Shown piece after piece: positions 1 to 64,000 of a stretch of 64,000 nucleotides of DNA. The translations under genes were made by a program, and so were the position numbers. Positions within the stretch are counted from its first letter, which is position 1. Every line of letters begins with the position of its first letter. The DNA lies in IMG/VR virus record IMGVR_UViG_3300028042_000006, positions 6,818-70,817 of that record. One strand, 5' to 3'. The notes under the pieces were generated by a model. The model saw only the letters and a list, made by a program, of their open reading frames with translations, made no database searches and was not told the origin of the DNA. Source of the stretch: a virus.

Positions 1-8526: not shown

Positions 8527-9359
8527 AAAACGAAGACATATACATCAGACCAAAGGCAAGACTACTACACGCAACACCACTAGCAATCGCTGACGTTGCT
8601 GGTAGAAGTGCTTACGACAGCTTCGACAAGGCAGAGCATGACTTGATCAAAAGTTTCCCTTTAACGGGTGCTCTACCGTATGACATACCATCATCAAAAC
8701 TCTTGAACCAGTTGGCGTGGGTTAGTTTTCATCACAGTGTTCTTGAACATGTGACTTTAAACTTTCACCTTACGAACCTTGGACGAGGCGTGTTACAAGA
8801 ACTCGCTCGTCACAGAATTGCATCATATACTGTCAAAAGTACACGATACACAATGACACCAATCTTATGCATGTTTGCAATTTCACAAATTGAAAAATAT
8901 GGATCAAAGTATTTTGTTTTTGAAAAAATGATGAAGCAATTAAACTTCTCAATTATCAAGAACCAGACACTACTTGGTGATGAAATTCATGGTATCTATG
9001 TGAAGCTAGAGTTTTACGTCAAACAAATGAAATACAATCAAGCATCTAAGTATCTATCTGGAGCACAGAACGATATTCTTGAATCACACGATGTATTTGA
9101 TGACGAAGACCCGATGGAGATACTCAACGCAATGCTAGAAGCCAAAGGCAAACGCAACGCAGGTGATGACTTCAAGGGTATTGTTACAGACAACTTTAAA
9201 ACAGAATTAGTTTGGTCAATCAACCTGAGATCTCTCAAGAACTTTTTAGACCTAAGACATTCGGGAGCAGCATGGTTCCAAATCAGATGGCTCGCAGAGG
9301 AAGTACTTGCACAAGTACCAACAAAATACAGAGAATTAATCTGGAAAAAGGACACATAA
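8523..9359 (+). CDS. thyX: flavin-dependent thymidylate synthase
   Basis: HHSVLEH, LQELARHRIASYTVKSTRY (ThyX RHRx7S motif), INLRSLKNFLDLR. Confidence 0.93.
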   Translation: MKNEDIYIRPKARLLHATPLAIADVAGRSAYDSFDKAEHDLIKSFPLTGALPYDIPSSKLLNQLAWVSFHHSVLEHVTLNFHLTNLGRGVLQELARHRIASYTVKSTRYTMTPILCMFAISQIEKYGSKYFVFEKMMKQLNFSIIKNQTLLGDEIHGIYVKLEFYVKQMKYNQASKYLSGAQNDILESHDVFDDEDPMEILNAMLEAKGKRNAGDDFKGIVTDNFKTELVWSINLRSLKNFLDLRHSGAAWFQIRWLAEEVLAQVPTKYRELIWKKDT

Positions 9360-9360
9360 C

Positions 9361-9714
9361 ATGACAACATTAGAACATATTTTTAAACAATTTGAAGACA
9401 GAGTAGCACCCACTACACCGGACGAACAGTACGCAACACTAAAGGCTGAAGCTGACATCATTGGAGCTAAACTTGCAGAGCTAAAAGAAGCAATCATCGA
9501 GAACTACAAAGAAGATCCAGAAAGTGTAACTTCTGTTGTGGTAGTACCCGTCAAGGGGAAAAAAACAGTATCTTGGGCAAAGGTTGCAGAAGAAGCAAAA
9601 GTTGCAGATAAAATCATCCAAAAATATACAAAAATTGGAAACCCAAGCTACACAATTAAACAAAAAACAGCAGAACAAGAAAAAGTAGGAGATGGTAAAT
9701 TCATCTCCGCATAA
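9361..9714 (+). CDS. hypothetical protein
   Basis: 117-aa ORF with AAGGA SD in the operon. Confidence 0.75.
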   Translation: MTTLEHIFKQFEDRVAPTTPDEQYATLKAEADIIGAKLAELKEAIIENYKEDPESVTSVVVVPVKGKKTVSWAKVAEEAKVADKIIQKYTKIGNPSYTIKQKTAEQEKVGDGKFISA

Positions 9715-9726
9715 GGAGCACACAAC

Positions 9727-11307
9727 ATGGCAAAAATATCATTCAAACAATTACCCGACTATTTCCTAGAACCAACAACTATTGAAATTACAAGCTTATA
9801 TCCAAACTCAATGGTTTTTGAATCATACGCAGAAGGGTCTGGTCACGAATCATTTTGTACATTGATTCCAAAAAGACAACAGTGGGAAAATCTTCAAATT
9901 GGAGATAAATTTCTAGTCTATCTTGAAAAGTATATGGGAGGAGGTTCTCAGTCAGATAGAGAGTTCGGAAAACTCAATATTATCAAAAAAGAACCAAGAC
10001 CTATTCCACTCGAATTAGATGAAATTCCAGAGGTTGAACTTGCAGAAGAAGATTACATTGTTGAGGATGCCCCACAGCCAACAATATTGGATGAGGTATA
10101 TGAATCCCTTAACGAGGGTCAGAAAACGGCATACAACGCAATCTCAGCTTCTTATAGTGGTAATTCAAACGACACTCTATTCTTTATCACGGGTTCACCG
10201 GGAACAGGAAAATCATATCTATCAAAAGCAATCATGCTCTTTTTCAAGTCCAAAGGTAAATCTATCGTAGCAATGGCACCAAGCCACAAAGCTAAGAAAG
10301 TATTAGCTGAAGCACTGGGTCAAGAAGCAACAACTGTTGCAAGATACTGTGGCTACACAATGGAGAACACCGACAACCCATCGATGAACGATGAAGGTGA
10401 TTTTGTAAAAAGTCGTGACACAGATGAATGTTATTTAGCCATCGTTGATGAAACTTCAATGGTGACAGATCTAAACTTCCAAGAAATTAGAGAGTCTGCA
10501 CAAATCGTAGTTGCCCTTGGTGACAAAGATCAACTCAAAGCAATCAACGAAGAGTCAGCAAATCTTAGTGATGCCATAGTCCTTGAACTCACAGAACAAA
10601 TGAGACAAGAGAACCTAAACACAGCACTCTACAAAAATATTCAAACGATCAAAGGTCAAATCAACAAACCATCAGGATTTCAATATGAATTCGATGAGAC
10701 ATTTGAGGTGGCAGATAATCTTGTCAAAGAATATATTGCAGGGAACGTAGATGTCATCATCGCATACAGAAATGTATTCGTAGATGCCTACAACACAGCA
10801 ATCCAAACAGAGCTAACTGGTGATCCATCACTCAAAGCTGGAGATAAAATCATCTTCAATAAACCAGCAAATGCAATCAAGGCACACGTAGACGTAAACG
10901 GAAGAGCAACCTATCCAATCATCAAAAACAATGGTGACACAGCTACAATCTTGAAAATCCATGACACTCAACCAGAAGTTGGAATTATCGTAAACCTAGA
11001 CATTGGTTCATTCACAGACCAAACAAGACTTATCCTCACAAGAGATCAGTGGGCTACAAGAAGTTTTGTGTGGGAGCTATGGCTAAACTATTGGAAGCCA
11101 ATCATGCAATGGAAGCAATTCAAAAGATTTGCAATCAATGCATCACTTCCTTTTGCAATCACCGCACACAAGAGTCAAGGCTCAACATACGAAAATGTAG
11201 GCATCAACATAGCAGACATTAACGCATGCTGGAAAGACGATGACAAAAACAGAATGCTGTACGTTGCCATGAGTAGAGCCAAGAACAAATGCTTGGTAAA
11301 ACTCTAG
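9727..11307 (+). CDS. SF1B Dda/RecD-like DNA helicase
   Basis: ITGSPGTGKS, IVDETSMV, LGDKDQL, AITAHKSQGSTY, LYVAMSRAK; N-terminal extension possibly an OB/S1 fold. Confidence 0.9.
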   Translation: MAKISFKQLPDYFLEPTTIEITSLYPNSMVFESYAEGSGHESFCTLIPKRQQWENLQIGDKFLVYLEKYMGGGSQSDREFGKLNIIKKEPRPIPLELDEIPEVELAEEDYIVEDAPQPTILDEVYESLNEGQKTAYNAISASYSGNSNDTLFFITGSPGTGKSYLSKAIMLFFKSKGKSIVAMAPSHKAKKVLAEALGQEATTVARYCGYTMENTDNPSMNDEGDFVKSRDTDECYLAIVDETSMVTDLNFQEIRESAQIVVALGDKDQLKAINEESANLSDAIVLELTEQMRQENLNTALYKNIQTIKGQINKPSGFQYEFDETFEVADNLVKEYIAGNVDVIIAYRNVFVDAYNTAIQTELTGDPSLKAGDKIIFNKPANAIKAHVDVNGRATYPIIKNNGDTATILKIHDTQPEVGIIVNLDIGSFTDQTRLILTRDQWATRSFVWELWLNYWKPIMQWKQFKRFAINASLPFAITAHKSQGSTYENVGINIADINACWKDDDKNRMLYVAMSRAKNKCLVKL

Positions 11308-11344
11308 TCCACGTTATGCCACTGTCACCCCATCCCCCCTTCCC

Positions 11345-11375
11345 TGCAATCTCGGACTTGTCCGGGGAGATTGCA
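11345..11375 (+). terminator. GC-rich hairpin downstream of the helicase
   Basis: TGCAATCTC/GAGATTGCA 9-bp stem with inner GGAC/GTCC. Confidence 0.5.
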
Positions 11376-11435
11376 TGGAGTATTTTCTCAGTTTAGAAAA
11401 CCTTCCTTTAGAGGTTTTCCGAAGAGTGATTGTAA

Positions 11436-11518
11436 AAGTAAACCTCGTTTACCAGATAAGTCAATTTCGTTTACCAGATAAGTAAACCTCGTTTACCACA
11501 TAGGTCAATTTCGTTTAC
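11436..11518. repeat. four 22-bp tandem iteron-like repeats (A-B-A-B); putative replication origin
   Basis: AAGTAAACCTCGTTTACCAGAT (11436), AAGTCAATTTCGTTTACCAGAT (11458), AAGTAAACCTCGTTTACCACAT (11480), AGGTCAATTTCGTTTAC (11502); followed by AT-rich DNA and an O-like gene. Confidence 0.85.
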
Positions 11519-11579
11519 TTATCGTAGAAATATCATTTTCAGACCACATTAAACTTGGTTCTGTACAATACAAATAGAG

Positions 11580-11720
11580 TAACTTTAATGAAGCGTCCAA
11601 GCTTATGCACTTCACTCGCTAAGTAGAAATACTTGGCGTTTCATTAAGGTTATGAAGATTAAATGTATAAGTTTGGACGCTCTCATTTAATCCTCCCTCC
11701 TTTCAATCAACACGAAAGAA
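11580..11720 (+). promoter_or_regulatory. structured 5' leader of the initiator gene
   Basis: 16-bp helix 11580-11595/11637-11652 and 18-bp helix 11592-11609/11664-11681, all four deviations G-U; -10-like TACAAT at 11564; CTTTC/GAAAG hairpin over the SD. Confidence 0.55.
11612..11686 (-). CDS. putative 24-aa antisense peptide MRASKLIHLIFITLMKRQVFLLSE
   Basis: GGAGGGAGGA-TTAA-ATG on the minus strand; hydrophobic core; below the ORF-track cutoff. Confidence 0.3.
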   Translation of the reverse strand: MRASKLIHLIFITLMKRQVFLLSE

Positions 11721-11726
11721 TTCATT

Positions 11727-12134
11727 TTGAAAAAACAGATCAAAAAATCCATTGATGGATTTGGAAATGATGGTAGATTTCAAGCATATTATTTTACAAT
11801 ATTGCAGGAAAACAACAAACAAAAGCAACCACAATTTACTGTTTCCGAATTAACAGTGGTTCTAAAAATGGCACACAAATCTTTTGGATATCAAGAACCA
11901 GTTTTTGAAATCCAAATGGGAACAAAAGAAGTCATGGATCTACTGAACTGCAGTAAACCAAAAGCCATGAAAACACTATCGAATCTGAGAGAACTCAAAC
12001 TTATCAAGCGTATAGAATGGCAAAACTTTGGACCAAAACAAACATACAAATACAAGGTTACGCTTCCAAAAGGATACAAGATAGATCTTGGTTCTGTTTT
12101 GACCGAAGAAGAACCCTCAAACAAATTTTTTTAA
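11727..12134 (+). CDS. lambda O-like (replisome organiser) winged-helix initiator
   Basis: FTVSELTVVLKMAHKSFGY...KEVMDLLNCSKPKAMKTLSNLRELKLIK parallels the lambda O N-terminal pattern LTKRQFKVLLAILRKTYGW...LVRMNII; adjacent iterons. Confidence 0.68.
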   Translation: MKKQIKKSIDGFGNDGRFQAYYFTILQENNKQKQPQFTVSELTVVLKMAHKSFGYQEPVFEIQMGTKEVMDLLNCSKPKAMKTLSNLRELKLIKRIEWQNFGPKQTYKYKVTLPKGYKIDLGSVLTEEEPSNKFF

Positions 12135-12143
12135 AGGATAAGA

Positions 12144-14255
12144 ATGACACTAGAAGAAATACTTGATGACCTCGAAACAGCAGGTGAGAAAAAAACAGAC
12201 AGATTAATCTGGCAGACAGCACTCATGTATTATGGGTCAATTTTATTAAATATGATACAGATCAAAAAACATGAAGATGTAGATACAAATGAGAACATTA
12301 GATTCTTTGGACTCATCATCTCTGGTTCTGGAAGTGGAAAAGATTATTCTGCAAAAACCATAGAAAAGTTGATGCCTCTTGGCAACTACAAGAAGCGTAT
12401 GAAAGAACGTATCAATCAAAACTTTAGTGAACTACCAGAGTTTAATGCTGAGGAAAAAGAAGAGATACTCAGATTCCTACCAACAGGTCTAAAAACTAAC
12501 GTAGAGGGTACACCAGAAGGTTTATTCATGGTAGCCCTAGCCCAACTATCATCAGGCTATGGATCGCTTAATTTGTTCAACTCAGAGTTCTCAGATGTTA
12601 TTGAATCATCCAAGGCACTATTGGACAGACTCAAGCAATTATATGATGGAGAAATGGGAGCTAAGGTAATTAAAGGTGGAGAGTTCTCAAACAGATACGA
12701 AGACCTCGAAGACGTAATATGTAACCTACTTGTTATGACTACACCAAAAGGATTCTCGGCATCTGGACGCAAGAACCTAGAGCAACTTGTATCATCAGGT
12801 ATCTACAGACGTACTATCATCGTAGACACTGGTTCTGAAGTTAAAGATATTGAAATGAATGAACAGAGAACCAGATCCAAACCATTGAAAGACTGGTTCT
12901 TAAAAATAGCAACTGAAAATCTACAAAAAAGAATTGATACAAAAATCCATACTTTTGATGGAATTATTATGCCTCACACAGAAGAGTATGAAGTGGAGTC
13001 CAAGAAGCTTATGAAGGAGCTTGTAGATAGACGCAACGAAGACAGACTGGATGACCTCAAGGAGCATGATACTGGAGCTAAGGCAATAATCATTGACTTG
13101 TCCTACATCATAGCATTCCTTGAAAATGCAGACAAAGTTGACATCACTCATCTATTCAAAGCAAAAGAGTTCTTCTATGAAAGCAGAGAGTCCTCTTATA
13201 GGATTTTAAAACCACAGTTAGCCCATAAGATTATGTTTAAAATCTTGAATGAACGAAATGGTCTTACAATTACTGAAATGGCAGATATTGATAATGCTGT
13301 ACCAGTGAAAGCAACAGCTATTGCAGACGCAATCAGTAACCTCAAAGAGATGTGTTATATTCACAACAAACACCTCAAGATAGCAACTGGAGCAGTAGTT
13401 AGATACAGTGTAGATGATCTCCCGGTAAACAAGCTAGATGAGATTATCCTATCACTATCAACAGATGACAAAGGCGCACACTGTATTGATTACAGACCAG
13501 TACTAATCCAATGGGAAGACGTACCAAAACTTGTCATATCAGAAAAAGTAGACAGTTTCACTTGTTGTCATTATGAACCAACGAGACAAGCTGCCAACGG
13601 TCATAGAAAACAAGAGAGTTTTATTGAAGAACAAAACCTTATTGCATTCGATATTGATGAAAAAATGTCCATCAAAGATGTTCAAGCAATACTCGCACCA
13701 TATACATACTTAATCTATACAACAAAATCACACCAGATTGACAAAAATGATCTTGGTGTGATCTGTGATAGATTTCGTATCTTGATGCCTACAAAAGTTA
13801 AATTCTATGTAACTCCAGACCAACATAAACTCATGTATGAAAACCTAGAGATCATGCTTGGAATTACAGCCAATGATGTCAAGACTAGAAACGTATCAAG
13901 AATGTTTTTTACAAACCCGTCAGCAACAATATTTGAGAACCAAGGTGACTTGATTGATGTAGGATGTTGTATCCCAGATACGATCTCCTCAAATCATATC
14001 ATTCCTAATCTCGAAAACGTAGCACAAATGGAAGCAACTGGTGAAATGGGTAAACGTGAAGCAGGGATGATGAAATACATTCTTACTCAAGCATCTGAGG
14101 GCAATAGAAACAACATGTTGCACAACTACATGATGTTCTTATTAGACATTGGTTCTGATGATATCAGAGGCAAAGTATTCTACTTGAACGCCATGCTAAA
14201 CTCTCCATTACCAGACCACGAAATAGAAACAATGTTAGTCGCTCGAAGACTATAA
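12144..14255 (+). CDS. N4 gp43-like primase (N-terminal P-loop, AEP primase domain, PriCT)
   Basis: ISGSGSGKD; IAFDID, YTTKSH, RFRILMP; C-terminal EGNRNNMLH; position before Sak4 and SSB as in N4. Confidence 0.8.
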   Translation: MTLEEILDDLETAGEKKTDRLIWQTALMYYGSILLNMIQIKKHEDVDTNENIRFFGLIISGSGSGKDYSAKTIEKLMPLGNYKKRMKERINQNFSELPEFNAEEKEEILRFLPTGLKTNVEGTPEGLFMVALAQLSSGYGSLNLFNSEFSDVIESSKALLDRLKQLYDGEMGAKVIKGGEFSNRYEDLEDVICNLLVMTTPKGFSASGRKNLEQLVSSGIYRRTIIVDTGSEVKDIEMNEQRTRSKPLKDWFLKIATENLQKRIDTKIHTFDGIIMPHTEEYEVESKKLMKELVDRRNEDRLDDLKEHDTGAKAIIIDLSYIIAFLENADKVDITHLFKAKEFFYESRESSYRILKPQLAHKIMFKILNERNGLTITEMADIDNAVPVKATAIADAISNLKEMCYIHNKHLKIATGAVVRYSVDDLPVNKLDEIILSLSTDDKGAHCIDYRPVLIQWEDVPKLVISEKVDSFTCCHYEPTRQAANGHRKQESFIEEQNLIAFDIDEKMSIKDVQAILAPYTYLIYTTKSHQIDKNDLGVICDRFRILMPTKVKFYVTPDQHKLMYENLEIMLGITANDVKTRNVSRMFFTNPSATIFENQGDLIDVGCCIPDTISSNHIIPNLENVAQMEATGEMGKREAGMMKYILTQASEGNRNNMLHNYMMFLLDIGSDDIRGKVFYLNAMLNSPLPDHEIETMLVARRL

Positions 14256-14281
14256 ATATTAAACAAAAAGGGGTACAATAT

Positions 14282-14605
14282 ATGGCTGAACAAATTAAAA
14301 TCTCACGATACAATTACGAAGAAATGATGCCAAATGCAGAAATGAAATTTGCATCACTTATCCAAATGGCTTACTGTCCATACAGAGATGGTCACATCGG
14401 AAATGGTCACTTCGGAATGAACAGATATCTCTATTTTGATGACATTATATCTATGATGGAGCGTAAAATTAGAAGTGCTTCTGGAGCATCCGTTGATTGG
14501 GTCCCAGGAACAAGAACCAGACAAAACATCGCAAAGTGGAACAAGATGCTGGAAACAGCAATGAAAAACAAAAATATTCAAGCAAACAAAGCAAAGGAAA
14601 ATTAA
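14282..14605 (+). CDS. hypothetical protein
   Basis: 107-aa ORF; TACAAT just upstream; TAATG overlap with the next gene. Confidence 0.7.
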   Translation: MAEQIKISRYNYEEMMPNAEMKFASLIQMAYCPYRDGHIGNGHFGMNRYLYFDDIISMMERKIRSASGASVDWVPGTRTRQNIAKWNKMLETAMKNKNIQANKAKEN

Positions 14606-15264
14606 TGGCAATAGTCACAAGTATAGTCGGTAAATCCGGTTCAGGTAAAACAACAGCAATGAGAACACTCACCAACCTAGATGAGATCTTCATCATTAGA
14701 CCATCAAAAAAACCATTCCCGTTCAAGGCAGGAAAGTTTAAAGCATGGGATAAAGAAACAAAATCAGGTCAGTATATTTACACAGATGATGCAGGTTTCG
14801 CAATTGCAGCAATGCAAAAAATGGTTGAAGAAAATGGCAAAAAAGTAATCATCATTGAAGACAGTACGTTCTTTATGACAAACTACTTTATGGCAACAGC
14901 TATGGAGACTGGTTTTTCAAAATTTACACAAAATGCACTAAACTATTTCAACATCATTAAAGCTGCAGAAAACCTACCAGAAGATGTAAGAGTGTATCTA
15001 ATCAACCACATCGAAGATGGTGCAGATGGTTTCCAGAAAGTGAAAACTATTGGTAAGCTTCTTGATGAAAAGATTGATATTCCTTCACTCTTGACTGTGG
15101 TTCTACACGCAACAGTTAGTGATGGTAAGCACATGTTTCAAACCAACAAAAAAACATCTATGGATATTGCAAAATCTCCAATTGATATGTTTGATGCAGA
15201 GTATATCGACAATGATCTACAAGTTGTAGACGATGCGATCAAAGAGTTCTACGGAATAGAGTAG
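14605..15264 (+). CDS. Sak4-like AAA ATPase / ssDNA annealing protein (N4 gp44-like)
   Basis: Start revised to MAIVTSIVGKSGSGKT; Walker B IIIEDS, INH, KTIGKLLDEK, AKSPIDMF. Confidence 0.85.
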   Translation: MAIVTSIVGKSGSGKTTAMRTLTNLDEIFIIRPSKKPFPFKAGKFKAWDKETKSGQYIYTDDAGFAIAAMQKMVEENGKKVIIIEDSTFFMTNYFMATAMETGFSKFTQNALNYFNIIKAAENLPEDVRVYLINHIEDGADGFQKVKTIGKLLDEKIDIPSLLTVVLHATVSDGKHMFQTNKKTSMDIAKSPIDMFDAEYIDNDLQVVDDAIKEFYGIE

Positions 15265-15302
15265 GTCTGTCTTGGCTTCCATTTGGTATAAGTCCAGCAG
15301 AA

Positions 15303-15316
15303 CCAATGGCCATTGG
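15303..15316. promoter_or_regulatory. perfect 14-bp palindrome CCAATGGCCATTGG upstream of SSB
   Basis: Self-reverse-complementary and intergenic; possible operator. Confidence 0.35.
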
Positions 15317-15345
15317 GTCAAAACAAATTATTAAGGAGACAATAC

Positions 15346-15993
15346 ATGTCAGATTTAAACAAAGATTTCCTAGCAGGAATGGGACTAGATGCAGCAACAG
15401 TTGCAGCGACAAAAGAACAAACAGTAGGCGCAGGATTCGAGGTCGTCGATTCAGGAGCATACAAAGCAACAGTTAAAGAATTATTCACATTCAAATCTTC
15501 TGGTGGAGCATTGATGATGAAAATCACAACTCACCTTGAAAAAGAAGACAAAGATATTGAAGAGTATCAAACAGTTGTCAACAAAGACGGTAAACCAAAT
15601 GAAATTGGTCAAGCAACATTTAGACACATTATGGATGCAGCATGTCCAACAGATCAAGGTGCGCTTTCAAATAAAGTTGAAAAAGTTAAAGCTTACAAAA
15701 AAGAAGTTGACGGTACGGTTGTCAAAGGTCTTGATGGTAAGCCATTCATTGCACTCGTTAGAGCAGTACATGAAGAAGGCGCAAGCTTTGCTGATTACAA
15801 CATTGTAGAAGCATTCGCAAGAGTTGATGGTACAAACTCTAAAGGTGAAGATCTTCTCGAAACTTTCAAAACTAAGATTGAAAAATCTCCAGTTATGCAA
15901 AGAAAATCAAAAGGTGGCGGAGCAACTGCAGGTGCAGCGGCAACCACTGGAACAACAACAGCATCAGGTCAATCTGTAGCAGACATGTTGTAA
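15346..15993 (+). CDS. single-stranded DNA-binding protein (N4 gp45-like)
   Basis: AAGGAG SD; GAYKATVK...SSGGALMM pattern; Gly/Ala/Thr tail; synteny after Sak4. Confidence 0.7.
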   Translation: MSDLNKDFLAGMGLDAATVAATKEQTVGAGFEVVDSGAYKATVKELFTFKSSGGALMMKITTHLEKEDKDIEEYQTVVNKDGKPNEIGQATFRHIMDAACPTDQGALSNKVEKVKAYKKEVDGTVVKGLDGKPFIALVRAVHEEGASFADYNIVEAFARVDGTNSKGEDLLETFKTKIEKSPVMQRKSKGGGATAGAAATTGTTTASGQSVADML

Positions 15994-15996
15994 CCA

Positions 15997-16408
15997 ACAG
16001 AATCAAGGCGTGTTTGTCTTGGTTCTGTAATCAGGAGAGTATACAGATTTTAAATGTGGTGTACAAGTAAAGACCGGGAAGTAGTTTGCAAACTATTCCG
16101 AACACCTACTTATGCAAGCGTTTATTACGAGTGCGATAGATGGGTATACGAACTATTTGAGGGTAGCGAATAGAGAACGATGGGAATTCGAAGGTCAGTT
16201 CGAGGCTGACTATGCTGATGTGCCGAAAGCAGATCAAAAACAATAAATATTTATGGAGCAGAGAACTACAAGCAAAGCTGCCGCCACAAGCAAGGTAGAA
16301 ATTGGCAACTCTGCTCTAGTAAATATTTAATGTTATTGAATAGATCCTCCACGAAAAAAATTAAAACAGTTGTGTGTGTTAATTGCAAAGGGAGGATCTA
16401 TTGAGTAA
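15997..16408 (+). ncRNA. candidate structured RNA region (includes terminator-like hairpin 15997-16028)
   Basis: Hairpins 16077-16099, 16193-16211 and 16216-16236; long stems 16244-16263/16309-16329 and 16339-16350/16391-16402. Confidence 0.45.
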
Positions 16409-16421
16409 CAAAGGAGAACCA

Positions 16422-17015
16422 ATGACCATTATATCGTTTGATCCAGGACTAACTGGAGGACATGCAGTATTCGGAAACGGAAAATTGATGTACGCAGGTA
16501 TTATGCCAATCAAGAAAATTGAAACCAAACCAAAGCGTATGGTACAAGATCTTAAAGATGGCAAGAAGCAGTATGTTAAATCTGGACCCAACAAGGGAAA
16601 CCTAAAGATGAAGATGAAATCTGCAGCAAAGTATAAGACTGAACTCGACACAATTCAAGTTCACGCACTAATGCAGAACCAGGACTTCATAGTTATCGAA
16701 CAACAGAATCCAAGACCGGGTAACTCAGCTGCCTCGTCAGCATCTACAATGAAGAACTTTGGCAAACTACTTGCCTGTGCAGAACTAAGTGACGCACAGC
16801 TCATACTCGTAACGCCTGGAGTATGGAAGAAACATTATGGTTTATCTTTAACGCCTAAAGAGAAGAAGCTTCTCACAAACACAGAGTACAAGCAGATGTC
16901 AATTCAGAAGGCTTACGATATCACAGAATGGAACACTTCATACGATGGTATCGCAGATGCTATTTGTATTGGAAGCTGGTTCTTTGAAAAAAGGAAAGCA
17001 GATGACAAGATTTAG
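16422..17015 (+). CDS. RuvC-like Holliday junction resolvase (N4 gp46-like)
   Basis: ISFDPGLTGG, IVIEQ, NFGKL, PGVWKKHY, DGIADAICIG. Confidence 0.85.
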   Translation: MTIISFDPGLTGGHAVFGNGKLMYAGIMPIKKIETKPKRMVQDLKDGKKQYVKSGPNKGNLKMKMKSAAKYKTELDTIQVHALMQNQDFIVIEQQNPRPGNSAASSASTMKNFGKLLACAELSDAQLILVTPGVWKKHYGLSLTPKEKKLLTNTEYKQMSIQKAYDITEWNTSYDGIADAICIGSWFFEKRKADDKI

Positions 17016-17181
17016 AATCAAATATAACAATGTAAATAATTTATATTATTTTCAAATACGTCATTTTTTATGGTGGCGAAACGTATATGATCCAGTCATG
17101 TTTACAAACATCTCATCTGCAAATAGAGCACAGTGCAAAAACAAAGCAAGAGACTGGATTGAATTAAATGAATGGAGCTAA
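17002..17181 (+). CDS. hypothetical protein
   Basis: AAGGA SD before MTRFRIK. Confidence 0.6.
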   Translation: MTRFRIKYNNVNNLYYFQIRHFLWWRNVYDPVMFTNISSANRAQCKNKARDWIELNEWS

Positions 17182-17184
17182 TAG

Positions 17185-17538
17185 ATGACTAAAAAAGAAC
17201 GCATCAAAGAGTTAGAACTCGAAGTAAAATATCTCACAGAAGACAACATTAAAACAAGTGGTCTTTATCGAAAATATGAAGATAAATATTATCGAACCAG
17301 AGTGAAATATGAAGCACAACTGGTTAACGCTGAATCACTTGCCAAAGTTATTACAGATGCATCATCTGTACACATGGTTGATCAAAAAATGCTACTTGAA
17401 AAGATTGAACGACTCATGGGCTACAACACAGAGCTTGAATCTGAAAACTTTAAAGTAGTCAATCACAATGAAAAGCTTGAGGTTGAACTCAAAAATGAAA
17501 GATATATCAACGAAATGTTGATGACCAATGACGAATAA
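17185..17538 (+). CDS. coiled-coil hypothetical protein
   Basis: Heptad-rich 117-aa ORF in the operon. Confidence 0.7.
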   Translation: MTKKERIKELELEVKYLTEDNIKTSGLYRKYEDKYYRTRVKYEAQLVNAESLAKVITDASSVHMVDQKMLLEKIERLMGYNTELESENFKVVNHNEKLEVELKNERYINEMLMTNDE

Positions 17539-17599
17539 ATATCCTGAATTCAGAGAGAACAATATCGGATTAACCATTATTAAAATACCAAGGACGCAA

Positions 17600-18406
17600 A
17601 TGAAACCAACATTCAAAAGTAGTGAAATACAATATACGATAAGCAAATTCCCAGGTGGTGAACTTAACATAAGAGTAATGGTAGGTTCTCGAAAAGATGA
17701 CTATATACATCTTAACGGAAGCATCACATCATCTGAAGCTATCATCGAGCTAGTAATGCTAGTTGATGCAATCAGAAGATGTATCACTGATACAAAAATT
17801 ATACTTTTCACTCCGTATGTTCCGTACAGCAGACAAGATAGAGTATGCAATCAAGGTGAAGCACTTGGCATCAAAGTCATTGCTGATATCATCAACTCAT
17901 TGAATCTTTATCAAGTAGTCACACATGATAATCACAGTGACGTATCTACTGCGCTAATCAACAATTGCTTCAATGTCGAGCTACACAAGATAACATCACT
18001 TGTAGATTTGATCCATGATGGTATATACACACACCTGGTATCACCTGATGCCGGAGCAATCAAGAAGATCCAAAAACTTGCACAACGTGTTAATCTTCCT
18101 ATCATCAAAGCTGATAAAGTCAGAGAAGTATCAACTGGAGAAATTCTAGCTACAGAGATCCATACAAAGTATATCGAGAATGCTAGAGTACTAATTGTCG
18201 ATGATATCTGTGATGGAGGAAGAACCTTTATTGAACTTGCAAAAGTACTAAAGGCAAGTAATGTAGCAACAGTAGATCTATATGTAACACATGGCATCTT
18301 TTCAAAAGGTGTACAGGTTCTATTAGATGAGGGAATAGAGAATGTTATTACTACAACATCGATTCCAAAACAAGACACAACACAACTTACAGTATTGGAG
18401 ATTTAA
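17600..18406 (+). CDS. prs: ribose-phosphate pyrophosphokinase family (probable NARP1 Adps-like ADPR-PP synthetase)
   Basis: FPGGE, PYVPYSRQDRV, SPDAGA, IVDDICDGGRTF, YVTHGIFSKG; AAGGA SD at 17590 (alternative start 17528). Confidence 0.9.
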   Translation: MKPTFKSSEIQYTISKFPGGELNIRVMVGSRKDDYIHLNGSITSSEAIIELVMLVDAIRRCITDTKIILFTPYVPYSRQDRVCNQGEALGIKVIADIINSLNLYQVVTHDNHSDVSTALINNCFNVELHKITSLVDLIHDGIYTHLVSPDAGAIKKIQKLAQRVNLPIIKADKVREVSTGEILATEIHTKYIENARVLIVDDICDGGRTFIELAKVLKASNVATVDLYVTHGIFSKGVQVLLDEGIENVITTTSIPKQDTTQLTVLEI

Positions 18407-18819
18407 TGTTAGAAATGGACCCGTACAGAAGATCAACAAATACAATCAGTAGACTGTTCAGAGAATGGAACACTCATGATGGCATCATCATCGGTGTAGA
18501 TTTTGACGATACAGTATATGATTGTCACGACAAAGGCTTTGAGTTTGGTGTGCTGATCAAAGCAATCAAAGAAGCTCAAAAAATGGGATGCACAATATGT
18601 GTATGGACAGCAAACAGCGACACCCAGAAAGTCAGAGATCATTTTAAAAAAATCGATATCACTATAGACTACTACAACGAAAGCCCAATCAAGCTCGAAA
18701 AAATGAACACGCAAAAACCATACTTCAATTTATTGTTGGATGACAGAGCAGGTTTAGAGTCAGCATACATCGCCTTAAGAGGCGTTATCGAATTAAGACA
18801 AAAATACTATGAGACATAA
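18406..18819 (+). CDS. HAD-superfamily phosphatase-like protein
   Basis: IGVDFDDTV (DxDxT), CVWTA, KPYFNLLLDDRAG. Confidence 0.8.
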   Translation: MLEMDPYRRSTNTISRLFREWNTHDGIIIGVDFDDTVYDCHDKGFEFGVLIKAIKEAQKMGCTICVWTANSDTQKVRDHFKKIDITIDYYNESPIKLEKMNTQKPYFNLLLDDRAGLESAYIALRGVIELRQKYYET

Positions 18820-19033
18820 GAAAACAATCTTAGAATGGGCCTCTTCCGCTCCTGGTACAGGTATGTGGATACATAAAAGATATCCAGACTCCTCATGGCA
18901 ACTTGCATCTACTGATAATATGTGCTGTTTTTATGAAGGATGTGACTATGTTGTTGATAACAATAGAGCTGCTAATAACAAACAGATATCAGACAATCTA
19001 TATAAACTAAAAGGTAAAAAATATTATGAATAA
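18809..19033 (+). CDS. hypothetical protein
   Basis: 74-aa ORF overlapping both neighbours. Confidence 0.6.
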   Translation: MRHKKTILEWASSAPGTGMWIHKRYPDSSWQLASTDNMCCFYEGCDYVVDNNRAANNKQISDNLYKLKGKKYYE

Positions 19034-20486
19034 CCCAATCCACGCAACAGACTTTTACAAGACTGGACACTTAAACCAGTACCCTAAAGGTACGACAAAG
19101 ATTTACTCAAACTTTACACCAAGATCAGCTAGACTATTTAATCACTCAAAATTATACGACAACAAAGTTGTTGTATTTGGATTACAGATGTTCATTAAAA
19201 ACTTTCTTATTGAAGAGTTTAATAATGACTTCTTCAATCAACCACTAGAAGATGTAATCATGCGATATCAAAGACGCATGGATGGTGCATTAGGTGTAGG
19301 AGTTGTTAAGACTGACCACATCGAAGCATTGCACAAGCTTGGCTATTTACCATTGTTAATCAAAGGTTTGCCAGAAGGTGGAAGATACGATATCAAAGTA
19401 CCTCACCTTACAATTACAAACACAGAACCAGAGTTCTTCTGGCTAGTTAACTACTTAGAAACTGTGTTGAGTACAGAAATGTGGAAGCCTACAACAACTG
19501 CCACAACAGCATTTGAATTTAGAAGAGTGTTTGAACACTGGGCTAATGAAACTGGTGGTAGTGCTCAATTCATTCCCTTCCAAGGGCACGACTTTTCGGC
19601 AAGAGGATTGTCAAACAGAGAAGATGGACACAAGGCTTCAATCGGTCACTTGACAAGTTTTGTAGGAACAGACACTATTCGAGCAATCGATGGTGCAGAA
19701 GACTTCTATGGTGCTAACTCAGATGAAGAGCTAGTTGGAGTAAGCGTCCCGGCAACAGAGCACTCGGTTATGTCAATGGGTGGAGAACTCAACGAAAAAG
19801 AAACTATCAAGAGATTGATTACAGAGGGATACCCATCAGGTATTATCTCAATCGTTTCTGACACTTGGGATTTCTGGCACACAATCTCTCAAACCACAAT
19901 CGAATTGAAAGATGAGATCATGGCTAGAGATGGTAAGGTTGTCTTTAGACCCGACTCTGGAGATCCAGTAGATATTATCTGTGGTGATCCATTACACCCT
20001 GACGAGAATGCTCGTAAAGGTGCAATAGAAGTTCTTTGGGATATCTTTGGAGGCACAATTAACTCTAAGGGTTTTAAGACCTTAGATAGCCACGTAGGAC
20101 TTATCTATGGTGACTCGATCACTCTTGATCGTCAATGGTCAATTTTGGAAAAACTTGCATCCAAAGGATTTGCTTCTGACAATATCGTACTAGGTATTGG
20201 TTCTTATTCATACCAGTATGTGACAAGAGACTCTTTAGGCTTTGCAATGAAAGCAACGTATGGAGAGGTCGATGGTGTTGGTAGAGAAATCTCCAAAAAT
20301 CCAAAGACAGATTCAGGAACAAAGAAGAGTGCTGTAGGATTACTACAAGTACTTGATGGTATCTTGCAGGACAGAGCATCCAAGTCAGCAGAAGAGGACA
20401 GTGAATTAACTGAAGTCTTCAGAGATGGTGTCTTGACCAAAGAAGTAACATTACGTGAAATCAGAACCAGACTTGTAGCAAGTTAG
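19026..20486 (+). CDS. nadV: nicotinamide phosphoribosyltransferase family (probable NARP1 Namat-like)
   Basis: ATDFYKTGH..QYP, HDFSARG, VPATEHSVM, IVSDTWD, RPDSGDP, IYGDSIT, GSYSYQYVTRD. Confidence 0.92.
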   Translation: MNNPIHATDFYKTGHLNQYPKGTTKIYSNFTPRSARLFNHSKLYDNKVVVFGLQMFIKNFLIEEFNNDFFNQPLEDVIMRYQRRMDGALGVGVVKTDHIEALHKLGYLPLLIKGLPEGGRYDIKVPHLTITNTEPEFFWLVNYLETVLSTEMWKPTTTATTAFEFRRVFEHWANETGGSAQFIPFQGHDFSARGLSNREDGHKASIGHLTSFVGTDTIRAIDGAEDFYGANSDEELVGVSVPATEHSVMSMGGELNEKETIKRLITEGYPSGIISIVSDTWDFWHTISQTTIELKDEIMARDGKVVFRPDSGDPVDIICGDPLHPDENARKGAIEVLWDIFGGTINSKGFKTLDSHVGLIYGDSITLDRQWSILEKLASKGFASDNIVLGIGSYSYQYVTRDSLGFAMKATYGEVDGVGREISKNPKTDSGTKKSAVGLLQVLDGILQDRASKSAEEDSELTEVFRDGVLTKEVTLREIRTRLVAS

Positions 20487-20604
20487 GCACAAGATGTCAT
20501 TTGCTGAGTTTGCTTTAAAACATTTCACAAGATCAAATATACAAGTACTATTACCCATGCACGTAAAAGACAAGCATGGTGTATATCACTTGTTCGTGGC
20601 ATAG

Positions 20605-21258
20605 TTCAGTACACGATTGGTAACTATTGTATTTAGTGCAGTATATCCAGAAGTCGAACACTTATAAGCCCACAAGACCAGGCTGACCCGAAAAGCCATA
20701 TCAATGCGTTAGGTATGGTGAGCCTTAGTAGATTCTTGGGATCAAAGGTGATAACGAATGAAGTGACCTATGCATTGGGTTTTATCGCAAAGTGACCACA
20801 GCAACGCACCAGTGGTGTTTCTACTACGTCTTGTCGTAAAGACGTTAAATTTCTAACAATGATTCCTTTAAAACTTTAGTCGGTTGAGCGGATCGGTCCA
20901 TCACCCAACCTCTGGGATGCTTAATGACTTAAATCTTTAGCGAATTTGTTTCTATCGCAGCAATGCACATCATGAAACACTAACGAGAACGGTCCGATGA
21001 TAGTGACGGAGTTTAGCAATCTACCTATCAGGCTCGCAAACATGGCAACTAGAAGATGGCGACTCATAAATAGACTAGCGAGTTGCAACGACAACGAGCC
21101 TTTCAACTTGGCGGGGAAGGGCTCTGCGTTGTTTTATGTCAAACGCGCAGATAGCAATGGTCGAATGATCATAGAGGTGCAACCCCTTAACTTGGCTGTA
21201 TCAATGTATTTAGGTCGCTCTTAGATACTTTTTACGAAATTCGGGATCGCTTCCCGGA
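20605..21258 (+). ncRNA. candidate large structured non-coding RNA
   Basis: ~650-850 nt with no credible ORF, GC-richer. Many helices, e.g. 20696-20718, 20826-20845, GCAACT/AGTTGC 21045-21086, 21091-21132, 21241-21258; shares a 37-nt module with the 454-852 region. Confidence 0.55.
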
Positions 21259-21267
21259 GAAATCAAC

Positions 21268-21349
21268 TATCACTCACAACAGTAATCATTATGGAAATAC
21301 TATATGGACATATTTTAGATCCCACTATTGATTACTGTTTTGAGTGATA
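21268..21349. repeat. 21-bp inverted repeat with 40-nt loop just before an SD
   Basis: TATCACTCACAACAGTAATCA / TGATTACTGTTTTGAGTGATA, one mismatch. Confidence 0.85.
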
Positions 21350-21366
21350 AAAATAAAAGGATAATA

Positions 21367-21576
21367 ATGGAAGAAATTTTTGTACAACCAGCAGAACTAG
21401 AATCAGCAAGAGCACTTTGGAAAAAAGTTGCAACAGAAAACGACTGGGATTCAGATCCCTTTTATGTACAAGTATGGGTAGATGATACTGGACTTGTAAA
21501 AGACAGTGTATCCTTCAAAGGTATGGATCACGACATATTCTTACCTGCAGAAGAAGATGAGAAAGAGGAGTATTAA
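21367..21576 (+). CDS. hypothetical acidic protein
   Basis: AAGGA SD before MEEIF; TAATG overlap with the helicase. Confidence 0.7.
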   Translation: MEEIFVQPAELESARALWKKVATENDWDSDPFYVQVWVDDTGLVKDSVSFKGMDHDIFLPAEEDEKEEY

Positions 21577-23036
21577 TGAAGCCAACCATAGAACAACAAT
21601 CAATTATCGATGAAGTTCAAAAAAAGAGCTGTAAACTATTAAAAGTTGAAGCCAAATCAGGCTCAGGAAAAACCTCAACTCTTGTCAGTATTGCTGATGT
21701 ATTGAAACCTAAAAATGGTATCTACCTTGCATTCAATAAGCATATCGCAACCGAAGCATCAAAGAAGTTTCACAAGGGAGTAAAGTGTATGACAACACAC
21801 TCTCTTGCATATCAAAACACAGTAAGACAGCTCGATCTTAAAGTCGGCTGGTTTAATTGGAAAACGATTACCAAGAGAATGAGATATGAATTCAAAATTT
21901 TTGTAATTGACACAATGAATGATTTCTTTTTGTCCAAATATACAAACTTTGCAGAATTTGTTGTAGAAGAAAAAAAACAACATAGAGATATGGATATCAT
22001 TCATAAAGATATTTACAAGTTTGCACACTTCTACATTAAAGAGATGTTTCAAGGTAAAATCGAAATCACTCATGCTGGTTACTTAAAAATGTATCACATG
22101 ATGCTCGAAAAAGGTAAGCTAGTACACAATGAGTTTGATCTCGTTATGCTAGATGAAGCTCAAGATTCTGCACCAGTAGTATTGGAGATCTTCCAACTAT
22201 TACCAGCAGTAAAAAAAGTCATGGTAGGAGATCCCTTTCAATCAATATTCAAATTCAACAAATGCGTAAATGGATTTGAAGAATTGCGTGATAAAGGTAC
22301 ATCAAAACCAATGTCACAAACCTTTAGATGTAATCCAGAACTTGCAAAACAGGTGGAGAATTTCATGCAGAAACATGCTGATCCTGAGTTTGCCTTTGTA
22401 GGAACAGAACCAGCTGATGACATCATCAGAACAGTAATGTATATCTCAAGAACAAACTCTTCTCTAGTCGGTAAAATTATCGAACTAATGCAGGGCGGTG
22501 TCACATTCAATATGGCACGAAAAGCTAAGATAGTGTTCGAGCTGGTTCTAATATTGATTCACCTGAAGCCTGGTGGAAAAGTATTCTCGTCTGAGTGGAA
22601 GTATCTTCAAGAAGATGCAGATGAATGGAACAACGATGCATTCTTGAAACAAGAGTACAGTTCAGCATTCAAATACATTTCAGAGAAGTACGGTGAAGAA
22701 CCGGGAATCAAATCAGCCATCGGTGTTATCGGCACTCATGGTAGAAAAAAAGTTCTTGAAGCCTATGAGTTTGCAACCAAGCATGAGAATGACAAAAACC
22801 ATAAAATCACAATCGGAACATGTCATTCACTTAAGGGTGCAGAAGCAGACAAGGTTCATATCTTAGATGATGTGAATAATTCAATTCGTGATCTCATCGA
22901 AGAGAAAAAAGAACTGTGGGAATACACAGAAGCAGACAAAGAAAAAATCAATGTTGTTTATGTTGCCTACACAAGAGCAGCAAAACAACTCGTCAACGCA
23001 GAGTGGTTAGAACCACTTGAAGAAGATGAAATATGA
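21576..23036 (+). CDS. UvrD/Rep-like SF1A helicase
   Basis: EAKSGSGKT, LAFNK, TTHSLAY, LDEAQD, VGDPFQSIF, SQTFRC, TCHSLKGAE, YVAYTRA. Confidence 0.9.
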   Translation: MKPTIEQQSIIDEVQKKSCKLLKVEAKSGSGKTSTLVSIADVLKPKNGIYLAFNKHIATEASKKFHKGVKCMTTHSLAYQNTVRQLDLKVGWFNWKTITKRMRYEFKIFVIDTMNDFFLSKYTNFAEFVVEEKKQHRDMDIIHKDIYKFAHFYIKEMFQGKIEITHAGYLKMYHMMLEKGKLVHNEFDLVMLDEAQDSAPVVLEIFQLLPAVKKVMVGDPFQSIFKFNKCVNGFEELRDKGTSKPMSQTFRCNPELAKQVENFMQKHADPEFAFVGTEPADDIIRTVMYISRTNSSLVGKIIELMQGGVTFNMARKAKIVFELVLILIHLKPGGKVFSSEWKYLQEDADEWNNDAFLKQEYSSAFKYISEKYGEEPGIKSAIGVIGTHGRKKVLEAYEFATKHENDKNHKITIGTCHSLKGAEADKVHILDDVNNSIRDLIEEKKELWEYTEADKEKINVVYVAYTRAAKQLVNAEWLEPLEEDEI

Positions 23037-23109
23037 TACAATATCATTGGTTCTTCTGATGACATGTATTTTTGTGGCAAGTTTTATACTTGTCACAAAC
23101 CTTCTATAA
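23026..23109 (+). CDS. putative 27-aa membrane peptide MKYDTISLVLLMTCIFVASFILVTNLL
   Basis: Fills the gap after the helicase; single TM-like stretch; weak SD. Confidence 0.3.
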   Translation: MKYDTISLVLLMTCIFVASFILVTNLL

Positions 23110-23160
23110 ATCAAATAATATTTTGGTATCATTTTATTTACAGAAATTAAAGGAAAATCA

Positions 23161-23532
23161 GTGCAACACAAAAAACAAGCATTCAAGTTAATCGAAGAAA
23201 TTGTTCATCAGAACCAGACCGTATGGAATAACCCTAGAGGACAACTTGATGTTAAGCTTCAATATGACATGCTACGTGAAGAGCTTGAAGAGTTTAAAGA
23301 TGCATCAGATATGGTAGATTTAGCTGACGCAGCATTTGATCTATGGTATGTTGTTATAGGAACACTGAACCAAATTGGTTTCACTCCATCACAAATGGTT
23401 GATGGTCTTCAAATTGTACAAGATGCAAACGCACAAAAGTCTGGTGAAAAAGACGCTAATGGTAAAGTAACTAAACCAGAAGGCTTTGTTCCACCAGAGG
23501 TGAAACTTCAAGCTATTATAGATAGATTTTAA
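23161..23532 (+). CDS. MazG-like / PRA-PH nucleotide pyrophosphohydrolase
   Basis: LREELEEF...LADAAFDLWYV...G, DANAQK..G.KD.NGKV.KP.GF; GTG start with AAGGA SD. Confidence 0.85.
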   Translation: MQHKKQAFKLIEEIVHQNQTVWNNPRGQLDVKLQYDMLREELEEFKDASDMVDLADAAFDLWYVVIGTLNQIGFTPSQMVDGLQIVQDANAQKSGEKDANGKVTKPEGFVPPEVKLQAIIDRF

Positions 23533-26500
23533 TTCCAGTCAAGAATCAATCCTTTTCCACCTTTCACTGTATCAGTGATTGGATTTGGAAGCAAATTGTA
23601 TATTGGTGGAGTAGTCAATGTTTCAAAAATATTACTAGGATGCAAAAAGTGCATTCTGTTTACAAGTGAATCTATTGGCTGATAGTATGAGTCATCAGGT
23701 GTAGCAACATCTAATCCAGCTATAGCCTCTGCCGCAATAAATGATCCATAGTATGCAGGTGCCGCAGCAACAACTGTCTGCATGGCCTTAAGCTGTCTAA
23801 AGAAATACTTTGTAAACCAAACTCCAGCATGTTTATCCATGTATCTCAAATATCTATTATCGATATAACCATAGTTGACGAAAAGTTGATCGAGCATATT
23901 CAATAATCCCTGCTCGTCTTCATCGGTCATAATATAGCCTCTTCTCTTGGCTTCTGATTTCATTTTTTCAAACATGATCTGACGCGTAATAACATCTCCA
24001 TATTGAGTTAATTTCATCATTCCTTTAAACATAGCCGTATTTCGATCCATAGTAATAAACTCTTTAACACTTCGAACACCTTGAGGCACTCTTTTGTTAT
24101 TCATTAAATCTTCAATAGCTGTAGCAATTCTACCAGAAGGCGCATCTCCAACATTCACATCTTCAATAATAACTGAAAACTGACCATCGGCAACAAGCTT
24201 GTGGAACGGATGATTGTGTAGTCTCGTCTGAAGTACAGAAATTTGTCTTTTCAGTGTAGCATCTTCAGAACCACTGGCATGATATTCTGCCATTACATTC
24301 TGATATTTTTCATCAAGATCTCTATACTCATTTAGTTCAATCCATTTCTTACGAGCTTCAATTAGGAACTCATGAGGAGGAATACCTGCTCTCATCCAAG
24401 CAACAGCCATGTTTGAGACAAGGTTAGCCCACACAACAGAACCAGTTCTAATAACGATAGTTTCTTTTGCCCACTTTAGTATCTCTCCACTCAACCCCTC
24501 AACAACCATAAGAAGCTTACGCAATCTCTTGAAGTTTCTCATGTCAATTGGACCAAGATTAAAGTTACCGATGGTTGCACCTTTTTCACCAATAATAAGC
24601 TCAACCATGTCTTTTGGAATAACTAAGCGATGTGCACCAGTTTTTTCAAAAATATACTTACGAGTATATTCAGGAATTGTATTCCATCTTCCGTGAATAT
24701 TTTCATCAAATTTAACGTGATTACCATCTGCATCTTTACCGTTTTCTGGATATTTTTCAATCATCACGAAATCATCCGGATCTTCAAGATAATTCGTCTT
24801 AGAATAATCCAGCATTTTATCAATCACTTTTTCATTGTGAACTAGAGAGGCTTCTCTGTGAGTAAACTTTGAAAACGTGTAAGCTGCACTCTTCACTACA
24901 TCAAGTTCAGAACCAAGATGCTGAACTTTTTCTTGACGAGAAATGTCAAGCTTATAGTCTATGATACGACCTCTCATATCATAGACAGGAATAGCATTCC
25001 AGTCCCCTTCAAACGACATGATACTTGTGTCCGTTCCCCCACTATTAACAAACCGGATAATCTTATCCTCTACAATCTCATCAATTTTTGATGAAGATCT
25101 CTTATCTCTTTTGCTCAGTTTTTTGTCTTCTTCTCTCATCTGTTCAGACAATAATGATTTTAAACTCTTACCTGGAATTGGATTTCCTGCAATCGATAAC
25201 ATACCCTCATCGAAATCAGTTGTATATTCGTGACCAACAACCTTATAGTATTTGATACCACCAATTTTTCCGTAATAACCAATATTTTTCATTCGACCAA
25301 TTTTACCAGTATGGTAATCCAAGTCCTCTTCAGGGATCAATTCAAAAGTCATATTAGCTCTGTTCAGTTGATCAAAATAACCTTTTTGAATTGGATCATA
25401 CGCATTGGCTACTTTTAGCATATCTGCCTTTTTAACAACATACTCATCATACATGTTCAGAATACTCTTCATGTTCTTTGCATTTGTTTCATCACCAAGG
25501 TAGTTTGAGATAAGCTTTCTGTCTGAAGCTGGAGTTTCCTTGAGTGCTGCCAATGTGATAAATCTATTTAACTTGCTGATGATTTCACTATCTTCTTCGG
25601 TGTTGGTTCTATTTGAGTCAACACTTGAGATATGTACACCAAGGGCATCATCATATTCCAACGTAGAAGTGTAAAACTTATTGTAAATATTGTTTGCATT
25701 GATTTGCTGATTTGGACTATATGCTACACCAGTAGCCATCATCTTAGCCAAACCCTTTGCTTGTTCAATATCTGCAACCATCTCTTCAGATGTGCTAGAA
25801 AAAGGACCAAAAGCTGTTCTTCCTTTAGCATTGTAGAACTTTTCAATATCATATAAAGCATTCTGGTAAAGCGAATCAAGGTGATCATTGTTGTCATCTA
25901 GGATAATATCAAGATCACTATATCCAATACCATTCTTTGCATCAATAAGAGAACCAAGGTCAGTATTGAAAATAACAGTTGTGATAGCGTCCCTGGTTCC
26001 AGAATCAACACCTTCAACATATCCCTCGACTAATCTCTCGACAGCCTCAGATACCCCTTGACGGTGTTTCTCCATGTTGTTCTTGCCTTGTCTATACAGT
26101 GCATAAACATCTGCCCATTTGCTATCGTCTGTCTTCTTTGTGATGGTGGACAAAATACTTTGGAAAAAGTTTGATTCAATAATACGACCAAGAATTGCAA
26201 CATCCTTCATCTTTTCACCAATTTTTTTGAAAGATTCTTTTTTCTTGATTGCTTGAGTAAGATCTAATACCTTGGCATCAAACTTTTCAACATGAGGCTT
26301 GAGCTTATCATCCCAGTTATCAAGTGTGCTTTGATCACCTTTCATGAATGCATCTTTCTCCATATAATCACTCATGTCTAAATTGAATTGCTCTTCTGCC
26401 AGTTTGTTGACAGTTTCAGTTAAAAGCATTGCTGCCTTTTTCCCTCCAACTTGAACATTTGATGACCAAATTTTATTGATCATGTTGATGAATGCATTTA

Positions 26501-29500
26501 GTAATTTCTTGAAACTACCGATAGCTTTACCATCAGAATCATTCATCTTGAACGCATCAAGAACACCTTGCTCTGGAACAAAATTCTTAATTGTATGAAA
26601 TAAATCCTGGTTACTTAAGGCATAGGCCATGAACTCTTCTGGGTCAGAATATTTACCAAAAGCGTACTCATACTTATCTTTAGCACTTTCAATGTCAGCA
26701 GATGTAGGTTGTCTACCCTGCATCTGCATCCCTTGTAGGAATATCTCATAGGTAAGCCCTGTGCCATCAATCTGCTCTTTAAGGTTCTGTATCGCCTTCT
26801 TTAACTCAGGATTGTTTTGCATCGCTCTGTGGATCATAAAGTGAATCATTTCGTGCATGAAGATTTCACTTTTGGTAGCTGTACCAAACGCTTTGTTGTA
26901 TCGTATGGTTAGTTCAGCAGATCTATCAGCAAAAGTCTTGAGCGTACCAGCAGTATCTCTTCCGCTATTAGCAGAATGAAATAGTGCATCTTCTGCCAAC
27001 TTAATGTCACGAAGAGTAATCTTGCTATAGTTTGTTTTTTGAAGAACATTATCGAACCCGGTTAATACCTGCTCGATGTTTTCCATGAACTCTTGAGAAT
27101 AAAATGGATTTGCGCCATTGTGACCATTTTCCATTTCCTCAGATACATATTCACTGAATACATCAAAAATTCCAGAACCATCTTTTTGGAAATCGATTTC
27201 AGTCTTTGTTTCCGTATCTCCTAGAGATGGGTCAAACAATTGATCACCAGTACGTGTAGATGAGCCTTGCTCTGATTCAACTTTTTTCTTGATATTCTTA
27301 ACTCTTGGGGTACTATTTGTAGTATATACCGTGTAGTTAGCATCAATCTCATTCATGTAGTCAATAAACTGTTCATCAACACCTGGCATATCACCAACAA
27401 CAAAAGTAGTTTGACCACTGTTGAATTCTCTAATAAGTGTTTTTGTATACGCAGTAAGTGGTTGATTTCTAAGCTTTCCATTTCTAGCCAACATGACAAC
27501 AGATGGATTCTTTTCTTTAACAGCTATTGTTGCAGTCGTGCTTCCCTTATTTATGGATGTACGATGTTGACTTGAATTACTTTTAGCAAGAATTTCTTCA
27601 TGACTGGTTCTAGTAGAACTTTTGGTATCTCCAGAAACTTCACCAATGAAACTATCAGCAGCAACTCTCATTGCCTTATCTTTAGCATCACCAGCAGGAG
27701 TGCCCTTGCCTCCAGCATCTTGAATTACAACAATGTCTCCAGATTTGCCAGATAAATTTTTCTCTGTCGCTTTAATATTTTTAAATTTTTCAATTTGTAA
27801 TTTAATATACTCATTAATGTCTTCATGGTTACGCTTAAGCTGACCAAGTATTCTTGTATTAAAGTCTCTAATTGTTGCTGATCGATTTTTTCCACTACCC
27901 ATCATGTGCATATCTGTATCAGCAGAATAAACCGTAAACTCCTTGAGAAGTGGGTTGTATCCAATATACATTTTAATATCCGGAAGATCTTTATTTTTAT
28001 ACTCTTTAATTAGTAAAGTAACGCCATCTTCTTGAGCATAGTTAGTATGCTGTGTCCAGCCGTTGCCTTCTCCCACAACCTCTTCTTGAGCAATGTATTT
28101 AACTTGATCAAGCTCTTCTCTAGTGTGCATAGATTCAAACACAACACCTTTTTGGCTCGGTTTACCCATCATTCTATTGTTTGCATCTGGAGTCAAATTA
28201 ATTAAAAAGAACCAACTATCATCAACTTGAAATTTTGTATATCCATTAGCTTGATGCGTAATCTTAAGTCTTTCTCTCTCGAACTCCTCTGTGGTGCTTG
28301 TTCCGCTAGTTCCATTGTAGTATTTTTCAAAAGTCAAATAATCAGAAGGATCAACAATTGGAACGACAACAATGTTGTCAAAATTTGGATCACGATATGT
28401 TTTACCTGCTTCAAAACTAGCAACATTAAATGTTTCTAAGTCACCGTATGGATCAATAGAACCAGCATTCAATTTCTCATGGATAGCAGAGTACATCGAT
28501 TCACTAAATATAACATTCGATGGTCTTCCTGCTACTTTTTTGGCACCAGCATATTGCTGTTCAGCCATAGCAAACATTTGAGCCATAGCATCACCATCAA
28601 TTCCTTTTATCCCGGTATTAAAAGTGTTGTAACCAACCAAGAATTTCTTGTCTGGATTGTTTTCAGCATGTTCAAAAAACTTAAACATACCAAGCACATT
28701 AGCATTTTTATTTCTAGGTTCAAAACCAAACTTCCATGTTTGATCAGAATCCCAATTATTGGTCTTGATAACAATACCAGCACCACCAGCTTCATAGCTA
28801 CCACCTGTGTCAGTATATGCTGTGACAAACACTTCATCTTTGGCTAATACAGCAATAGCTCCTACATAATGAGTTTTTGTATGTGAAGGATAATGTTGTG
28901 TGTCAACTCGTTCTCCAGAAAGTATACGTTTACGAACTTTCTCCATCACCTTACCAGTGTTGTTTACACCAAGTAAAGATTTTGCTTTATACTTAGTGGA
29001 TGCACCCCATACATTATCTTCTGGCACTTTTCTAGCTTTGGCACTTGGGTCCATTTCCTCAACAAAAGCAAAATCACGAAAAACATCAATAAATTCTGCC
29101 AACAACAAGTCTGTTGAAAACTTATGAAACATAGCTCGTTCCATGATTTCTGCACGATCAAGATTGTTAAGTTTTACTTTCCCTTTCCAATTGTCATCTT
29201 TAAAGCTATATTGTTTTGCCTCAAGACCAGACAGCTTAGAAAGAGCAAGTCTGTGATGACTGTTGGGGGAATACTGCTCTGCCATAAAATAAGCTTCAAC
29301 ATTCCCATACATAATGCCAGTGCTATCGGCAATAGGAACAGCAAGGTTTGCAAAATTGGATAGTGCTGCTGCAGGTAACTCTTTACCATTAAAGCTGATA
29401 ATGGCTTTTGATTTTGAATTAAATAAAATAACATTGTTATCTGTTAATGCTTCAGAATAATCTGTCACCTGGTTCAACACAGGAGAACCATCATACTTTT

Positions 29501-29684
29501 TTGGATCTGCCTCTATTTTATTTCCTTCGAGAAAATCAGTCTGAGAGTCAAACAAAACTTTAGATTCATTTCGTTTAGCACTCATGGTCTTCTCTTGAAC
29601 AGCTAAAAGTTTAGTAGCCTCGCTCTCAGTAATTCCTAGTTTTTTCATAACCTCTGATATAGCAGCTGATTGTGTACAGATCAT
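23529..29684 (-). CDS. giant ejection protein C: N4 vRNAP C-terminal-domain homolog with NADAR, macro-like, SLOG-like and zincin domains
   Basis: C-terminal QYGDVITRQI...LFVNYGYIDNRYLRYMDKHAGVWFTKYFFRQ resembles the N4 vRNAP end; HEMIH; LSNF/DNVWG/GVNNTG NADAR motifs. Confidence 0.8.
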   Translation of the reverse strand: MICTQSAAISEVMKKLGITESEATKLLAVQEKTMSAKRNESKVLFDSQTDFLEGNKIEADPKKYDGSPVLNQVTDYSEALTDNNVILFNSKSKAIISFNGKELPAAALSNFANLAVPIADSTGIMYGNVEAYFMAEQYSPNSHHRLALSKLSGLEAKQYSFKDDNWKGKVKLNNLDRAEIMERAMFHKFSTDLLLAEFIDVFRDFAFVEEMDPSAKARKVPEDNVWGASTKYKAKSLLGVNNTGKVMEKVRKRILSGERVDTQHYPSHTKTHYVGAIAVLAKDEVFVTAYTDTGGSYEAGGAGIVIKTNNWDSDQTWKFGFEPRNKNANVLGMFKFFEHAENNPDKKFLVGYNTFNTGIKGIDGDAMAQMFAMAEQQYAGAKKVAGRPSNVIFSESMYSAIHEKLNAGSIDPYGDLETFNVASFEAGKTYRDPNFDNIVVVPIVDPSDYLTFEKYYNGTSGTSTTEEFERERLKITHQANGYTKFQVDDSWFFLINLTPDANNRMMGKPSQKGVVFESMHTREELDQVKYIAQEEVVGEGNGWTQHTNYAQEDGVTLLIKEYKNKDLPDIKMYIGYNPLLKEFTVYSADTDMHMMGSGKNRSATIRDFNTRILGQLKRNHEDINEYIKLQIEKFKNIKATEKNLSGKSGDIVVIQDAGGKGTPAGDAKDKAMRVAADSFIGEVSGDTKSSTRTSHEEILAKSNSSQHRTSINKGSTTATIAVKEKNPSVVMLARNGKLRNQPLTAYTKTLIREFNSGQTTFVVGDMPGVDEQFIDYMNEIDANYTVYTTNSTPRVKNIKKKVESEQGSSTRTGDQLFDPSLGDTETKTEIDFQKDGSGIFDVFSEYVSEEMENGHNGANPFYSQEFMENIEQVLTGFDNVLQKTNYSKITLRDIKLAEDALFHSANSGRDTAGTLKTFADRSAELTIRYNKAFGTATKSEIFMHEMIHFMIHRAMQNNPELKKAIQNLKEQIDGTGLTYEIFLQGMQMQGRQPTSADIESAKDKYEYAFGKYSDPEEFMAYALSNQDLFHTIKNFVPEQGVLDAFKMNDSDGKAIGSFKKLLNAFINMINKIWSSNVQVGGKKAAMLLTETVNKLAEEQFNLDMSDYMEKDAFMKGDQSTLDNWDDKLKPHVEKFDAKVLDLTQAIKKKESFKKIGEKMKDVAILGRIIESNFFQSILSTITKKTDDSKWADVYALYRQGKNNMEKHRQGVSEAVERLVEGYVEGVDSGTRDAITTVIFNTDLGSLIDAKNGIGYSDLDIILDDNNDHLDSLYQNALYDIEKFYNAKGRTAFGPFSSTSEEMVADIEQAKGLAKMMATGVAYSPNQQINANNIYNKFYTSTLEYDDALGVHISSVDSNRTNTEEDSEIISKLNRFITLAALKETPASDRKLISNYLGDETNAKNMKSILNMYDEYVVKKADMLKVANAYDPIQKGYFDQLNRANMTFELIPEEDLDYHTGKIGRMKNIGYYGKIGGIKYYKVVGHEYTTDFDEGMLSIAGNPIPGKSLKSLLSEQMREEDKKLSKRDKRSSSKIDEIVEDKIIRFVNSGGTDTSIMSFEGDWNAIPVYDMRGRIIDYKLDISRQEKVQHLGSELDVVKSAAYTFSKFTHREASLVHNEKVIDKMLDYSKTNYLEDPDDFVMIEKYPENGKDADGNHVKFDENIHGRWNTIPEYTRKYIFEKTGAHRLVIPKDMVELIIGEKGATIGNFNLGPIDMRNFKRLRKLLMVVEGLSGEILKWAKETIVIRTGSVVWANLVSNMAVAWMRAGIPPHEFLIEARKKWIELNEYRDLDEKYQNVMAEYHASGSEDATLKRQISVLQTRLHNHPFHKLVADGQFSVIIEDVNVGDAPSGRIATAIEDLMNNKRVPQGVRSVKEFITMDRNTAMFKGMMKLTQYGDVITRQIMFEKMKSEAKRRGYIMTDEDEQGLLNMLDQLFVNYGYIDNRYLRYMDKHAGVWFTKYFFRQLKAMQTVVAAAPAYYGSFIAAEAIAGLDVATPDDSYYQPIDSLVNRMHFLHPSNIFETLTTPPIYNLLPNPITDTVKGGKGLILDWN

Positions 29685-29693
29685 TTGTATTCC

Positions 29694-32600
29694 TTAACAG
29701 TTTTGGTACTTCATGATGACATCTTGTAAATAAGTTGTCAGATCTCTCGCGTTCTTTATCTCATCATTATACTTGATTTTTACTGGTTTCAGTACCATTG
29801 TTGCACCATTTCCAGCTTTCTCATCATTCACGTATGAATTTGAAATAAGATAGTTGTAGATCATAATTTTATGAATTTCAATCTTCATTGTTTCATACTC
29901 ATCATCAGGAAATTTCTGCTTTAACAAATATCGTATAGTGCTATAGCTTAATGCCTGACCAAGACCAGATGGGCTTGTATGCTCTAGTGCCGTCTTATAT
30001 TGGTAATCAAACGAAGGAAGAACCAGTGTAGCATTTGAAGCAATTGCATTATCAATCTTCTGATATTCATACTTCAATCTTCTCTCTTGGTTCAATACAT
30101 TTTCATTATCAAAAACAACAGCAATGACAGACTTATTATTATAAGAACCAGAGTTTCGTTTGTTCATACCGCTCATCTGTTTTGCAATTTTTGTCTCTTT
30201 GCTTCCCCCGATTAGCTCAACAGCTGTGTCTTTAGCTAATGATTCCGCAAGTTTCAATGTATCATAGTCTTCTGGTCTTACTTCCTTTTGATCATCTATT
30301 AGATTGTTGATATGTGATCGTTGGTTCTTAAGCTCAACGCCCATAACCTCATTGAACATATCAATTACTGAAGATAAATCAATATCTCTTTTGCTGACAC
30401 CTGTTCCGTCTTTGTGAACCATAGGATTTTGCAATGCAGATGGCATGTGATCAACACCAAATTTTTGTTGCAAATTCTTATGGCGTGTGGTTCTTAGTGC
30501 CTCTGTATCTTGTAATACTCTAGTGATGTCAAAAATCGATAAATCAATTGATCCTAGTTCGGTCAAGAATCCATTTTTTACGTCAGGCACTTCATAGTAT
30601 GACTCTGTTGTTGTGTCTCCATCAGAACGAGTACCAGGGTCTTTAACAATGTCAGGCAAAGCATTATCAATGAATAATTTAATATCCGTATCGCTTAATG
30701 TATAGCTCTTTCCTTCATGTGTGTATTTCCCGTTAGCATCAATAGTTTTACCGTTTAGTCTAGCTGATACCGGAGAGTACCATAAGGATTCAACGAGATT
30801 ATCAACATAATTGATTTCATTTCCTGCCTCATCGAGGACAGCTTCACCATTCAAAAATTTAGTAACATTTTCTTTACCATTAATTCTATATTCAACTTTT
30901 AAGTTTGAATAATTTTGATTTATTCTTTTTCCATTATGAATAAAGAATACTGATGAATCTTGATAGTTCACATTTTTTCTTCTGACTATCTGTGTTACCT
31001 CTGCATGATTTTCAAACTTTTTGACAACCATTGTATTTGATATGTTTTTTCCCCTTGGTTTGCTGATATCTGCACCAGACTCAGGATCAATTTCTTTTTT
31101 CTTGCTGAGGGTGGTCCAGTATATTCTTTTGACAATACTATTGTTTGAACTTGCTTTATCGCTTGTTTCAACTTGATTGACATAACCACGAGATCCACCA
31201 ATTTCATTTCCAGTTTTCTCTTTGTTTTTTTCAGTGTGCTTCACTCCAATAGATCCATCTTCATTGATGAATATAGCCGGAGCAAACACCAAAGCTTTCT
31301 TAAGGACATGTATTTCACTATATGTATCCATTACAGTAGGAGAACTAAATACTTTTTTCATCTCTCTGACCGAGTACATTCTGTTCTTGATTGTTTCAAG
31401 CTCAGTGTTGGCTTCAGCAGCGATAACCGAGTCTTTAGAACCAAGTCTTAACTTGATATCGTCCAGCATAAACACAAGCTTATTTACCGTGTCTCCAAGT
31501 ATCTCTCTTGTAGAGTTTTGATCAAAAATTACATTATTGTAATCCGTTGTACTTGCAATTACATTATCTGGATTTGATGCCTGAACTACTGCATCGTAAA
31601 TTGATAACCAACTGTTCCCAGAAATAGTAGCCATAATAGCACCAGAATCCTGCTTGTGAATAGATACAGTAGGCGCACCTCTAGGGTTAGAAGCATAAGA
31701 CATGTTAACTAGCATTGCATAGAGTCTATCTTGCTCATTTTTCTTCTTCTGGTCAACGACTCCATCTTTGTCTGTATATTTAGATTCATCAAAAGTATAT
31801 GTGAATGATGCAGTATCTACATCACTTTTCTTGTCTGCTTTATACATAGGAATAGCATTTCCAGACTTAGGATCACCAATTACAATCTCGTGGTTGAATC
31901 CAGACTCTCTGATTTCATCCAATACAGCATCTATATCTTCTTTGCCAATAGGTCCCTTTTCAAGAAGTTCAGCTTTTCGTCTTTCCATCTTAGCATTGAA
32001 GAATTCAAAGTTTACAATTTCAAGTGTCTTGACCATTTCACGATACTTGTTGACAGAACCAAACTTCTTATCGAATGCTTTTTCAATACTGCTACCAAAG
32101 GTATAATCAACAGCACCAAGTAAAACCTTATCAAACTTTTCATCCAATTTGATACGCATAAATACGTCAGCCATCTTCCACTGGTTCTCTTGTGCCATTA
32201 CAAGAATCTCTTTATAGCTTTTGCCTACAGTTTTGCCATGCTCATTGATAACTTCAAATTTCAAATACTTAACGACAGGAAAATCTGCATCTGGATTTCT
32301 CTCTTGAAATGCTGCCTTTTCTTCATATAAGTGCTTGTCCACATAGACATCAAGAACACTCTGAATATAAGCCAACGCTAGTTCTTTTTCATCCTCTTGC
32401 TTCCCGGTGATTTCATCTTTAGTATTTAACTTCTTGTAGGTCTTCATTGCTTTGATGAATGAGGTCTTACCCACCGTGTTACCAAGGTTTCTACGAATAG
32501 ACTTTATCGATGCACCATAGATGAAATACATAACCGGATACTTCGCAACATTTCTAAGTTTTGCTGGAGTAATTTCACCAATGGAATCAAGCATTACTTG

Positions 32601-35600
32601 AACCAGCTTCAACTCATTAATTTTAACCTGCATACTGTTCATAGTTCTCTGCTCTGATTTACCGAGCTTCCCATAAGAACCCATCTTATTAAGTCTGTTT
32701 TCCAGCTCGTCAACGGCAGTATTAACGTCTTTTTTAATCATACGAACCTCGGCAACCATTTCAACACCGACAGTCTTGTAGAGGTCATTAAAGACTTCTT
32801 TCTCCCTAAGAAACTTGTGAACGTCTGCTGTTTTACCAGTATTGTCGGCAAACAAACTTCTGTCAGAATTCTTATCACCAGTAATCAAGTTTAGTGCAGG
32901 GGCATGATTAAATATCCACTCTTTAATATTGATCTCTTTACCATGTATATTTTTCATGGTATCTTTACCAGTCTCAAGTGCATCGAGTATTTGTTGGTGG
33001 AAGTTACCAGCTTCAATCAATGATGGTGGATCAAAGTGTATATCTTTGCCCTCAAGATACTCATCTGAATCAAACAGATACTTCATCTGTAGCATAGCTT
33101 TAGAATAATCAGACCACTTCTGTTCCATAGCTTCTGTAAAGAAACCACCCTTTGCAAGAAGCTCAATAGAACTTTCATCCATAATTTGGAATAGAGTAAG
33201 CATCATACCCGATGTAATAGCATCAGTTTCAAGTGTAAGCTCGTTTCGGAACCCACCCTTCATTCCGCCTTGCTTCCACTGATATAAGTCTCTGATTGCT
33301 CTCATAGCTTGTAATCCATGAAAACCTTCGCCTTCATCAAAAATCTCAGCATAGTGTTCATACAGTTCATGTATTGGTTTATCACTTGTGGCAATCGCTT
33401 CTACTGCTTTGGCTAAGTCACTGGTTCCGAATTTGATTGAATCTCCACGCAAGTCAACCACATTACGAACATTAATCAAAGAAGTTCGTAATGAGTTCTT
33501 GTCTGGGTCCATGTCTAACCCTTGACCTATTGCTAGTTCCATTGCCATCATGTTCTTGCTGCCATCTTTAAAATCAGAACCAGTCATCTCATACGAATGT
33601 CCCTCATACTTTGACTTGGCATCCGATTCTTGCTCTATAAATGAACGAGCAAACTTAGACTCTTGTGGTTGCAAGTCATTTGAAATCATAGCTCTACCAT
33701 TTACTGGCTGTACCCACTCTAGGAAAAATCCATCTTTTCTAAAGTCACGATTAGCATAGGTCATAACCATGATGTCAAGCTCTCTACGCATCTTGTCATT
33801 AACAGATCTTAGTTGCTTAATTTCATCAATATGATGCTTGTTGAGGTCAGGCTCTACATAGCCATTTGCTTTAAGAAAATTGAAGAAATTATTTTCTGCA
33901 ACTTCTTGCTCTTCGGCTGTATTGCTGTCAATATCTTTTGCATCCCTAAGCTTTACATATTCATCATAAAATGGTTTCATGGTCGATTTGAATTGCCACT
34001 TCACAGAATTTTGCTTTGTTGCAAACTCTTTGAAATCTTCAGTAGCATTTTGAGTAGAACCAACCATCTTATCTTGAACCGAACTAGGTTGCATAGACGG
34101 AAGGGGTCTTCGTCCATTTTCACTTAAATGCTGAAGCTTATTGATAGCTCTGAACGCATCCTGATACTCATACTCTGGATACTTGTTTTCAAGTTGATTT
34201 CCATTTTTATCAACTCTGTTATTTGTAATTTCAAAAGAATCAGTGTTGAACATGAAAAATGCAAGGTTCTTGTCACCAAAATCAAATTGTGACTCTATGG
34301 TTTTGAATGCTTCAGATGCTTCCTTGTTGTACGATACTTTTTGATCTTTAGTGAGATCATTATATTCTGACACAGAAAATGTAGCCAGTATGGCAGTTCT
34401 CATTTTATTTTTTGCGCGTTGAATTTCTTTGTCAGATGAAACGTAATTAACATACTTGCTGTTCGCCAAAGTAGAACGTATATGTGTATTAATAGAAGCG
34501 AGTAGTCCCTCTTTTATTTTCATGTTCATTTTTGCATTGACACCAATACCAAGTTCGTCAAATACTGCTTTGGCTGCATCACCAATAAAACTTGATGCAG
34601 GAATCATGTTATTTTCAAGCAACTTGTCTTTAAAGTGTATCGCTTGTTCAAGACTATCAAAAGAAAATATCTTTCTAATTTCATCAACATTTTCATTTTT
34701 CAAATCATCAATCATGGCCTTCATATCAGACATAGCTTTCACAGAAAAGAACTTAATCATTTCATTGTATGCTTCTGGCATTATTAGTTCGGAATAATTT
34801 TCAGTTTTATTTTTAACGTGTTTCTGCTCTTCTGCTAACAAAAACAAATAGTTTGGAGAAATATATTTACTGTTCTTTTTCTGTACTATCTCGCCATCTT
34901 CTGCTACTTTCCAGTTGTTTTCACCGTTGACTTTTTCAACCGGAACCGTCAGAGAATCCATCAATTTTGAGAACGCAGGAAGATCTTTATTTTCAAATCT
35001 TTTGATTTCAGCATCATCAACAAAATCAAAAATAATTTGACGTATTCCAGTAGGCAAAGAACTCTTTAATACTTCGACTGCATTGTTGTAGTCAGTCTTG
35101 TCTTCTTTTGCATAAAGTTCACTAAGACTAGAAATGAGCTTAGTGTGTGTAGAAAAAATTGAACTCTTAAGTTTGCTCTTAAACATCTGACGTTCAATTG
35201 GAACAGTACCGTCTTTAGCTATTGGATGCTTTGATCTGATATTGTGAAAAATTTGTTCTTGAACACTTCTTTGTGCAAGAGGATATTTATCTGTATCGGC
35301 ATACTGACTAGAGGCATACTGGTCAACCTCGTATGGTATAGTCGGCAATAGTTCATCTGGTTCTAGGTTTGTCTCTTTGTCAAGTAAAACAAAACCAGTT
35401 TCAATATCAAATACTCTATACCCACCATCACGCAAGATTGTACCGTACTTCTTCCCATCTAATACAGAAATATTGAGCTTAGGCTTCGCTCCCTTGTGCA
35501 TTGAACTGATCTTCATCAAGTTGGCATTAATCCTGCCCTCACCATTTGATGCACTCACATTGCCATTATCTATAGACTCTTGGATATATTCATTCTCACT

Positions 35601-35873
35601 AAGAAGAGCCTTGATATCATCGCCCTTGTATGTCTTGACGGCATAGATCTTCTCTGCTTTTGTAATCTGAATTTCTGGCTCATATTTGTAATACTTGTTT
35701 GCCTCAAGAAGATTATCTTTTTGTTTCCCAAAAACAGGCCGTCCAATCTTGTTACTCAGCTCGTCAATAAGCAAGACCTTACCCATGAGAGAATATTCTT
35801 TGTTTTCTCCAGATATTTTCTTACTAAGGTTGCGTATTGCTATTCGCTCTGTTTTTGAAAATCCACAATTCAT
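29694..35873 (-). CDS. giant ejection protein B: virion single-subunit (T7/N4-type) RNA polymerase
   Basis: PVNGRAM (DxxGR-equivalent), motif A LETDAITSG, motif B RNVAKYPVMYFIYG, IHKQDSG, motif C WLSIYDAV, in the correct order. Confidence 0.88.
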   Translation of the reverse strand: MNCGFSKTERIAIRNLSKKISGENKEYSLMGKVLLIDELSNKIGRPVFGKQKDNLLEANKYYKYEPEIQITKAEKIYAVKTYKGDDIKALLSENEYIQESIDNGNVSASNGEGRINANLMKISSMHKGAKPKLNISVLDGKKYGTILRDGGYRVFDIETGFVLLDKETNLEPDELLPTIPYEVDQYASSQYADTDKYPLAQRSVQEQIFHNIRSKHPIAKDGTVPIERQMFKSKLKSSIFSTHTKLISSLSELYAKEDKTDYNNAVEVLKSSLPTGIRQIIFDFVDDAEIKRFENKDLPAFSKLMDSLTVPVEKVNGENNWKVAEDGEIVQKKNSKYISPNYLFLLAEEQKHVKNKTENYSELIMPEAYNEMIKFFSVKAMSDMKAMIDDLKNENVDEIRKIFSFDSLEQAIHFKDKLLENNMIPASSFIGDAAKAVFDELGIGVNAKMNMKIKEGLLASINTHIRSTLANSKYVNYVSSDKEIQRAKNKMRTAILATFSVSEYNDLTKDQKVSYNKEASEAFKTIESQFDFGDKNLAFFMFNTDSFEITNNRVDKNGNQLENKYPEYEYQDAFRAINKLQHLSENGRRPLPSMQPSSVQDKMVGSTQNATEDFKEFATKQNSVKWQFKSTMKPFYDEYVKLRDAKDIDSNTAEEQEVAENNFFNFLKANGYVEPDLNKHHIDEIKQLRSVNDKMRRELDIMVMTYANRDFRKDGFFLEWVQPVNGRAMISNDLQPQESKFARSFIEQESDAKSKYEGHSYEMTGSDFKDGSKNMMAMELAIGQGLDMDPDKNSLRTSLINVRNVVDLRGDSIKFGTSDLAKAVEAIATSDKPIHELYEHYAEIFDEGEGFHGLQAMRAIRDLYQWKQGGMKGGFRNELTLETDAITSGMMLTLFQIMDESSIELLAKGGFFTEAMEQKWSDYSKAMLQMKYLFDSDEYLEGKDIHFDPPSLIEAGNFHQQILDALETGKDTMKNIHGKEINIKEWIFNHAPALNLITGDKNSDRSLFADNTGKTADVHKFLREKEVFNDLYKTVGVEMVAEVRMIKKDVNTAVDELENRLNKMGSYGKLGKSEQRTMNSMQVKINELKLVQVMLDSIGEITPAKLRNVAKYPVMYFIYGASIKSIRRNLGNTVGKTSFIKAMKTYKKLNTKDEITGKQEDEKELALAYIQSVLDVYVDKHLYEEKAAFQERNPDADFPVVKYLKFEVINEHGKTVGKSYKEILVMAQENQWKMADVFMRIKLDEKFDKVLLGAVDYTFGSSIEKAFDKKFGSVNKYREMVKTLEIVNFEFFNAKMERRKAELLEKGPIGKEDIDAVLDEIRESGFNHEIVIGDPKSGNAIPMYKADKKSDVDTASFTYTFDESKYTDKDGVVDQKKKNEQDRLYAMLVNMSYASNPRGAPTVSIHKQDSGAIMATISGNSWLSIYDAVVQASNPDNVIASTTDYNNVIFDQNSTREILGDTVNKLVFMLDDIKLRLGSKDSVIAAEANTELETIKNRMYSVREMKKVFSSPTVMDTYSEIHVLKKALVFAPAIFINEDGSIGVKHTEKNKEKTGNEIGGSRGYVNQVETSDKASSNNSIVKRIYWTTLSKKKEIDPESGADISKPRGKNISNTMVVKKFENHAEVTQIVRRKNVNYQDSSVFFIHNGKRINQNYSNLKVEYRINGKENVTKFLNGEAVLDEAGNEINYVDNLVESLWYSPVSARLNGKTIDANGKYTHEGKSYTLSDTDIKLFIDNALPDIVKDPGTRSDGDTTTESYYEVPDVKNGFLTELGSIDLSIFDITRVLQDTEALRTTRHKNLQQKFGVDHMPSALQNPMVHKDGTGVSKRDIDLSSVIDMFNEVMGVELKNQRSHINNLIDDQKEVRPEDYDTLKLAESLAKDTAVELIGGSKETKIAKQMSGMNKRNSGSYNNKSVIAVVFDNENVLNQERRLKYEYQKIDNAIASNATLVLPSFDYQYKTALEHTSPSGLGQALSYSTIRYLLKQKFPDDEYETMKIEIHKIMIYNYLISNSYVNDEKAGNGATMVLKPVKIKYNDEIKNARDLTTYLQDVIMKYQNC

Positions 35874-35882
35874 TATCTTCCT

Positions 35883-38800
35883 TTATATATCACAATTCTT
35901 ATCTACTTCATTCAAAAATTCCTGAATAGCCTTGTCGCTTTCGATCAAAGCTTTAGCTTCAGCCTCAGTCATTGGTGCTTGAGAATTATCATCATAATTA
36001 TACCCTCTTAACCATTCTTTTGTTTCACTGTCTAGTTCAACAGCTTCAACTTCTGATTCAGAACCAGTCTCTTCTGTCGCTCTTGCATTAGTAATAGCCA
36101 AGGCTTCATTGAATGCTTGTCTGTTCGCAAGGCCAATACTATCACCACCCATAGGCAACATTGTCTCTCCACGTAACTTCACTGCAATGGTGGCATGAGG
36201 GAAAGGCTCGCCTAGTTTAATATCAAAAAGGTTTTCTGCATTTTGTCTAATTGCATCTAGCTCGGCAGAATTAAGCTCAACAATAAGTGACTCTCTTGTG
36301 TGCTCTTCTTGATACTTGTTCTTTGGATACTGCTTAGATAATCTAACTGGCTTACCAGCTACACTGATAGTATCTTCAAATATATCAAGAGATGCTCTGA
36401 AGGAATCCATTTTCATTTTACGTTCACTGTCCGTCAGACCACTATTTGCAAGAGATTCATTGATTTTTCTCATATCAGCAAATCCAAATAATGTCATGTG
36501 CATTTCATCTTTTGCAACCATGTCTGATGGTATATCTAATCCAGACAAGTCAATCTTCCCACCAAGATCAGCCATTACTGACTGTATGACACCATCTTTC
36601 TCGTTGATCTTGTTTGCTACAACGGCACCAGAGTCATTCCTATTTTTAGACCTAGCTTCTTCTGCTTCTATCTCGGCATCAATGGTAGCTTGATCAACAC
36701 CATCAAGATTCATTTTGCGTCTTCCAATTAAGAATTCTTTGTATGTTTTAAAATCAGCAGTATTGTTTTTGTCGCTTAAGTAGACTTCCTTTTCGCGATC
36801 ATATTCTTCTGCCATTTCCTTAGCATACCATCCTAGAGGCTTATTCTGGTAATCAAAATCTTTGCCACGTTTTATATTCTTGAGTTTCGAGTGAACATTG
36901 CGATAAAATTTTGCAATTTGGGGGTGGTTCTCAAATGTAGTCTTGAGATTCACACCAAAGAAATCAATCAACCCATAATCTTTTTCTTTAGGTATCTGTT
37001 CAAAATGCTTTTTAAACTCTTTGATATCATTCAATAAAGACTGTGCATCATTAATAGTTTGCATCACTTCACTTGTAGATGCACCATCTGAAATCAACGA
37101 TTCGATAGCTTGAAGTCTATACTTGAACTTTCTCTTGTGTTCAACATCAGCAATAAGACCATAAGCTTTTTTACCAAGTAGACGTATTTTCTTACGAATA
37201 TTAGATATGATCTTCTTCATAGCATCAATCTTAGAACCAAGCCAACTAGCATTTTTATTGATAGACTTTAGATCTTCTGCATTAGCTTTGTTCGCATCTT
37301 TCTCGGAAATAAGTTCAGCCCTCAAATCATTTAGTGCAGCAACATCTTTACTAATACTTTTTTCAACATTTGCAATCACACGCTTGAGTGCCGGAGTCAT
37401 CTGTTCTTTATCACTATCTTTAAGATCAGCAAAAGTATCAGCAATAACCGTAAGGATTGTATCAATGTCATCCACAACAAGCTCAGGTTGACTCTCAATG
37501 AACGTAACAACATTATTGAATGTCTCCATTGCCGTTGCAGGAGTTACAGGCTGAGACTCCTCTGTAGCTGGATTTCCAGTGTCTTGTCCTTCAAGAAGCT
37601 TAACCACTCTATCGATCTCTACATACAGATCATTAGTATGTGCGCCAAAGTTGTCTTTTATTGGACGAACATCTGTATTGATTTTTGCAATATGCTCGTT
37701 GTCACTGTATTTACTATCACTAGACATTACGGTTGGCATATCACCAATCTGATCCATGACGTTGCCAACTTCAGCATCAAGCTTCTCTGCAACCTCTCGT
37801 AGCTTTGTGCTTCCATAGTAATCATTAATTTCTGGACCTGATGTTTTGTTAAACCATCCGTCTTCACTGATTCCAAATACCGGATACCACTTTCCTACTT
37901 CGACATCTTTTTTACCACCAGAACCAGATGACACGTAGAATGGCATTAAGAATCCATCAATATCAACAAGAACAAATGGTCTACCTGAGATATTCAATAA
38001 ACGATTCGTGCCACTTATTTTGATCCTATCCGTAGAACCCTCTTCTCTGTCTGGGTCCATAATTGCACCAGACCAAGGGATATCAACACCACCTATATTC
38101 TTGACTTTTTCTTCGAGCTTTTGATATGAAGTCAATGCAGAACCAGTATCTTCTTTGACATTGTATTCTTCATCGAATAACCATCGAATATCTTGATCAA
38201 CAATAGCGTTGTCCACGTTACCATTATAGTCTTCTAGTATTTTCTCCAAGAGATCCTGGTTCTCAAGTTTACCAAGCTTCTTTTCTAGTGCAATTCTGTA
38301 TCTCTTCTGCTTGTCAGTTTCGGTTCCAATATCTTGAACGTCCAGAAGGTCAGCATAAGTCTTAATCTGTTCCTTGAACTTATCAAACATTTCTTGATCA
38401 AATTCAATCGGTTCAGATGACTTTGTTTCAGAACCAGTACTCTTCTTCCCACCCTTGCTGTTATTCGATTGGCTTTTACTTTGTCTTTCGATTACACCAT
38501 CTGTGCTGATGTCACCTATAGATGATGTACCATCGAGTGCAAGAAGTCTATCTCTTTTACTTGCAAGTGTGCCTTCCAGTGTAGGAAATGAATTCATTAA
38601 GTCAACAGCATTTGGTCCAAAGTGTGGACCAGATGTTCCATCTTTGCTTTGTGTGTAGTCGGTGAATACATGAGACAACACATCAAGGTGCTCTTTGTTG
38701 TTGATATCAAATCCACTTACACCAAGATTTTTCTGAACAAAAGATTCAATGTTTCCAATGTGTGCATTCATCAAACTCTTTGCTGATGCAAGTTCTGATT

Positions 38801-41800
38801 TCGTTGCTGCAATATGACCATTGATAACAGCAGTCTGCTCAGGAGTAAGGTTCTTGTCTCCTTTGGCACCCATAAGCATCTCAAGTTTAGCTGTCGTAGC
38901 GTCAAACCAGTCATTCTCTTTCTGCATGTTCATTAGGTTCTGTATAGTATGTTTTGCAGACTTTACATCGCCTTTTTTACTAATAGAAGTGTTTAGTTTT
39001 CGTGCTCTTGATTTAGCCCAGTTTGTAAAGGTTTCAAAGTTGGCAGACCCATTACTTCCGATAGCTTGGTTCAGTTTAGAACCAATGTTCTTTGCCTTAT
39101 CATCATTCATGATTTGCTCAAGAAGTACTTCGTCATACTCTTTCATGGACGGCTTAATACGAACAACTTTTTTACCATTTTCATATTTGATCTCGATGAA
39201 ACCAAAGTTTTCAATTTCGTTGGTTACATCATCAAAATATTTATCATTTTTTTGATCACTATATTTTGCCAAAATACCTTCAAGAGTCTTGAGGTTTAAT
39301 CCCTCTGGATTTGTATAGAGTATATCATCAGAAACCTCGACAGGATTTCCTTCAATGAAAGCAAAAGAACCTTGTGTGAAAGCCGCTTGATGTTGCTTTT
39401 CGTAGAGTATCTTTTTTCTCCATTCATGTGCAGTAGTATTCCTTCTAAAGTTCTTCATGTCAGCAATCTCTTGAGAGGTCGGTTCTTTCATGAATTTCAT
39501 TTTGTATTCGCGTATTTCTTGATCCACATTCTCTGCATCAATCATAGCTTGAGTAAATGCTTTTGAGAATTGTTGCATTCTACTATCTAGCATATCTCCA
39601 GTATCGAAATCAACATTAGGATCTTGATGTAGCTTGTGTGCAAGTTTCAGGATATTTTCCATAGCTTCAGGACGAGCCATCTGGTTCATCTTTTCACCCA
39701 TATCAAACGCTGTATCTATTATGTTCTGAATATATTGTTTTTGCAATACTTTTCTAGTATGAGCATCAAGATTTTTCCCACCAGAGTATCTATCAACCAT
39801 AGCATTTGCAGCCTTTACGATAGTAGCTGGATCTCCAGTCTCCAAGTCAGCAATAGAACCAGCGGCACCAGGTGTAGCCAAACTTGTAGCTACTTTATTA
39901 ATGATTGTATTTGCAGTAATGGCTGGATCTTCAAAGAGATCCTTAGTGGTTCTTACTCCGTCAGCCTTACGCTTCTCTTCACTGTTTAACATGTAGTTTC
40001 CAGAAGCATAAGCTCCAGATACGGCAGAGGTTACTGTAGCAATTTGTCCACCAGCACCAAGTCCCCCAGCAAGACCCAGCATTGCCTCATGTTGTAGTTT
40101 TTCATCGTTAAAAATATCTTTCATAGAGACACCATCTATGCCATAATTTGCAATGATGATTTCACCCCAAGTTTGAGTATATTCCTGTGCAGCCTCAGTA
40201 CCAGAATCAATAGCAATATCTTTTGCCTTCTTCAGTACAGCAAGAGTAAATGCTCTCTTTCCTGTATTATCAAGTGCATCGATAGTTTTATTCAATGCTC
40301 TTTTGATATTTCTATCAATGAGTTCTTTACCTTTTCCAAATTTTAAAAGGTTTTGACCAGATAATCTTTCAACACCAAGTAGTGCAGTAGTCAAGGCGAA
40401 TGATGATAATACTTCCATCATGTTTACTTCACCCGGTTCACCTGCAGCAATCTTGTTGGCTATCCGTTCATTGAGTTGATCGTTGGTTAGGATTGCACTC
40501 TGGGAATAGAACCCTGCATATCTAGCCAAGTGAGACATTGCCTCTAATGTTTTAGGTGCTTGTTCAAATATTTTGTAGGTTTTGTATGCGTTTTCTGAAA
40601 CCTGACCAGACTTTACATATCCTTTTACAGTATTAGTAATGAATGATTCAGTCTTTCCAAGTTTTCTCATCTTAGAGATTGTACTTGCAAGTTTAGCAGC
40701 AGCAGCAACTCGCCCACCTGGTAGTGGAGTAGCAGCCATAATCATCATAGGTAAAGACTCTATTGCAACTCCAGGATCACTCATGGCAGTCGTAAACCCA
40801 CCAAGAATATCTCCATTCTCAAGTTTCCATGCAGCTTCATTTAGTGCCTGGTTCGACTCTGTTCTGTCGTAGCCTACTTGCTTGTCAACCCATTCTTGGG
40901 TATTAACATCGTTAAGCCATTTATTGTCTCCACCGGGAGAAAACATATCTAGTAGCCAGTCAGCACCACCAACACCAAGCTTGACAAGTCCAGCCTGTAA
41001 AGCATCAAACCCATTAGAACCAGCTATCCTAGTAGCATTACGTTCATTCATGAGCTGTTCTGATATTTGTGCATTTCTAGCAAATTCTACATCAGTAGGA
41101 TCTTCGCCACCAAGAAGATTTCGGTTGTATTGTTCTGTGTATCCAGCACCGAAATTAGCATTAGATGCCTTATCTGTACCCATTCGGACACCATCTTTTT
41201 CAACGCCACCCTCATCAAATACACGAGCATTAAGAGATTCAGTTAGTGCATGAAGAGTATTCTCCCACTTCTCTGCACCCTTAAATCTTTTCTCTTCAAC
41301 GATTTCAAATCCATCTTCCATCCATTGGCTCTTATATCTATCAGCTGCAGAAACTTCTGCCATACCATGCTTGTAGATATATTTAGAAGAACCATCTTCA
41401 TTAAATCCATCGAAACGTCTTAGTGTATAAATAGCCTTGTCAGCCATAGGATCATATTCTGCATTTTGATATTCTCGAACCAGTGCTTCAAGTGTAGTAT
41501 TTTCGGCAGCACCAAAATCCTTGTTGGACATGCTGTGCTCTTTACCGTCACGAATAGCCTTCATACTAGCATTGTCTAGCCAGTCACCTTGACCAACATC
41601 GAGTAGGTTCTCTGATGCCTCTAGTACCCAATCAACGGCACCAACGGCAGCATTGTATGCACCCTTTGCTGATAGCGCAACAGAACTGTCAGACTCCAAT
41701 GATCCATCTGAATTTTTATGAAGGTTATCAGTTTTACGATAGATCTCTCCAGACTTAAGCTCTTTGGCTCTTTCGATCTCATAAAACTTTCTAGCAAGTG

Positions 41801-41951
41801 CATCACCCTTGGCAACAGCTCGTGCTATTCTGTTTTCGGTTTCTTCTGGTGAGCGAGACTCGGCTCCACCAGTGTTGTAAAAATCATCTATATCTGTAGT
41901 GTCTATACTGGAGGTGTCCTCGCCATAGAATGCCGCTATTTCATCTGCCAT
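35883..41951 (-). CDS. giant ejection protein A: N4 vRNAP N-terminal-domain equivalent with T5orf172-like and 2H phosphoesterase domains
   Basis: Gly/Ala helical DSGTEAAQEYTQ...LGLAGGLGAGG region as in ejection-protein N-termini; HMTL and HATI motifs; position upstream of the RNAP gene. Confidence 0.72.
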   Translation of the reverse strand: MADEIAAFYGEDTSSIDTTDIDDFYNTGGAESRSPEETENRIARAVAKGDALARKFYEIERAKELKSGEIYRKTDNLHKNSDGSLESDSSVALSAKGAYNAAVGAVDWVLEASENLLDVGQGDWLDNASMKAIRDGKEHSMSNKDFGAAENTTLEALVREYQNAEYDPMADKAIYTLRRFDGFNEDGSSKYIYKHGMAEVSAADRYKSQWMEDGFEIVEEKRFKGAEKWENTLHALTESLNARVFDEGGVEKDGVRMGTDKASNANFGAGYTEQYNRNLLGGEDPTDVEFARNAQISEQLMNERNATRIAGSNGFDALQAGLVKLGVGGADWLLDMFSPGGDNKWLNDVNTQEWVDKQVGYDRTESNQALNEAAWKLENGDILGGFTTAMSDPGVAIESLPMMIMAATPLPGGRVAAAAKLASTISKMRKLGKTESFITNTVKGYVKSGQVSENAYKTYKIFEQAPKTLEAMSHLARYAGFYSQSAILTNDQLNERIANKIAAGEPGEVNMMEVLSSFALTTALLGVERLSGQNLLKFGKGKELIDRNIKRALNKTIDALDNTGKRAFTLAVLKKAKDIAIDSGTEAAQEYTQTWGEIIIANYGIDGVSMKDIFNDEKLQHEAMLGLAGGLGAGGQIATVTSAVSGAYASGNYMLNSEEKRKADGVRTTKDLFEDPAITANTIINKVATSLATPGAAGSIADLETGDPATIVKAANAMVDRYSGGKNLDAHTRKVLQKQYIQNIIDTAFDMGEKMNQMARPEAMENILKLAHKLHQDPNVDFDTGDMLDSRMQQFSKAFTQAMIDAENVDQEIREYKMKFMKEPTSQEIADMKNFRRNTTAHEWRKKILYEKQHQAAFTQGSFAFIEGNPVEVSDDILYTNPEGLNLKTLEGILAKYSDQKNDKYFDDVTNEIENFGFIEIKYENGKKVVRIKPSMKEYDEVLLEQIMNDDKAKNIGSKLNQAIGSNGSANFETFTNWAKSRARKLNTSISKKGDVKSAKHTIQNLMNMQKENDWFDATTAKLEMLMGAKGDKNLTPEQTAVINGHIAATKSELASAKSLMNAHIGNIESFVQKNLGVSGFDINNKEHLDVLSHVFTDYTQSKDGTSGPHFGPNAVDLMNSFPTLEGTLASKRDRLLALDGTSSIGDISTDGVIERQSKSQSNNSKGGKKSTGSETKSSEPIEFDQEMFDKFKEQIKTYADLLDVQDIGTETDKQKRYRIALEKKLGKLENQDLLEKILEDYNGNVDNAIVDQDIRWLFDEEYNVKEDTGSALTSYQKLEEKVKNIGGVDIPWSGAIMDPDREEGSTDRIKISGTNRLLNISGRPFVLVDIDGFLMPFYVSSGSGGKKDVEVGKWYPVFGISEDGWFNKTSGPEINDYYGSTKLREVAEKLDAEVGNVMDQIGDMPTVMSSDSKYSDNEHIAKINTDVRPIKDNFGAHTNDLYVEIDRVVKLLEGQDTGNPATEESQPVTPATAMETFNNVVTFIESQPELVVDDIDTILTVIADTFADLKDSDKEQMTPALKRVIANVEKSISKDVAALNDLRAELISEKDANKANAEDLKSINKNASWLGSKIDAMKKIISNIRKKIRLLGKKAYGLIADVEHKRKFKYRLQAIESLISDGASTSEVMQTINDAQSLLNDIKEFKKHFEQIPKEKDYGLIDFFGVNLKTTFENHPQIAKFYRNVHSKLKNIKRGKDFDYQNKPLGWYAKEMAEEYDREKEVYLSDKNNTADFKTYKEFLIGRRKMNLDGVDQATIDAEIEAEEARSKNRNDSGAVVANKINEKDGVIQSVMADLGGKIDLSGLDIPSDMVAKDEMHMTLFGFADMRKINESLANSGLTDSERKMKMDSFRASLDIFEDTISVAGKPVRLSKQYPKNKYQEEHTRESLIVELNSAELDAIRQNAENLFDIKLGEPFPHATIAVKLRGETMLPMGGDSIGLANRQAFNEALAITNARATEETGSESEVEAVELDSETKEWLRGYNYDDNSQAPMTEAEAKALIESDKAIQEFLNEVDKNCDI

Positions 41952-41975
41952 AGGATACTTCCTTATATGTGTTTG

Positions 41976-43271
41976 TTAACTGAACCAACCAGTTTTTGCT
42001 TCTCTCTCAAGTTTATCTTTTTCGGCAATAAGTTTTGCAACTTCAGCTTTATTTTTTGCTGTATTTTCTTTGGCTCTTGCAACTGCAATATCAGCTTCCA
42101 TTTTTGCCATAGATTTCTGATAGTTAGTTTCTCTCTCTGCTTTAATCTTACGAATTTCTGCTATCTCTTTAGCTTTTGCTTCAACTTTTGCAGCATAGTC
42201 AGCTTCAATAGTAGCACGTTTAGCAAGAACATCTTGAGACAATGTAACCTTAGCCGCAGGGGTAATACCCATTGCTCTAATCTTTTTAAGCTCTGTTGAT
42301 TGCCAGTTATTGAGGTCTGTTCTAACATCTGTCTTAGATCTTATCACGCCCTTGTGTTCAATTTTAACTTTAGTCTTCACGCTTTTTGTTAGTTCTTTGT
42401 TTCTCTTGAGAATATATTGATCCAAAGCTTTACGTTTTTGTTCATTACTGTTTTTTCTGCCAGTAAGCCCACGAATTTTATCTTTATATATATCAAATTG
42501 GTCTTTTTCACTTTTACCGTATGCTGCTTTATATTGAGCTTCATTTCTAAGATCACGTTCTGCTTCTTGTTCTTCATTTAAGCCAAAGTCAGTAAAGAAG
42601 TCTGATATAGGTTGAATGATGTTTTCAGCACCCCATGTGATACCATTATCAATTCCGGATATGATGCCACTTGTGTCTTCTAGGTTGCCATTTTTGTCAA
42701 CCTTCACCATACCACGATCTTTAGAAAGCTGTATTCTCTTGAGTCTTTTCTCAGTAGGAGACAAGTCAGAATCATTTATGATTTCAGCATCTCTCTTTAG
42801 AGTCTCTTTTTCAAAATCAGTCAGTGGCTTAATACCTTGTTTTTTACGCTCTTTATCGATGTCGTCAATTAATACCTTTGTGTTAGCTTCACTCATAGCC
42901 ATCACATTTGTATCTTTCATTTCAGTTGTATCTTCTGTAAGAGTAACATTAGGATTTCCGACAACACCAATGTTGTTAGCTAGATCTTCTTGAGTTTGAA
43001 GTGTCTGTTTTCTAATCTTTAAATCAAGGTCATTCTTAGATTTTTGCATAGCAAATCTCTGTTGATCTAAAGCAGAACCAGACTTCAAAGAATTAGCTCG
43101 TGCCATTTCAGTCTTCATTTTAAGTTGAGCTAACTGCTTATCCGTTTCGCTCTCTGGCTTCTCATACTGTGCATTGTAGGGATTATTCCCTGTATACACA
43201 GCAGGTGCTCTACTGTTTTGAGCTAGGTTGTTAAGGTACGCAAGATGCGTCATTACTGTTCCAGATGCCAT
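41976..43271 (-). CDS. ejection protein (N4 gp51-like by position)
   Basis: Cys-free, coiled-coil, directly upstream of the vRNAP genes. Confidence 0.6.
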   Translation of the reverse strand: MASGTVMTHLAYLNNLAQNSRAPAVYTGNNPYNAQYEKPESETDKQLAQLKMKTEMARANSLKSGSALDQQRFAMQKSKNDLDLKIRKQTLQTQEDLANNIGVVGNPNVTLTEDTTEMKDTNVMAMSEANTKVLIDDIDKERKKQGIKPLTDFEKETLKRDAEIINDSDLSPTEKRLKRIQLSKDRGMVKVDKNGNLEDTSGIISGIDNGITWGAENIIQPISDFFTDFGLNEEQEAERDLRNEAQYKAAYGKSEKDQFDIYKDKIRGLTGRKNSNEQKRKALDQYILKRNKELTKSVKTKVKIEHKGVIRSKTDVRTDLNNWQSTELKKIRAMGITPAAKVTLSQDVLAKRATIEADYAAKVEAKAKEIAEIRKIKAERETNYQKSMAKMEADIAVARAKENTAKNKAEVAKLIAEKDKLEREAKTGWFS

Positions 43272-43275
43272 ATTA

Positions 43276-43740
43276 TTATCCTACTGTTTCTGGTTTTCCT
43301 GCAAGTCCTCTCGCAAGTCTTTGTCTGCCCTTCTTCTGAGCTTCTGCTTCTGCTTTCATGTAAGCATTATTCTTTTTCCACTCATTGAAGTATTCTTTTT
43401 TCATCTTCTGGTCTTGGAATGTTGAATACATGTTACCAAGCTTAGACATGTTGTTTATACTTGTATTGAAGTCAAAAGGATTGCCTTCTGATACTTTTCC
43501 TTGTGCTGCCGAAATAGTATCTGCTGATAAATTTTTAGCACCCCAGTCATTTAGTTTACCACCTTCAAACCCCAGATTAGATCCTGGAGTTCCCGGTGCC
43601 ACACTAGCCATACCGCCATCGACAGTCTTTAAAAATGATTGCTGTTGCCCTGTAGCCTCGGTTCCACCTAGTAAAGATGTGCCTAGTCCCTTTAACCCAT
43701 CGAGTGCGCTTGTTGCGAAAGCACTTAAATCAAAACCCAT
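43276..43740 (-). CDS. small ejection protein (N4 gp52-like by position and size)
   Basis: 154 aa, Gly-rich N-terminus, Cys-free. Confidence 0.6.
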   Translation of the reverse strand: MGFDLSAFATSALDGLKGLGTSLLGGTEATGQQQSFLKTVDGGMASVAPGTPGSNLGFEGGKLNDWGAKNLSADTISAAQGKVSEGNPFDFNTSINNMSKLGNMYSTFQDQKMKKEYFNEWKKNNAYMKAEAEAQKKGRQRLARGLAGKPETVG

Positions 43741-43775
43741 ATTGTATCCTTCAAAATTTATATTTTAATTGCTTA

Positions 43776-43784
43776 ATTATACCA
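43776..43784 (-). promoter_or_regulatory. extended -10 late promoter TGGTATAAT
   Basis: TGnTATAAT ~35 nt upstream of the 43740 ATG. Confidence 0.7.
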
Positions 43785-43796
43785 CATTTAAGCGAC

Positions 43797-46034
43797 CTAT
43801 CCAGGAACGACATTGATCCTAAAATTAATCGCTCCAGTAACATCATAAAACTGATCATAGTTTGTTAAGCTTTCCATCTGAGCTGTTTGTGCATCAGGGC
43901 TGTTAGCCTGGTTCTGAGAGAAGTGTGCTTGTAATGAAACCTTGTACAAACCAGATCCCTGATTTGCTGTTTCAATTTGTTCTTGAATAGCATCATTCTT
44001 GTCCATACGTGCCTGATCTTCTGATAGTTTTTTCATTTCAATTTCATAATAAGCATTATATAAAATCGTTGTCACGGATGCTGCCATCATTAACATTTGA
44101 GATGTGTTTGTCAAAACCTCGTTAAAGTTTCCATTCATAACCATAATAACAGACACTACAATTTGAACCAGTGCTTTTAACCAAGGGTTATCAATATTGC
44201 TAAGGATTTCTTTCAACGCAAGTTGAATTAAGACAACCGCAGCATAATAAATCACAACAGCTACAACAATACTTACTGAAAGTGTACCAGTAAGCCATCC
44301 AATTGCACCAGGACAAAACGCTTGTAATCCGGGAACGACACAAACAATAATAGTTACCACGATAGCAACAATAGTCCATATCCAGTTGGTCTTAATGACA
44401 ACCTTTGAGAAGAACATGAATTTGATTCCGTACTCTTTGATGATGATGTTTGATGTAAAGTCACATCTATCATACATCTCCCAAGGCACCCATAGTTGAG
44501 GATACAGTTCACCCGGACCACCACTGTTCTCTTCATCGGCAGATGATCTCCAGCTTCCATCCATATTCAATCTAAAAGTTTCACCATCTATTCTCAACTC
44601 TTGTGTAATTTTAGTGACTTTAACTTCTTGATATTGATGTAAATCTAACTGTTTCCTTGAAATAATATGTGCAGATGGACCTGTTCCTACAAGCTCAAAC
44701 CAGTGACTTAGCTCTGCCGCAGGTCTACCATATAAGTTTGTAAATCTGCCCGGCACAATAGACTTGCTTTGTACAATCTCAAGAGTATTTGGCACACCAG
44801 TCATGGCTACTGTGGTGGTTCCGTTACCATAGTATTCAAGCAGTTCATAGAATAGTCTCGCAAATCTCTTACGTCTAAATTTATTTCTCTTAGCCCACCA
44901 TGCCTTGCTTCCAGGCTTCGTAGCTGGACCACAAGCGATATCCCAATGTGTAGCATACTTAGGATCAACATTCGTTGGAAAGTGCTTTGCTCTGGCCATA
45001 ACCTTTAGTGGTATATTTTCAACGTCTTCTGTCGCTACTCTACCACACACATCAAGTATATATGGATCTTTTGGTTGTAGACCACAGACAACAAAAGCGT
45101 AGTCAATTTGCTTATTATGAGCATGACTGTCATTGTCTTTATCCTCTTTCTCAAGTATGTCCCAGATACCATCCTCTCCAGCTTTTTTGTTCCGCAATGG
45201 AACGCCAAGTCTTTGTTCGAGAAACCACTCAATCCATTTTCTTAAATCAGAATTTGGTGCACCCGGTTTTCGACCAATAGTTTGAATAGGAACAGAGGGA
45301 ACAATCTCAAGATTTTGTTGAGAATAGTATGCCGTAACCGTAGAGAGTTCATGAATTTCAACAACATGTATACTATTAACCATGAAATGTATAATTAGCG
45401 ATTCTTTGAGATCCGTATTATCAATATTTTTATGTTCTTTTGTATAAACCTTTACTGCACCACTACCATCTAAAATTGGATTACCACTTGAGTCTACAGC
45501 AGAACCAGTTAACGTGACTGAAAACTTCTTAACATTGGTTCTTCCTTGAACTATGTTTGGATTGTGTGGCATACTTGAGCCATACAATGAAACAAATCCT
45601 GCCTTGCTAACCTTATATGAAATAACCTCGTTTGGATCAGTATCGTCAACAACTTTACCGTTTCCTTTGTACATTATGCCATACGTTTGATATAGAAATT
45701 TTTGTACAACGTCTGCAATGGAAGGTAGACCAATAGAACCAGTGAGATATTTCTGAAAGCCAGGATAGCGTGACTGCAACCACCCAATAAGTGCTGCTTC
45801 TTTGATAACCATAATCTGAGCAGTAGAAGTGATCCATGTTGGTATCTTTTTCTTGAGGTTATTATACATGAAGCGATCCCGGTATTGCTTCTTGAATGCC
45901 CACCAGTTGGTGTTAAATCTCTTCATGTCTGTACCAGCACCAAAACCATTCATCAACCATTGCTTAGGAACCATATAGTCTTTTGTAAATACATCTTTAA
46001 AGGTTAATCCAAGATACACATCTTTACTTGACAT
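43797..46034 (-). CDS. virion structural protein (N4 gp53-like) with C-terminal hydrophobic helices
   Basis: WIWTIVAIVVTIIV... TM segments near the C-terminus; synteny. Confidence 0.65.
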   Translation of the reverse strand: MSSKDVYLGLTFKDVFTKDYMVPKQWLMNGFGAGTDMKRFNTNWWAFKKQYRDRFMYNNLKKKIPTWITSTAQIMVIKEAALIGWLQSRYPGFQKYLTGSIGLPSIADVVQKFLYQTYGIMYKGNGKVVDDTDPNEVISYKVSKAGFVSLYGSSMPHNPNIVQGRTNVKKFSVTLTGSAVDSSGNPILDGSGAVKVYTKEHKNIDNTDLKESLIIHFMVNSIHVVEIHELSTVTAYYSQQNLEIVPSVPIQTIGRKPGAPNSDLRKWIEWFLEQRLGVPLRNKKAGEDGIWDILEKEDKDNDSHAHNKQIDYAFVVCGLQPKDPYILDVCGRVATEDVENIPLKVMARAKHFPTNVDPKYATHWDIACGPATKPGSKAWWAKRNKFRRKRFARLFYELLEYYGNGTTTVAMTGVPNTLEIVQSKSIVPGRFTNLYGRPAAELSHWFELVGTGPSAHIISRKQLDLHQYQEVKVTKITQELRIDGETFRLNMDGSWRSSADEENSGGPGELYPQLWVPWEMYDRCDFTSNIIIKEYGIKFMFFSKVVIKTNWIWTIVAIVVTIIVCVVPGLQAFCPGAIGWLTGTLSVSIVVAVVIYYAAVVLIQLALKEILSNIDNPWLKALVQIVVSVIMVMNGNFNEVLTNTSQMLMMAASVTTILYNAYYEIEMKKLSEDQARMDKNDAIQEQIETANQGSGLYKVSLQAHFSQNQANSPDAQTAQMESLTNYDQFYDVTGAINFRINVVPG

Positions 46035-46689
46035 TCTTGCTCCTTTGCATTTTTTTGATCAAAATTTTATGGACACGCTCTCGATACAAACTAGGCGAGT
46101 AGTCTACAAAATCACTGGGATTTTTATAGTTCTTGTTGTAGTTCAATTCATCCAGCATTTTTGGTAAATTTACATTATCGGTTAGTAGAGTTTTTCCTTG
46201 ACCTAATACATTCGTAAAGAAGTCATATACACATACAATAGCTTTACTATTGCGAAACTTTGGACGAATGTAAACTTCTGTTCCGATAGCCAACGTGCCG
46301 AGTTCGACTGGCTGCACATCACCAGAACCAACGGGAGTATTGTTGATAAGGACTGTGCCATAGCCAACATACTCACCATCCATGTATCCGAGATAAACCT
46401 CTTCATCAGTTTTGTTATGATCAAATATCCATCGTGTCATATCTCTAACGTGTCTAATCTCAGGCCACAAAGATTCATCAAGGAGATCATCTTCTGTATA
46501 CCCTTCATCAAGGAGTGCACACATATAGATATGTTTAAAGTCTTTCATGGAGGGTCGTTCTATTACGAAGTCTTCAAACATGTAAAAAACATGTTTCTCA
46601 TGCTTGAGGAATCGATTGTAGTATTCACCATAAAACTCTTCATCGTCTATGGTGTCCCAGTAAGGAAATCCGGTTCGTTTATTGTCCAT
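46024..46689 (-). CDS. GNAT-like acetyltransferase fold protein
   Basis: VYLGYMDGEYVGYG...TEVYIRPKFRNSK resembles GNAT motif A. Confidence 0.5.
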   Translation of the reverse strand: MDNKRTGFPYWDTIDDEEFYGEYYNRFLKHEKHVFYMFEDFVIERPSMKDFKHIYMCALLDEGYTEDDLLDESLWPEIRHVRDMTRWIFDHNKTDEEVYLGYMDGEYVGYGTVLINNTPVGSGDVQPVELGTLAIGTEVYIRPKFRNSKAIVCVYDFFTNVLGQGKTLLTDNVNLPKMLDELNYNKNYKNPSDFVDYSPSLYRERVHKILIKKMQRSKNVK

Positions 46690-47233
46690 CTAAAATATTC
46701 TCCGTAAGGTCATATATAACATCTGTCATATATATTTTACCCTTACAGAGCATAATTCTTGATTTGCCTTTTTTCTCAATTCCGTAGATAACATAGTTTG
46801 CGTAACTCTTCCCGTTTTTGTGTTCAGAAAACGAGTGCAGCTTTGGATCAATTGGTATTGGAAACTTCACAATTGAGTCCGGTGCATCTTGCAAAACAGA
46901 ACCAGTTTGAAACAATGGATCATTTCCCGTGTCGTTGTTGTTTCCTGCAAGTGTTACAATCTCATAAGAACTGCAGACTGTTGAAGCTGGTTCTCCATTC
47001 ACGCTGAGATTGAACACCACAGATGGATCTTCCTCATGCTTGTCGATATAGATTGTAAATAGTGGAAGCATCTCTGCCTTCTCTTTTTCATAATACATTT
47101 CAATCTCGGTGTCTGTTAGCAAGTCTTTGACAATAAGATCTCTGAGCGAAACATCAACTGTATCACAAAGTCTATCAGGCTTAACAACCTTGTTTCCGTG
47201 ATCTTCTTTGCCACCTATTTTTGTTTTTCTCAT
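46679..47233 (-). CDS. hypothetical (structural module)
   Basis: 184-aa ORF overlapping neighbours. Confidence 0.7.
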   Translation of the reverse strand: MRKTKIGGKEDHGNKVVKPDRLCDTVDVSLRDLIVKDLLTDTEIEMYYEKEKAEMLPLFTIYIDKHEEDPSVVFNLSVNGEPASTVCSSYEIVTLAGNNNDTGNDPLFQTGSVLQDAPDSIVKFPIPIDPKLHSFSEHKNGKSYANYVIYGIEKKGKSRIMLCKGKIYMTDVIYDLTENILDGQ

Positions 47234-48012
47234 TTGGTTCTCCTGTTGATTCGTATTCTTTCCGTCAGTCTGTTAACGTGAAGGTGATATTCTATATCAC
47301 GCTTTGGACAGTCATCTAAGTCTGGTTGGTTCTTGTACATTTCATCAGTATATACGATGACAACCTTGGATCTCTGATATCCTATACCTACACCTGGATA
47401 TAAATTTGCCTTGGCATATACCGGGTCATAATCAGGAATTATTTCACAATCACAATCAATTTTTTTTGCAATAACTTCTGGAAGATTTTTTGCTAACGGT
47501 GGATTCCAACTTTGTCCATCTGGTCCAACAAGAGGTGGGTTCCAGCTTGGTCCATCTGGTCCAACATGTTTTGTGTCTCCAGCTTTGGTTGGCGACAAGA
47601 CAGCATTTTTGAAATTAGATATAGTAGACCATACATACGTACATCCTTTATCTGAACCTGCTCTCCATGTAATCCTACATTGTGGAATTGGATGAAAACA
47701 TTGTTTTGGTATTTTGGCACACGGTGGCTGACACGGTGGCTTTGGATTTGTAGTTACCCTTACTACAACTGGTGCAACAGTTGTAGGAGATACTGGTCCA
47801 TAGCCTCCTCCTTGTACAGGAACAACTCCTCCCCATCCAGTAGCTATTCCTCCACCCCATCGTCCACAAGCACTTCCGCCACCAGCAGGTATTGGGTTAC
47901 ATTTTTTTGCAATAGAGCACCATGCAGTTCCAGCAGGGCAGTTTCCTGGTCCATCATTCAGAACCAGTGTCTCATATATATCCACTGTAGAGTAATTTTG
48001 ATCATGCTTCAT
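47230..48012 (-). CDS. Cys/Pro/Gly-rich hypothetical protein
   Basis: CPAGTAWCSIAKKC; tandem VGPDG(P/Q)SWNPPL x2. Confidence 0.7.
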   Translation of the reverse strand: MKHDQNYSTVDIYETLVLNDGPGNCPAGTAWCSIAKKCNPIPAGGGSACGRWGGGIATGWGGVVPVQGGGYGPVSPTTVAPVVVRVTTNPKPPCQPPCAKIPKQCFHPIPQCRITWRAGSDKGCTYVWSTISNFKNAVLSPTKAGDTKHVGPDGPSWNPPLVGPDGQSWNPPLAKNLPEVIAKKIDCDCEIIPDYDPVYAKANLYPGVGIGYQRSKVVIVYTDEMYKNQPDLDDCPKRDIEYHLHVNRLTERIRINRRTK

Positions 48013-48020
48013 ATTAACTC

Positions 48021-48395
48021 CTACTCAAATCCGACTTGAAGATCACCATGCTTAATAAAAAAGTTCTTATGTTTGATGATATCAATCGGCATACTTAGTT
48101 CACCATGAAACAACATGTGACCACCATGTTCTGCATCAAACAATCCAAGGTGAGTAACCGTCAACCACTTATCTGTAGCTTTATGATATACGATGTCTTT
48201 ACTACTCTTCATTAAACCATCAATAGGCGAATCAAACTCAGCCAGTTCTCTTCTGTATCCTTTACCAGCTAGTTCAAATGAATTAGCTGGGTCTGCAGGG
48301 TTATCATAGAACAACGCAGCATACACTGGTTTTTTGTTGTTCCTAAAAAAGTCGTTACACAACTTGGTTTCAAGGTAATTGCTTATAAGTGCCAT
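48021..48395 (-). CDS. conserved phage tail-associated protein
   Basis: SNYLE...VYAALF..NP...GY.R...ATDKWLTVTHLGLFDA..GG pattern common in phage tail modules. Confidence 0.75.
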   Translation of the reverse strand: MALISNYLETKLCNDFFRNNKKPVYAALFYDNPADPANSFELAGKGYRRELAEFDSPIDGLMKSSKDIVYHKATDKWLTVTHLGLFDAEHGGHMLFHGELSMPIDIIKHKNFFIKHGDLQVGFE

Positions 48396-48404
48396 GTTAT
48401 CTCC

Positions 48405-49622
48405 TTAACAGAATGTTGCTTTTCTAAGAGCAGTAAATGTACCATCTAGGTGCGGTTTCGTAAAGAAGTCTGGAATATATCCACCACTATCTTTTTCACT
48501 AAAGTCAGCAGCCTCAAAGACCATTGCGTAACCTTGCATCTGTGTTTCAAATAGCTTCTGTCTAGCGTTATCTCTAAACCCTTGCATCTGTACGGCATAT
48601 AGGTTTGCTTGAGCAGAAGAAATTTTCTCTTGATTCTTACAGTCACATTTCATTTTAGCAATCTGATTATTGTTCATGTGAATCTTGTTGTTGTTGAGTG
48701 CAGTTTCATTTTTTGCATCTATAGAGATCTTCTGAGACTGTGATTTTTCAAGTGCAATTTTACTGTTTGCAGTTCTGACTGCCACACTATTGTCAACAGA
48801 CATCTTAACGATTTGAGATTTATCAACATCAATTTTGCTATCCGTAGACTTACGACTAACTTCATTCTGCACACCCATTTGGATGATTTGATGATCTTCA
48901 ACTTTGATTTTACTATTGCTTGTCTTGCGACTAACATCGTTTTGTACACCCATTTGAATAATCTGGTTATCTTCAACTTTGATCTTAGAGTTTGTTCCAC
49001 GAACAGATACATCATCTTGAACTTGCATTTGAACAATCTGCGCTTTATCAACATCAAGCTTACTATTAGTTGTAGCCGTCTGGTTCTTACACTCACACTT
49101 CATCTTCAGTATAGATTCTTTGATCTGTTCAATCTCTTGCTCTGATTGTTTGATCTGCTGGAAGATTTGCTTATCTTGAGTTTCAATATGTACAATCTGT
49201 GCTTCGTTAACTTGAATATCAGAATGAGTCTTCAGCGTTTCAAGTGAAAGCTTTGCTCTTTGTACATAATTCTCTAATGCAAACTGATCTTTTTCCAGCT
49301 TCATTTTATGTTTTTGATATTCAACCTGCGCATCAACTAGCTTGATATCAATTTGCATCTTTGCAGACTGTAGACCAAATTGTGCAGCTTGTGCCATAGA
49401 GCCTTCGAGAGCTTTAGCATAAACCTCTCCAGCTGCACCCTCCGTAAGCTCACCCTTAGTCTTTGAGTCATCAATGTGGAGTCTTGCTAGTTTAAGAAAA
49501 GAACCAAGATGACCACCATCTGCAAGTGTCTGGGCACCAACAACGTCTTTAAATTCTACTTTATGACACTTATCGTAGCAGGTATCTTCTTCTTCGATAT
49601 CGTCTATTGGTTTATCTGACAT
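48405..49622 (-). CDS. virion protein (N4 gp54-like) with 25-aa repeats
   Basis: GEVYAKALEGSMAQAAQF and QGFRDNARQK patterns; GAAGGAG SD before MSDKP. Confidence 0.7.
   Translation of the reverse strand: MSDKPIDDIEEEDTCYDKCHKVEFKDVVGAQTLADGGHLGSFLKLARLHIDDSKTKGELTEGAAGEVYAKALEGSMAQAAQFGLQSAKMQIDIKLVDAQVEYQKHKMKLEKDQFALENYVQRAKLSLETLKTHSDIQVNEAQIVHIETQDKQIFQQIKQSEQEIEQIKESILKMKCECKNQTATTNSKLDVDKAQIVQMQVQDDVSVRGTNSKIKVEDNQIIQMGVQNDVSRKTSNSKIKVEDHQIIQMGVQNEVSRKSTDSKIDVDKSQIVKMSVDNSVAVRTANSKIALEKSQSQKISIDAKNETALNNNKIHMNNNQIAKMKCDCKNQEKISSAQANLYAVQMQGFRDNARQKLFETQMQGYAMVFEAADFSEKDSGGYIPDFFTKPHLDGTFTALRKATFC
48640..49064 (-). repeat. ~6 degenerate 25-aa (75-bp) coding repeats SKIxVxxxQIxQMxVxNxVxxxTxN
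   Basis: Visible in translation. Confidence 0.85.
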
Positions 49623-49645
49623 ATACAAATCTCCTTCAAAATATA

Positions 49646-49673
49646 AGAGAACCAATCCCGAAGGATTGACTCT
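49646..49673 (-). terminator. UUCG-capped hairpin after the gp55-like gene
   Basis: Minus strand AGAGTCAATCC-TTCG-GGATTGGTTCTCT followed by a T-rich run. Confidence 0.65.
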
Positions 49674-49684
49674 ATATACCTTGT

Positions 49685-49693
49685 ATTATATCA
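49685..49693 (-). promoter_or_regulatory. extended -10 promoter TGATATAAT
   Basis: The same 9-mer occurs at 53845 and 57629, each upstream of a late gene. Confidence 0.6.
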
Positions 49694-49699
49694 GATATT

Positions 49700-50341
49700 T
49701 TAGATCAATGATTCGATAGATGAATCACGGATTAGCTGACGTTTTGCAATCGTTTCTCTCTCGTCTGCTGTAAGTGGTGCCAATACTTGAATAATATACT
49801 TTGGAACAGTCTCATGACGAATAGCGTTACCCTCTTCATCTTGAATTGATCTTGCGACCATCATTCCCTGTAGGTTGTTCAATGCACCTTGTCTTACGTG
49901 CCAAGGAGATCCACATACAAATCTATCTGTATAGTGTCCACCAAGTCTACTTCCCCATGTCGAGTAGTGTACTTGAGTTGGGATAGTTGTCTGGTTCTTA
50001 TCATTTTCGGTAATTAGAACTCTTCTCAGTGGCATCATTGTGTCTCTGTGAATCTGTCTAAGTTGTGCTCTTGTTGGCTTCTTTGCCGCAGCAGCTTTGA
50101 TTTTTTCTTCCATAGTTTCTGGAGAAATATCTAACCACTCATCAAGATCTTCTTCGTCTACTTCACTAAGTCCCTCAACATCGATGCTGGACTCTTCCAT
50201 CAAATCACCAGCTTCCTGGATAGCTTTGTATATTTCAGCCTTAGTTGGCTTGCTGACGTTCTTCGAATCAACGTCTATATTGTTTCTCTCACAGTAAGCG
50301 ATAAGTTCTTTGTTGGTCATTTTAAGTAGTTCTTCGTTCAT
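49700..50341 (-). CDS. N4 gp55-like virion protein
   Basis: LRRVLIT...PWHV...YIIQVLAPLT.DE pattern; directly downstream of the capsid gene. Confidence 0.7.
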   Translation of the reverse strand: MNEELLKMTNKELIAYCERNNIDVDSKNVSKPTKAEIYKAIQEAGDLMEESSIDVEGLSEVDEEDLDEWLDISPETMEEKIKAAAAKKPTRAQLRQIHRDTMMPLRRVLITENDKNQTTIPTQVHYSTWGSRLGGHYTDRFVCGSPWHVRQGALNNLQGMMVARSIQDEEGNAIRHETVPKYIIQVLAPLTADERETIAKRQLIRDSSIESLI

Positions 50342-50410
50342 AATTTTTCCTTTGTGTCGGGTTTGTTTCTACCATAATTGGTTTGTTATCAAATTGCCGC
50401 TAGGGGTAAA

Positions 50411-50490
50411 TAGAACCAGAGAGTCTGGTTCTAAGATCGTGATTGTAGTGTCAACCTTGTGTTTGTCAACGACACGAATGTCGTTGACAA
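50411..50490 (-). terminator. two perfect hairpins downstream of the capsid gene
   Basis: TAGAACCAGA-GAG-TCTGGTTCTA (50411-50433) and a 12-bp stem with TTCG loop on the minus strand (50463-50490). Confidence 0.6.
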
Positions 50491-50496
50491 GATTGC

Positions 50497-51963
50497 TTAG
50501 GCAACTTTCATTGAACAAGCAATTTGTCTGATCCACTCTGGGTGAAGATACATCATACCAAAGTACCAAGAGATAGAAACTGCACCCTTCTTACCGTATA
50601 CATCATTCCATGCATCAGCTTTAGGCATAATAGTTGTTACTCTCGCAACATCACCTTCGAAACCAACAGTTGCGAATGATCCAGATCCGATGAATAGGAT
50701 TGGGAATACATCAACTTTACCGTTAGTAGTGTATACATCTGTAGATGTAGACGCTTTACCTTGACCTGCGTAAGCTGGCATTTCTTCAACTTCGATAAAT
50801 CTGAATGGCCCGATACGTCCGATTTCATCCATTGCAATTGTTCCTGCAGCAGCGTAATCTTCAACAGCTGTCCAAACATTTTTACCTTTGTGCTCCATAT
50901 CTTCAAGAGTAGGAAGTGCTTCCATACCAACATAAACATATCTTGCTTTACCAACTGTAGCTGTACCATACTTAGTAGAACCATCAATTAGTTTAGTTGA
51001 CTTAGGACATCTAGCATCTTTAAGATCTTTGTCCATCATTCTCAAGTCTTTAAACGTAAGCTGAGAAGCTGCTGTATCATCGATATCAGCGATTGTAGCT
51101 GCACCACCTGCAAGTACTCTGTTTTGCTCTGATTGACCAATTAGTGCATTACGGATCTGTGCTTCACGTACATCACCTTGTGCTTCACCAATGTTCTTAG
51201 AGTATCTAGCCAATAGACCTTTTTCAGTATCCATTTCTAATGAACGCTTAGTGAATGACATATAGAAACCAAACTCAGCAACTTTTGCTTCGATTACAAG
51301 TCTCTTCATACCAACTCTGTTAACCATTCCACCCTCTTCAGTAAGAACTGGGAAAGAACCATTTTGAACAGCGATATCTTTAGAACCACCGAACAAATTA
51401 CCATCACCAGTTTTGATCTGACCAACAGTACCAGGAGTTGCATTAACCACACCATTTGCACCAGCAGCAGTAACAGCAGCAGCTTTAGTAGCATAAGGGT
51501 TAGCAGGAGCCGGAGTTCCGTTAGCTAAAAATGCATCATAAGTGATTTTTGTATCAACAGCAGCTTGAGCTAAAGCTTGAGTTGTAAACGCTTGGTTTGC
51601 ACCTGTACCGTTTAGTTTATCAACAGTAGCACCAGTTACAATTCTTGTGATTCCGTCACCTTCAAATGCGTACCAGTAAGTAGCACCAGTCTTAGGATCT
51701 CTACCATTCATTGTAAGACCACCAGCATCGATACCTTGATCGTTGATGTTTCTCTTATCAAGAATTGGAAGTTCGTGATACTTAACAATAGTATCTCCGT
51801 AGTGCTTCGGTTGAGTTAGTCTGTCACCTAGTTGAGAAAATGTCTTAATTTTCTTTGCTTCGATTACAGCCGCTCTCGACCAAAATTTATCATTAATCTG
51901 TCTACCGATTGTAGAGTTGTCTGGTGATACTGGATAACCACCTTTATTAAACTTCATTGCCAT
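50497..51963 (-). CDS. major capsid protein (N4 gp56 family)
   Basis: PKHYGDTI..Y..LPILDKRNINDQGIDA, GNLFGGSKDI, PVLTEEGGMVNRVG, DYAAAGTI..EIG, DVYGKKG..SISWYFG closely follow the N4 MCP. Confidence 0.95.
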   Translation of the reverse strand: MAMKFNKGGYPVSPDNSTIGRQINDKFWSRAAVIEAKKIKTFSQLGDRLTQPKHYGDTIVKYHELPILDKRNINDQGIDAGGLTMNGRDPKTGATYWYAFEGDGITRIVTGATVDKLNGTGANQAFTTQALAQAAVDTKITYDAFLANGTPAPANPYATKAAAVTAAGANGVVNATPGTVGQIKTGDGNLFGGSKDIAVQNGSFPVLTEEGGMVNRVGMKRLVIEAKVAEFGFYMSFTKRSLEMDTEKGLLARYSKNIGEAQGDVREAQIRNALIGQSEQNRVLAGGAATIADIDDTAASQLTFKDLRMMDKDLKDARCPKSTKLIDGSTKYGTATVGKARYVYVGMEALPTLEDMEHKGKNVWTAVEDYAAAGTIAMDEIGRIGPFRFIEVEEMPAYAGQGKASTSTDVYTTNGKVDVFPILFIGSGSFATVGFEGDVARVTTIMPKADAWNDVYGKKGAVSISWYFGMMYLHPEWIRQIACSMKVA

Positions 51964-51987
51964 AATAGCTTCCTTGTTTGTTTGTTA

Positions 51988-53346
51988 TCAGTTATAAATC
52001 ATACTGTCTAAATAGGCAGAAAATTCATCGTCTGATAGTTTAGCCGGATCAAAATCGTTAGATTTCTTTTGAGATCTCGGTTTCTTTTTGCTGACTGATG
52101 CAGCTCTTTTACGACCTGCATCAGCTTCAGCATTACGCTTGTTGACTTTTTGGCTATATGCTTTTTCCTGCTTGATTCTTTCAATTTCAGCTTGAATTTC
52201 TTCTTCAGAGAACTGAGCCTCTTCGCTTCCGTATCCATTGTCTGGCAGTTGTTCTTGAGTTGCTTCTGGTTGTTGTACTCCCTGCGCTTGCTGTTGTTGC
52301 AAGAACTGTTTATACTCCAACTCAAGCTCGTGTGCTGCTGAACGATATTGTTCGATAGCCTTCATAGAACCATAGGTTCCATCAGAATCGACCATACGCT
52401 TCTGAGCAATACGCTCTTGAACCATGTCATATACACCCGTACTCAAGTGCTTTACTAAATCCGCAGAGTTCTTTGGATCTTCTAGCAACTCGATTACACT
52501 TTCGTCATCCCAGTCTGCACTAATTACTTTTTCAACCTGCTCTTTAACACCATGTTGGGTTGCAGAGTCGATCACATCGCCATACGCCATTTCCATATCA
52601 GTTGGAAGTACGCTTTTTGATTTGTAATCAATGTTCTCCATGTCTAATTCGACAGGATCAATTTCGGCATTTAAAATAAGTTTTTTAATCGCTTCTTTGT
52701 CACCTTCCATAGCATTGACCATGAGATTGAACTTCTCTGGGTTATCCAGGAAACCTTTCTCTTCCAGTGTGCTTGTAAATGGACGGTACTTTTTGAAAGC
52801 TTTCATCTTATCATCAAAACCAACAGCTTTTTGTAATGCCTGAACGATCTTCTTAGGATCACTCGGTGCTCGCATGGTTTTTCCACCTGCTACAAATTCA
52901 CCAGTTGTTTGATTGAAAAAATCTTCAAACTTTTCCTTCTCAGCCATTGCCTCTTCGTAAGCTTTCTTGTAATCAATCTTTTCTTCAGTCGTCATGGCAT
53001 CAGGATCTTTGATGTCAGCGGATTCCTCTTCTTCTGGCTCAGAACCAGCTTCTACAGAATCGTCTTCATTACTCTCGGATGAATTATTGTCATCACCCTC
53101 TTCTTCCGCATGAGTGTTTTCCTCATCCCGATCATCATCATTCTCTTCTGGATTGCTATCAGTATCATCAAAAAAATCGTCATTTTCTTGGTTCGTGTCT
53201 GTTGCTTCTTCTTCAGAGTCAGTGTCAGTTTCGGTCTGATCAGTGTCCTCAAAGTTGGCAGTCTCAACTGCATCAACATCATCTATATTATCTAGTAGGT
53301 CTTCAAACTCTTCATCGCTTAGTTTATCGTAATCTACGTCAGCCAT
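51988..53346 (-). CDS. N4 gp57-like acidic protein (scaffold; often annotated tape measure)
   Basis: Very acidic N-terminus; AGGKTM...IVQALQKAVGFDDKM...G.KEAIKKL; C-terminal LSDDEF. Confidence 0.8.
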   Translation of the reverse strand: MADVDYDKLSDEEFEDLLDNIDDVDAVETANFEDTDQTETDTDSEEEATDTNQENDDFFDDTDSNPEENDDDRDEENTHAEEEGDDNNSSESNEDDSVEAGSEPEEEESADIKDPDAMTTEEKIDYKKAYEEAMAEKEKFEDFFNQTTGEFVAGGKTMRAPSDPKKIVQALQKAVGFDDKMKAFKKYRPFTSTLEEKGFLDNPEKFNLMVNAMEGDKEAIKKLILNAEIDPVELDMENIDYKSKSVLPTDMEMAYGDVIDSATQHGVKEQVEKVISADWDDESVIELLEDPKNSADLVKHLSTGVYDMVQERIAQKRMVDSDGTYGSMKAIEQYRSAAHELELEYKQFLQQQQAQGVQQPEATQEQLPDNGYGSEEAQFSEEEIQAEIERIKQEKAYSQKVNKRNAEADAGRKRAASVSKKKPRSQKKSNDFDPAKLSDDEFSAYLDSMIYN

Positions 53347-53349
53347 CGA

Positions 53350-53751
53350 TTACTCCTTAGATGCATCAGCATCATCGTACAGTTCACTAGGATTATCTGC
53401 AAAGTATTTTGTTACTTGCTTTCTGTAAGCCTCTTCTTCTGCGATTTGATCCGGAGCCATTTCAGCGTTTTGTCCCAATACACCAAAGTACTGTTTCAAG
53501 TTTCTGATTGAATTAAGTTTGTCATGGATATTTTCCATCACATCTCTTTTCAGTGTGCTTGGTTCTACTAATACTTCAAACAATCTCTTGGCTTCGTCAC
53601 CGAGATATCCGTCAAGGATAATCGTTTGGAAATCTTCGTTCTCTTCAAGTCTTCGCACTGCTTCTGCTTTTTCGATATTAAGCTTAAGTGCCTCTAGTCT
53701 ATCATCTACCTGGTTAAGTTGTTTCGTTAGGTTTGAAGTTTGTACTTCCAT
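53350..53751 (-). CDS. N4 gp58-like protein
   Basis: RLEENEDFQTIILDGYLGDEAKRL; AAGGA SD before MEVQ. Confidence 0.75.
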   Translation of the reverse strand: MEVQTSNLTKQLNQVDDRLEALKLNIEKAEAVRRLEENEDFQTIILDGYLGDEAKRLFEVLVEPSTLKRDVMENIHDKLNSIRNLKQYFGVLGQNAEMAPDQIAEEEAYRKQVTKYFADNPSELYDDADASKE

Positions 53752-53844
53752 TGCCCATCCTTGTAATGTGTGGATACCTCTCGGCATTGCCTTTAATGTT
53801 GAATACAGCTTTTTAAGCCATCAGTTTCTACTGGGCTATTCACA

Positions 53845-53853
53845 ATTATATCA
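53845..53853 (-). promoter_or_regulatory. extended -10 promoter TGATATAAT (capsid operon)
   Basis: TGnTATAAT in an AT-rich intergenic region. Confidence 0.65.
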
Positions 53854-53874
53854 TAAATTTAATTTATGTATTTC

Positions 53875-54552
53875 TTATCCTTGCTGTGGAGGATTAAGTA
53901 GCTGGTGAAGCTGTTGCATTCTTTGATCAGTTTCAGCCATAATATTCTTAGATTGCTCTGTGACTGGAGAGTTCATTCTTTCTACAGCAGAACCAGGCAA
54001 CATCTGCTTCATTGGACGATTGCCTCCTGCTTCTTGACCAGAAATTTCTTTACGTTTTTGAAGAAATCTCTTTGCAGCTTCAGCCTTCACTTGTGGTGGA
54101 AGAGGTAATTGATCAAGTGTTGCATTGATTTGTTCATCACCAGCACCCTGCATTGACGCTTCAAGCAATTTAGTTGAGATGTCTTCAGCTTGTGTCTCGG
54201 CAGCAGCGTTTGCATTTTCAGCTTGCATTCCTAGACCATTTTGAGCTTCTTTTCTTGCATTGATAGCATTGTTTTCTGCTTCTGCCATTGCTGCAAATTC
54301 ACCCGGTATAAAACCTCTCTGTGCAAACATACGTGTAGCGTCAAGCTTTCCTGCTCGTGATCCCTCAGCAATACCGATAGCCTTGGCTTCAGAGATTTGA
54401 TCTATAAAGTCTTGCTCTTCTCTAAGCTTTGCTTCTCTGCCTTCGAGAATTTCATTCGCTTTGATTTCAGCCATACTATTAGCTTCTGATTCCAGTTGTG
54501 CTCTTTCTCCAGCTTGTGCTTGAGATAATCTTCTATATGTAGGTGTACTCAT
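53875..54552 (-). CDS. hypothetical helical protein between portal and gp58-like gene
   Basis: 225 aa, Ala/Gln/Glu-rich, Cys-free, GGA SD. Confidence 0.75.
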   Translation of the reverse strand: MSTPTYRRLSQAQAGERAQLESEANSMAEIKANEILEGREAKLREEQDFIDQISEAKAIGIAEGSRAGKLDATRMFAQRGFIPGEFAAMAEAENNAINARKEAQNGLGMQAENANAAAETQAEDISTKLLEASMQGAGDEQINATLDQLPLPPQVKAEAAKRFLQKRKEISGQEAGGNRPMKQMLPGSAVERMNSPVTEQSKNIMAETDQRMQQLHQLLNPPQQG

Positions 54553-54554
54553 AA

Positions 54555-56933
54555 TTATATCCTTCCGTTTACATCGCCCTTGGCGTTTTGCATTCTTGTC
54601 ATAGCTTTATCTCCAAGTTCTCTTGCCTTCATGTCTGCAATGGTTAAGTCCTTGTCTGCATTCATACTAGCGATCCCTGCAGTTTCAATACTCTTAAGTG
54701 AATCTGATCTTTCTTTCATTGATAGTTTCAGCTGGTCAAGTTCCTGCTTGTGCTTCTGGCGCAACATTTCAATTTCTTGATCGTTCATCCATTGTGCTTC
54801 TTTGTCATCAATCTCTTCTTGTCTTACGGTTCCGTCAGCCATACGAACAAAGTTGAGTTTAGCCATATCAGACTCTTGCTCAATCTTGTCAGCTTGTGCA
54901 TTTTTGAGTCTAGTGTTTGCTTGATTTTCATCAACCTCGGACAACAAGTTCTGTGCAGTTCTGCTTTCACGTTCTTCAATTTTGCTGTCTTCAGATTCAA
55001 TTTGTTTAGCAATATTTGCAATTTCCATTTTAAGTTTCTGGTTCTTGAGTAATTCATTCTCAAGTTGCATCTTCTTCATTTCTTGCTCGACAGGATCAAC
55101 TGGTGGTTCAAACTCTAAAACTTCTTTTGCAAGATCTGGCTCTTTCCATAGTTTAGCGATACGAGCATAAATGATTTTTGATAAATTTGGATGCATGGAT
55201 GCTGCATTTGTCTGCATCAACATATTAAGCTTCTCAGCTTTTTCGTTGTCTTTTTCTGGAGTAGATACATCTACAATAAGATCAAACTCACCACGCAAAT
55301 CTTCTCTTCTGACAGATACGAATTCTTCATTGGTGATTCTTACAACCTCTTCTTCTTCAAGAAATGATTGGTTCATTATGATATCTTTCATCGCAAGATC
55401 TTTGAACAGTTGTTCAGATAGTCTTCTGAGGATTGATAATTCTCTTTTTGCCGTAGCATCAAGTGTAGATCTAATTCCAGCAGCAACAGAACCAAGTGAT
55501 TGACTTCCAAGACCTTGAGAGAATGACTTTGTACCAGACATAGACTCTGCATCATTTTGATGATACTGAATCATGTCAAAGATTGCTTTAGGAACTGGAT
55601 CAACAGTAGTCTTGAATATTGCAGTGGCAGGATTCATTCCATGTCTGAAGTAAACAGTTTTACCTGAACGATAGTTGTCTTTCTGAGAAGGACCAGCAAA
55701 GAACTGCTCATCGATAAACTCTTGACCAACAGCTTGTGTTGAAGTTATATCGTGTGCTGCTCTCATCATTTTACCGACAGACTCTTGGTTCTCGATTAGT
55801 AGTTCACCATCTGGCTCTCCATAAACTTCACCCTCTTTTGGCATATACTTCGCAATAGAGAACGGAAGTCCATCAAAAGGGAATGGGCTCAACTCCATAC
55901 GGATTAAGACCTTATCTACCCAAGTCGCAACAATAGGCTCAACAGAACCATCACCATCTATATCCCAGTATCCCCAGTATTCATAAGCTCTGAGTTTTTT
56001 ACGAGGCTTGTCTTTAAATGTAAAGTTAGTCTTGTCTGTTTTACCAGTGGAGTCGTAGTCGTCATAATGAACCTCTCCGTTTTCTTGATCACTAACATTT
56101 AGCTTCTTGAGGTTTTTGTAGATACCAGTTTCGTTACCATCTTCATCTACAGAAAACTTCTGATCATTCAGTGTGGCCATATCTGTATCATACTCATGCA
56201 CAACGAATCGTAAATCTTTGGTCTGCTTTGCCGTTGGATCAATTACAACATTTTTGAGATCACAAACTTCATGAGTAGGATTGTTCTTTGTGAGAACTTT
56301 TTTGTCCTCTTGAATAATCTTTGTCCCAATTTGCATTGGTTCTCCAGATTGCATCTTTTGTTGCATTTCTTCTTGCGACATCTTTCCAGCTTGAACCATC
56401 TTTTGCATCATCTGCAGTGATTGCTCAGGGCTTCCGAATACTGGAACCTCTTTATCTACTGAAATAAGTTCTTCTTTGACTTCCCATCCAGTCTTGACGA
56501 TAACCGTACCTTTGTCCACAATACATCTTACTGCATCACCAACAAATTCTACTTTATCGATTTTAGTAGTCCACTGCCAATTCAGAACCAGCTCATTCTG
56601 TTCTGCTGCAGGTCTATCTTCAAATGTTCTAGGCTTAATCCTAAACATTTCCTCTGTATTAAGGAAAGGCTCTTCGAGGGCAGGGTATTTCCACTCTGCT
56701 TGTTTACGAATAAGCTTAGGTCTAACTTTACTTTTACCCTTCTCTACATTGATTGGCTTACCACCATCCATATTAACTTCATACTCATCGAGTTTTGTAA
56801 TTAATGTTGAATGGTCTTCTTGTGCAGCCTTGTAGTCGGAATATAAGTCATCAAAACTAGGTTCGTTTTCCCAGTCAGTTAATGGTGCTGGTCTTGAAGG
56901 ATCAAAATCCTCCACTTCGTTTTCTTCTTTCAT
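54555..56933 (-). CDS. portal protein (N4 gp59 family)
   Basis: LTDWENEPS...KSKVRPKLIRKQAEWKYPALEEPFL, YEYWGYWDIDGDG, GEPDGELL.ENQ, LRRL. Confidence 0.93.
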   Translation of the reverse strand: MKEENEVEDFDPSRPAPLTDWENEPSFDDLYSDYKAAQEDHSTLITKLDEYEVNMDGGKPINVEKGKSKVRPKLIRKQAEWKYPALEEPFLNTEEMFRIKPRTFEDRPAAEQNELVLNWQWTTKIDKVEFVGDAVRCIVDKGTVIVKTGWEVKEELISVDKEVPVFGSPEQSLQMMQKMVQAGKMSQEEMQQKMQSGEPMQIGTKIIQEDKKVLTKNNPTHEVCDLKNVVIDPTAKQTKDLRFVVHEYDTDMATLNDQKFSVDEDGNETGIYKNLKKLNVSDQENGEVHYDDYDSTGKTDKTNFTFKDKPRKKLRAYEYWGYWDIDGDGSVEPIVATWVDKVLIRMELSPFPFDGLPFSIAKYMPKEGEVYGEPDGELLIENQESVGKMMRAAHDITSTQAVGQEFIDEQFFAGPSQKDNYRSGKTVYFRHGMNPATAIFKTTVDPVPKAIFDMIQYHQNDAESMSGTKSFSQGLGSQSLGSVAAGIRSTLDATAKRELSILRRLSEQLFKDLAMKDIIMNQSFLEEEEVVRITNEEFVSVRREDLRGEFDLIVDVSTPEKDNEKAEKLNMLMQTNAASMHPNLSKIIYARIAKLWKEPDLAKEVLEFEPPVDPVEQEMKKMQLENELLKNQKLKMEIANIAKQIESEDSKIEERESRTAQNLLSEVDENQANTRLKNAQADKIEQESDMAKLNFVRMADGTVRQEEIDDKEAQWMNDQEIEMLRQKHKQELDQLKLSMKERSDSLKSIETAGIASMNADKDLTIADMKARELGDKAMTRMQNAKGDVNGRI

Positions 56934-56947
56934 GACTTATAATCCTG

Positions 56948-57406
56948 TTATTTGTTGTTTTCGTTATCTACAGCTTGTTTCATAGCAGCAATTCTTGCAT
57001 CTATATCTTGTTGCATTGATTCGATACTTTCTTCCGGCTCGTCATCTGCAATTGTTGCATCCAGATGCTCGTTCTTCATGACATAATCAGAACTTGATAC
57101 TGGAACATCAACATCTGAAGGGCATGTGCCAGTACTAGCTTTCCCATCATCTTTGAAGTCTTTCCAATCCATAGCTTGATCCGAACATTCTCCGTGTTTA
57201 CAAGTATCAGCCTTCTTCAAGGTTCTTGCTTGTGGAGATTTTCTTTGATCATCTATTCCAGAAAACGCATCTCCATAGATTGATGCAGGATTTGTTGGTT
57301 GCCCGGAATATAACAATGCAAGTTCTTCGAATAAGATCTCACCCTCAGCATAGCTGATTTTGGTATCTTTCCCTCCAAGGCTAATTGTTATATCAACTTT
57401 AATCAT
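56948..57406 (-). CDS. hypothetical protein
   Basis: 152-aa ORF in the late operon. Confidence 0.7.
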   Translation of the reverse strand: MIKVDITISLGGKDTKISYAEGEILFEELALLYSGQPTNPASIYGDAFSGIDDQRKSPQARTLKKADTCKHGECSDQAMDWKDFKDDGKASTGTCPSDVDVPVSSSDYVMKNEHLDATIADDEPEESIESMQQDIDARIAAMKQAVDNENNK

Positions 57407-57597
57407 TATGGTGCCTTTGTTCCTGCAGTAGGGTTAGTAACTGGTGTTACTGGTGCTGGTTTAGCTGCTGGTTTAGTTGCCGCTGCTGGTGTCTTAGTAG
57501 TAGAACCACCTGCTGCTTTTTCAAGTGCTTCAATTCTAAGTGTCAATAGTCCCAAGTCTTCTCTGATTCCGTCTGCTGATTGTCCGTATAAAGCCAT
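57406..57597 (-). CDS. small coiled-coil, Ala/Pro/Thr-rich virion protein (start revised to MALYGQ)
   Basis: AAGGA SD; promoter at 57629. Confidence 0.7.
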   Translation of the reverse strand: MALYGQSADGIREDLGLLTLRIEALEKAAGGSTTKTPAAATKPAAKPAPVTPVTNPTAGTKAP

Positions 57598-57628
57598 GTT
57601 GTGTCCTTTGTTATTTTTGTATGTGTTT

Positions 57629-57637
57629 ATTATATCA
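57629..57637 (-). promoter_or_regulatory. extended -10 promoter TGATATAAT (portal operon)
   Basis: TGnTATAAT 30 nt upstream of the ATG at 57597. Confidence 0.65.
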
Positions 57638-57673
57638 GAATTTATAAATAAATCCCGATACAAAGTTGTATTA

Positions 57674-58726
57674 TTAAACCGCTTCTGTTAGTTTTTCAAT
57701 CCAGAACGCACCTGCACTTGCTTCGTCAGTTGCACCATTTGCTCTATATTTAATCAGAACCAGGTTGCTTCTCTTGGTGTCTTCAACATAGAAATCATCA
57801 TCTTTAGTGAAGTCAAAGTGAGGAATCTGTTTGAAGGTTGCGATACACTCTGCTCTTGTAATCGATGTCCATAGTTTTACTGTACCGATAACAGTAGTTC
57901 TGAATTCTCTGATCATCTTTTCAGTCAAATGTTTTGCACCATACAAGTTCATAATCTTACCAAGTTGCTCTGCTGTTGGAGGTGTTGCATCAATGTCAGC
58001 AACAGTTGCTACATCGTTAGGCTTTAGTGCAGATAGATCTCTCTGTACCCACTGTCCCCATGCTGTACCATCAAATGCTCTTGTGTAAAATCTTGCATCA
58101 TTAATGTCCATAAACTCTTGATAGATCTTGTTCGACAATGCTGGATCAGAAAATACTTTTAAGATACCAAGAGAACCATCTTCAGGATAATGAAGTGCGA
58201 TTGTTCCTGCATCTGCTTTAGTAGCATTTCCGTAATAACCTTCAGTCTTGAATGTATCAAGGTTGATGGCTTTAGCAAGAGGATTTGGATTAGTAAAACT
58301 TGAGCCCATTGGCACAACACCATCGGCTCCCTTTGCTCCATCAGCTCCTTTAGCTCCTGCAGGTCCAGTTGCACCAGCAGCTCCGGCCTTACCTGGCGCA
58401 CCAGCCGTTCCTTGTGGTCCGGGAACAGTTGAGGCAGGACCTACAGCTCCGACAGCTCCAGCTGGTCCTGTTGCACCTGCGGCACCTGCTGTACCAGCGT
58501 CACCTTTTGGTCCAGCAACACCTTGGATACCCTGAGTTCCATTATGTCCAGGATCTCCCTTTGGTCCTTGCGGTCCAGTAGCTCCGGGTGCTCCATCTTT
58601 ACCAGCATCTCCCTTATCGCCTTTTGGTCCTTGACCAGGTGCTCCTCCACCAGCATTCTTTAGTTTGTCTTCTAATCTGCTTACTCTTCCGTCTAACCAT
58701 TCTTCATTCTGTCCATATAAACCCAT
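57674..58726 (-). CDS. collagen-like tail fibre with pyocin-knob-like domain
   Basis: ~35 Gly-X-Y triplets; LDTFKTEGYY...YP...GILKV...YQEF...FYTRAFDG.AWGQW knob pattern. Confidence 0.8.
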   Translation of the reverse strand: MGLYGQNEEWLDGRVSRLEDKLKNAGGGAPGQGPKGDKGDAGKDGAPGATGPQGPKGDPGHNGTQGIQGVAGPKGDAGTAGAAGATGPAGAVGAVGPASTVPGPQGTAGAPGKAGAAGATGPAGAKGADGAKGADGVVPMGSSFTNPNPLAKAINLDTFKTEGYYGNATKADAGTIALHYPEDGSLGILKVFSDPALSNKIYQEFMDINDARFYTRAFDGTAWGQWVQRDLSALKPNDVATVADIDATPPTAEQLGKIMNLYGAKHLTEKMIREFRTTVIGTVKLWTSITRAECIATFKQIPHFDFTKDDDFYVEDTKRSNLVLIKYRANGATDEASAGAFWIEKLTEAV

Positions 58727-58735
58727 GTTAATTCC

Positions 58736-60019
58736 TTATACTATTTCTGTAATTAAACCGTTAACAACGGTAACTGTTTTGCTGTCTGCTGTCTTGAATG
58801 TTCCACTTGCACCACCCCAAATAGTTTGAGTGCCTACTGTTCTCCCTGCTCTAAATTCACCTTTTTCATTGATGGCAAAAATAGACTTAGTTGGAACGGC
58901 ACCGGGAATATCATTTGGAACGATGATCGCAAGTTCGTTCTGGTTCTGAATAAAGTAAGTACCAGGCTTGTCAACATGAGAACCAGTGATGTCTTGTTCC
59001 ATGATGTTCTTTCTAACTCTGTACACAAAGTCAGGGTTCAGTTCATCTAGGTCGATATCTCTGTTCACTTCAAGGTGATCAAGTTTTGCTTGGTCTGCAG
59101 GATTCAGCGATGCTCCACCACCAGCAGGTCCTTGTGGTCCAGTCGGTCCTTGAGGTCCAATAGCTCCTTGAGCACCAGTTAATCCAGTGTCACCTTTAGC
59201 TCCAGTAGCTCCGGTAGGGCCACCTTGTCCAACAGGTCCAGCAGGTCCTTGTTTTCCATCTTCACCCTTGAAAGAACCAATGTCAAACCAACTTGCTCCT
59301 GAAATATCATGTGGAGGATTTGGATTTGAGAATGAGAACAAATGATTTAAGACATTACCAGCTGAATCATGAAGAACCAAGTGAGTTTCTCCAAGACTAG
59401 GATTAGGATTGTTCTGCTCTAGCTGAGTGAAGGTATCGTATGTTTTACCCATATATAGACCATCACCAGTCTTACCAGTATCACCCTTATCTCCCTTGTT
59501 ACCTTGGTTTCCCTGAGGTCCAGTTGGTCCTGCAGGTCCAGTGATACCAGAGTTACCTTGAATTCCTTCGTTACCCTTGACACCTTCTGGTCCAATAGGT
59601 CCTCTGATTTGACCAAAGTTTACCCACTTGTTATCTTCAAAGACATAGCCATCACCAGTTACACCAGGAACAGATGCAGTAGGATCATCATTTTTAGCAA
59701 TCCAAATATCACCTTTTGATGGGTTGTTGATTGCAAGAATGTTATCAATATCTCTTGTACCAATAATTGTACCTGCTAAACCAGTCGCACCTCTATCTCC
59801 GGTGTTACCCTTGTGTCCTTCATGACCTCTCTCGCCAGTAGAACCTTTTGGTCCCCTTGGTCCGATATCGCCCTTACTTCCTTGTGGTCCATTTTTACCA
59901 GTTGCTCCACGCATACCAGTTGCACCATCTGTACCAGAGAAGCCTCTTGGACCTCTATCACATGGAATTACATTTGGGTTTACCGGACTTAATTTGTGCT
60001 TATCTTTTTTTGTTAACAT
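58736..60019 (-). CDS. collagen-like tail fibre
   Basis: Three Gly-X-Y blocks separated by WxxxGxx(R/K)G modules; C-terminal GTFKTADSKTVTVVNGLIT. Confidence 0.82.
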   Translation of the reverse strand: MLTKKDKHKLSPVNPNVIPCDRGPRGFSGTDGATGMRGATGKNGPQGSKGDIGPRGPKGSTGERGHEGHKGNTGDRGATGLAGTIIGTRDIDNILAINNPSKGDIWIAKNDDPTASVPGVTGDGYVFEDNKWVNFGQIRGPIGPEGVKGNEGIQGNSGITGPAGPTGPQGNQGNKGDKGDTGKTGDGLYMGKTYDTFTQLEQNNPNPSLGETHLVLHDSAGNVLNHLFSFSNPNPPHDISGASWFDIGSFKGEDGKQGPAGPVGQGGPTGATGAKGDTGLTGAQGAIGPQGPTGPQGPAGGGASLNPADQAKLDHLEVNRDIDLDELNPDFVYRVRKNIMEQDITGSHVDKPGTYFIQNQNELAIIVPNDIPGAVPTKSIFAINEKGEFRAGRTVGTQTIWGGASGTFKTADSKTVTVVNGLITEIV

Positions 60020-60029
60020 ATTTGTTCCT

Positions 60030-61232
60030 TTATTTTATACTTCCGTTTGTTTTTCCAGTATTAGAACCAGATGTTAAAAAACGCTTACCAGAAATGGCAT
60101 CGCCAGGATGACCTCCGCCATTGCCTCCAGCTTTACCCCATCTACCACCATTTCCTCCAGCAGTTCCTCTTGAGCCGGGCTTACCAGTTGAGCCACGCCC
60201 ACCAGTTTTACCCTTTCCTCCTCTGTATCCATAATATCTAGTACCATTTAATACAGCTGAATTAATACTACCAAGAGAACCAGCTTTTCCATTTGATCCT
60301 CCTCTTCCTGATGTTCCAGATTTTCCAGGTGTTCCATCAGTTCTTGTGGTTGTAAAGCTTTGACCAACTCCACCAATACCACCAGCACCACCATTGCCTC
60401 CTGAACCACCAGCTCCACCAGCACCTCCAGCACCTCCATTTCCACCAGGTATGTTGTGATACTTTGTGGTTGTCCCGACAGTAACAGAACCAGCGGTCAT
60501 AATGGTTATGACACCATTCCATCCGCCACCACCTGCACCTCCACCATGAGCCCTTGCCCCACAAGGGAATGTTGCTGGATGGAAGGAAGGTCTTTTTCTT
60601 CTAAGAATACATTTTGTTTGTCCACAAGGTGATCGAAGGAGAGACTGTAGTGTTCCTCCCATATTACAACCCTTAGTAGTAAGTGACCAACCATATTTTG
60701 TTTCCCCGTGACGAAAAGAGAAGTTAGCTGGCCAACTTACAACTTTTGGTACAGTGTACGAAACCTTCTTAGTTCCAGCATTAGCACCTCTAGCTCCAGT
60801 TGATCCTTTACTTCCAGATGCTCCACGCCCACCTGCACTACCATTCTTTCCGTTACCACCAGTACCACGTATCCATCCATTATTTATAAGAGTCATCTTT
60901 GATGTAACATGCAACGCGGTGTGACCAATACTGGTTCCTCTTAATTCACCTTTTGGTCCGTTGATAAATGTAACTTCAAGACCAGACAAGTTTCCACTTT
61001 CCATGCTTGGTTGTACTCTATCGTTGACAACAGCAATTTGCTTCACGTTTTTAGGATTGTGTGCATTGATATAAGATCTAAGATTAAAGGTTTTGCTTTG
61101 CTGTCCGAGATTAATCGTAAGCATTCTTTGCCAAACCAATACTCGGTTCATATATACAAAGTCAATCACTTTTCCACCGTTAGATCTAACGTCTTGAATA
61201 TCCACCTTTTTTGAATTGACTAAGATTTGCAT
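60030..61232 (-). CDS. glycine-rich adhesin (T-even gp38-like polyglycine type)
   Basis: LINNGWIRGTGGNG followed by multiple GGxGGxGG blocks flanking variable loops. Confidence 0.65.
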   Translation of the reverse strand: MQILVNSKKVDIQDVRSNGGKVIDFVYMNRVLVWQRMLTINLGQQSKTFNLRSYINAHNPKNVKQIAVVNDRVQPSMESGNLSGLEVTFINGPKGELRGTSIGHTALHVTSKMTLINNGWIRGTGGNGKNGSAGGRGASGSKGSTGARGANAGTKKVSYTVPKVVSWPANFSFRHGETKYGWSLTTKGCNMGGTLQSLLRSPCGQTKCILRRKRPSFHPATFPCGARAHGGGAGGGGWNGVITIMTAGSVTVGTTTKYHNIPGGNGGAGGAGGAGGSGGNGGAGGIGGVGQSFTTTRTDGTPGKSGTSGRGGSNGKAGSLGSINSAVLNGTRYYGYRGGKGKTGGRGSTGKPGSRGTAGGNGGRWGKAGGNGGGHPGDAISGKRFLTSGSNTGKTNGSIK

Positions 61233-62389
61233 TATGCGTTGCTCCCATCATTTGTTAAATACAATGTAGAACCAGATAATCTCATCTTAACTGTTCCACC
61301 TTTTGAATTCGATGCGTAATTGTGTGCTTCAATCTTCTTTGCAAGTGCAGCACTCAAACCATTTACGTCAGACATTGGGTGTTTGTGTTTAGCTTTTGCA
61401 AAATATGCTGAAGTTTTACCATCAAGCTTATCTGCATCTAATCCAGAACCAGCGCCATCAACTCTCTTGATCATCTCAAGAAGCTCTTTGTCTGTATATG
61501 TATCACCTCTGTCGCCTTTGTCTCCCTTTGGTCCTACTGGACCTCGGACACCACGAGGTCCTGTAGCTCCTGTAGCTCCGGTAGCTCCGGTAGCACCAAT
61601 TTGACCATCAATACCATCTGCACCGTTGATACCGTGAGAACCGTGTGGACCTTGATGACCTCTTGGACCTCTAATTGGACCAACATTTTCCCACAAAATA
61701 GCCGGAACAACTTCAGCACAAACATATCCATCACCAGCCACTCCCGGAATTGAAGATGTATGGTCTGTGTTGTTTGCAATCCACATGTCACCAACTTGAG
61801 GACTTGGTAATGAAAGTATATGAGTAATAGAATGTGTACCTTTAATAACTACACCCGTTCCATCAGTTCCATCCACACCATTGACTCCAGCAGGTCCATC
61901 TAGTCCTCTTGGTCCAGTAGCACCTCTTGGTCCTTCTGTACCAGCAACACCGTCTTTACCGTTGGTTCCGTTGATACCATCGACACCGTTTACTCCATCG
62001 TTACCATCGTTACCATCGAGTCCTGCAATACCTTGTAGTCCGACTTCACCCTTCTGTCCTCTTGGTCCATCTTGACCATCAGTACCATCGATTCCATCAT
62101 TACCGTCAACACCATGTCTTCCGTCTTGACCATCTTTACCGTCAGTACCATTTCGACCAGGTTGACCGATACCTTCTCTCCACAGAGTAGGATCATCAAT
62201 GAACTCTCCGATATTGCTTGTTTCGACCATACTACCGTTGGCAATCTTTACTACGATACGAAGATCACCTGGAATTGAATTTGCTTCTGGTTGGTCTATG
62301 ATTACCATCGACTCTACTGGTACATCAAAGATGCCTACTGCATCTCTTCCTTTGAAGAAATAATTGGGATTACGTTGCATTGTGTGCAT
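61232..62389 (-). CDS. collagen-like tail fibre
   Basis: Long Gly-X-Y tracts; DGAGSGLDADKLDG and H.HPMSDVNGL fibre motifs. Confidence 0.85.
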   Translation of the reverse strand: MHTMQRNPNYFFKGRDAVGIFDVPVESMVIIDQPEANSIPGDLRIVVKIANGSMVETSNIGEFIDDPTLWREGIGQPGRNGTDGKDGQDGRHGVDGNDGIDGTDGQDGPRGQKGEVGLQGIAGLDGNDGNDGVNGVDGINGTNGKDGVAGTEGPRGATGPRGLDGPAGVNGVDGTDGTGVVIKGTHSITHILSLPSPQVGDMWIANNTDHTSSIPGVAGDGYVCAEVVPAILWENVGPIRGPRGHQGPHGSHGINGADGIDGQIGATGATGATGATGPRGVRGPVGPKGDKGDRGDTYTDKELLEMIKRVDGAGSGLDADKLDGKTSAYFAKAKHKHPMSDVNGLSAALAKKIEAHNYASNSKGGTVKMRLSGSTLYLTNDGSNA

Positions 62390-62453
62390 CCTTTTTTTGG
62401 AAATATATTTGTTTTATTATACTATGTTTCTGGTTCTAATTTTACCAAGACCC

Positions 62454-62915
62454 TTATGGCTTGACAATCTCTCTGGCTTCAAAATACAATCTGTCTTCAA
62501 GTACATCTGGAAAACCGATTACAGCTTTGTCCTTTAGAAGTATCACGACTGCTGGATCTGGTGTCGGTGTTGGAACGTATCCTTGCAACACATCATTGAT
62601 GTAATACTTGAATTTAGGAGTCGTTGTCTTATCGTAAGTAAGCTTTCTTCTTTCGTTCTTGTCTACTTTTGGTGCACCAGTTGGCTTACCGTGAGCATTG
62701 AGAGGCTTAAGAGAACCATACACTCTCTCTTCAATTGTGTAGGCATCAATGTCTGGTTTCCACCCCGTGTTAGTATGTCCATGCTGAACGTGTTGACGAT
62801 TTGTGATGACAACCTTTGGTATGCCATACTGATCTAGCTCGAAGAGTGAAGTTTGCACTCCCTCCTCAACGTCCATCGTTCTGCCTAGTGGTATTTTTAC
62901 GAATTCTAATCCCAT
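62454..62915 (-). CDS. hypothetical protein (tail region)
   Basis: AAGGAG SD; 153 aa. Confidence 0.7.
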   Translation of the reverse strand: MGLEFVKIPLGRTMDVEEGVQTSLFELDQYGIPKVVITNRQHVQHGHTNTGWKPDIDAYTIEERVYGSLKPLNAHGKPTGAPKVDKNERRKLTYDKTTTPKFKYYINDVLQGYVPTPTPDPAVVILLKDKAVIGFPDVLEDRLYFEAREIVKP

Positions 62916-62924
62916 CTTGTCTCC

Positions 62925-64000
62925 TTAGATTGGTAAGAAGACTTTAACAGTCTTCGTCTTTAGGTCTGCTATTGCTTTTTTGACCGCAGGTTTATTCAAG
63001 TCTGGTGCTTTATTTCTCCACGCTTGAATAGGTTTCTTAGGATCGATAGCATGAGCAGCTTTAGATGCTTCATACACCGGGTTATCAAGATACAAACTTG
63101 TTCGACCTATTGAATCTCCTTTTGAGAATGCAATCAGTATTGACTCAACAGCTAATGCAGTCAAATTGTTGTCACGATAGTTCGCATCAATTGTATTAAT
63201 GTTTCCATCTCTTGCTGTTGCTGTTCCTGCATAATCTGTGATGTTTTTATTTCCATAAATTCTAACACTATGTCCTACATTTTGTAGGTGCTGATGTGGA
63301 CCAGATAAAAGAAGTACACCAATTGTGGGAATCTTTCCAGTTATCTTTGGCATGTTTCCTATCTCAAATAATAAGATGTTTGGAAACAAATGAATATCAG
63401 GAATTGCTCCAGCTATGTTTGGAAGATCATACAATCCATACTCTTTCAGTGAAGCCTTAGAACCAGTTAACACTGGGAGTGCAGATTTTGTTCCACCCTC
63501 ATGACCAATTGTTGACTGACCTACGTACAGTATATTTAGGCTATTAGATGCTAGATTAGGGAATCCACCATCAAGAGCAAGTTCTGCTGTGCGATCTAAT
63601 GCATGTGGTCTAATACCTGCTAGAGAAATCTCTTTCAATGCAGGAAGAGGCTTCTTGAATGTACCAGTGACACCCTTACATCCGATGAGCTTAAATTGAA
63701 ACAAGTTCGGTGTTGTTGTAAAGTCACACATTGTTCCTATTCTTTGGTTTGTACCGCGACCCCAACCATCAAGATCTATGTGTGTCATCTTGTATCCATT
63801 GAACACAGATATGTCAACTATAATTGATGGAGAATCTCTCAGGCTTAATTTCTTTAGATTCACAAGTCTCTTCATCATAGCATCAGACCATATTCCTAGT
63901 GGCGCATGATATGCAACTCCATTGGCTACTGATTCATCAGTAGAAAAAGATTCAAGCGTTGTTGGAAAGTGAGCTGGTATCAACTTGCCTTCACATTGCG
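62925..64000 (-). CDS. leucine-rich-repeat-like protein, 5'-truncated by the window edge
   Basis: Repeated LxxLxL...GxIP units (LKEYGLYDLPNIAGAIP, ILLFEIGNMPKITGKIP); frame open to position 64000. Confidence 0.6.
   Translation of the reverse strand, partial: QCEGKLIPAHFPTTLESFSTDESVANGVAYHAPLGIWSDAMMKRLVNLKKLSLRDSPSIIVDISVFNGYKMTHIDLDGWGRGTNQRIGTMCDFTTTPNLFQFKLIGCKGVTGTFKKPLPALKEISLAGIRPHALDRTAELALDGGFPNLASNSLNILYVGQSTIGHEGGTKSALPVLTGSKASLKEYGLYDLPNIAGAIPDIHLFPNILLFEIGNMPKITGKIPTIGVLLLSGPHQHLQNVGHSVRIYGNKNITDYAGTATARDGNINTIDANYRDNNLTALAVESILIAFSKGDSIGRTSLYLDNPVYEASKAAHAIDPKKPIQAWRNKAPDLNKPAVKKAIADLKTKTVKVFLPI

Follow-up and report, generated by a model that had tools for sequence, protein, structure and literature searches.

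An intergenic region of a deep-sea-vent N4-like phage consists of exchangeable structured elements that may form a cassette of small RNAs

The widest intergenic stretch of a 64,000-nt window of viral DNA, the sequence analysed here, extends from the end of a Nampt gene (position 20486) to the next real gene (21370). This gap is real, non-coding and conserved, and consists of about 10 modules of 23–150 nt, with gain, loss or replacement affecting one module at a time (Table 1). The modules are under purifying selection, M2 and U/V are paired, and element T adopts a tRNA-like fold. With somewhat better than even confidence, we regard the region as a polycistronic + strand cassette whose small structured RNA elements can be exchanged independently.

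The window is part of a 74.6-kb linear virus record that encodes an N4-type virion RNA polymerase, a primase, a capsid protein and a portal protein. The capsid protein is approximately 40% identical to that of cultured N4-like Vibrio phages, and related sequence is contained in hydrothermal-vent and epibiont sequencing runs. The source is a deep-sea-vent N4-like phage. The gap is located in an SSB-resolvase-(Prs-Nampt)-helicase operon. Relatives were reached via homologues of the helicase, the small ORF and SSB (L079, L081, L083–L086, L088 and L228), and material was taken from four sequencing runs, with X2 contigs 10 and 11 and X3 contigs 17 and 18 among the comparisons. Modules were compared in six loci of related phages and in three Logan contigs, among which independent homologues are few: L084 is the same strain as the window, and L079, L081 and L085 come from one sample. 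The helicase of L088 is 52% identical.

Table 1. Features of the gap and its neighbouring genes (positions in the window).
Feature	Position	Strand	Remarks
Nampt (nicotinamide phosphoribosyltransferase) gene	19026–20486	+	upstream neighbour; Pfam/PHROG
M1, two weak hairpins	20487–20592	+	in window, L084, L085; missing from L081, L079, L088
M2, irregular hairpin with bulged outer helix and AGUA/GAA bulged-G (loop E) motif	20595–20674	+	compensatory changes
Mx, optional 150-nt insert	20675–20825	+	in window, L084, X3 contig 17; not in L085, L081, X2 contig 10
My, optional two-hairpin insert	20826–20892	+	in window, L085, X2 contig 10; not in L081, L088
M3/M4, multibranch candidate RNA of ~190 nt	20895–21087	+	conservation; one compensatory pair
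37-nt module hairpin (third copy)	21088–21134	+	z −3.5; exchangeable spacer slot right before T
T, 61-nt tRNA-like cloverleaf	21137–21197	+	MFE fold in 5/6 homologues
U and V, twin hairpins	21206–21258 (21206–21228, 21240–21258)	+	common U(A/C)GCU pentaloop
H, 82-nt near-perfect hairpin	21268–21349	+	z −7.2; 95–100% conserved in six loci
68-aa ORF (optional) and UvrD-like helicase gene (21576–23036)	21370–23036	+	helicase is the stable downstream neighbour

A preliminary description had placed the largest ORF-free gap of the window directly after the Nampt-like gene, at 20487–21258, a stretch of 770 bases. The Nampt stop at 20486 confirms the position and the gap is indeed the largest intergenic stretch, but it is not free of ORFs: two of more than 60 codons lie inside, one of 75 codons on the + strand (20997–21224) and one of 61 codons on the − strand. 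Both lack a ribosome-binding site and neither is conserved; no open reading frame of the cassette combines conservation with a ribosome-binding site. Since L085, a close relative, retains the entire 75-codon frame, it could be argued that the region encodes small proteins. However, this frame has no PHROG match, is shortened to 36 codons in L081, differs downstream in L083 and is missing from L079, L086 and L088, so that we give this explanation almost no credit. Comparison of the window with L081 showed identities of 83% for M3, 90% for M4, 83% for V and 98% for H, compared with 56% at four-fold sites, indicating purifying selection on the modules. This conservation, together with covariation on the + strand in relatives, bears out the description of the region as non-coding, structured RNA.

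The region had also been called GC-richer and hairpin-dense. Its GC content of 42.5% exceeds that of the window (38.4%), but Nampt reaches 40.2%, and a GC content as high as this is found in 6% of windows of equal size to the region (42.5% or more). High hairpin density was not confirmed: as a whole, the region is no more stable than its shuffles (z = −0.42 on the + strand and +0.67 on the − strand), and the elements that beat shuffled sequence are U (z = −3.1), V (z = −2.0), the 37-nt hairpin and H (see Table 1) and no others. A search of the kind proposed at that time (cmscan) returned no Rfam family for the region at gathering score or at E-values up to 10, and ARAGORN called no tRNA in it. 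Hammerhead, T-box, group I/II intron parts, 5S rRNA, SRP RNA, a tmRNA tag frame and an N4 triloop promoter were rejected by eye.

The modular build became evident from the relatives, in which the order of modules is fixed. In L085, the M2 apex differs. M2 is fused straight to M3 in L081, where another hairpin replaces the 37-nt module and Nampt is lacking. L079 carries only T, U, V and H and none of M2–M4, while in L088 SSB is followed directly by M2 and the two ends of M3/M4, with T, U, V and H all missing. In X3 contig 18, a 26-nt hairpin stands in place of 21089–21259 and M4 is joined directly to H, and X2 contigs 10 and 11 skip 20593–20822 and 20673–20960 respectively. A link of the cassette to Nampt is not upheld by these data, because the core is present without Nampt in L081 and L088.

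These exchanges also bear on the idea that the gap encodes a single large ornate RNA with optional peripheral domains. The preliminary description had pointed to the size range of giant RNAs such as GOLLD, the module order is fixed, and GOLLD and ROOL have been found in phages close to tRNA islands (10.1101/2024.12.08.627333). L079 and L088, however, retain disjoint halves, and thus a whole-length fold cannot be conserved. Blocks are deleted or swapped separately, as in the M4–H junction of X3 contig 18, no conserved long-range helix joins modules or the two ends, the z-score is −0.4 and Rfam is empty, all of which makes one giant RNA improbable. The region shares length range and phage location with GOLLD, ROOL and OLE (10.1101/2024.12.08.627333) but differs from them in having no model match and no conserved whole-length fold and in being composite. 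An 800-nt phage gap need not, therefore, be a GOLLD-like giant RNA. Homology with 454–852, for which a structural alignment had been proposed, is confined to the 37-nt hairpin, and after masking of this hairpin z was 1.0.

A second modular structured non-coding cluster follows SSB (window 15994–16382; L079:5093–5580, L081:7272–7647 and L085:4920–5201); that of L081 includes the M4 stem in a tetraloop form. In L228, SSB is followed by another string of RNAs, an 857-nt non-coding cluster (L228:10634–11489). At its end are two tRNA genes of ordinary type, one tRNA-Ser-like and one tRNA-Met-like, together with a long hairpin. One element of this cluster is common to the G000 cluster near C1:4400.

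M1 was found only directly after Nampt, offers no covariation and is probably the Nampt 3′ UTR. For M2, the unpaired core AGUA opposite GAA, which we take to be the bulged-G motif of loop E and of the sarcin-ricin loop, is invariant; the apex is variable and the length ranges from 56 to 80 nt across relatives. Two-sided changes were observed in 5 of its 15 pairs, and 96.7% of positions were paired compared with 25–42% in slid controls, values biased in favour of the structure since it was derived from the same four sequences that tested the pairing. A sarcin-ricin mimic was rejected by eye, as the bulged-G motif occurs without a GNRA loop. The Sak4–SSB spacer contains a short sequence paralogous to the outer helix of M2 (window 15272–15297; L079:4379, L081:6562, L085:4199 and L227:9925), and group I intron core motifs are present in a sequence splitting a Sak4-like gene (L090:5960–6299). 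Among the inserts, Mx may contain an H-type pseudoknot, judging from its sequence. M3/M4 has a conserved small first hairpin, a variable middle part and a strongly conserved final stem with internal loop (M4, 21036–21087).

The 37-nt module had been reported as repeated, and this was reproduced: copies are present at 648–679 and 21095–21126 (0 expected by chance), together with a compensated copy at 695–727, and the outer extension ACAACG/CGTTGT of the copy in the gap is paired in the MFE fold. The slot occupied by this hairpin, which scores terminator-like, is taken by unrelated hairpins in L081, L083, L086, L079 and X3 contig 18, and a further copy of the module with different flanks is found in run X2. 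The heptamer AGAACCA, which forms the stem of the hairpin standing in for the 37-nt module in relatives, occurs 137 times in the G000 record (both strands) and 0 times in this region. It had further been proposed that AGGCTCG (21030–21036) pairs with CGAGCCT (21095–21101) to open the module. The two heptamers are complementary, but the alternative helix has a probability of 0.0004, whereas that of the module helix exceeds 0.95; complementary 7-mer pairs number 17 in the region and 24 in its shuffles. L083 keeps the upstream heptamer without its partner. A riboswitch or conformational switch with two competing, conserved folds of similar stability is not supported.

Element T has an acceptor of 6–7 bp, a D stem of 3 bp with a loop of 5 nt, and a T stem of 4 bp with a T loop of 7 nt. 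The third arm varies freely and is re-paired in three sequence versions. In the three aligned stems (acceptor, D and T), 92% of positions are paired, with one-sided changes only and 0 two-sided changes. The cloverleaf, the T loop with U54, C56 and A58, and G19 in the D loop are tRNA characters. On the other hand, T is 61–64 nt long instead of ~76 nt, lacks U33, a 4-bp D stem and U8/A14, and has third-arm loops of 4–7 nt rather than a 5-bp anticodon stem with a 7-nt loop; CCA is not encoded and there is no usable anticodon. Without CCA, U33 and a standard anticodon loop, T is not a decoding tRNA. The elbow of tRNAs is built by G18/Ψ55 and G19/C56 (PMC10424219). In the window and L085, the D-loop equivalent of G18 is A where the T-loop equivalent of U55 is G, a co-change that represents one evolutionary event, and G19 and C56 are fixed. 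No literature report of an A18/G55 elbow swap was found. As a natural mimic of tRNA, T is very small, and its elbow bases seem to change in concert; it could serve as a compact test object for recognition by RNase P and by tRNA-targeting defence.

Third-arm loops of four relatives (L079:9768–9830, L086:124–186, L081:9767–9830 and L083:112–175) contain TTA, TCA or CTA after TA, the three stop-codon complements. This would fit a T that is derived from, or mimics, stop-codon-reading tRNAs and disturbs termination or ribosome rescue. We consider such a role highly improbable, because the window copy carries a plain tetraloop, U33 and CCA are lacking, the loops have only 4–7 nt, the triplets lie one step apart in an AT-rich loop and the phage genes use code 11. 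The TLD-only tmRNA of mycobacteriophage DS6A (PMC4131195) resembles T as a short tRNA-like RNA with no anticodon function. T differs from it in having a D stem, no G3–U70 alanine identity pair, no CCA end and no tmRNA score, and was rejected as a tmRNA TLD. T also resembles mascRNA and menRNA (PMC11693755), ~60-nt tRNA mimics whose D arm is reduced, which lack a functional anticodon and which are predicted RNase P substrates in a longer transcript. These are products of eukaryotic lncRNAs with no sequence relationship to T, and the likeness is an analogy only.

Downstream of T, hairpins U and V show compensatory changes in 4 pairs, and their covariation score was reached by 0 of 500 shuffles. 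H is situated just 5′ of the ribosome-binding site of the next gene, outside the coordinates of the preliminary description, and is a candidate RNase III or processing site. The loop repeated in U and V, the terminator-like 37-nt hairpin, the M2 outer-helix paralogue in the Sak4–SSB spacer of five genomes and the position of M2 closely behind a stop codon in L081 and L088 might suggest that the modules are cis-acting mRNA or DNA signals (stabilising hairpins, operators, N4-type hairpin promoters, terminators) and that no small RNA is set free. Against this, the elbow change of T, G–U wobbles and the loop E motif fit only + strand RNA, 500–770 nt far exceed the need of spacing signals, and promoter-like matches in the region are at chance level (3 versus 2.9 expected). 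On balance, purely cis-acting signals seem rather unlikely.

What we found is a string of independently exchanged structured units that include tRNA-type elements, as a small-RNA cassette would be. Such a cassette would be read within the operon transcript. Given the 12-step acceptor/T helix with its elbow, the U at −1 and the G at +1, RNase P would be expected to cut before T at ~21138, followed by 3′ trimming. A cut of RNase III type in H might separate the cassette from the helicase mRNA, and the 37-nt hairpin or its substitute might shield the terminus of the unit that comes before it. These steps would leave a processed mRNA together with M2, M3/M4 and T as stable small RNAs. For T, the likeliest role would be twofold: it would mark the transcript for processing and, by displaying a tRNA elbow, act as a decoy for host proteins that bind or cut tRNAs. 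The module-wise exchange suggests selection through host conflict.

A possible protein partner is encoded by the same phage. A 769-aa unannotated protein (L001:4961–7270, with the gene end at window position 453) gave a model with a pLDDT of 92.8 that aligned with three Ro60 structures at Z-scores of 9.5–10.5 and an rmsd of 4.4–6.7 over 311–322 residues. It has a TerD match at residues 493–679 and no Pfam TROVE match, and ~200 relatives include homologues in L228 and L003. According to this model, the protein has a Ro60-like ring fold with a TerD insert and possibly represents an unrecognised Ro60 subfamily; it is probably more interesting than the cassette itself. Directly before its gene, a YrlA-like permuted tRNA module (C1:4192–4304) scored 40 bits, under the cut-off of 69; because the YrlA model also matches 11 of 14 control genomes, the E-value alone is weak. 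The stretch L001:4192–4900 (G000 C1) contains, besides this module, a tRNA-like element at 4648–4723 and two more stems that share the same ends. Right after the Ro60-like gene, window positions 454–798 have a perfect 9-bp end-to-end helix and, at 469, the Y-RNA motif GNCGAAN0-1G, which makes this segment a candidate Y-like RNA of ~345 nt.

One or more modules of the gap (the M2 stem, or M3 and T) might partner the Ro60-like protein and tether it to a host nuclease such as PNPase, a role that is compatible with a cassette and would change its function. Phage Ro60 has been found to bind phage Yrl RNAs and host PNPase (PMC12135203), a heptamer contacted by Xenopus Ro60 (PMC4201824) is present in M3 at 20991, and the M2 ends loosely resemble those of the three Y-like stems by the Ro60-like gene. 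The heptamer, however, is absent in L088 and would turn up in 800 nt with a probability of ~5%, and the Ro-like gene is 20 kb away from the cassette, while described Y RNAs are adjacent to theirs. Moreover, GNCGAAN0-1G was detected only in the third loop of T (21160), neither a strong closing duplex nor a conserved 5′–3′ closing stem was found, T has the normal tRNA order and not the permuted order of T arm, closed acceptor and D arm, and YrlA scores nothing in the region. Hence, although it deserves consideration, we regard this partnership as unlikely. In common with Y RNAs and YrlA (RF02553; PMC4201824; PMC12135203), there are a tRNA-like module and bulged stems, and the phage genome encodes both a Ro60-like protein and a YrlA-like RNA. 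What sets the cassette apart is that T is not permuted, that no closing stem bears a 5′ Ro motif and that the Ro-like gene is distant. It is doubtful, but conceivable, that the cassette supplies undescribed small RNAs (the loop-E hairpin, the 190-nt multibranch RNA and the 61-nt tRNA mimic) for the TerD-inserted Ro60-like protein, forming a new phage ribonucleoprotein that would redirect or decoy host RNA-targeting defence.

In profile, covariance-model and pattern searches, the modules were detected only in one vent phage clade. BLAST against cultured phages gave chance matches only, and the 37-nt module, T and M2 had no pattern matches in IMG/VR. The M4 pattern hit 33 IMG/VR loci, 0 of which scored with the profiles. 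Genome scans yielded nothing for M4 and three pattern matches for M2, taken as chance since they had no supporting fold or neighbouring modules. None of the modules was present in 76 Nampt loci and ~100 helicase loci of more distant phages. The cassette motifs are not in Rfam 15, no paper on them was found, and literature searches for N4-like non-coding RNAs and for T4 RNA C/D found nothing.

Phage tRNA clusters contain co-transcribed stable RNAs with no known function, for example RNA C and RNA D of T4. Clusters of phage small RNAs that include tRNA-like units are a known kind of locus, and the motifs found here are new. Like the T4-type tRNA clusters, the cassette would comprise polycistronic, modular small RNAs that are presumably processed by the host; it differs in having no canonical tRNA, in its new motifs and in its location in the replication operon of an N4-like phage. 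The comparable L228 cluster with its true tRNAs supports assignment to this class. Phage small RNAs are poorly catalogued, and the locus contributes three motifs that are structurally supported and match no family. Downstream of the helicase, genes for APS kinase, glycosyltransferase, Stealth-like and ATP-grasp proteins were observed in L088 (11807–18268) and in L228 (from 13771 onward).

Follow-up and report, generated by a model that had tools for sequence, protein, structure and literature searches.

Three adjacent giant genes, A, B and C, in the window analysed here (the whole stretch of 64,000 nucleotides) form a split variant of the Schitoviridae gp50 family, made as three proteins rather than as the single ~3,500-aa polypeptide of that family, and their only cysteines lie at the ends that face each other across the two gene junctions. 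This pattern is conserved across ~90 distant relatives wherever the chain is split, and co-varies with gene splits. We propose it here as a junction-cysteine rule: one Cys lies within ~5 residues of each facing terminus, the outer ends have none, the interior has almost none, and the Cys are lost on fusion.

The three ORFs, each closed by a stop codon, total 6,132 aa (Table 1). Their starts are secure, as each ATG is the first possible start codon after the upstream stop, and a Shine-Dalgarno-like AGGA/GGAA precedes it. The sequence-only reading of this DNA had claimed four Cys, one in A, two in B, and one in C, with none at the outer ends (the N-terminus of A and the C-terminus of C). Our recount returned A-2020, B-3, B-2059, and C-3 at exactly the codon positions claimed, Cys-free outer ends, and 0 internal Cys in the 6,132 aa. 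The fused vRNAP of N4, also said to be Cys-free, indeed has 0 Cys when gp50 (3,500 aa) is counted, in agreement with published accounts (PMC11445570, PMC2784036). Background Cys content, determined from the 34 other long ORFs of the window, is 0.70% (86/12,213 aa), which gives 43 Cys expected in A+B+C; a count of four or lower has a Poisson probability of 3e-14. Random placement of four Cys would put one at each internal terminus, within 3 residues of it, with a chance of ~1e-12. Cys suppression has been described for ejected Schitoviridae proteins (PMC11445570).

Table 1 Features of the split polymerase locus, in window coordinates.
Feature	Position	Strand	Description
Gene A	35883..41951	(-)	2022 aa; sole Cys is residue 2020; first chain link
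Gene B	29694..35873	(-)	2059 aa; Cys at 3 and 2059 only; middle link, RNA polymerase subunit
Gene C	23529..29684	(-)	2051 aa; sole Cys is residue 3; last chain link
A Cys2020 codon, TGT	35892..35894	(-)	Third residue from the C-terminus, ...KNCDI-stop
B Cys3 codon, TGT	35865..35867	(-)	MNC...
B Cys2059 codon, TGT	29697..29699	(-)	Last residue, ...YQNC-stop; column invariant in alignment A1
C Cys3 codon, TGT	29676..29678	(-)	MIC...
Junction J1 spacer, 9 nt, AGGAAGATA, Shine-Dalgarno-like	35874..35882	(-)	From the TAA stop of A to the ATG of B; A and B in the same frame
Junction J2 spacer, 9 nt, GGAATACAA	29685..29693	(-)	From the TAA stop of B to the ATG of C; B and C in the same frame
Proteins of 431 aa and 154 aa, both without Cys, directly upstream of A	41976..43740	(-)	Position of N4 gp51/gp52 (DEV gp72/gp73), ejection proteins
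RNAP core of B, residues 560-1480	31434..34196	(-)	T7/N4-type motifs A (D884), B (K1111, Y1119), and C (D1427)
C residues 848-1977	23754..27143	(-)	Homologous to the C-terminal third of Schitoviridae vRNAP
HEMIH (HExxH) motif of C, residue 944	26841-26855	(-)	Aligns with HELVH of N4 gp50

A, B and C probably amount to an N4-type virion RNA polymerase (vRNAP) whose three domains are separately made: an injection domain, the polymerase, and an encapsidation domain with a zincin-like motif. The splits map to approximately N4 gp50 964-1019 and 2040-2171, near the mini-vRNAP borders, reportedly 998 and 2103 (Kazmierczak 2002). The mini-vRNAP is 1106 aa long (PMC3821669). The catalytic residues of B align column for column with N4 gp50 D1556, K1667, Y1675, and D1948, which are D559, K670, Y678, and D951 in mini-vRNAP numbering (PMC2784036). 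Pairwise BLASTP between B and N4 gp50 is marginal (E 0.037), and the homology is transitive via the relative L003. With the RNAP core of B, 96 homologues were found; DNA and protein searches with B against 50,697 phage records gave no match, and the B family is known solely from metagenomes plus the Alteromonas phage AD45-P1. The C-terminal region of C matches phrog_2206 (E 2.9e-69, profile positions 2267-3351 of 3406) and N4 gp50 3131-3448 by BLASTP (E 6e-16), with tblastn matches to C in 443 Schitoviridae phage records. On its N-terminal side, C contains extra enzyme modules ahead of the encapsidation domain. A has no significant pairwise match to N4 gp50 and none in Pfam or PHROGs, and it appears to be the positional equivalent of the N-terminal (injection) domain of N4 gp50 because of its position and the A-type partners found in relatives. 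Pfam likewise returned nothing above threshold for B, and the Pfam labels PF21867 and PF21894, precomputed on homologues, were not reproduced at E <= 0.001. A, B, C, and profile A1 were each searched against PDB sequences without a match, N4 mini-vRNAP included, so the link to N4 was made through intermediates and motif alignment.

A, B and C are likely virion components that enter the host by ejection, to judge from this homology and from the place of their genes in a structural operon, where the portal and major head genes are neighbours. The 431-aa and 154-aa proteins upstream of A gave no family match; given their size, order, and lack of Cys, as in Schitoviridae (PMC11445570), they are putative ejection proteins.

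Across the window and its relatives, one Cys per side was found at 20/20 gene junctions. Nineteen of these come from the window and the loci of 11 relatives and the 20th from locus L015, and the tallied chains are two-, three-, or four-part, including mini-links of 232 aa and 274 aa as well as cultured AD45-P1. In the 19-junction tally, 38/40 Cys are junction-terminal over 52,926 residues. Homologues of B at 24-41% identity have Cys at the termini only; a single additional internal Cys is present in a few homologues, and P0040 has five. Of 96 representatives, 51 end in the C-terminal Cys itself, and in none does it lie more than 4 residues from the end; the N-terminal Cys occupies position 3-7. 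The sequence around the terminal Cys shows no conserved motif (96 C-terminal and 34 N-terminal sequences compared), which makes an enzyme recognition signal unlikely. The outermost termini of the relatives, that is the N-terminus of the first protein and the C-terminus of the last, never carry a Cys.

The comparison named in advance as decisive asked if relatives carry terminal Cys where the polymerase is split and lack them where it is fused; its outcome was strongly positive. Where J1 is split (RNAP domain starting before residue 900), the N-terminal Cys is present in 31/31 complete subunits; where J1 is fused (start beyond residue 1200), it is present in 0/48. Two fully fused relatives, of 4202 aa and 3382 aa, have 0 Cys, like N4 gp50. 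For example, the split pair of L010 has the Cys pair and fused P0065 has no Cys there, at 43-48% identity. Split architecture changes at least eight times on the RNAP tree, on which Cys follows the split in 6/6 independent contrasts (p = 0.03). Four candidate exceptions to the N-terminal rule were rejected: P0035, with a shared domain identical to that of a longer protein; P0008, near-identical to P0005 with an N-terminus ~360 aa shorter; P0024, whose start falls at a scaffold gap; and P0091, the first gene of its operon, whose upstream partner is absent on that strand.

The facing termini appear to have a conserved, paired function, as these comparisons support, and a head-to-tail link would be the simplest explanation of conserved, paired, facing Cys. 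We consider a head-to-tail disulfide tether probable, one that would preserve chain continuity in the unfolded state during ejection until the cytoplasm reduces it. Like all ejected N4-family proteins, A, B and C are purged of Cys, except for one Cys 0-4 residues from each facing C-terminus and one at position 3-5 of each facing N-terminus. The pieces would associate non-covalently in the infected cell and be packaged via C, after which the oxidising medium around the virion would close each facing Cys pair into an inter-chain disulfide. The product would be a nearly linear thread, A-S-S-B-S-S-C, of ~690 kDa, from which stubs of just 2-4 residues would project sideways. Led by its N-terminus and at least partly unfolded, this thread would be drawn through the portal-tail channel. 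Threaded ejection would keep a fixed order and a 1:1:1 ratio, where non-covalent contacts would be expected to fail upon unfolding. In the host, the reducing cytoplasm would cut the links and free the polymerase from the envelope-bound A piece and from C.

Disulfides normally do not form in the bacterial cytoplasm, so the link would close only after packaging or release, and packaging would need other contacts. The hosts of some such phages, e.g. of crAss001, are strict anaerobes, which makes spontaneous oxidation less obvious, and a relative of the phage in the window is present in a hydrothermal-vent metagenome. A phage thiol oxidase was considered and dropped: the nearby Cys-rich 260-aa ORF gave no family match. 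Single-sequence AlphaFold2 models of the two junctions, built as read-through constructs with TAA read as Gly, had pLDDT values of 41 and 33, and the helices flanking both junctions are unreliable. Our literature searches found no description of such a Cys clasp or link.

Instead of forming a disulfide, the two facing thiolates could bind Zn or another metal, perhaps together with Asp/Glu or as four Cys from two chains. A metal clasp would account for the pieces staying joined before exposure to oxygen and also in the reducing cytoplasm, and it is consistent with the several vRNAP copies carried by N4 virions and with the common acidic or amide neighbours (E/D/N at -1 in 52/96 and at +1 in 16/34). 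However, known intermolecular zinc clasps and hooks use two Cys per chain (CxxC or CxC), and at these termini the count is strictly one; neither a His nor a second Cys is conserved, nor are the neighbours, making metal binding unlikely. It is quite improbable that the terminal Cys do not pair across the junction, each being tied instead to the portal or an inner capsid protein, to another copy of its own protein, or to a lipid or small molecule as an adduct. Although sequence alone does not reveal which thiol meets which, and crAss001 virions contain several structural disulfides, a C-terminal Cys always occurs with an N-terminal Cys on the next protein (20/20 junctions), and candidate partners such as gp51/gp52-like proteins are Cys-free. 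Non-pairing would also leave unexplained the Cys-free outer ends and the joint loss of both Cys on fusion.

We find little room for a cysteine switch, in which a terminal Cys would cap the zinc of the zincin-like HExxH of C in the style of pro-matrix metalloproteinases and keep it latent until ejection. The alignment of HEMIH with the N4 gp50 motif fits this reading, as does the description of the phi14:2 gp65 family as zincin-like (10.1101/2020.03.07.982082), but a switch needs one capping Cys rather than a matched pair. J1, which is remote from the zincin, has Cys pairs just as J2 does, even in J1-only splits (L006, L007), and fused vRNAPs retain HExxH without any Cys. Covalent re-ligation, by thioester, Asn cyclisation, or native-chemical-ligation-like chemistry that would rebuild a single polypeptide, is similarly hard to credit. 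It was raised by the sequence-only reading because Asn precedes 3/4 of the window Cys, and the idea failed among homologues, where Asn precedes the C-terminal Cys in 20/96 and the N-terminus is "MNC" in 3/34. Ligation chemistry requires Cys as residue 1, and the N-terminal Cys here is not residue 1; moreover, there are no intein (Hint) blocks and no Pfam match, as the C-terminal Cys is followed by only 0-4 residues and the N-terminal Cys preceded by 2-6. We give practically no credence to readings without protein-level meaning (stop-codon read-through of a single 6,141-codon frame, a signal in DNA or RNA that includes TGT by chance, or a splitting scar): A, B and C do share one frame, separated by TAA plus 9 nt, as in L001 and L010, but a frame change or overlap occurs at 13/19 junctions (ATGA, -11 nt overlap), stops are TAA or TAG, TGT and TGC are both used, spacers range from -11 to +12 nt, and the Cys are kept at 24-40% identity in otherwise Cys-purging proteins.

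The disulfide tether would address the open question of how podophages pass megadalton amounts of protein via a narrow tail while keeping order and ratio correct, for which a minimal, conserved end-to-end Cys clasp would be a concrete and bench-testable answer; culturable systems exist in AD45-P1, phi14:2, and crAss001. The long-known lack of Cys in N4 vRNAP would become part of a design rule, with stray thiols avoided where specific ones serve. In annotation, facing terminal Cys could tell true gene splits from sequencing frameshifts, and could also reveal virion proteins that travel together. Since the thread here would carry enzyme modules (NADAR-like and others), the clasp may set what enters a defended cell first.

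A/B/C share with gp50 of coliphage N4 and gp71 of Pseudomonas phage DEV a T7-like single-subunit RNAP with the same catalytic residues, a homologous C-terminal domain with HExxH, and apparently the order injection, polymerase, encapsidation. In common are also two small Cys-free proteins ahead in a late structural operon (the ejection proteins gp72 and gp73 in DEV, putative ones here) and strong Cys suppression (PMC11445570). In N4 and DEV, however, the protein is one polypeptide of ~3,400-3,500 aa with no Cys, whereas here three genes encode 6,132 aa with Cys at the facing ends; the extra length includes the NADAR-like module and others. In the cultured Alteromonas phage vB_AmaP_AD45-P1, the N4-like vRNAP is split after the polymerase domain (ORF127/ORF126; PMC3821669), giving two parts rather than three. 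The same rule applies, with Cys2493 in the first protein of 2495 aa and Cys4 in the following protein of 1409 aa. The AD45-P1 paper mentions "two cysteines", and its conclusion is that injection of the protein is improbable; the terminal, facing placement is not noted there (PMC3821669).

The crAss-like giant virion proteins, also put forward for comparison by the sequence-only reading, obey the same junction-Cys rule in the trios of Cellulophaga phage phi14:2 and crAss001. In phi14:2, gp67 has Cys as its last residue, gp66 has Cys3 and Cys2179 of 2180, and gp65 has Cys3. In crAss001, gp47 has Cys2339 of 2341, gp50 has Cys5 and Cys2404 of 2412, and gp49 has Cys5. Like A/B/C, both trios are giant virion cargo with a central polymerase and a zincin-like last protein. 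However, the phages are unrelated, and the crAss-like polymerase is of the two-barrel (DFDxD) class (10.1101/2020.03.07.982082), in contrast to T7-like B. crAss001 has one internal Cys in gp50 and encodes gp47 on the opposite strand. Its virions contain disulfides, and its cargo must partly unfold to leave the tail (PMC10172136). We found no mention of the facing Cys of these trios in the published accounts consulted. We see an even chance that N4-like and, independently, crAss-like short-tailed phages join a split giant polymerase end to end by single terminal disulfides, as one thread with a fixed exit order that is cut by the reducing cytoplasm of the host. This would be a general "molecular train" and the reason that no other Cys is tolerated.

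Two further systems are functional analogies only. In AB toxins (diphtheria toxin, clostridial neurotoxins, ricin), a single inter-chain disulfide joins two chains, one of which is translocated unfolded across a membrane, and cytosolic reduction frees the active chain. There is no homology, and the chains come from one cleaved precursor with a disulfide that is not terminal, whereas A, B and C are separately translated, would be linked end to end, and would be transported via a phage tail. Von Willebrand factor and gel-forming mucins build long threads of separate polypeptides via disulfides between terminal domains. Those domains are Cys-rich and form head-to-head and tail-to-tail homo-oligomers in the eukaryotic secretory pathway, whereas A, B and C are different proteins with a single Cys at their extreme ends, arranged head to tail.

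Three consecutive giant genes on the minus strand, A, B, and C, lie near an N4-like structural module with portal (phrog_1216) and major head (phrog_1357) genes, and together they are a three-part variant of the N4 virion RNA polymerase (vRNAP), which in coliphage N4 is the single chain gp50. The stretch from residue 848 to 1977 of C matches the last third of the Schitoviridae vRNAP (phrog_2206, 2.9e-69); the C-terminal part of C has matches in 443 phage records, and C also matches N4 gp50 residues 3131-3448 (6e-16). The zincin-type HEMIH motif of C aligns with HELVH of N4 gp50, at about residue 2228. C begins with a NADAR-like domain that matches phrog_1017 at 9e-13 and Pfam PF08719 at E 3.4e-7 (31.1 bits, under the 35.1 cut-off). 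NADAR is also present in the last chain protein of a relative, L010, and its occurrence in last chain proteins suggests that enzyme cargo may travel with the polymerase.

Direct database searches with B gave no match. In an alignment of the concatenated chains, however, B residues D884, K1111, Y1119, and D1427 share columns with N4 gp50 D1556, K1667, Y1675, and D1948, which correspond to the catalytic residues D559, K670, Y678, and D951 of mini-vRNAP, the polymerase domain of gp50 (PMC2784036). For A, no similarity to N4 could be detected, and it is assigned by position alone as the equivalent of the N4 N-terminal domain. The same alignment places the A/B junction (J1) at about N4 residues 964-1019 and the B/C junction (J2) at about 2040-2171. 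Both lie near the mini-vRNAP borders, residues 998 and 2103, though the mapping is approximate because identity is low in this part of the alignment.

A computed recount of the 6,132 residues of A, B, and C found exactly four cysteines, in agreement with the sequence-only reading in both number and codon positions. That reading had placed all four at the internal junctions and proposed a head-to-tail covalent link with redox-gated ejection. Across the 34 other long ORFs of the window the Cys content is 0.70%, from which 43 cysteines would be expected in the three proteins (Poisson P of four or fewer, about 3e-14). The computed chance of four random cysteines falling one per internal terminus is about 1e-12. 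The 431-aa and 154-aa proteins directly upstream of the row are Cys-free, as is fused N4 gp50 (0 Cys in 3,500 aa). Elsewhere in the structural operon, a 260-aa ORF has 12 Cys (4.6%) and is without a Pfam or PHROG match.

Features of the window and of comparison phages, with the cysteines of the chain proteins
Feature	Position	Strand	Length	Remark
Gene A	35883-41951	minus	2022 aa	
A Cys2020	C-terminal end			...KNCDI; sole Cys of A
Gene B	29694-35873	minus	2059 aa	
B Cys3	N-terminal end			MNC...
B Cys2059	last residue of B			...YQNC
Gene C	23529-29684	minus	2051 aa	
C Cys3	N-terminal end			MIC...; sole Cys of C
A-B-C frame	23529-41951			broken only by two TAA codons
NADAR-like domain of C	28923-29393			residues 98-254
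HEMIH motif of C	26841-26855			residues 944-948
Cys-rich ORF	47230-48012	minus	260 aa	
L011 chain	3-11167		>=712, 1517, 274, 1215 aa	four-part
L002 chain	10001-23869			three-part, 232-aa middle protein
phi14:2 gp67				Cys is last residue
phi14:2 gp66			2180 aa	Cys3, Cys2179
phi14:2 gp65				Cys3
crAss001 gp47			2341 aa	Cys2339
crAss001 gp50			2412 aa	Cys5, Cys1334, Cys2404
crAss001 gp49				Cys5

A word-indexed search with B returned 22 homologues, and an exhaustive HMMER search that used the RNAP core as query returned 96 representatives at <=50% identity. Nearly all complete B homologues have Cys confined to their ends. In 51/96 the C-terminal Cys closes the protein, and in all it lies at most four residues from the end; the N-terminal Cys falls at position 3-7. 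The sole clear departure from Cys avoidance in this set is P0040, a 3491-aa fusion of the N-terminal and RNAP parts, with five extra Cys clustered at residues 230-466 of its N-terminal region. Another homologue, P0017, has an FtsK gamma (DNA-binding winged-helix) domain at residues 2486-2543, directly before its C-terminal Cys (Pfam 7.5e-10, over the cut-off).

Genomic contexts were read for 12 relatives, drawn from NCBI and ENA assemblies, IMG/VR contigs, and the cultured Alteromonas phage AD45-P1. The pairing of cysteines across junctions is conserved: one Cys stands on either side at all 19 tallied junctions, including the two in the window, and at a twentieth, in L015. Within the 19-junction tally, 38 of the 40 Cys in 52,926 residues are at junction ends, and the outer ends of the chains, in the window and its relatives, never carry one. 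Two-part, three-part, and four-part chains all follow this pattern, down to mini-links of 232 and 274 aa with one Cys at each end. These mini-links (L002 and L011) correspond to the last ~200 residues of B.

The cysteines also follow the gene splits. With architecture called independently of Cys, from the start position of the RNAP domain within the protein, an N-terminal Cys is found in 31/31 complete J1-split subunits versus 0/48 J1-fused ones, and Cys is absent altogether from the two fully fused relatives. Four apparent exceptions proved to be three gene-call fragments and one first gene of an operon. L010 can be set directly against the fused P0065, in which the final residue is the sole Cys: A of L010 (1372 aa, Cys at its end) shares 48% identity with one half of P0065, and B (MTC start) shares 43% with the other. 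At least eight architecture changes occur on a FastTree phylogeny built from the RNAP domain, and Cys follows architecture in 6/6 independent contrasts (sign test p = 0.03), a result that is only indicative because the method gives local supports only. This split-versus-fused comparison, proposed in the sequence-only reading, supports that first view of the locus.

Schitoviridae ejection proteins avoid Cys, probably owing to their passage through the periplasm and tail channel (PMC11445570, PMC3821669). In N4, encapsidation requires the C-terminal domain and injection the N-terminal domain (PMC3821669, citing Kazmierczak 2002), and cargo must at least partly unfold on exit from a podophage tail (PMC10172136). 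After splitting, A and B lack a packaging domain, B and C lack an injection domain, and non-covalent contacts between the pieces would be lost upon unfolding. A single disulfide at the extreme termini could restore a continuous, almost unbranched thread; exclusion of every other Cys would prevent wrong links, and reduction in the cytoplasm would free the polymerase. Virion disulfides do exist (PMC10172136). We infer the bond, its timing, and the release, and consider it fairly probable that terminal disulfides link the pieces for ejection and that reduction then releases the polymerase. The only public run found with part of window 29694-35873 (20% of sampled words) is labelled hydrothermal vent metagenome, which bears on whether virions encounter oxidising conditions.

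A metal clasp between the facing cysteines is a possible alternative to a disulfide, but it would use one Cys per chain, unlike known clasps. Separate, unpaired roles for each terminal Cys would leave their strict matching across junctions unexplained. A cysteine switch capping the zincin site of C would account for neither the J1 pairs nor the disappearance of the pairs upon fusion. Read-through has in its favor the single frame shared by A, B, and C, in which each TAA is followed by a 9-nt Shine-Dalgarno-like spacer. L001 and L010 likewise keep their junctions in frame, unlike most relatives: 13/19 junctions are frame-shifted or overlapping, the stop codon differs from one junction to another, and Cys is encoded by TGC as well as TGT, so the signal is at the protein level. 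The shared frame probably reflects a recent split or common gene-junction geometry rather than read-through. Intein or thioester chemistry, raised in the sequence-only reading as a remoter alternative because of Asn-Cys, is not supported: conservation of the Asn is lacking, and the termini leave no space for an intein sequence.

No description of a junction-Cys clasp was found in the literature searched, and the junction-cysteine rule appears to be undescribed in print. The authors of the AD45 paper noted "two cysteines" and, contrary to the view taken here, judged the protein probably not to be injected (PMC3821669). The crAss001 structure paper and the phi14:2 polymerase preprint are both silent on the terminal Cys of these phages. 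In both cultured crAss-like phages compared, phi14:2 (L014, NC_021806) and crAss001 (L013, MH675552), the giant virion protein trios follow the same facing-terminus rule, as the sequence-only reading had thought worth checking, although their polymerase class is unrelated to the N4 type. The first crAss001 protein, gp47, is encoded on the strand opposite to gp50 and gp49, and the rule is therefore independent of gene adjacency. The last protein of the phi14:2 trio, gp65, is described as zincin-like, and C has its zincin-type motif; the final proteins of the two kinds of chain, N4-like and crAss-like, may thus be related.
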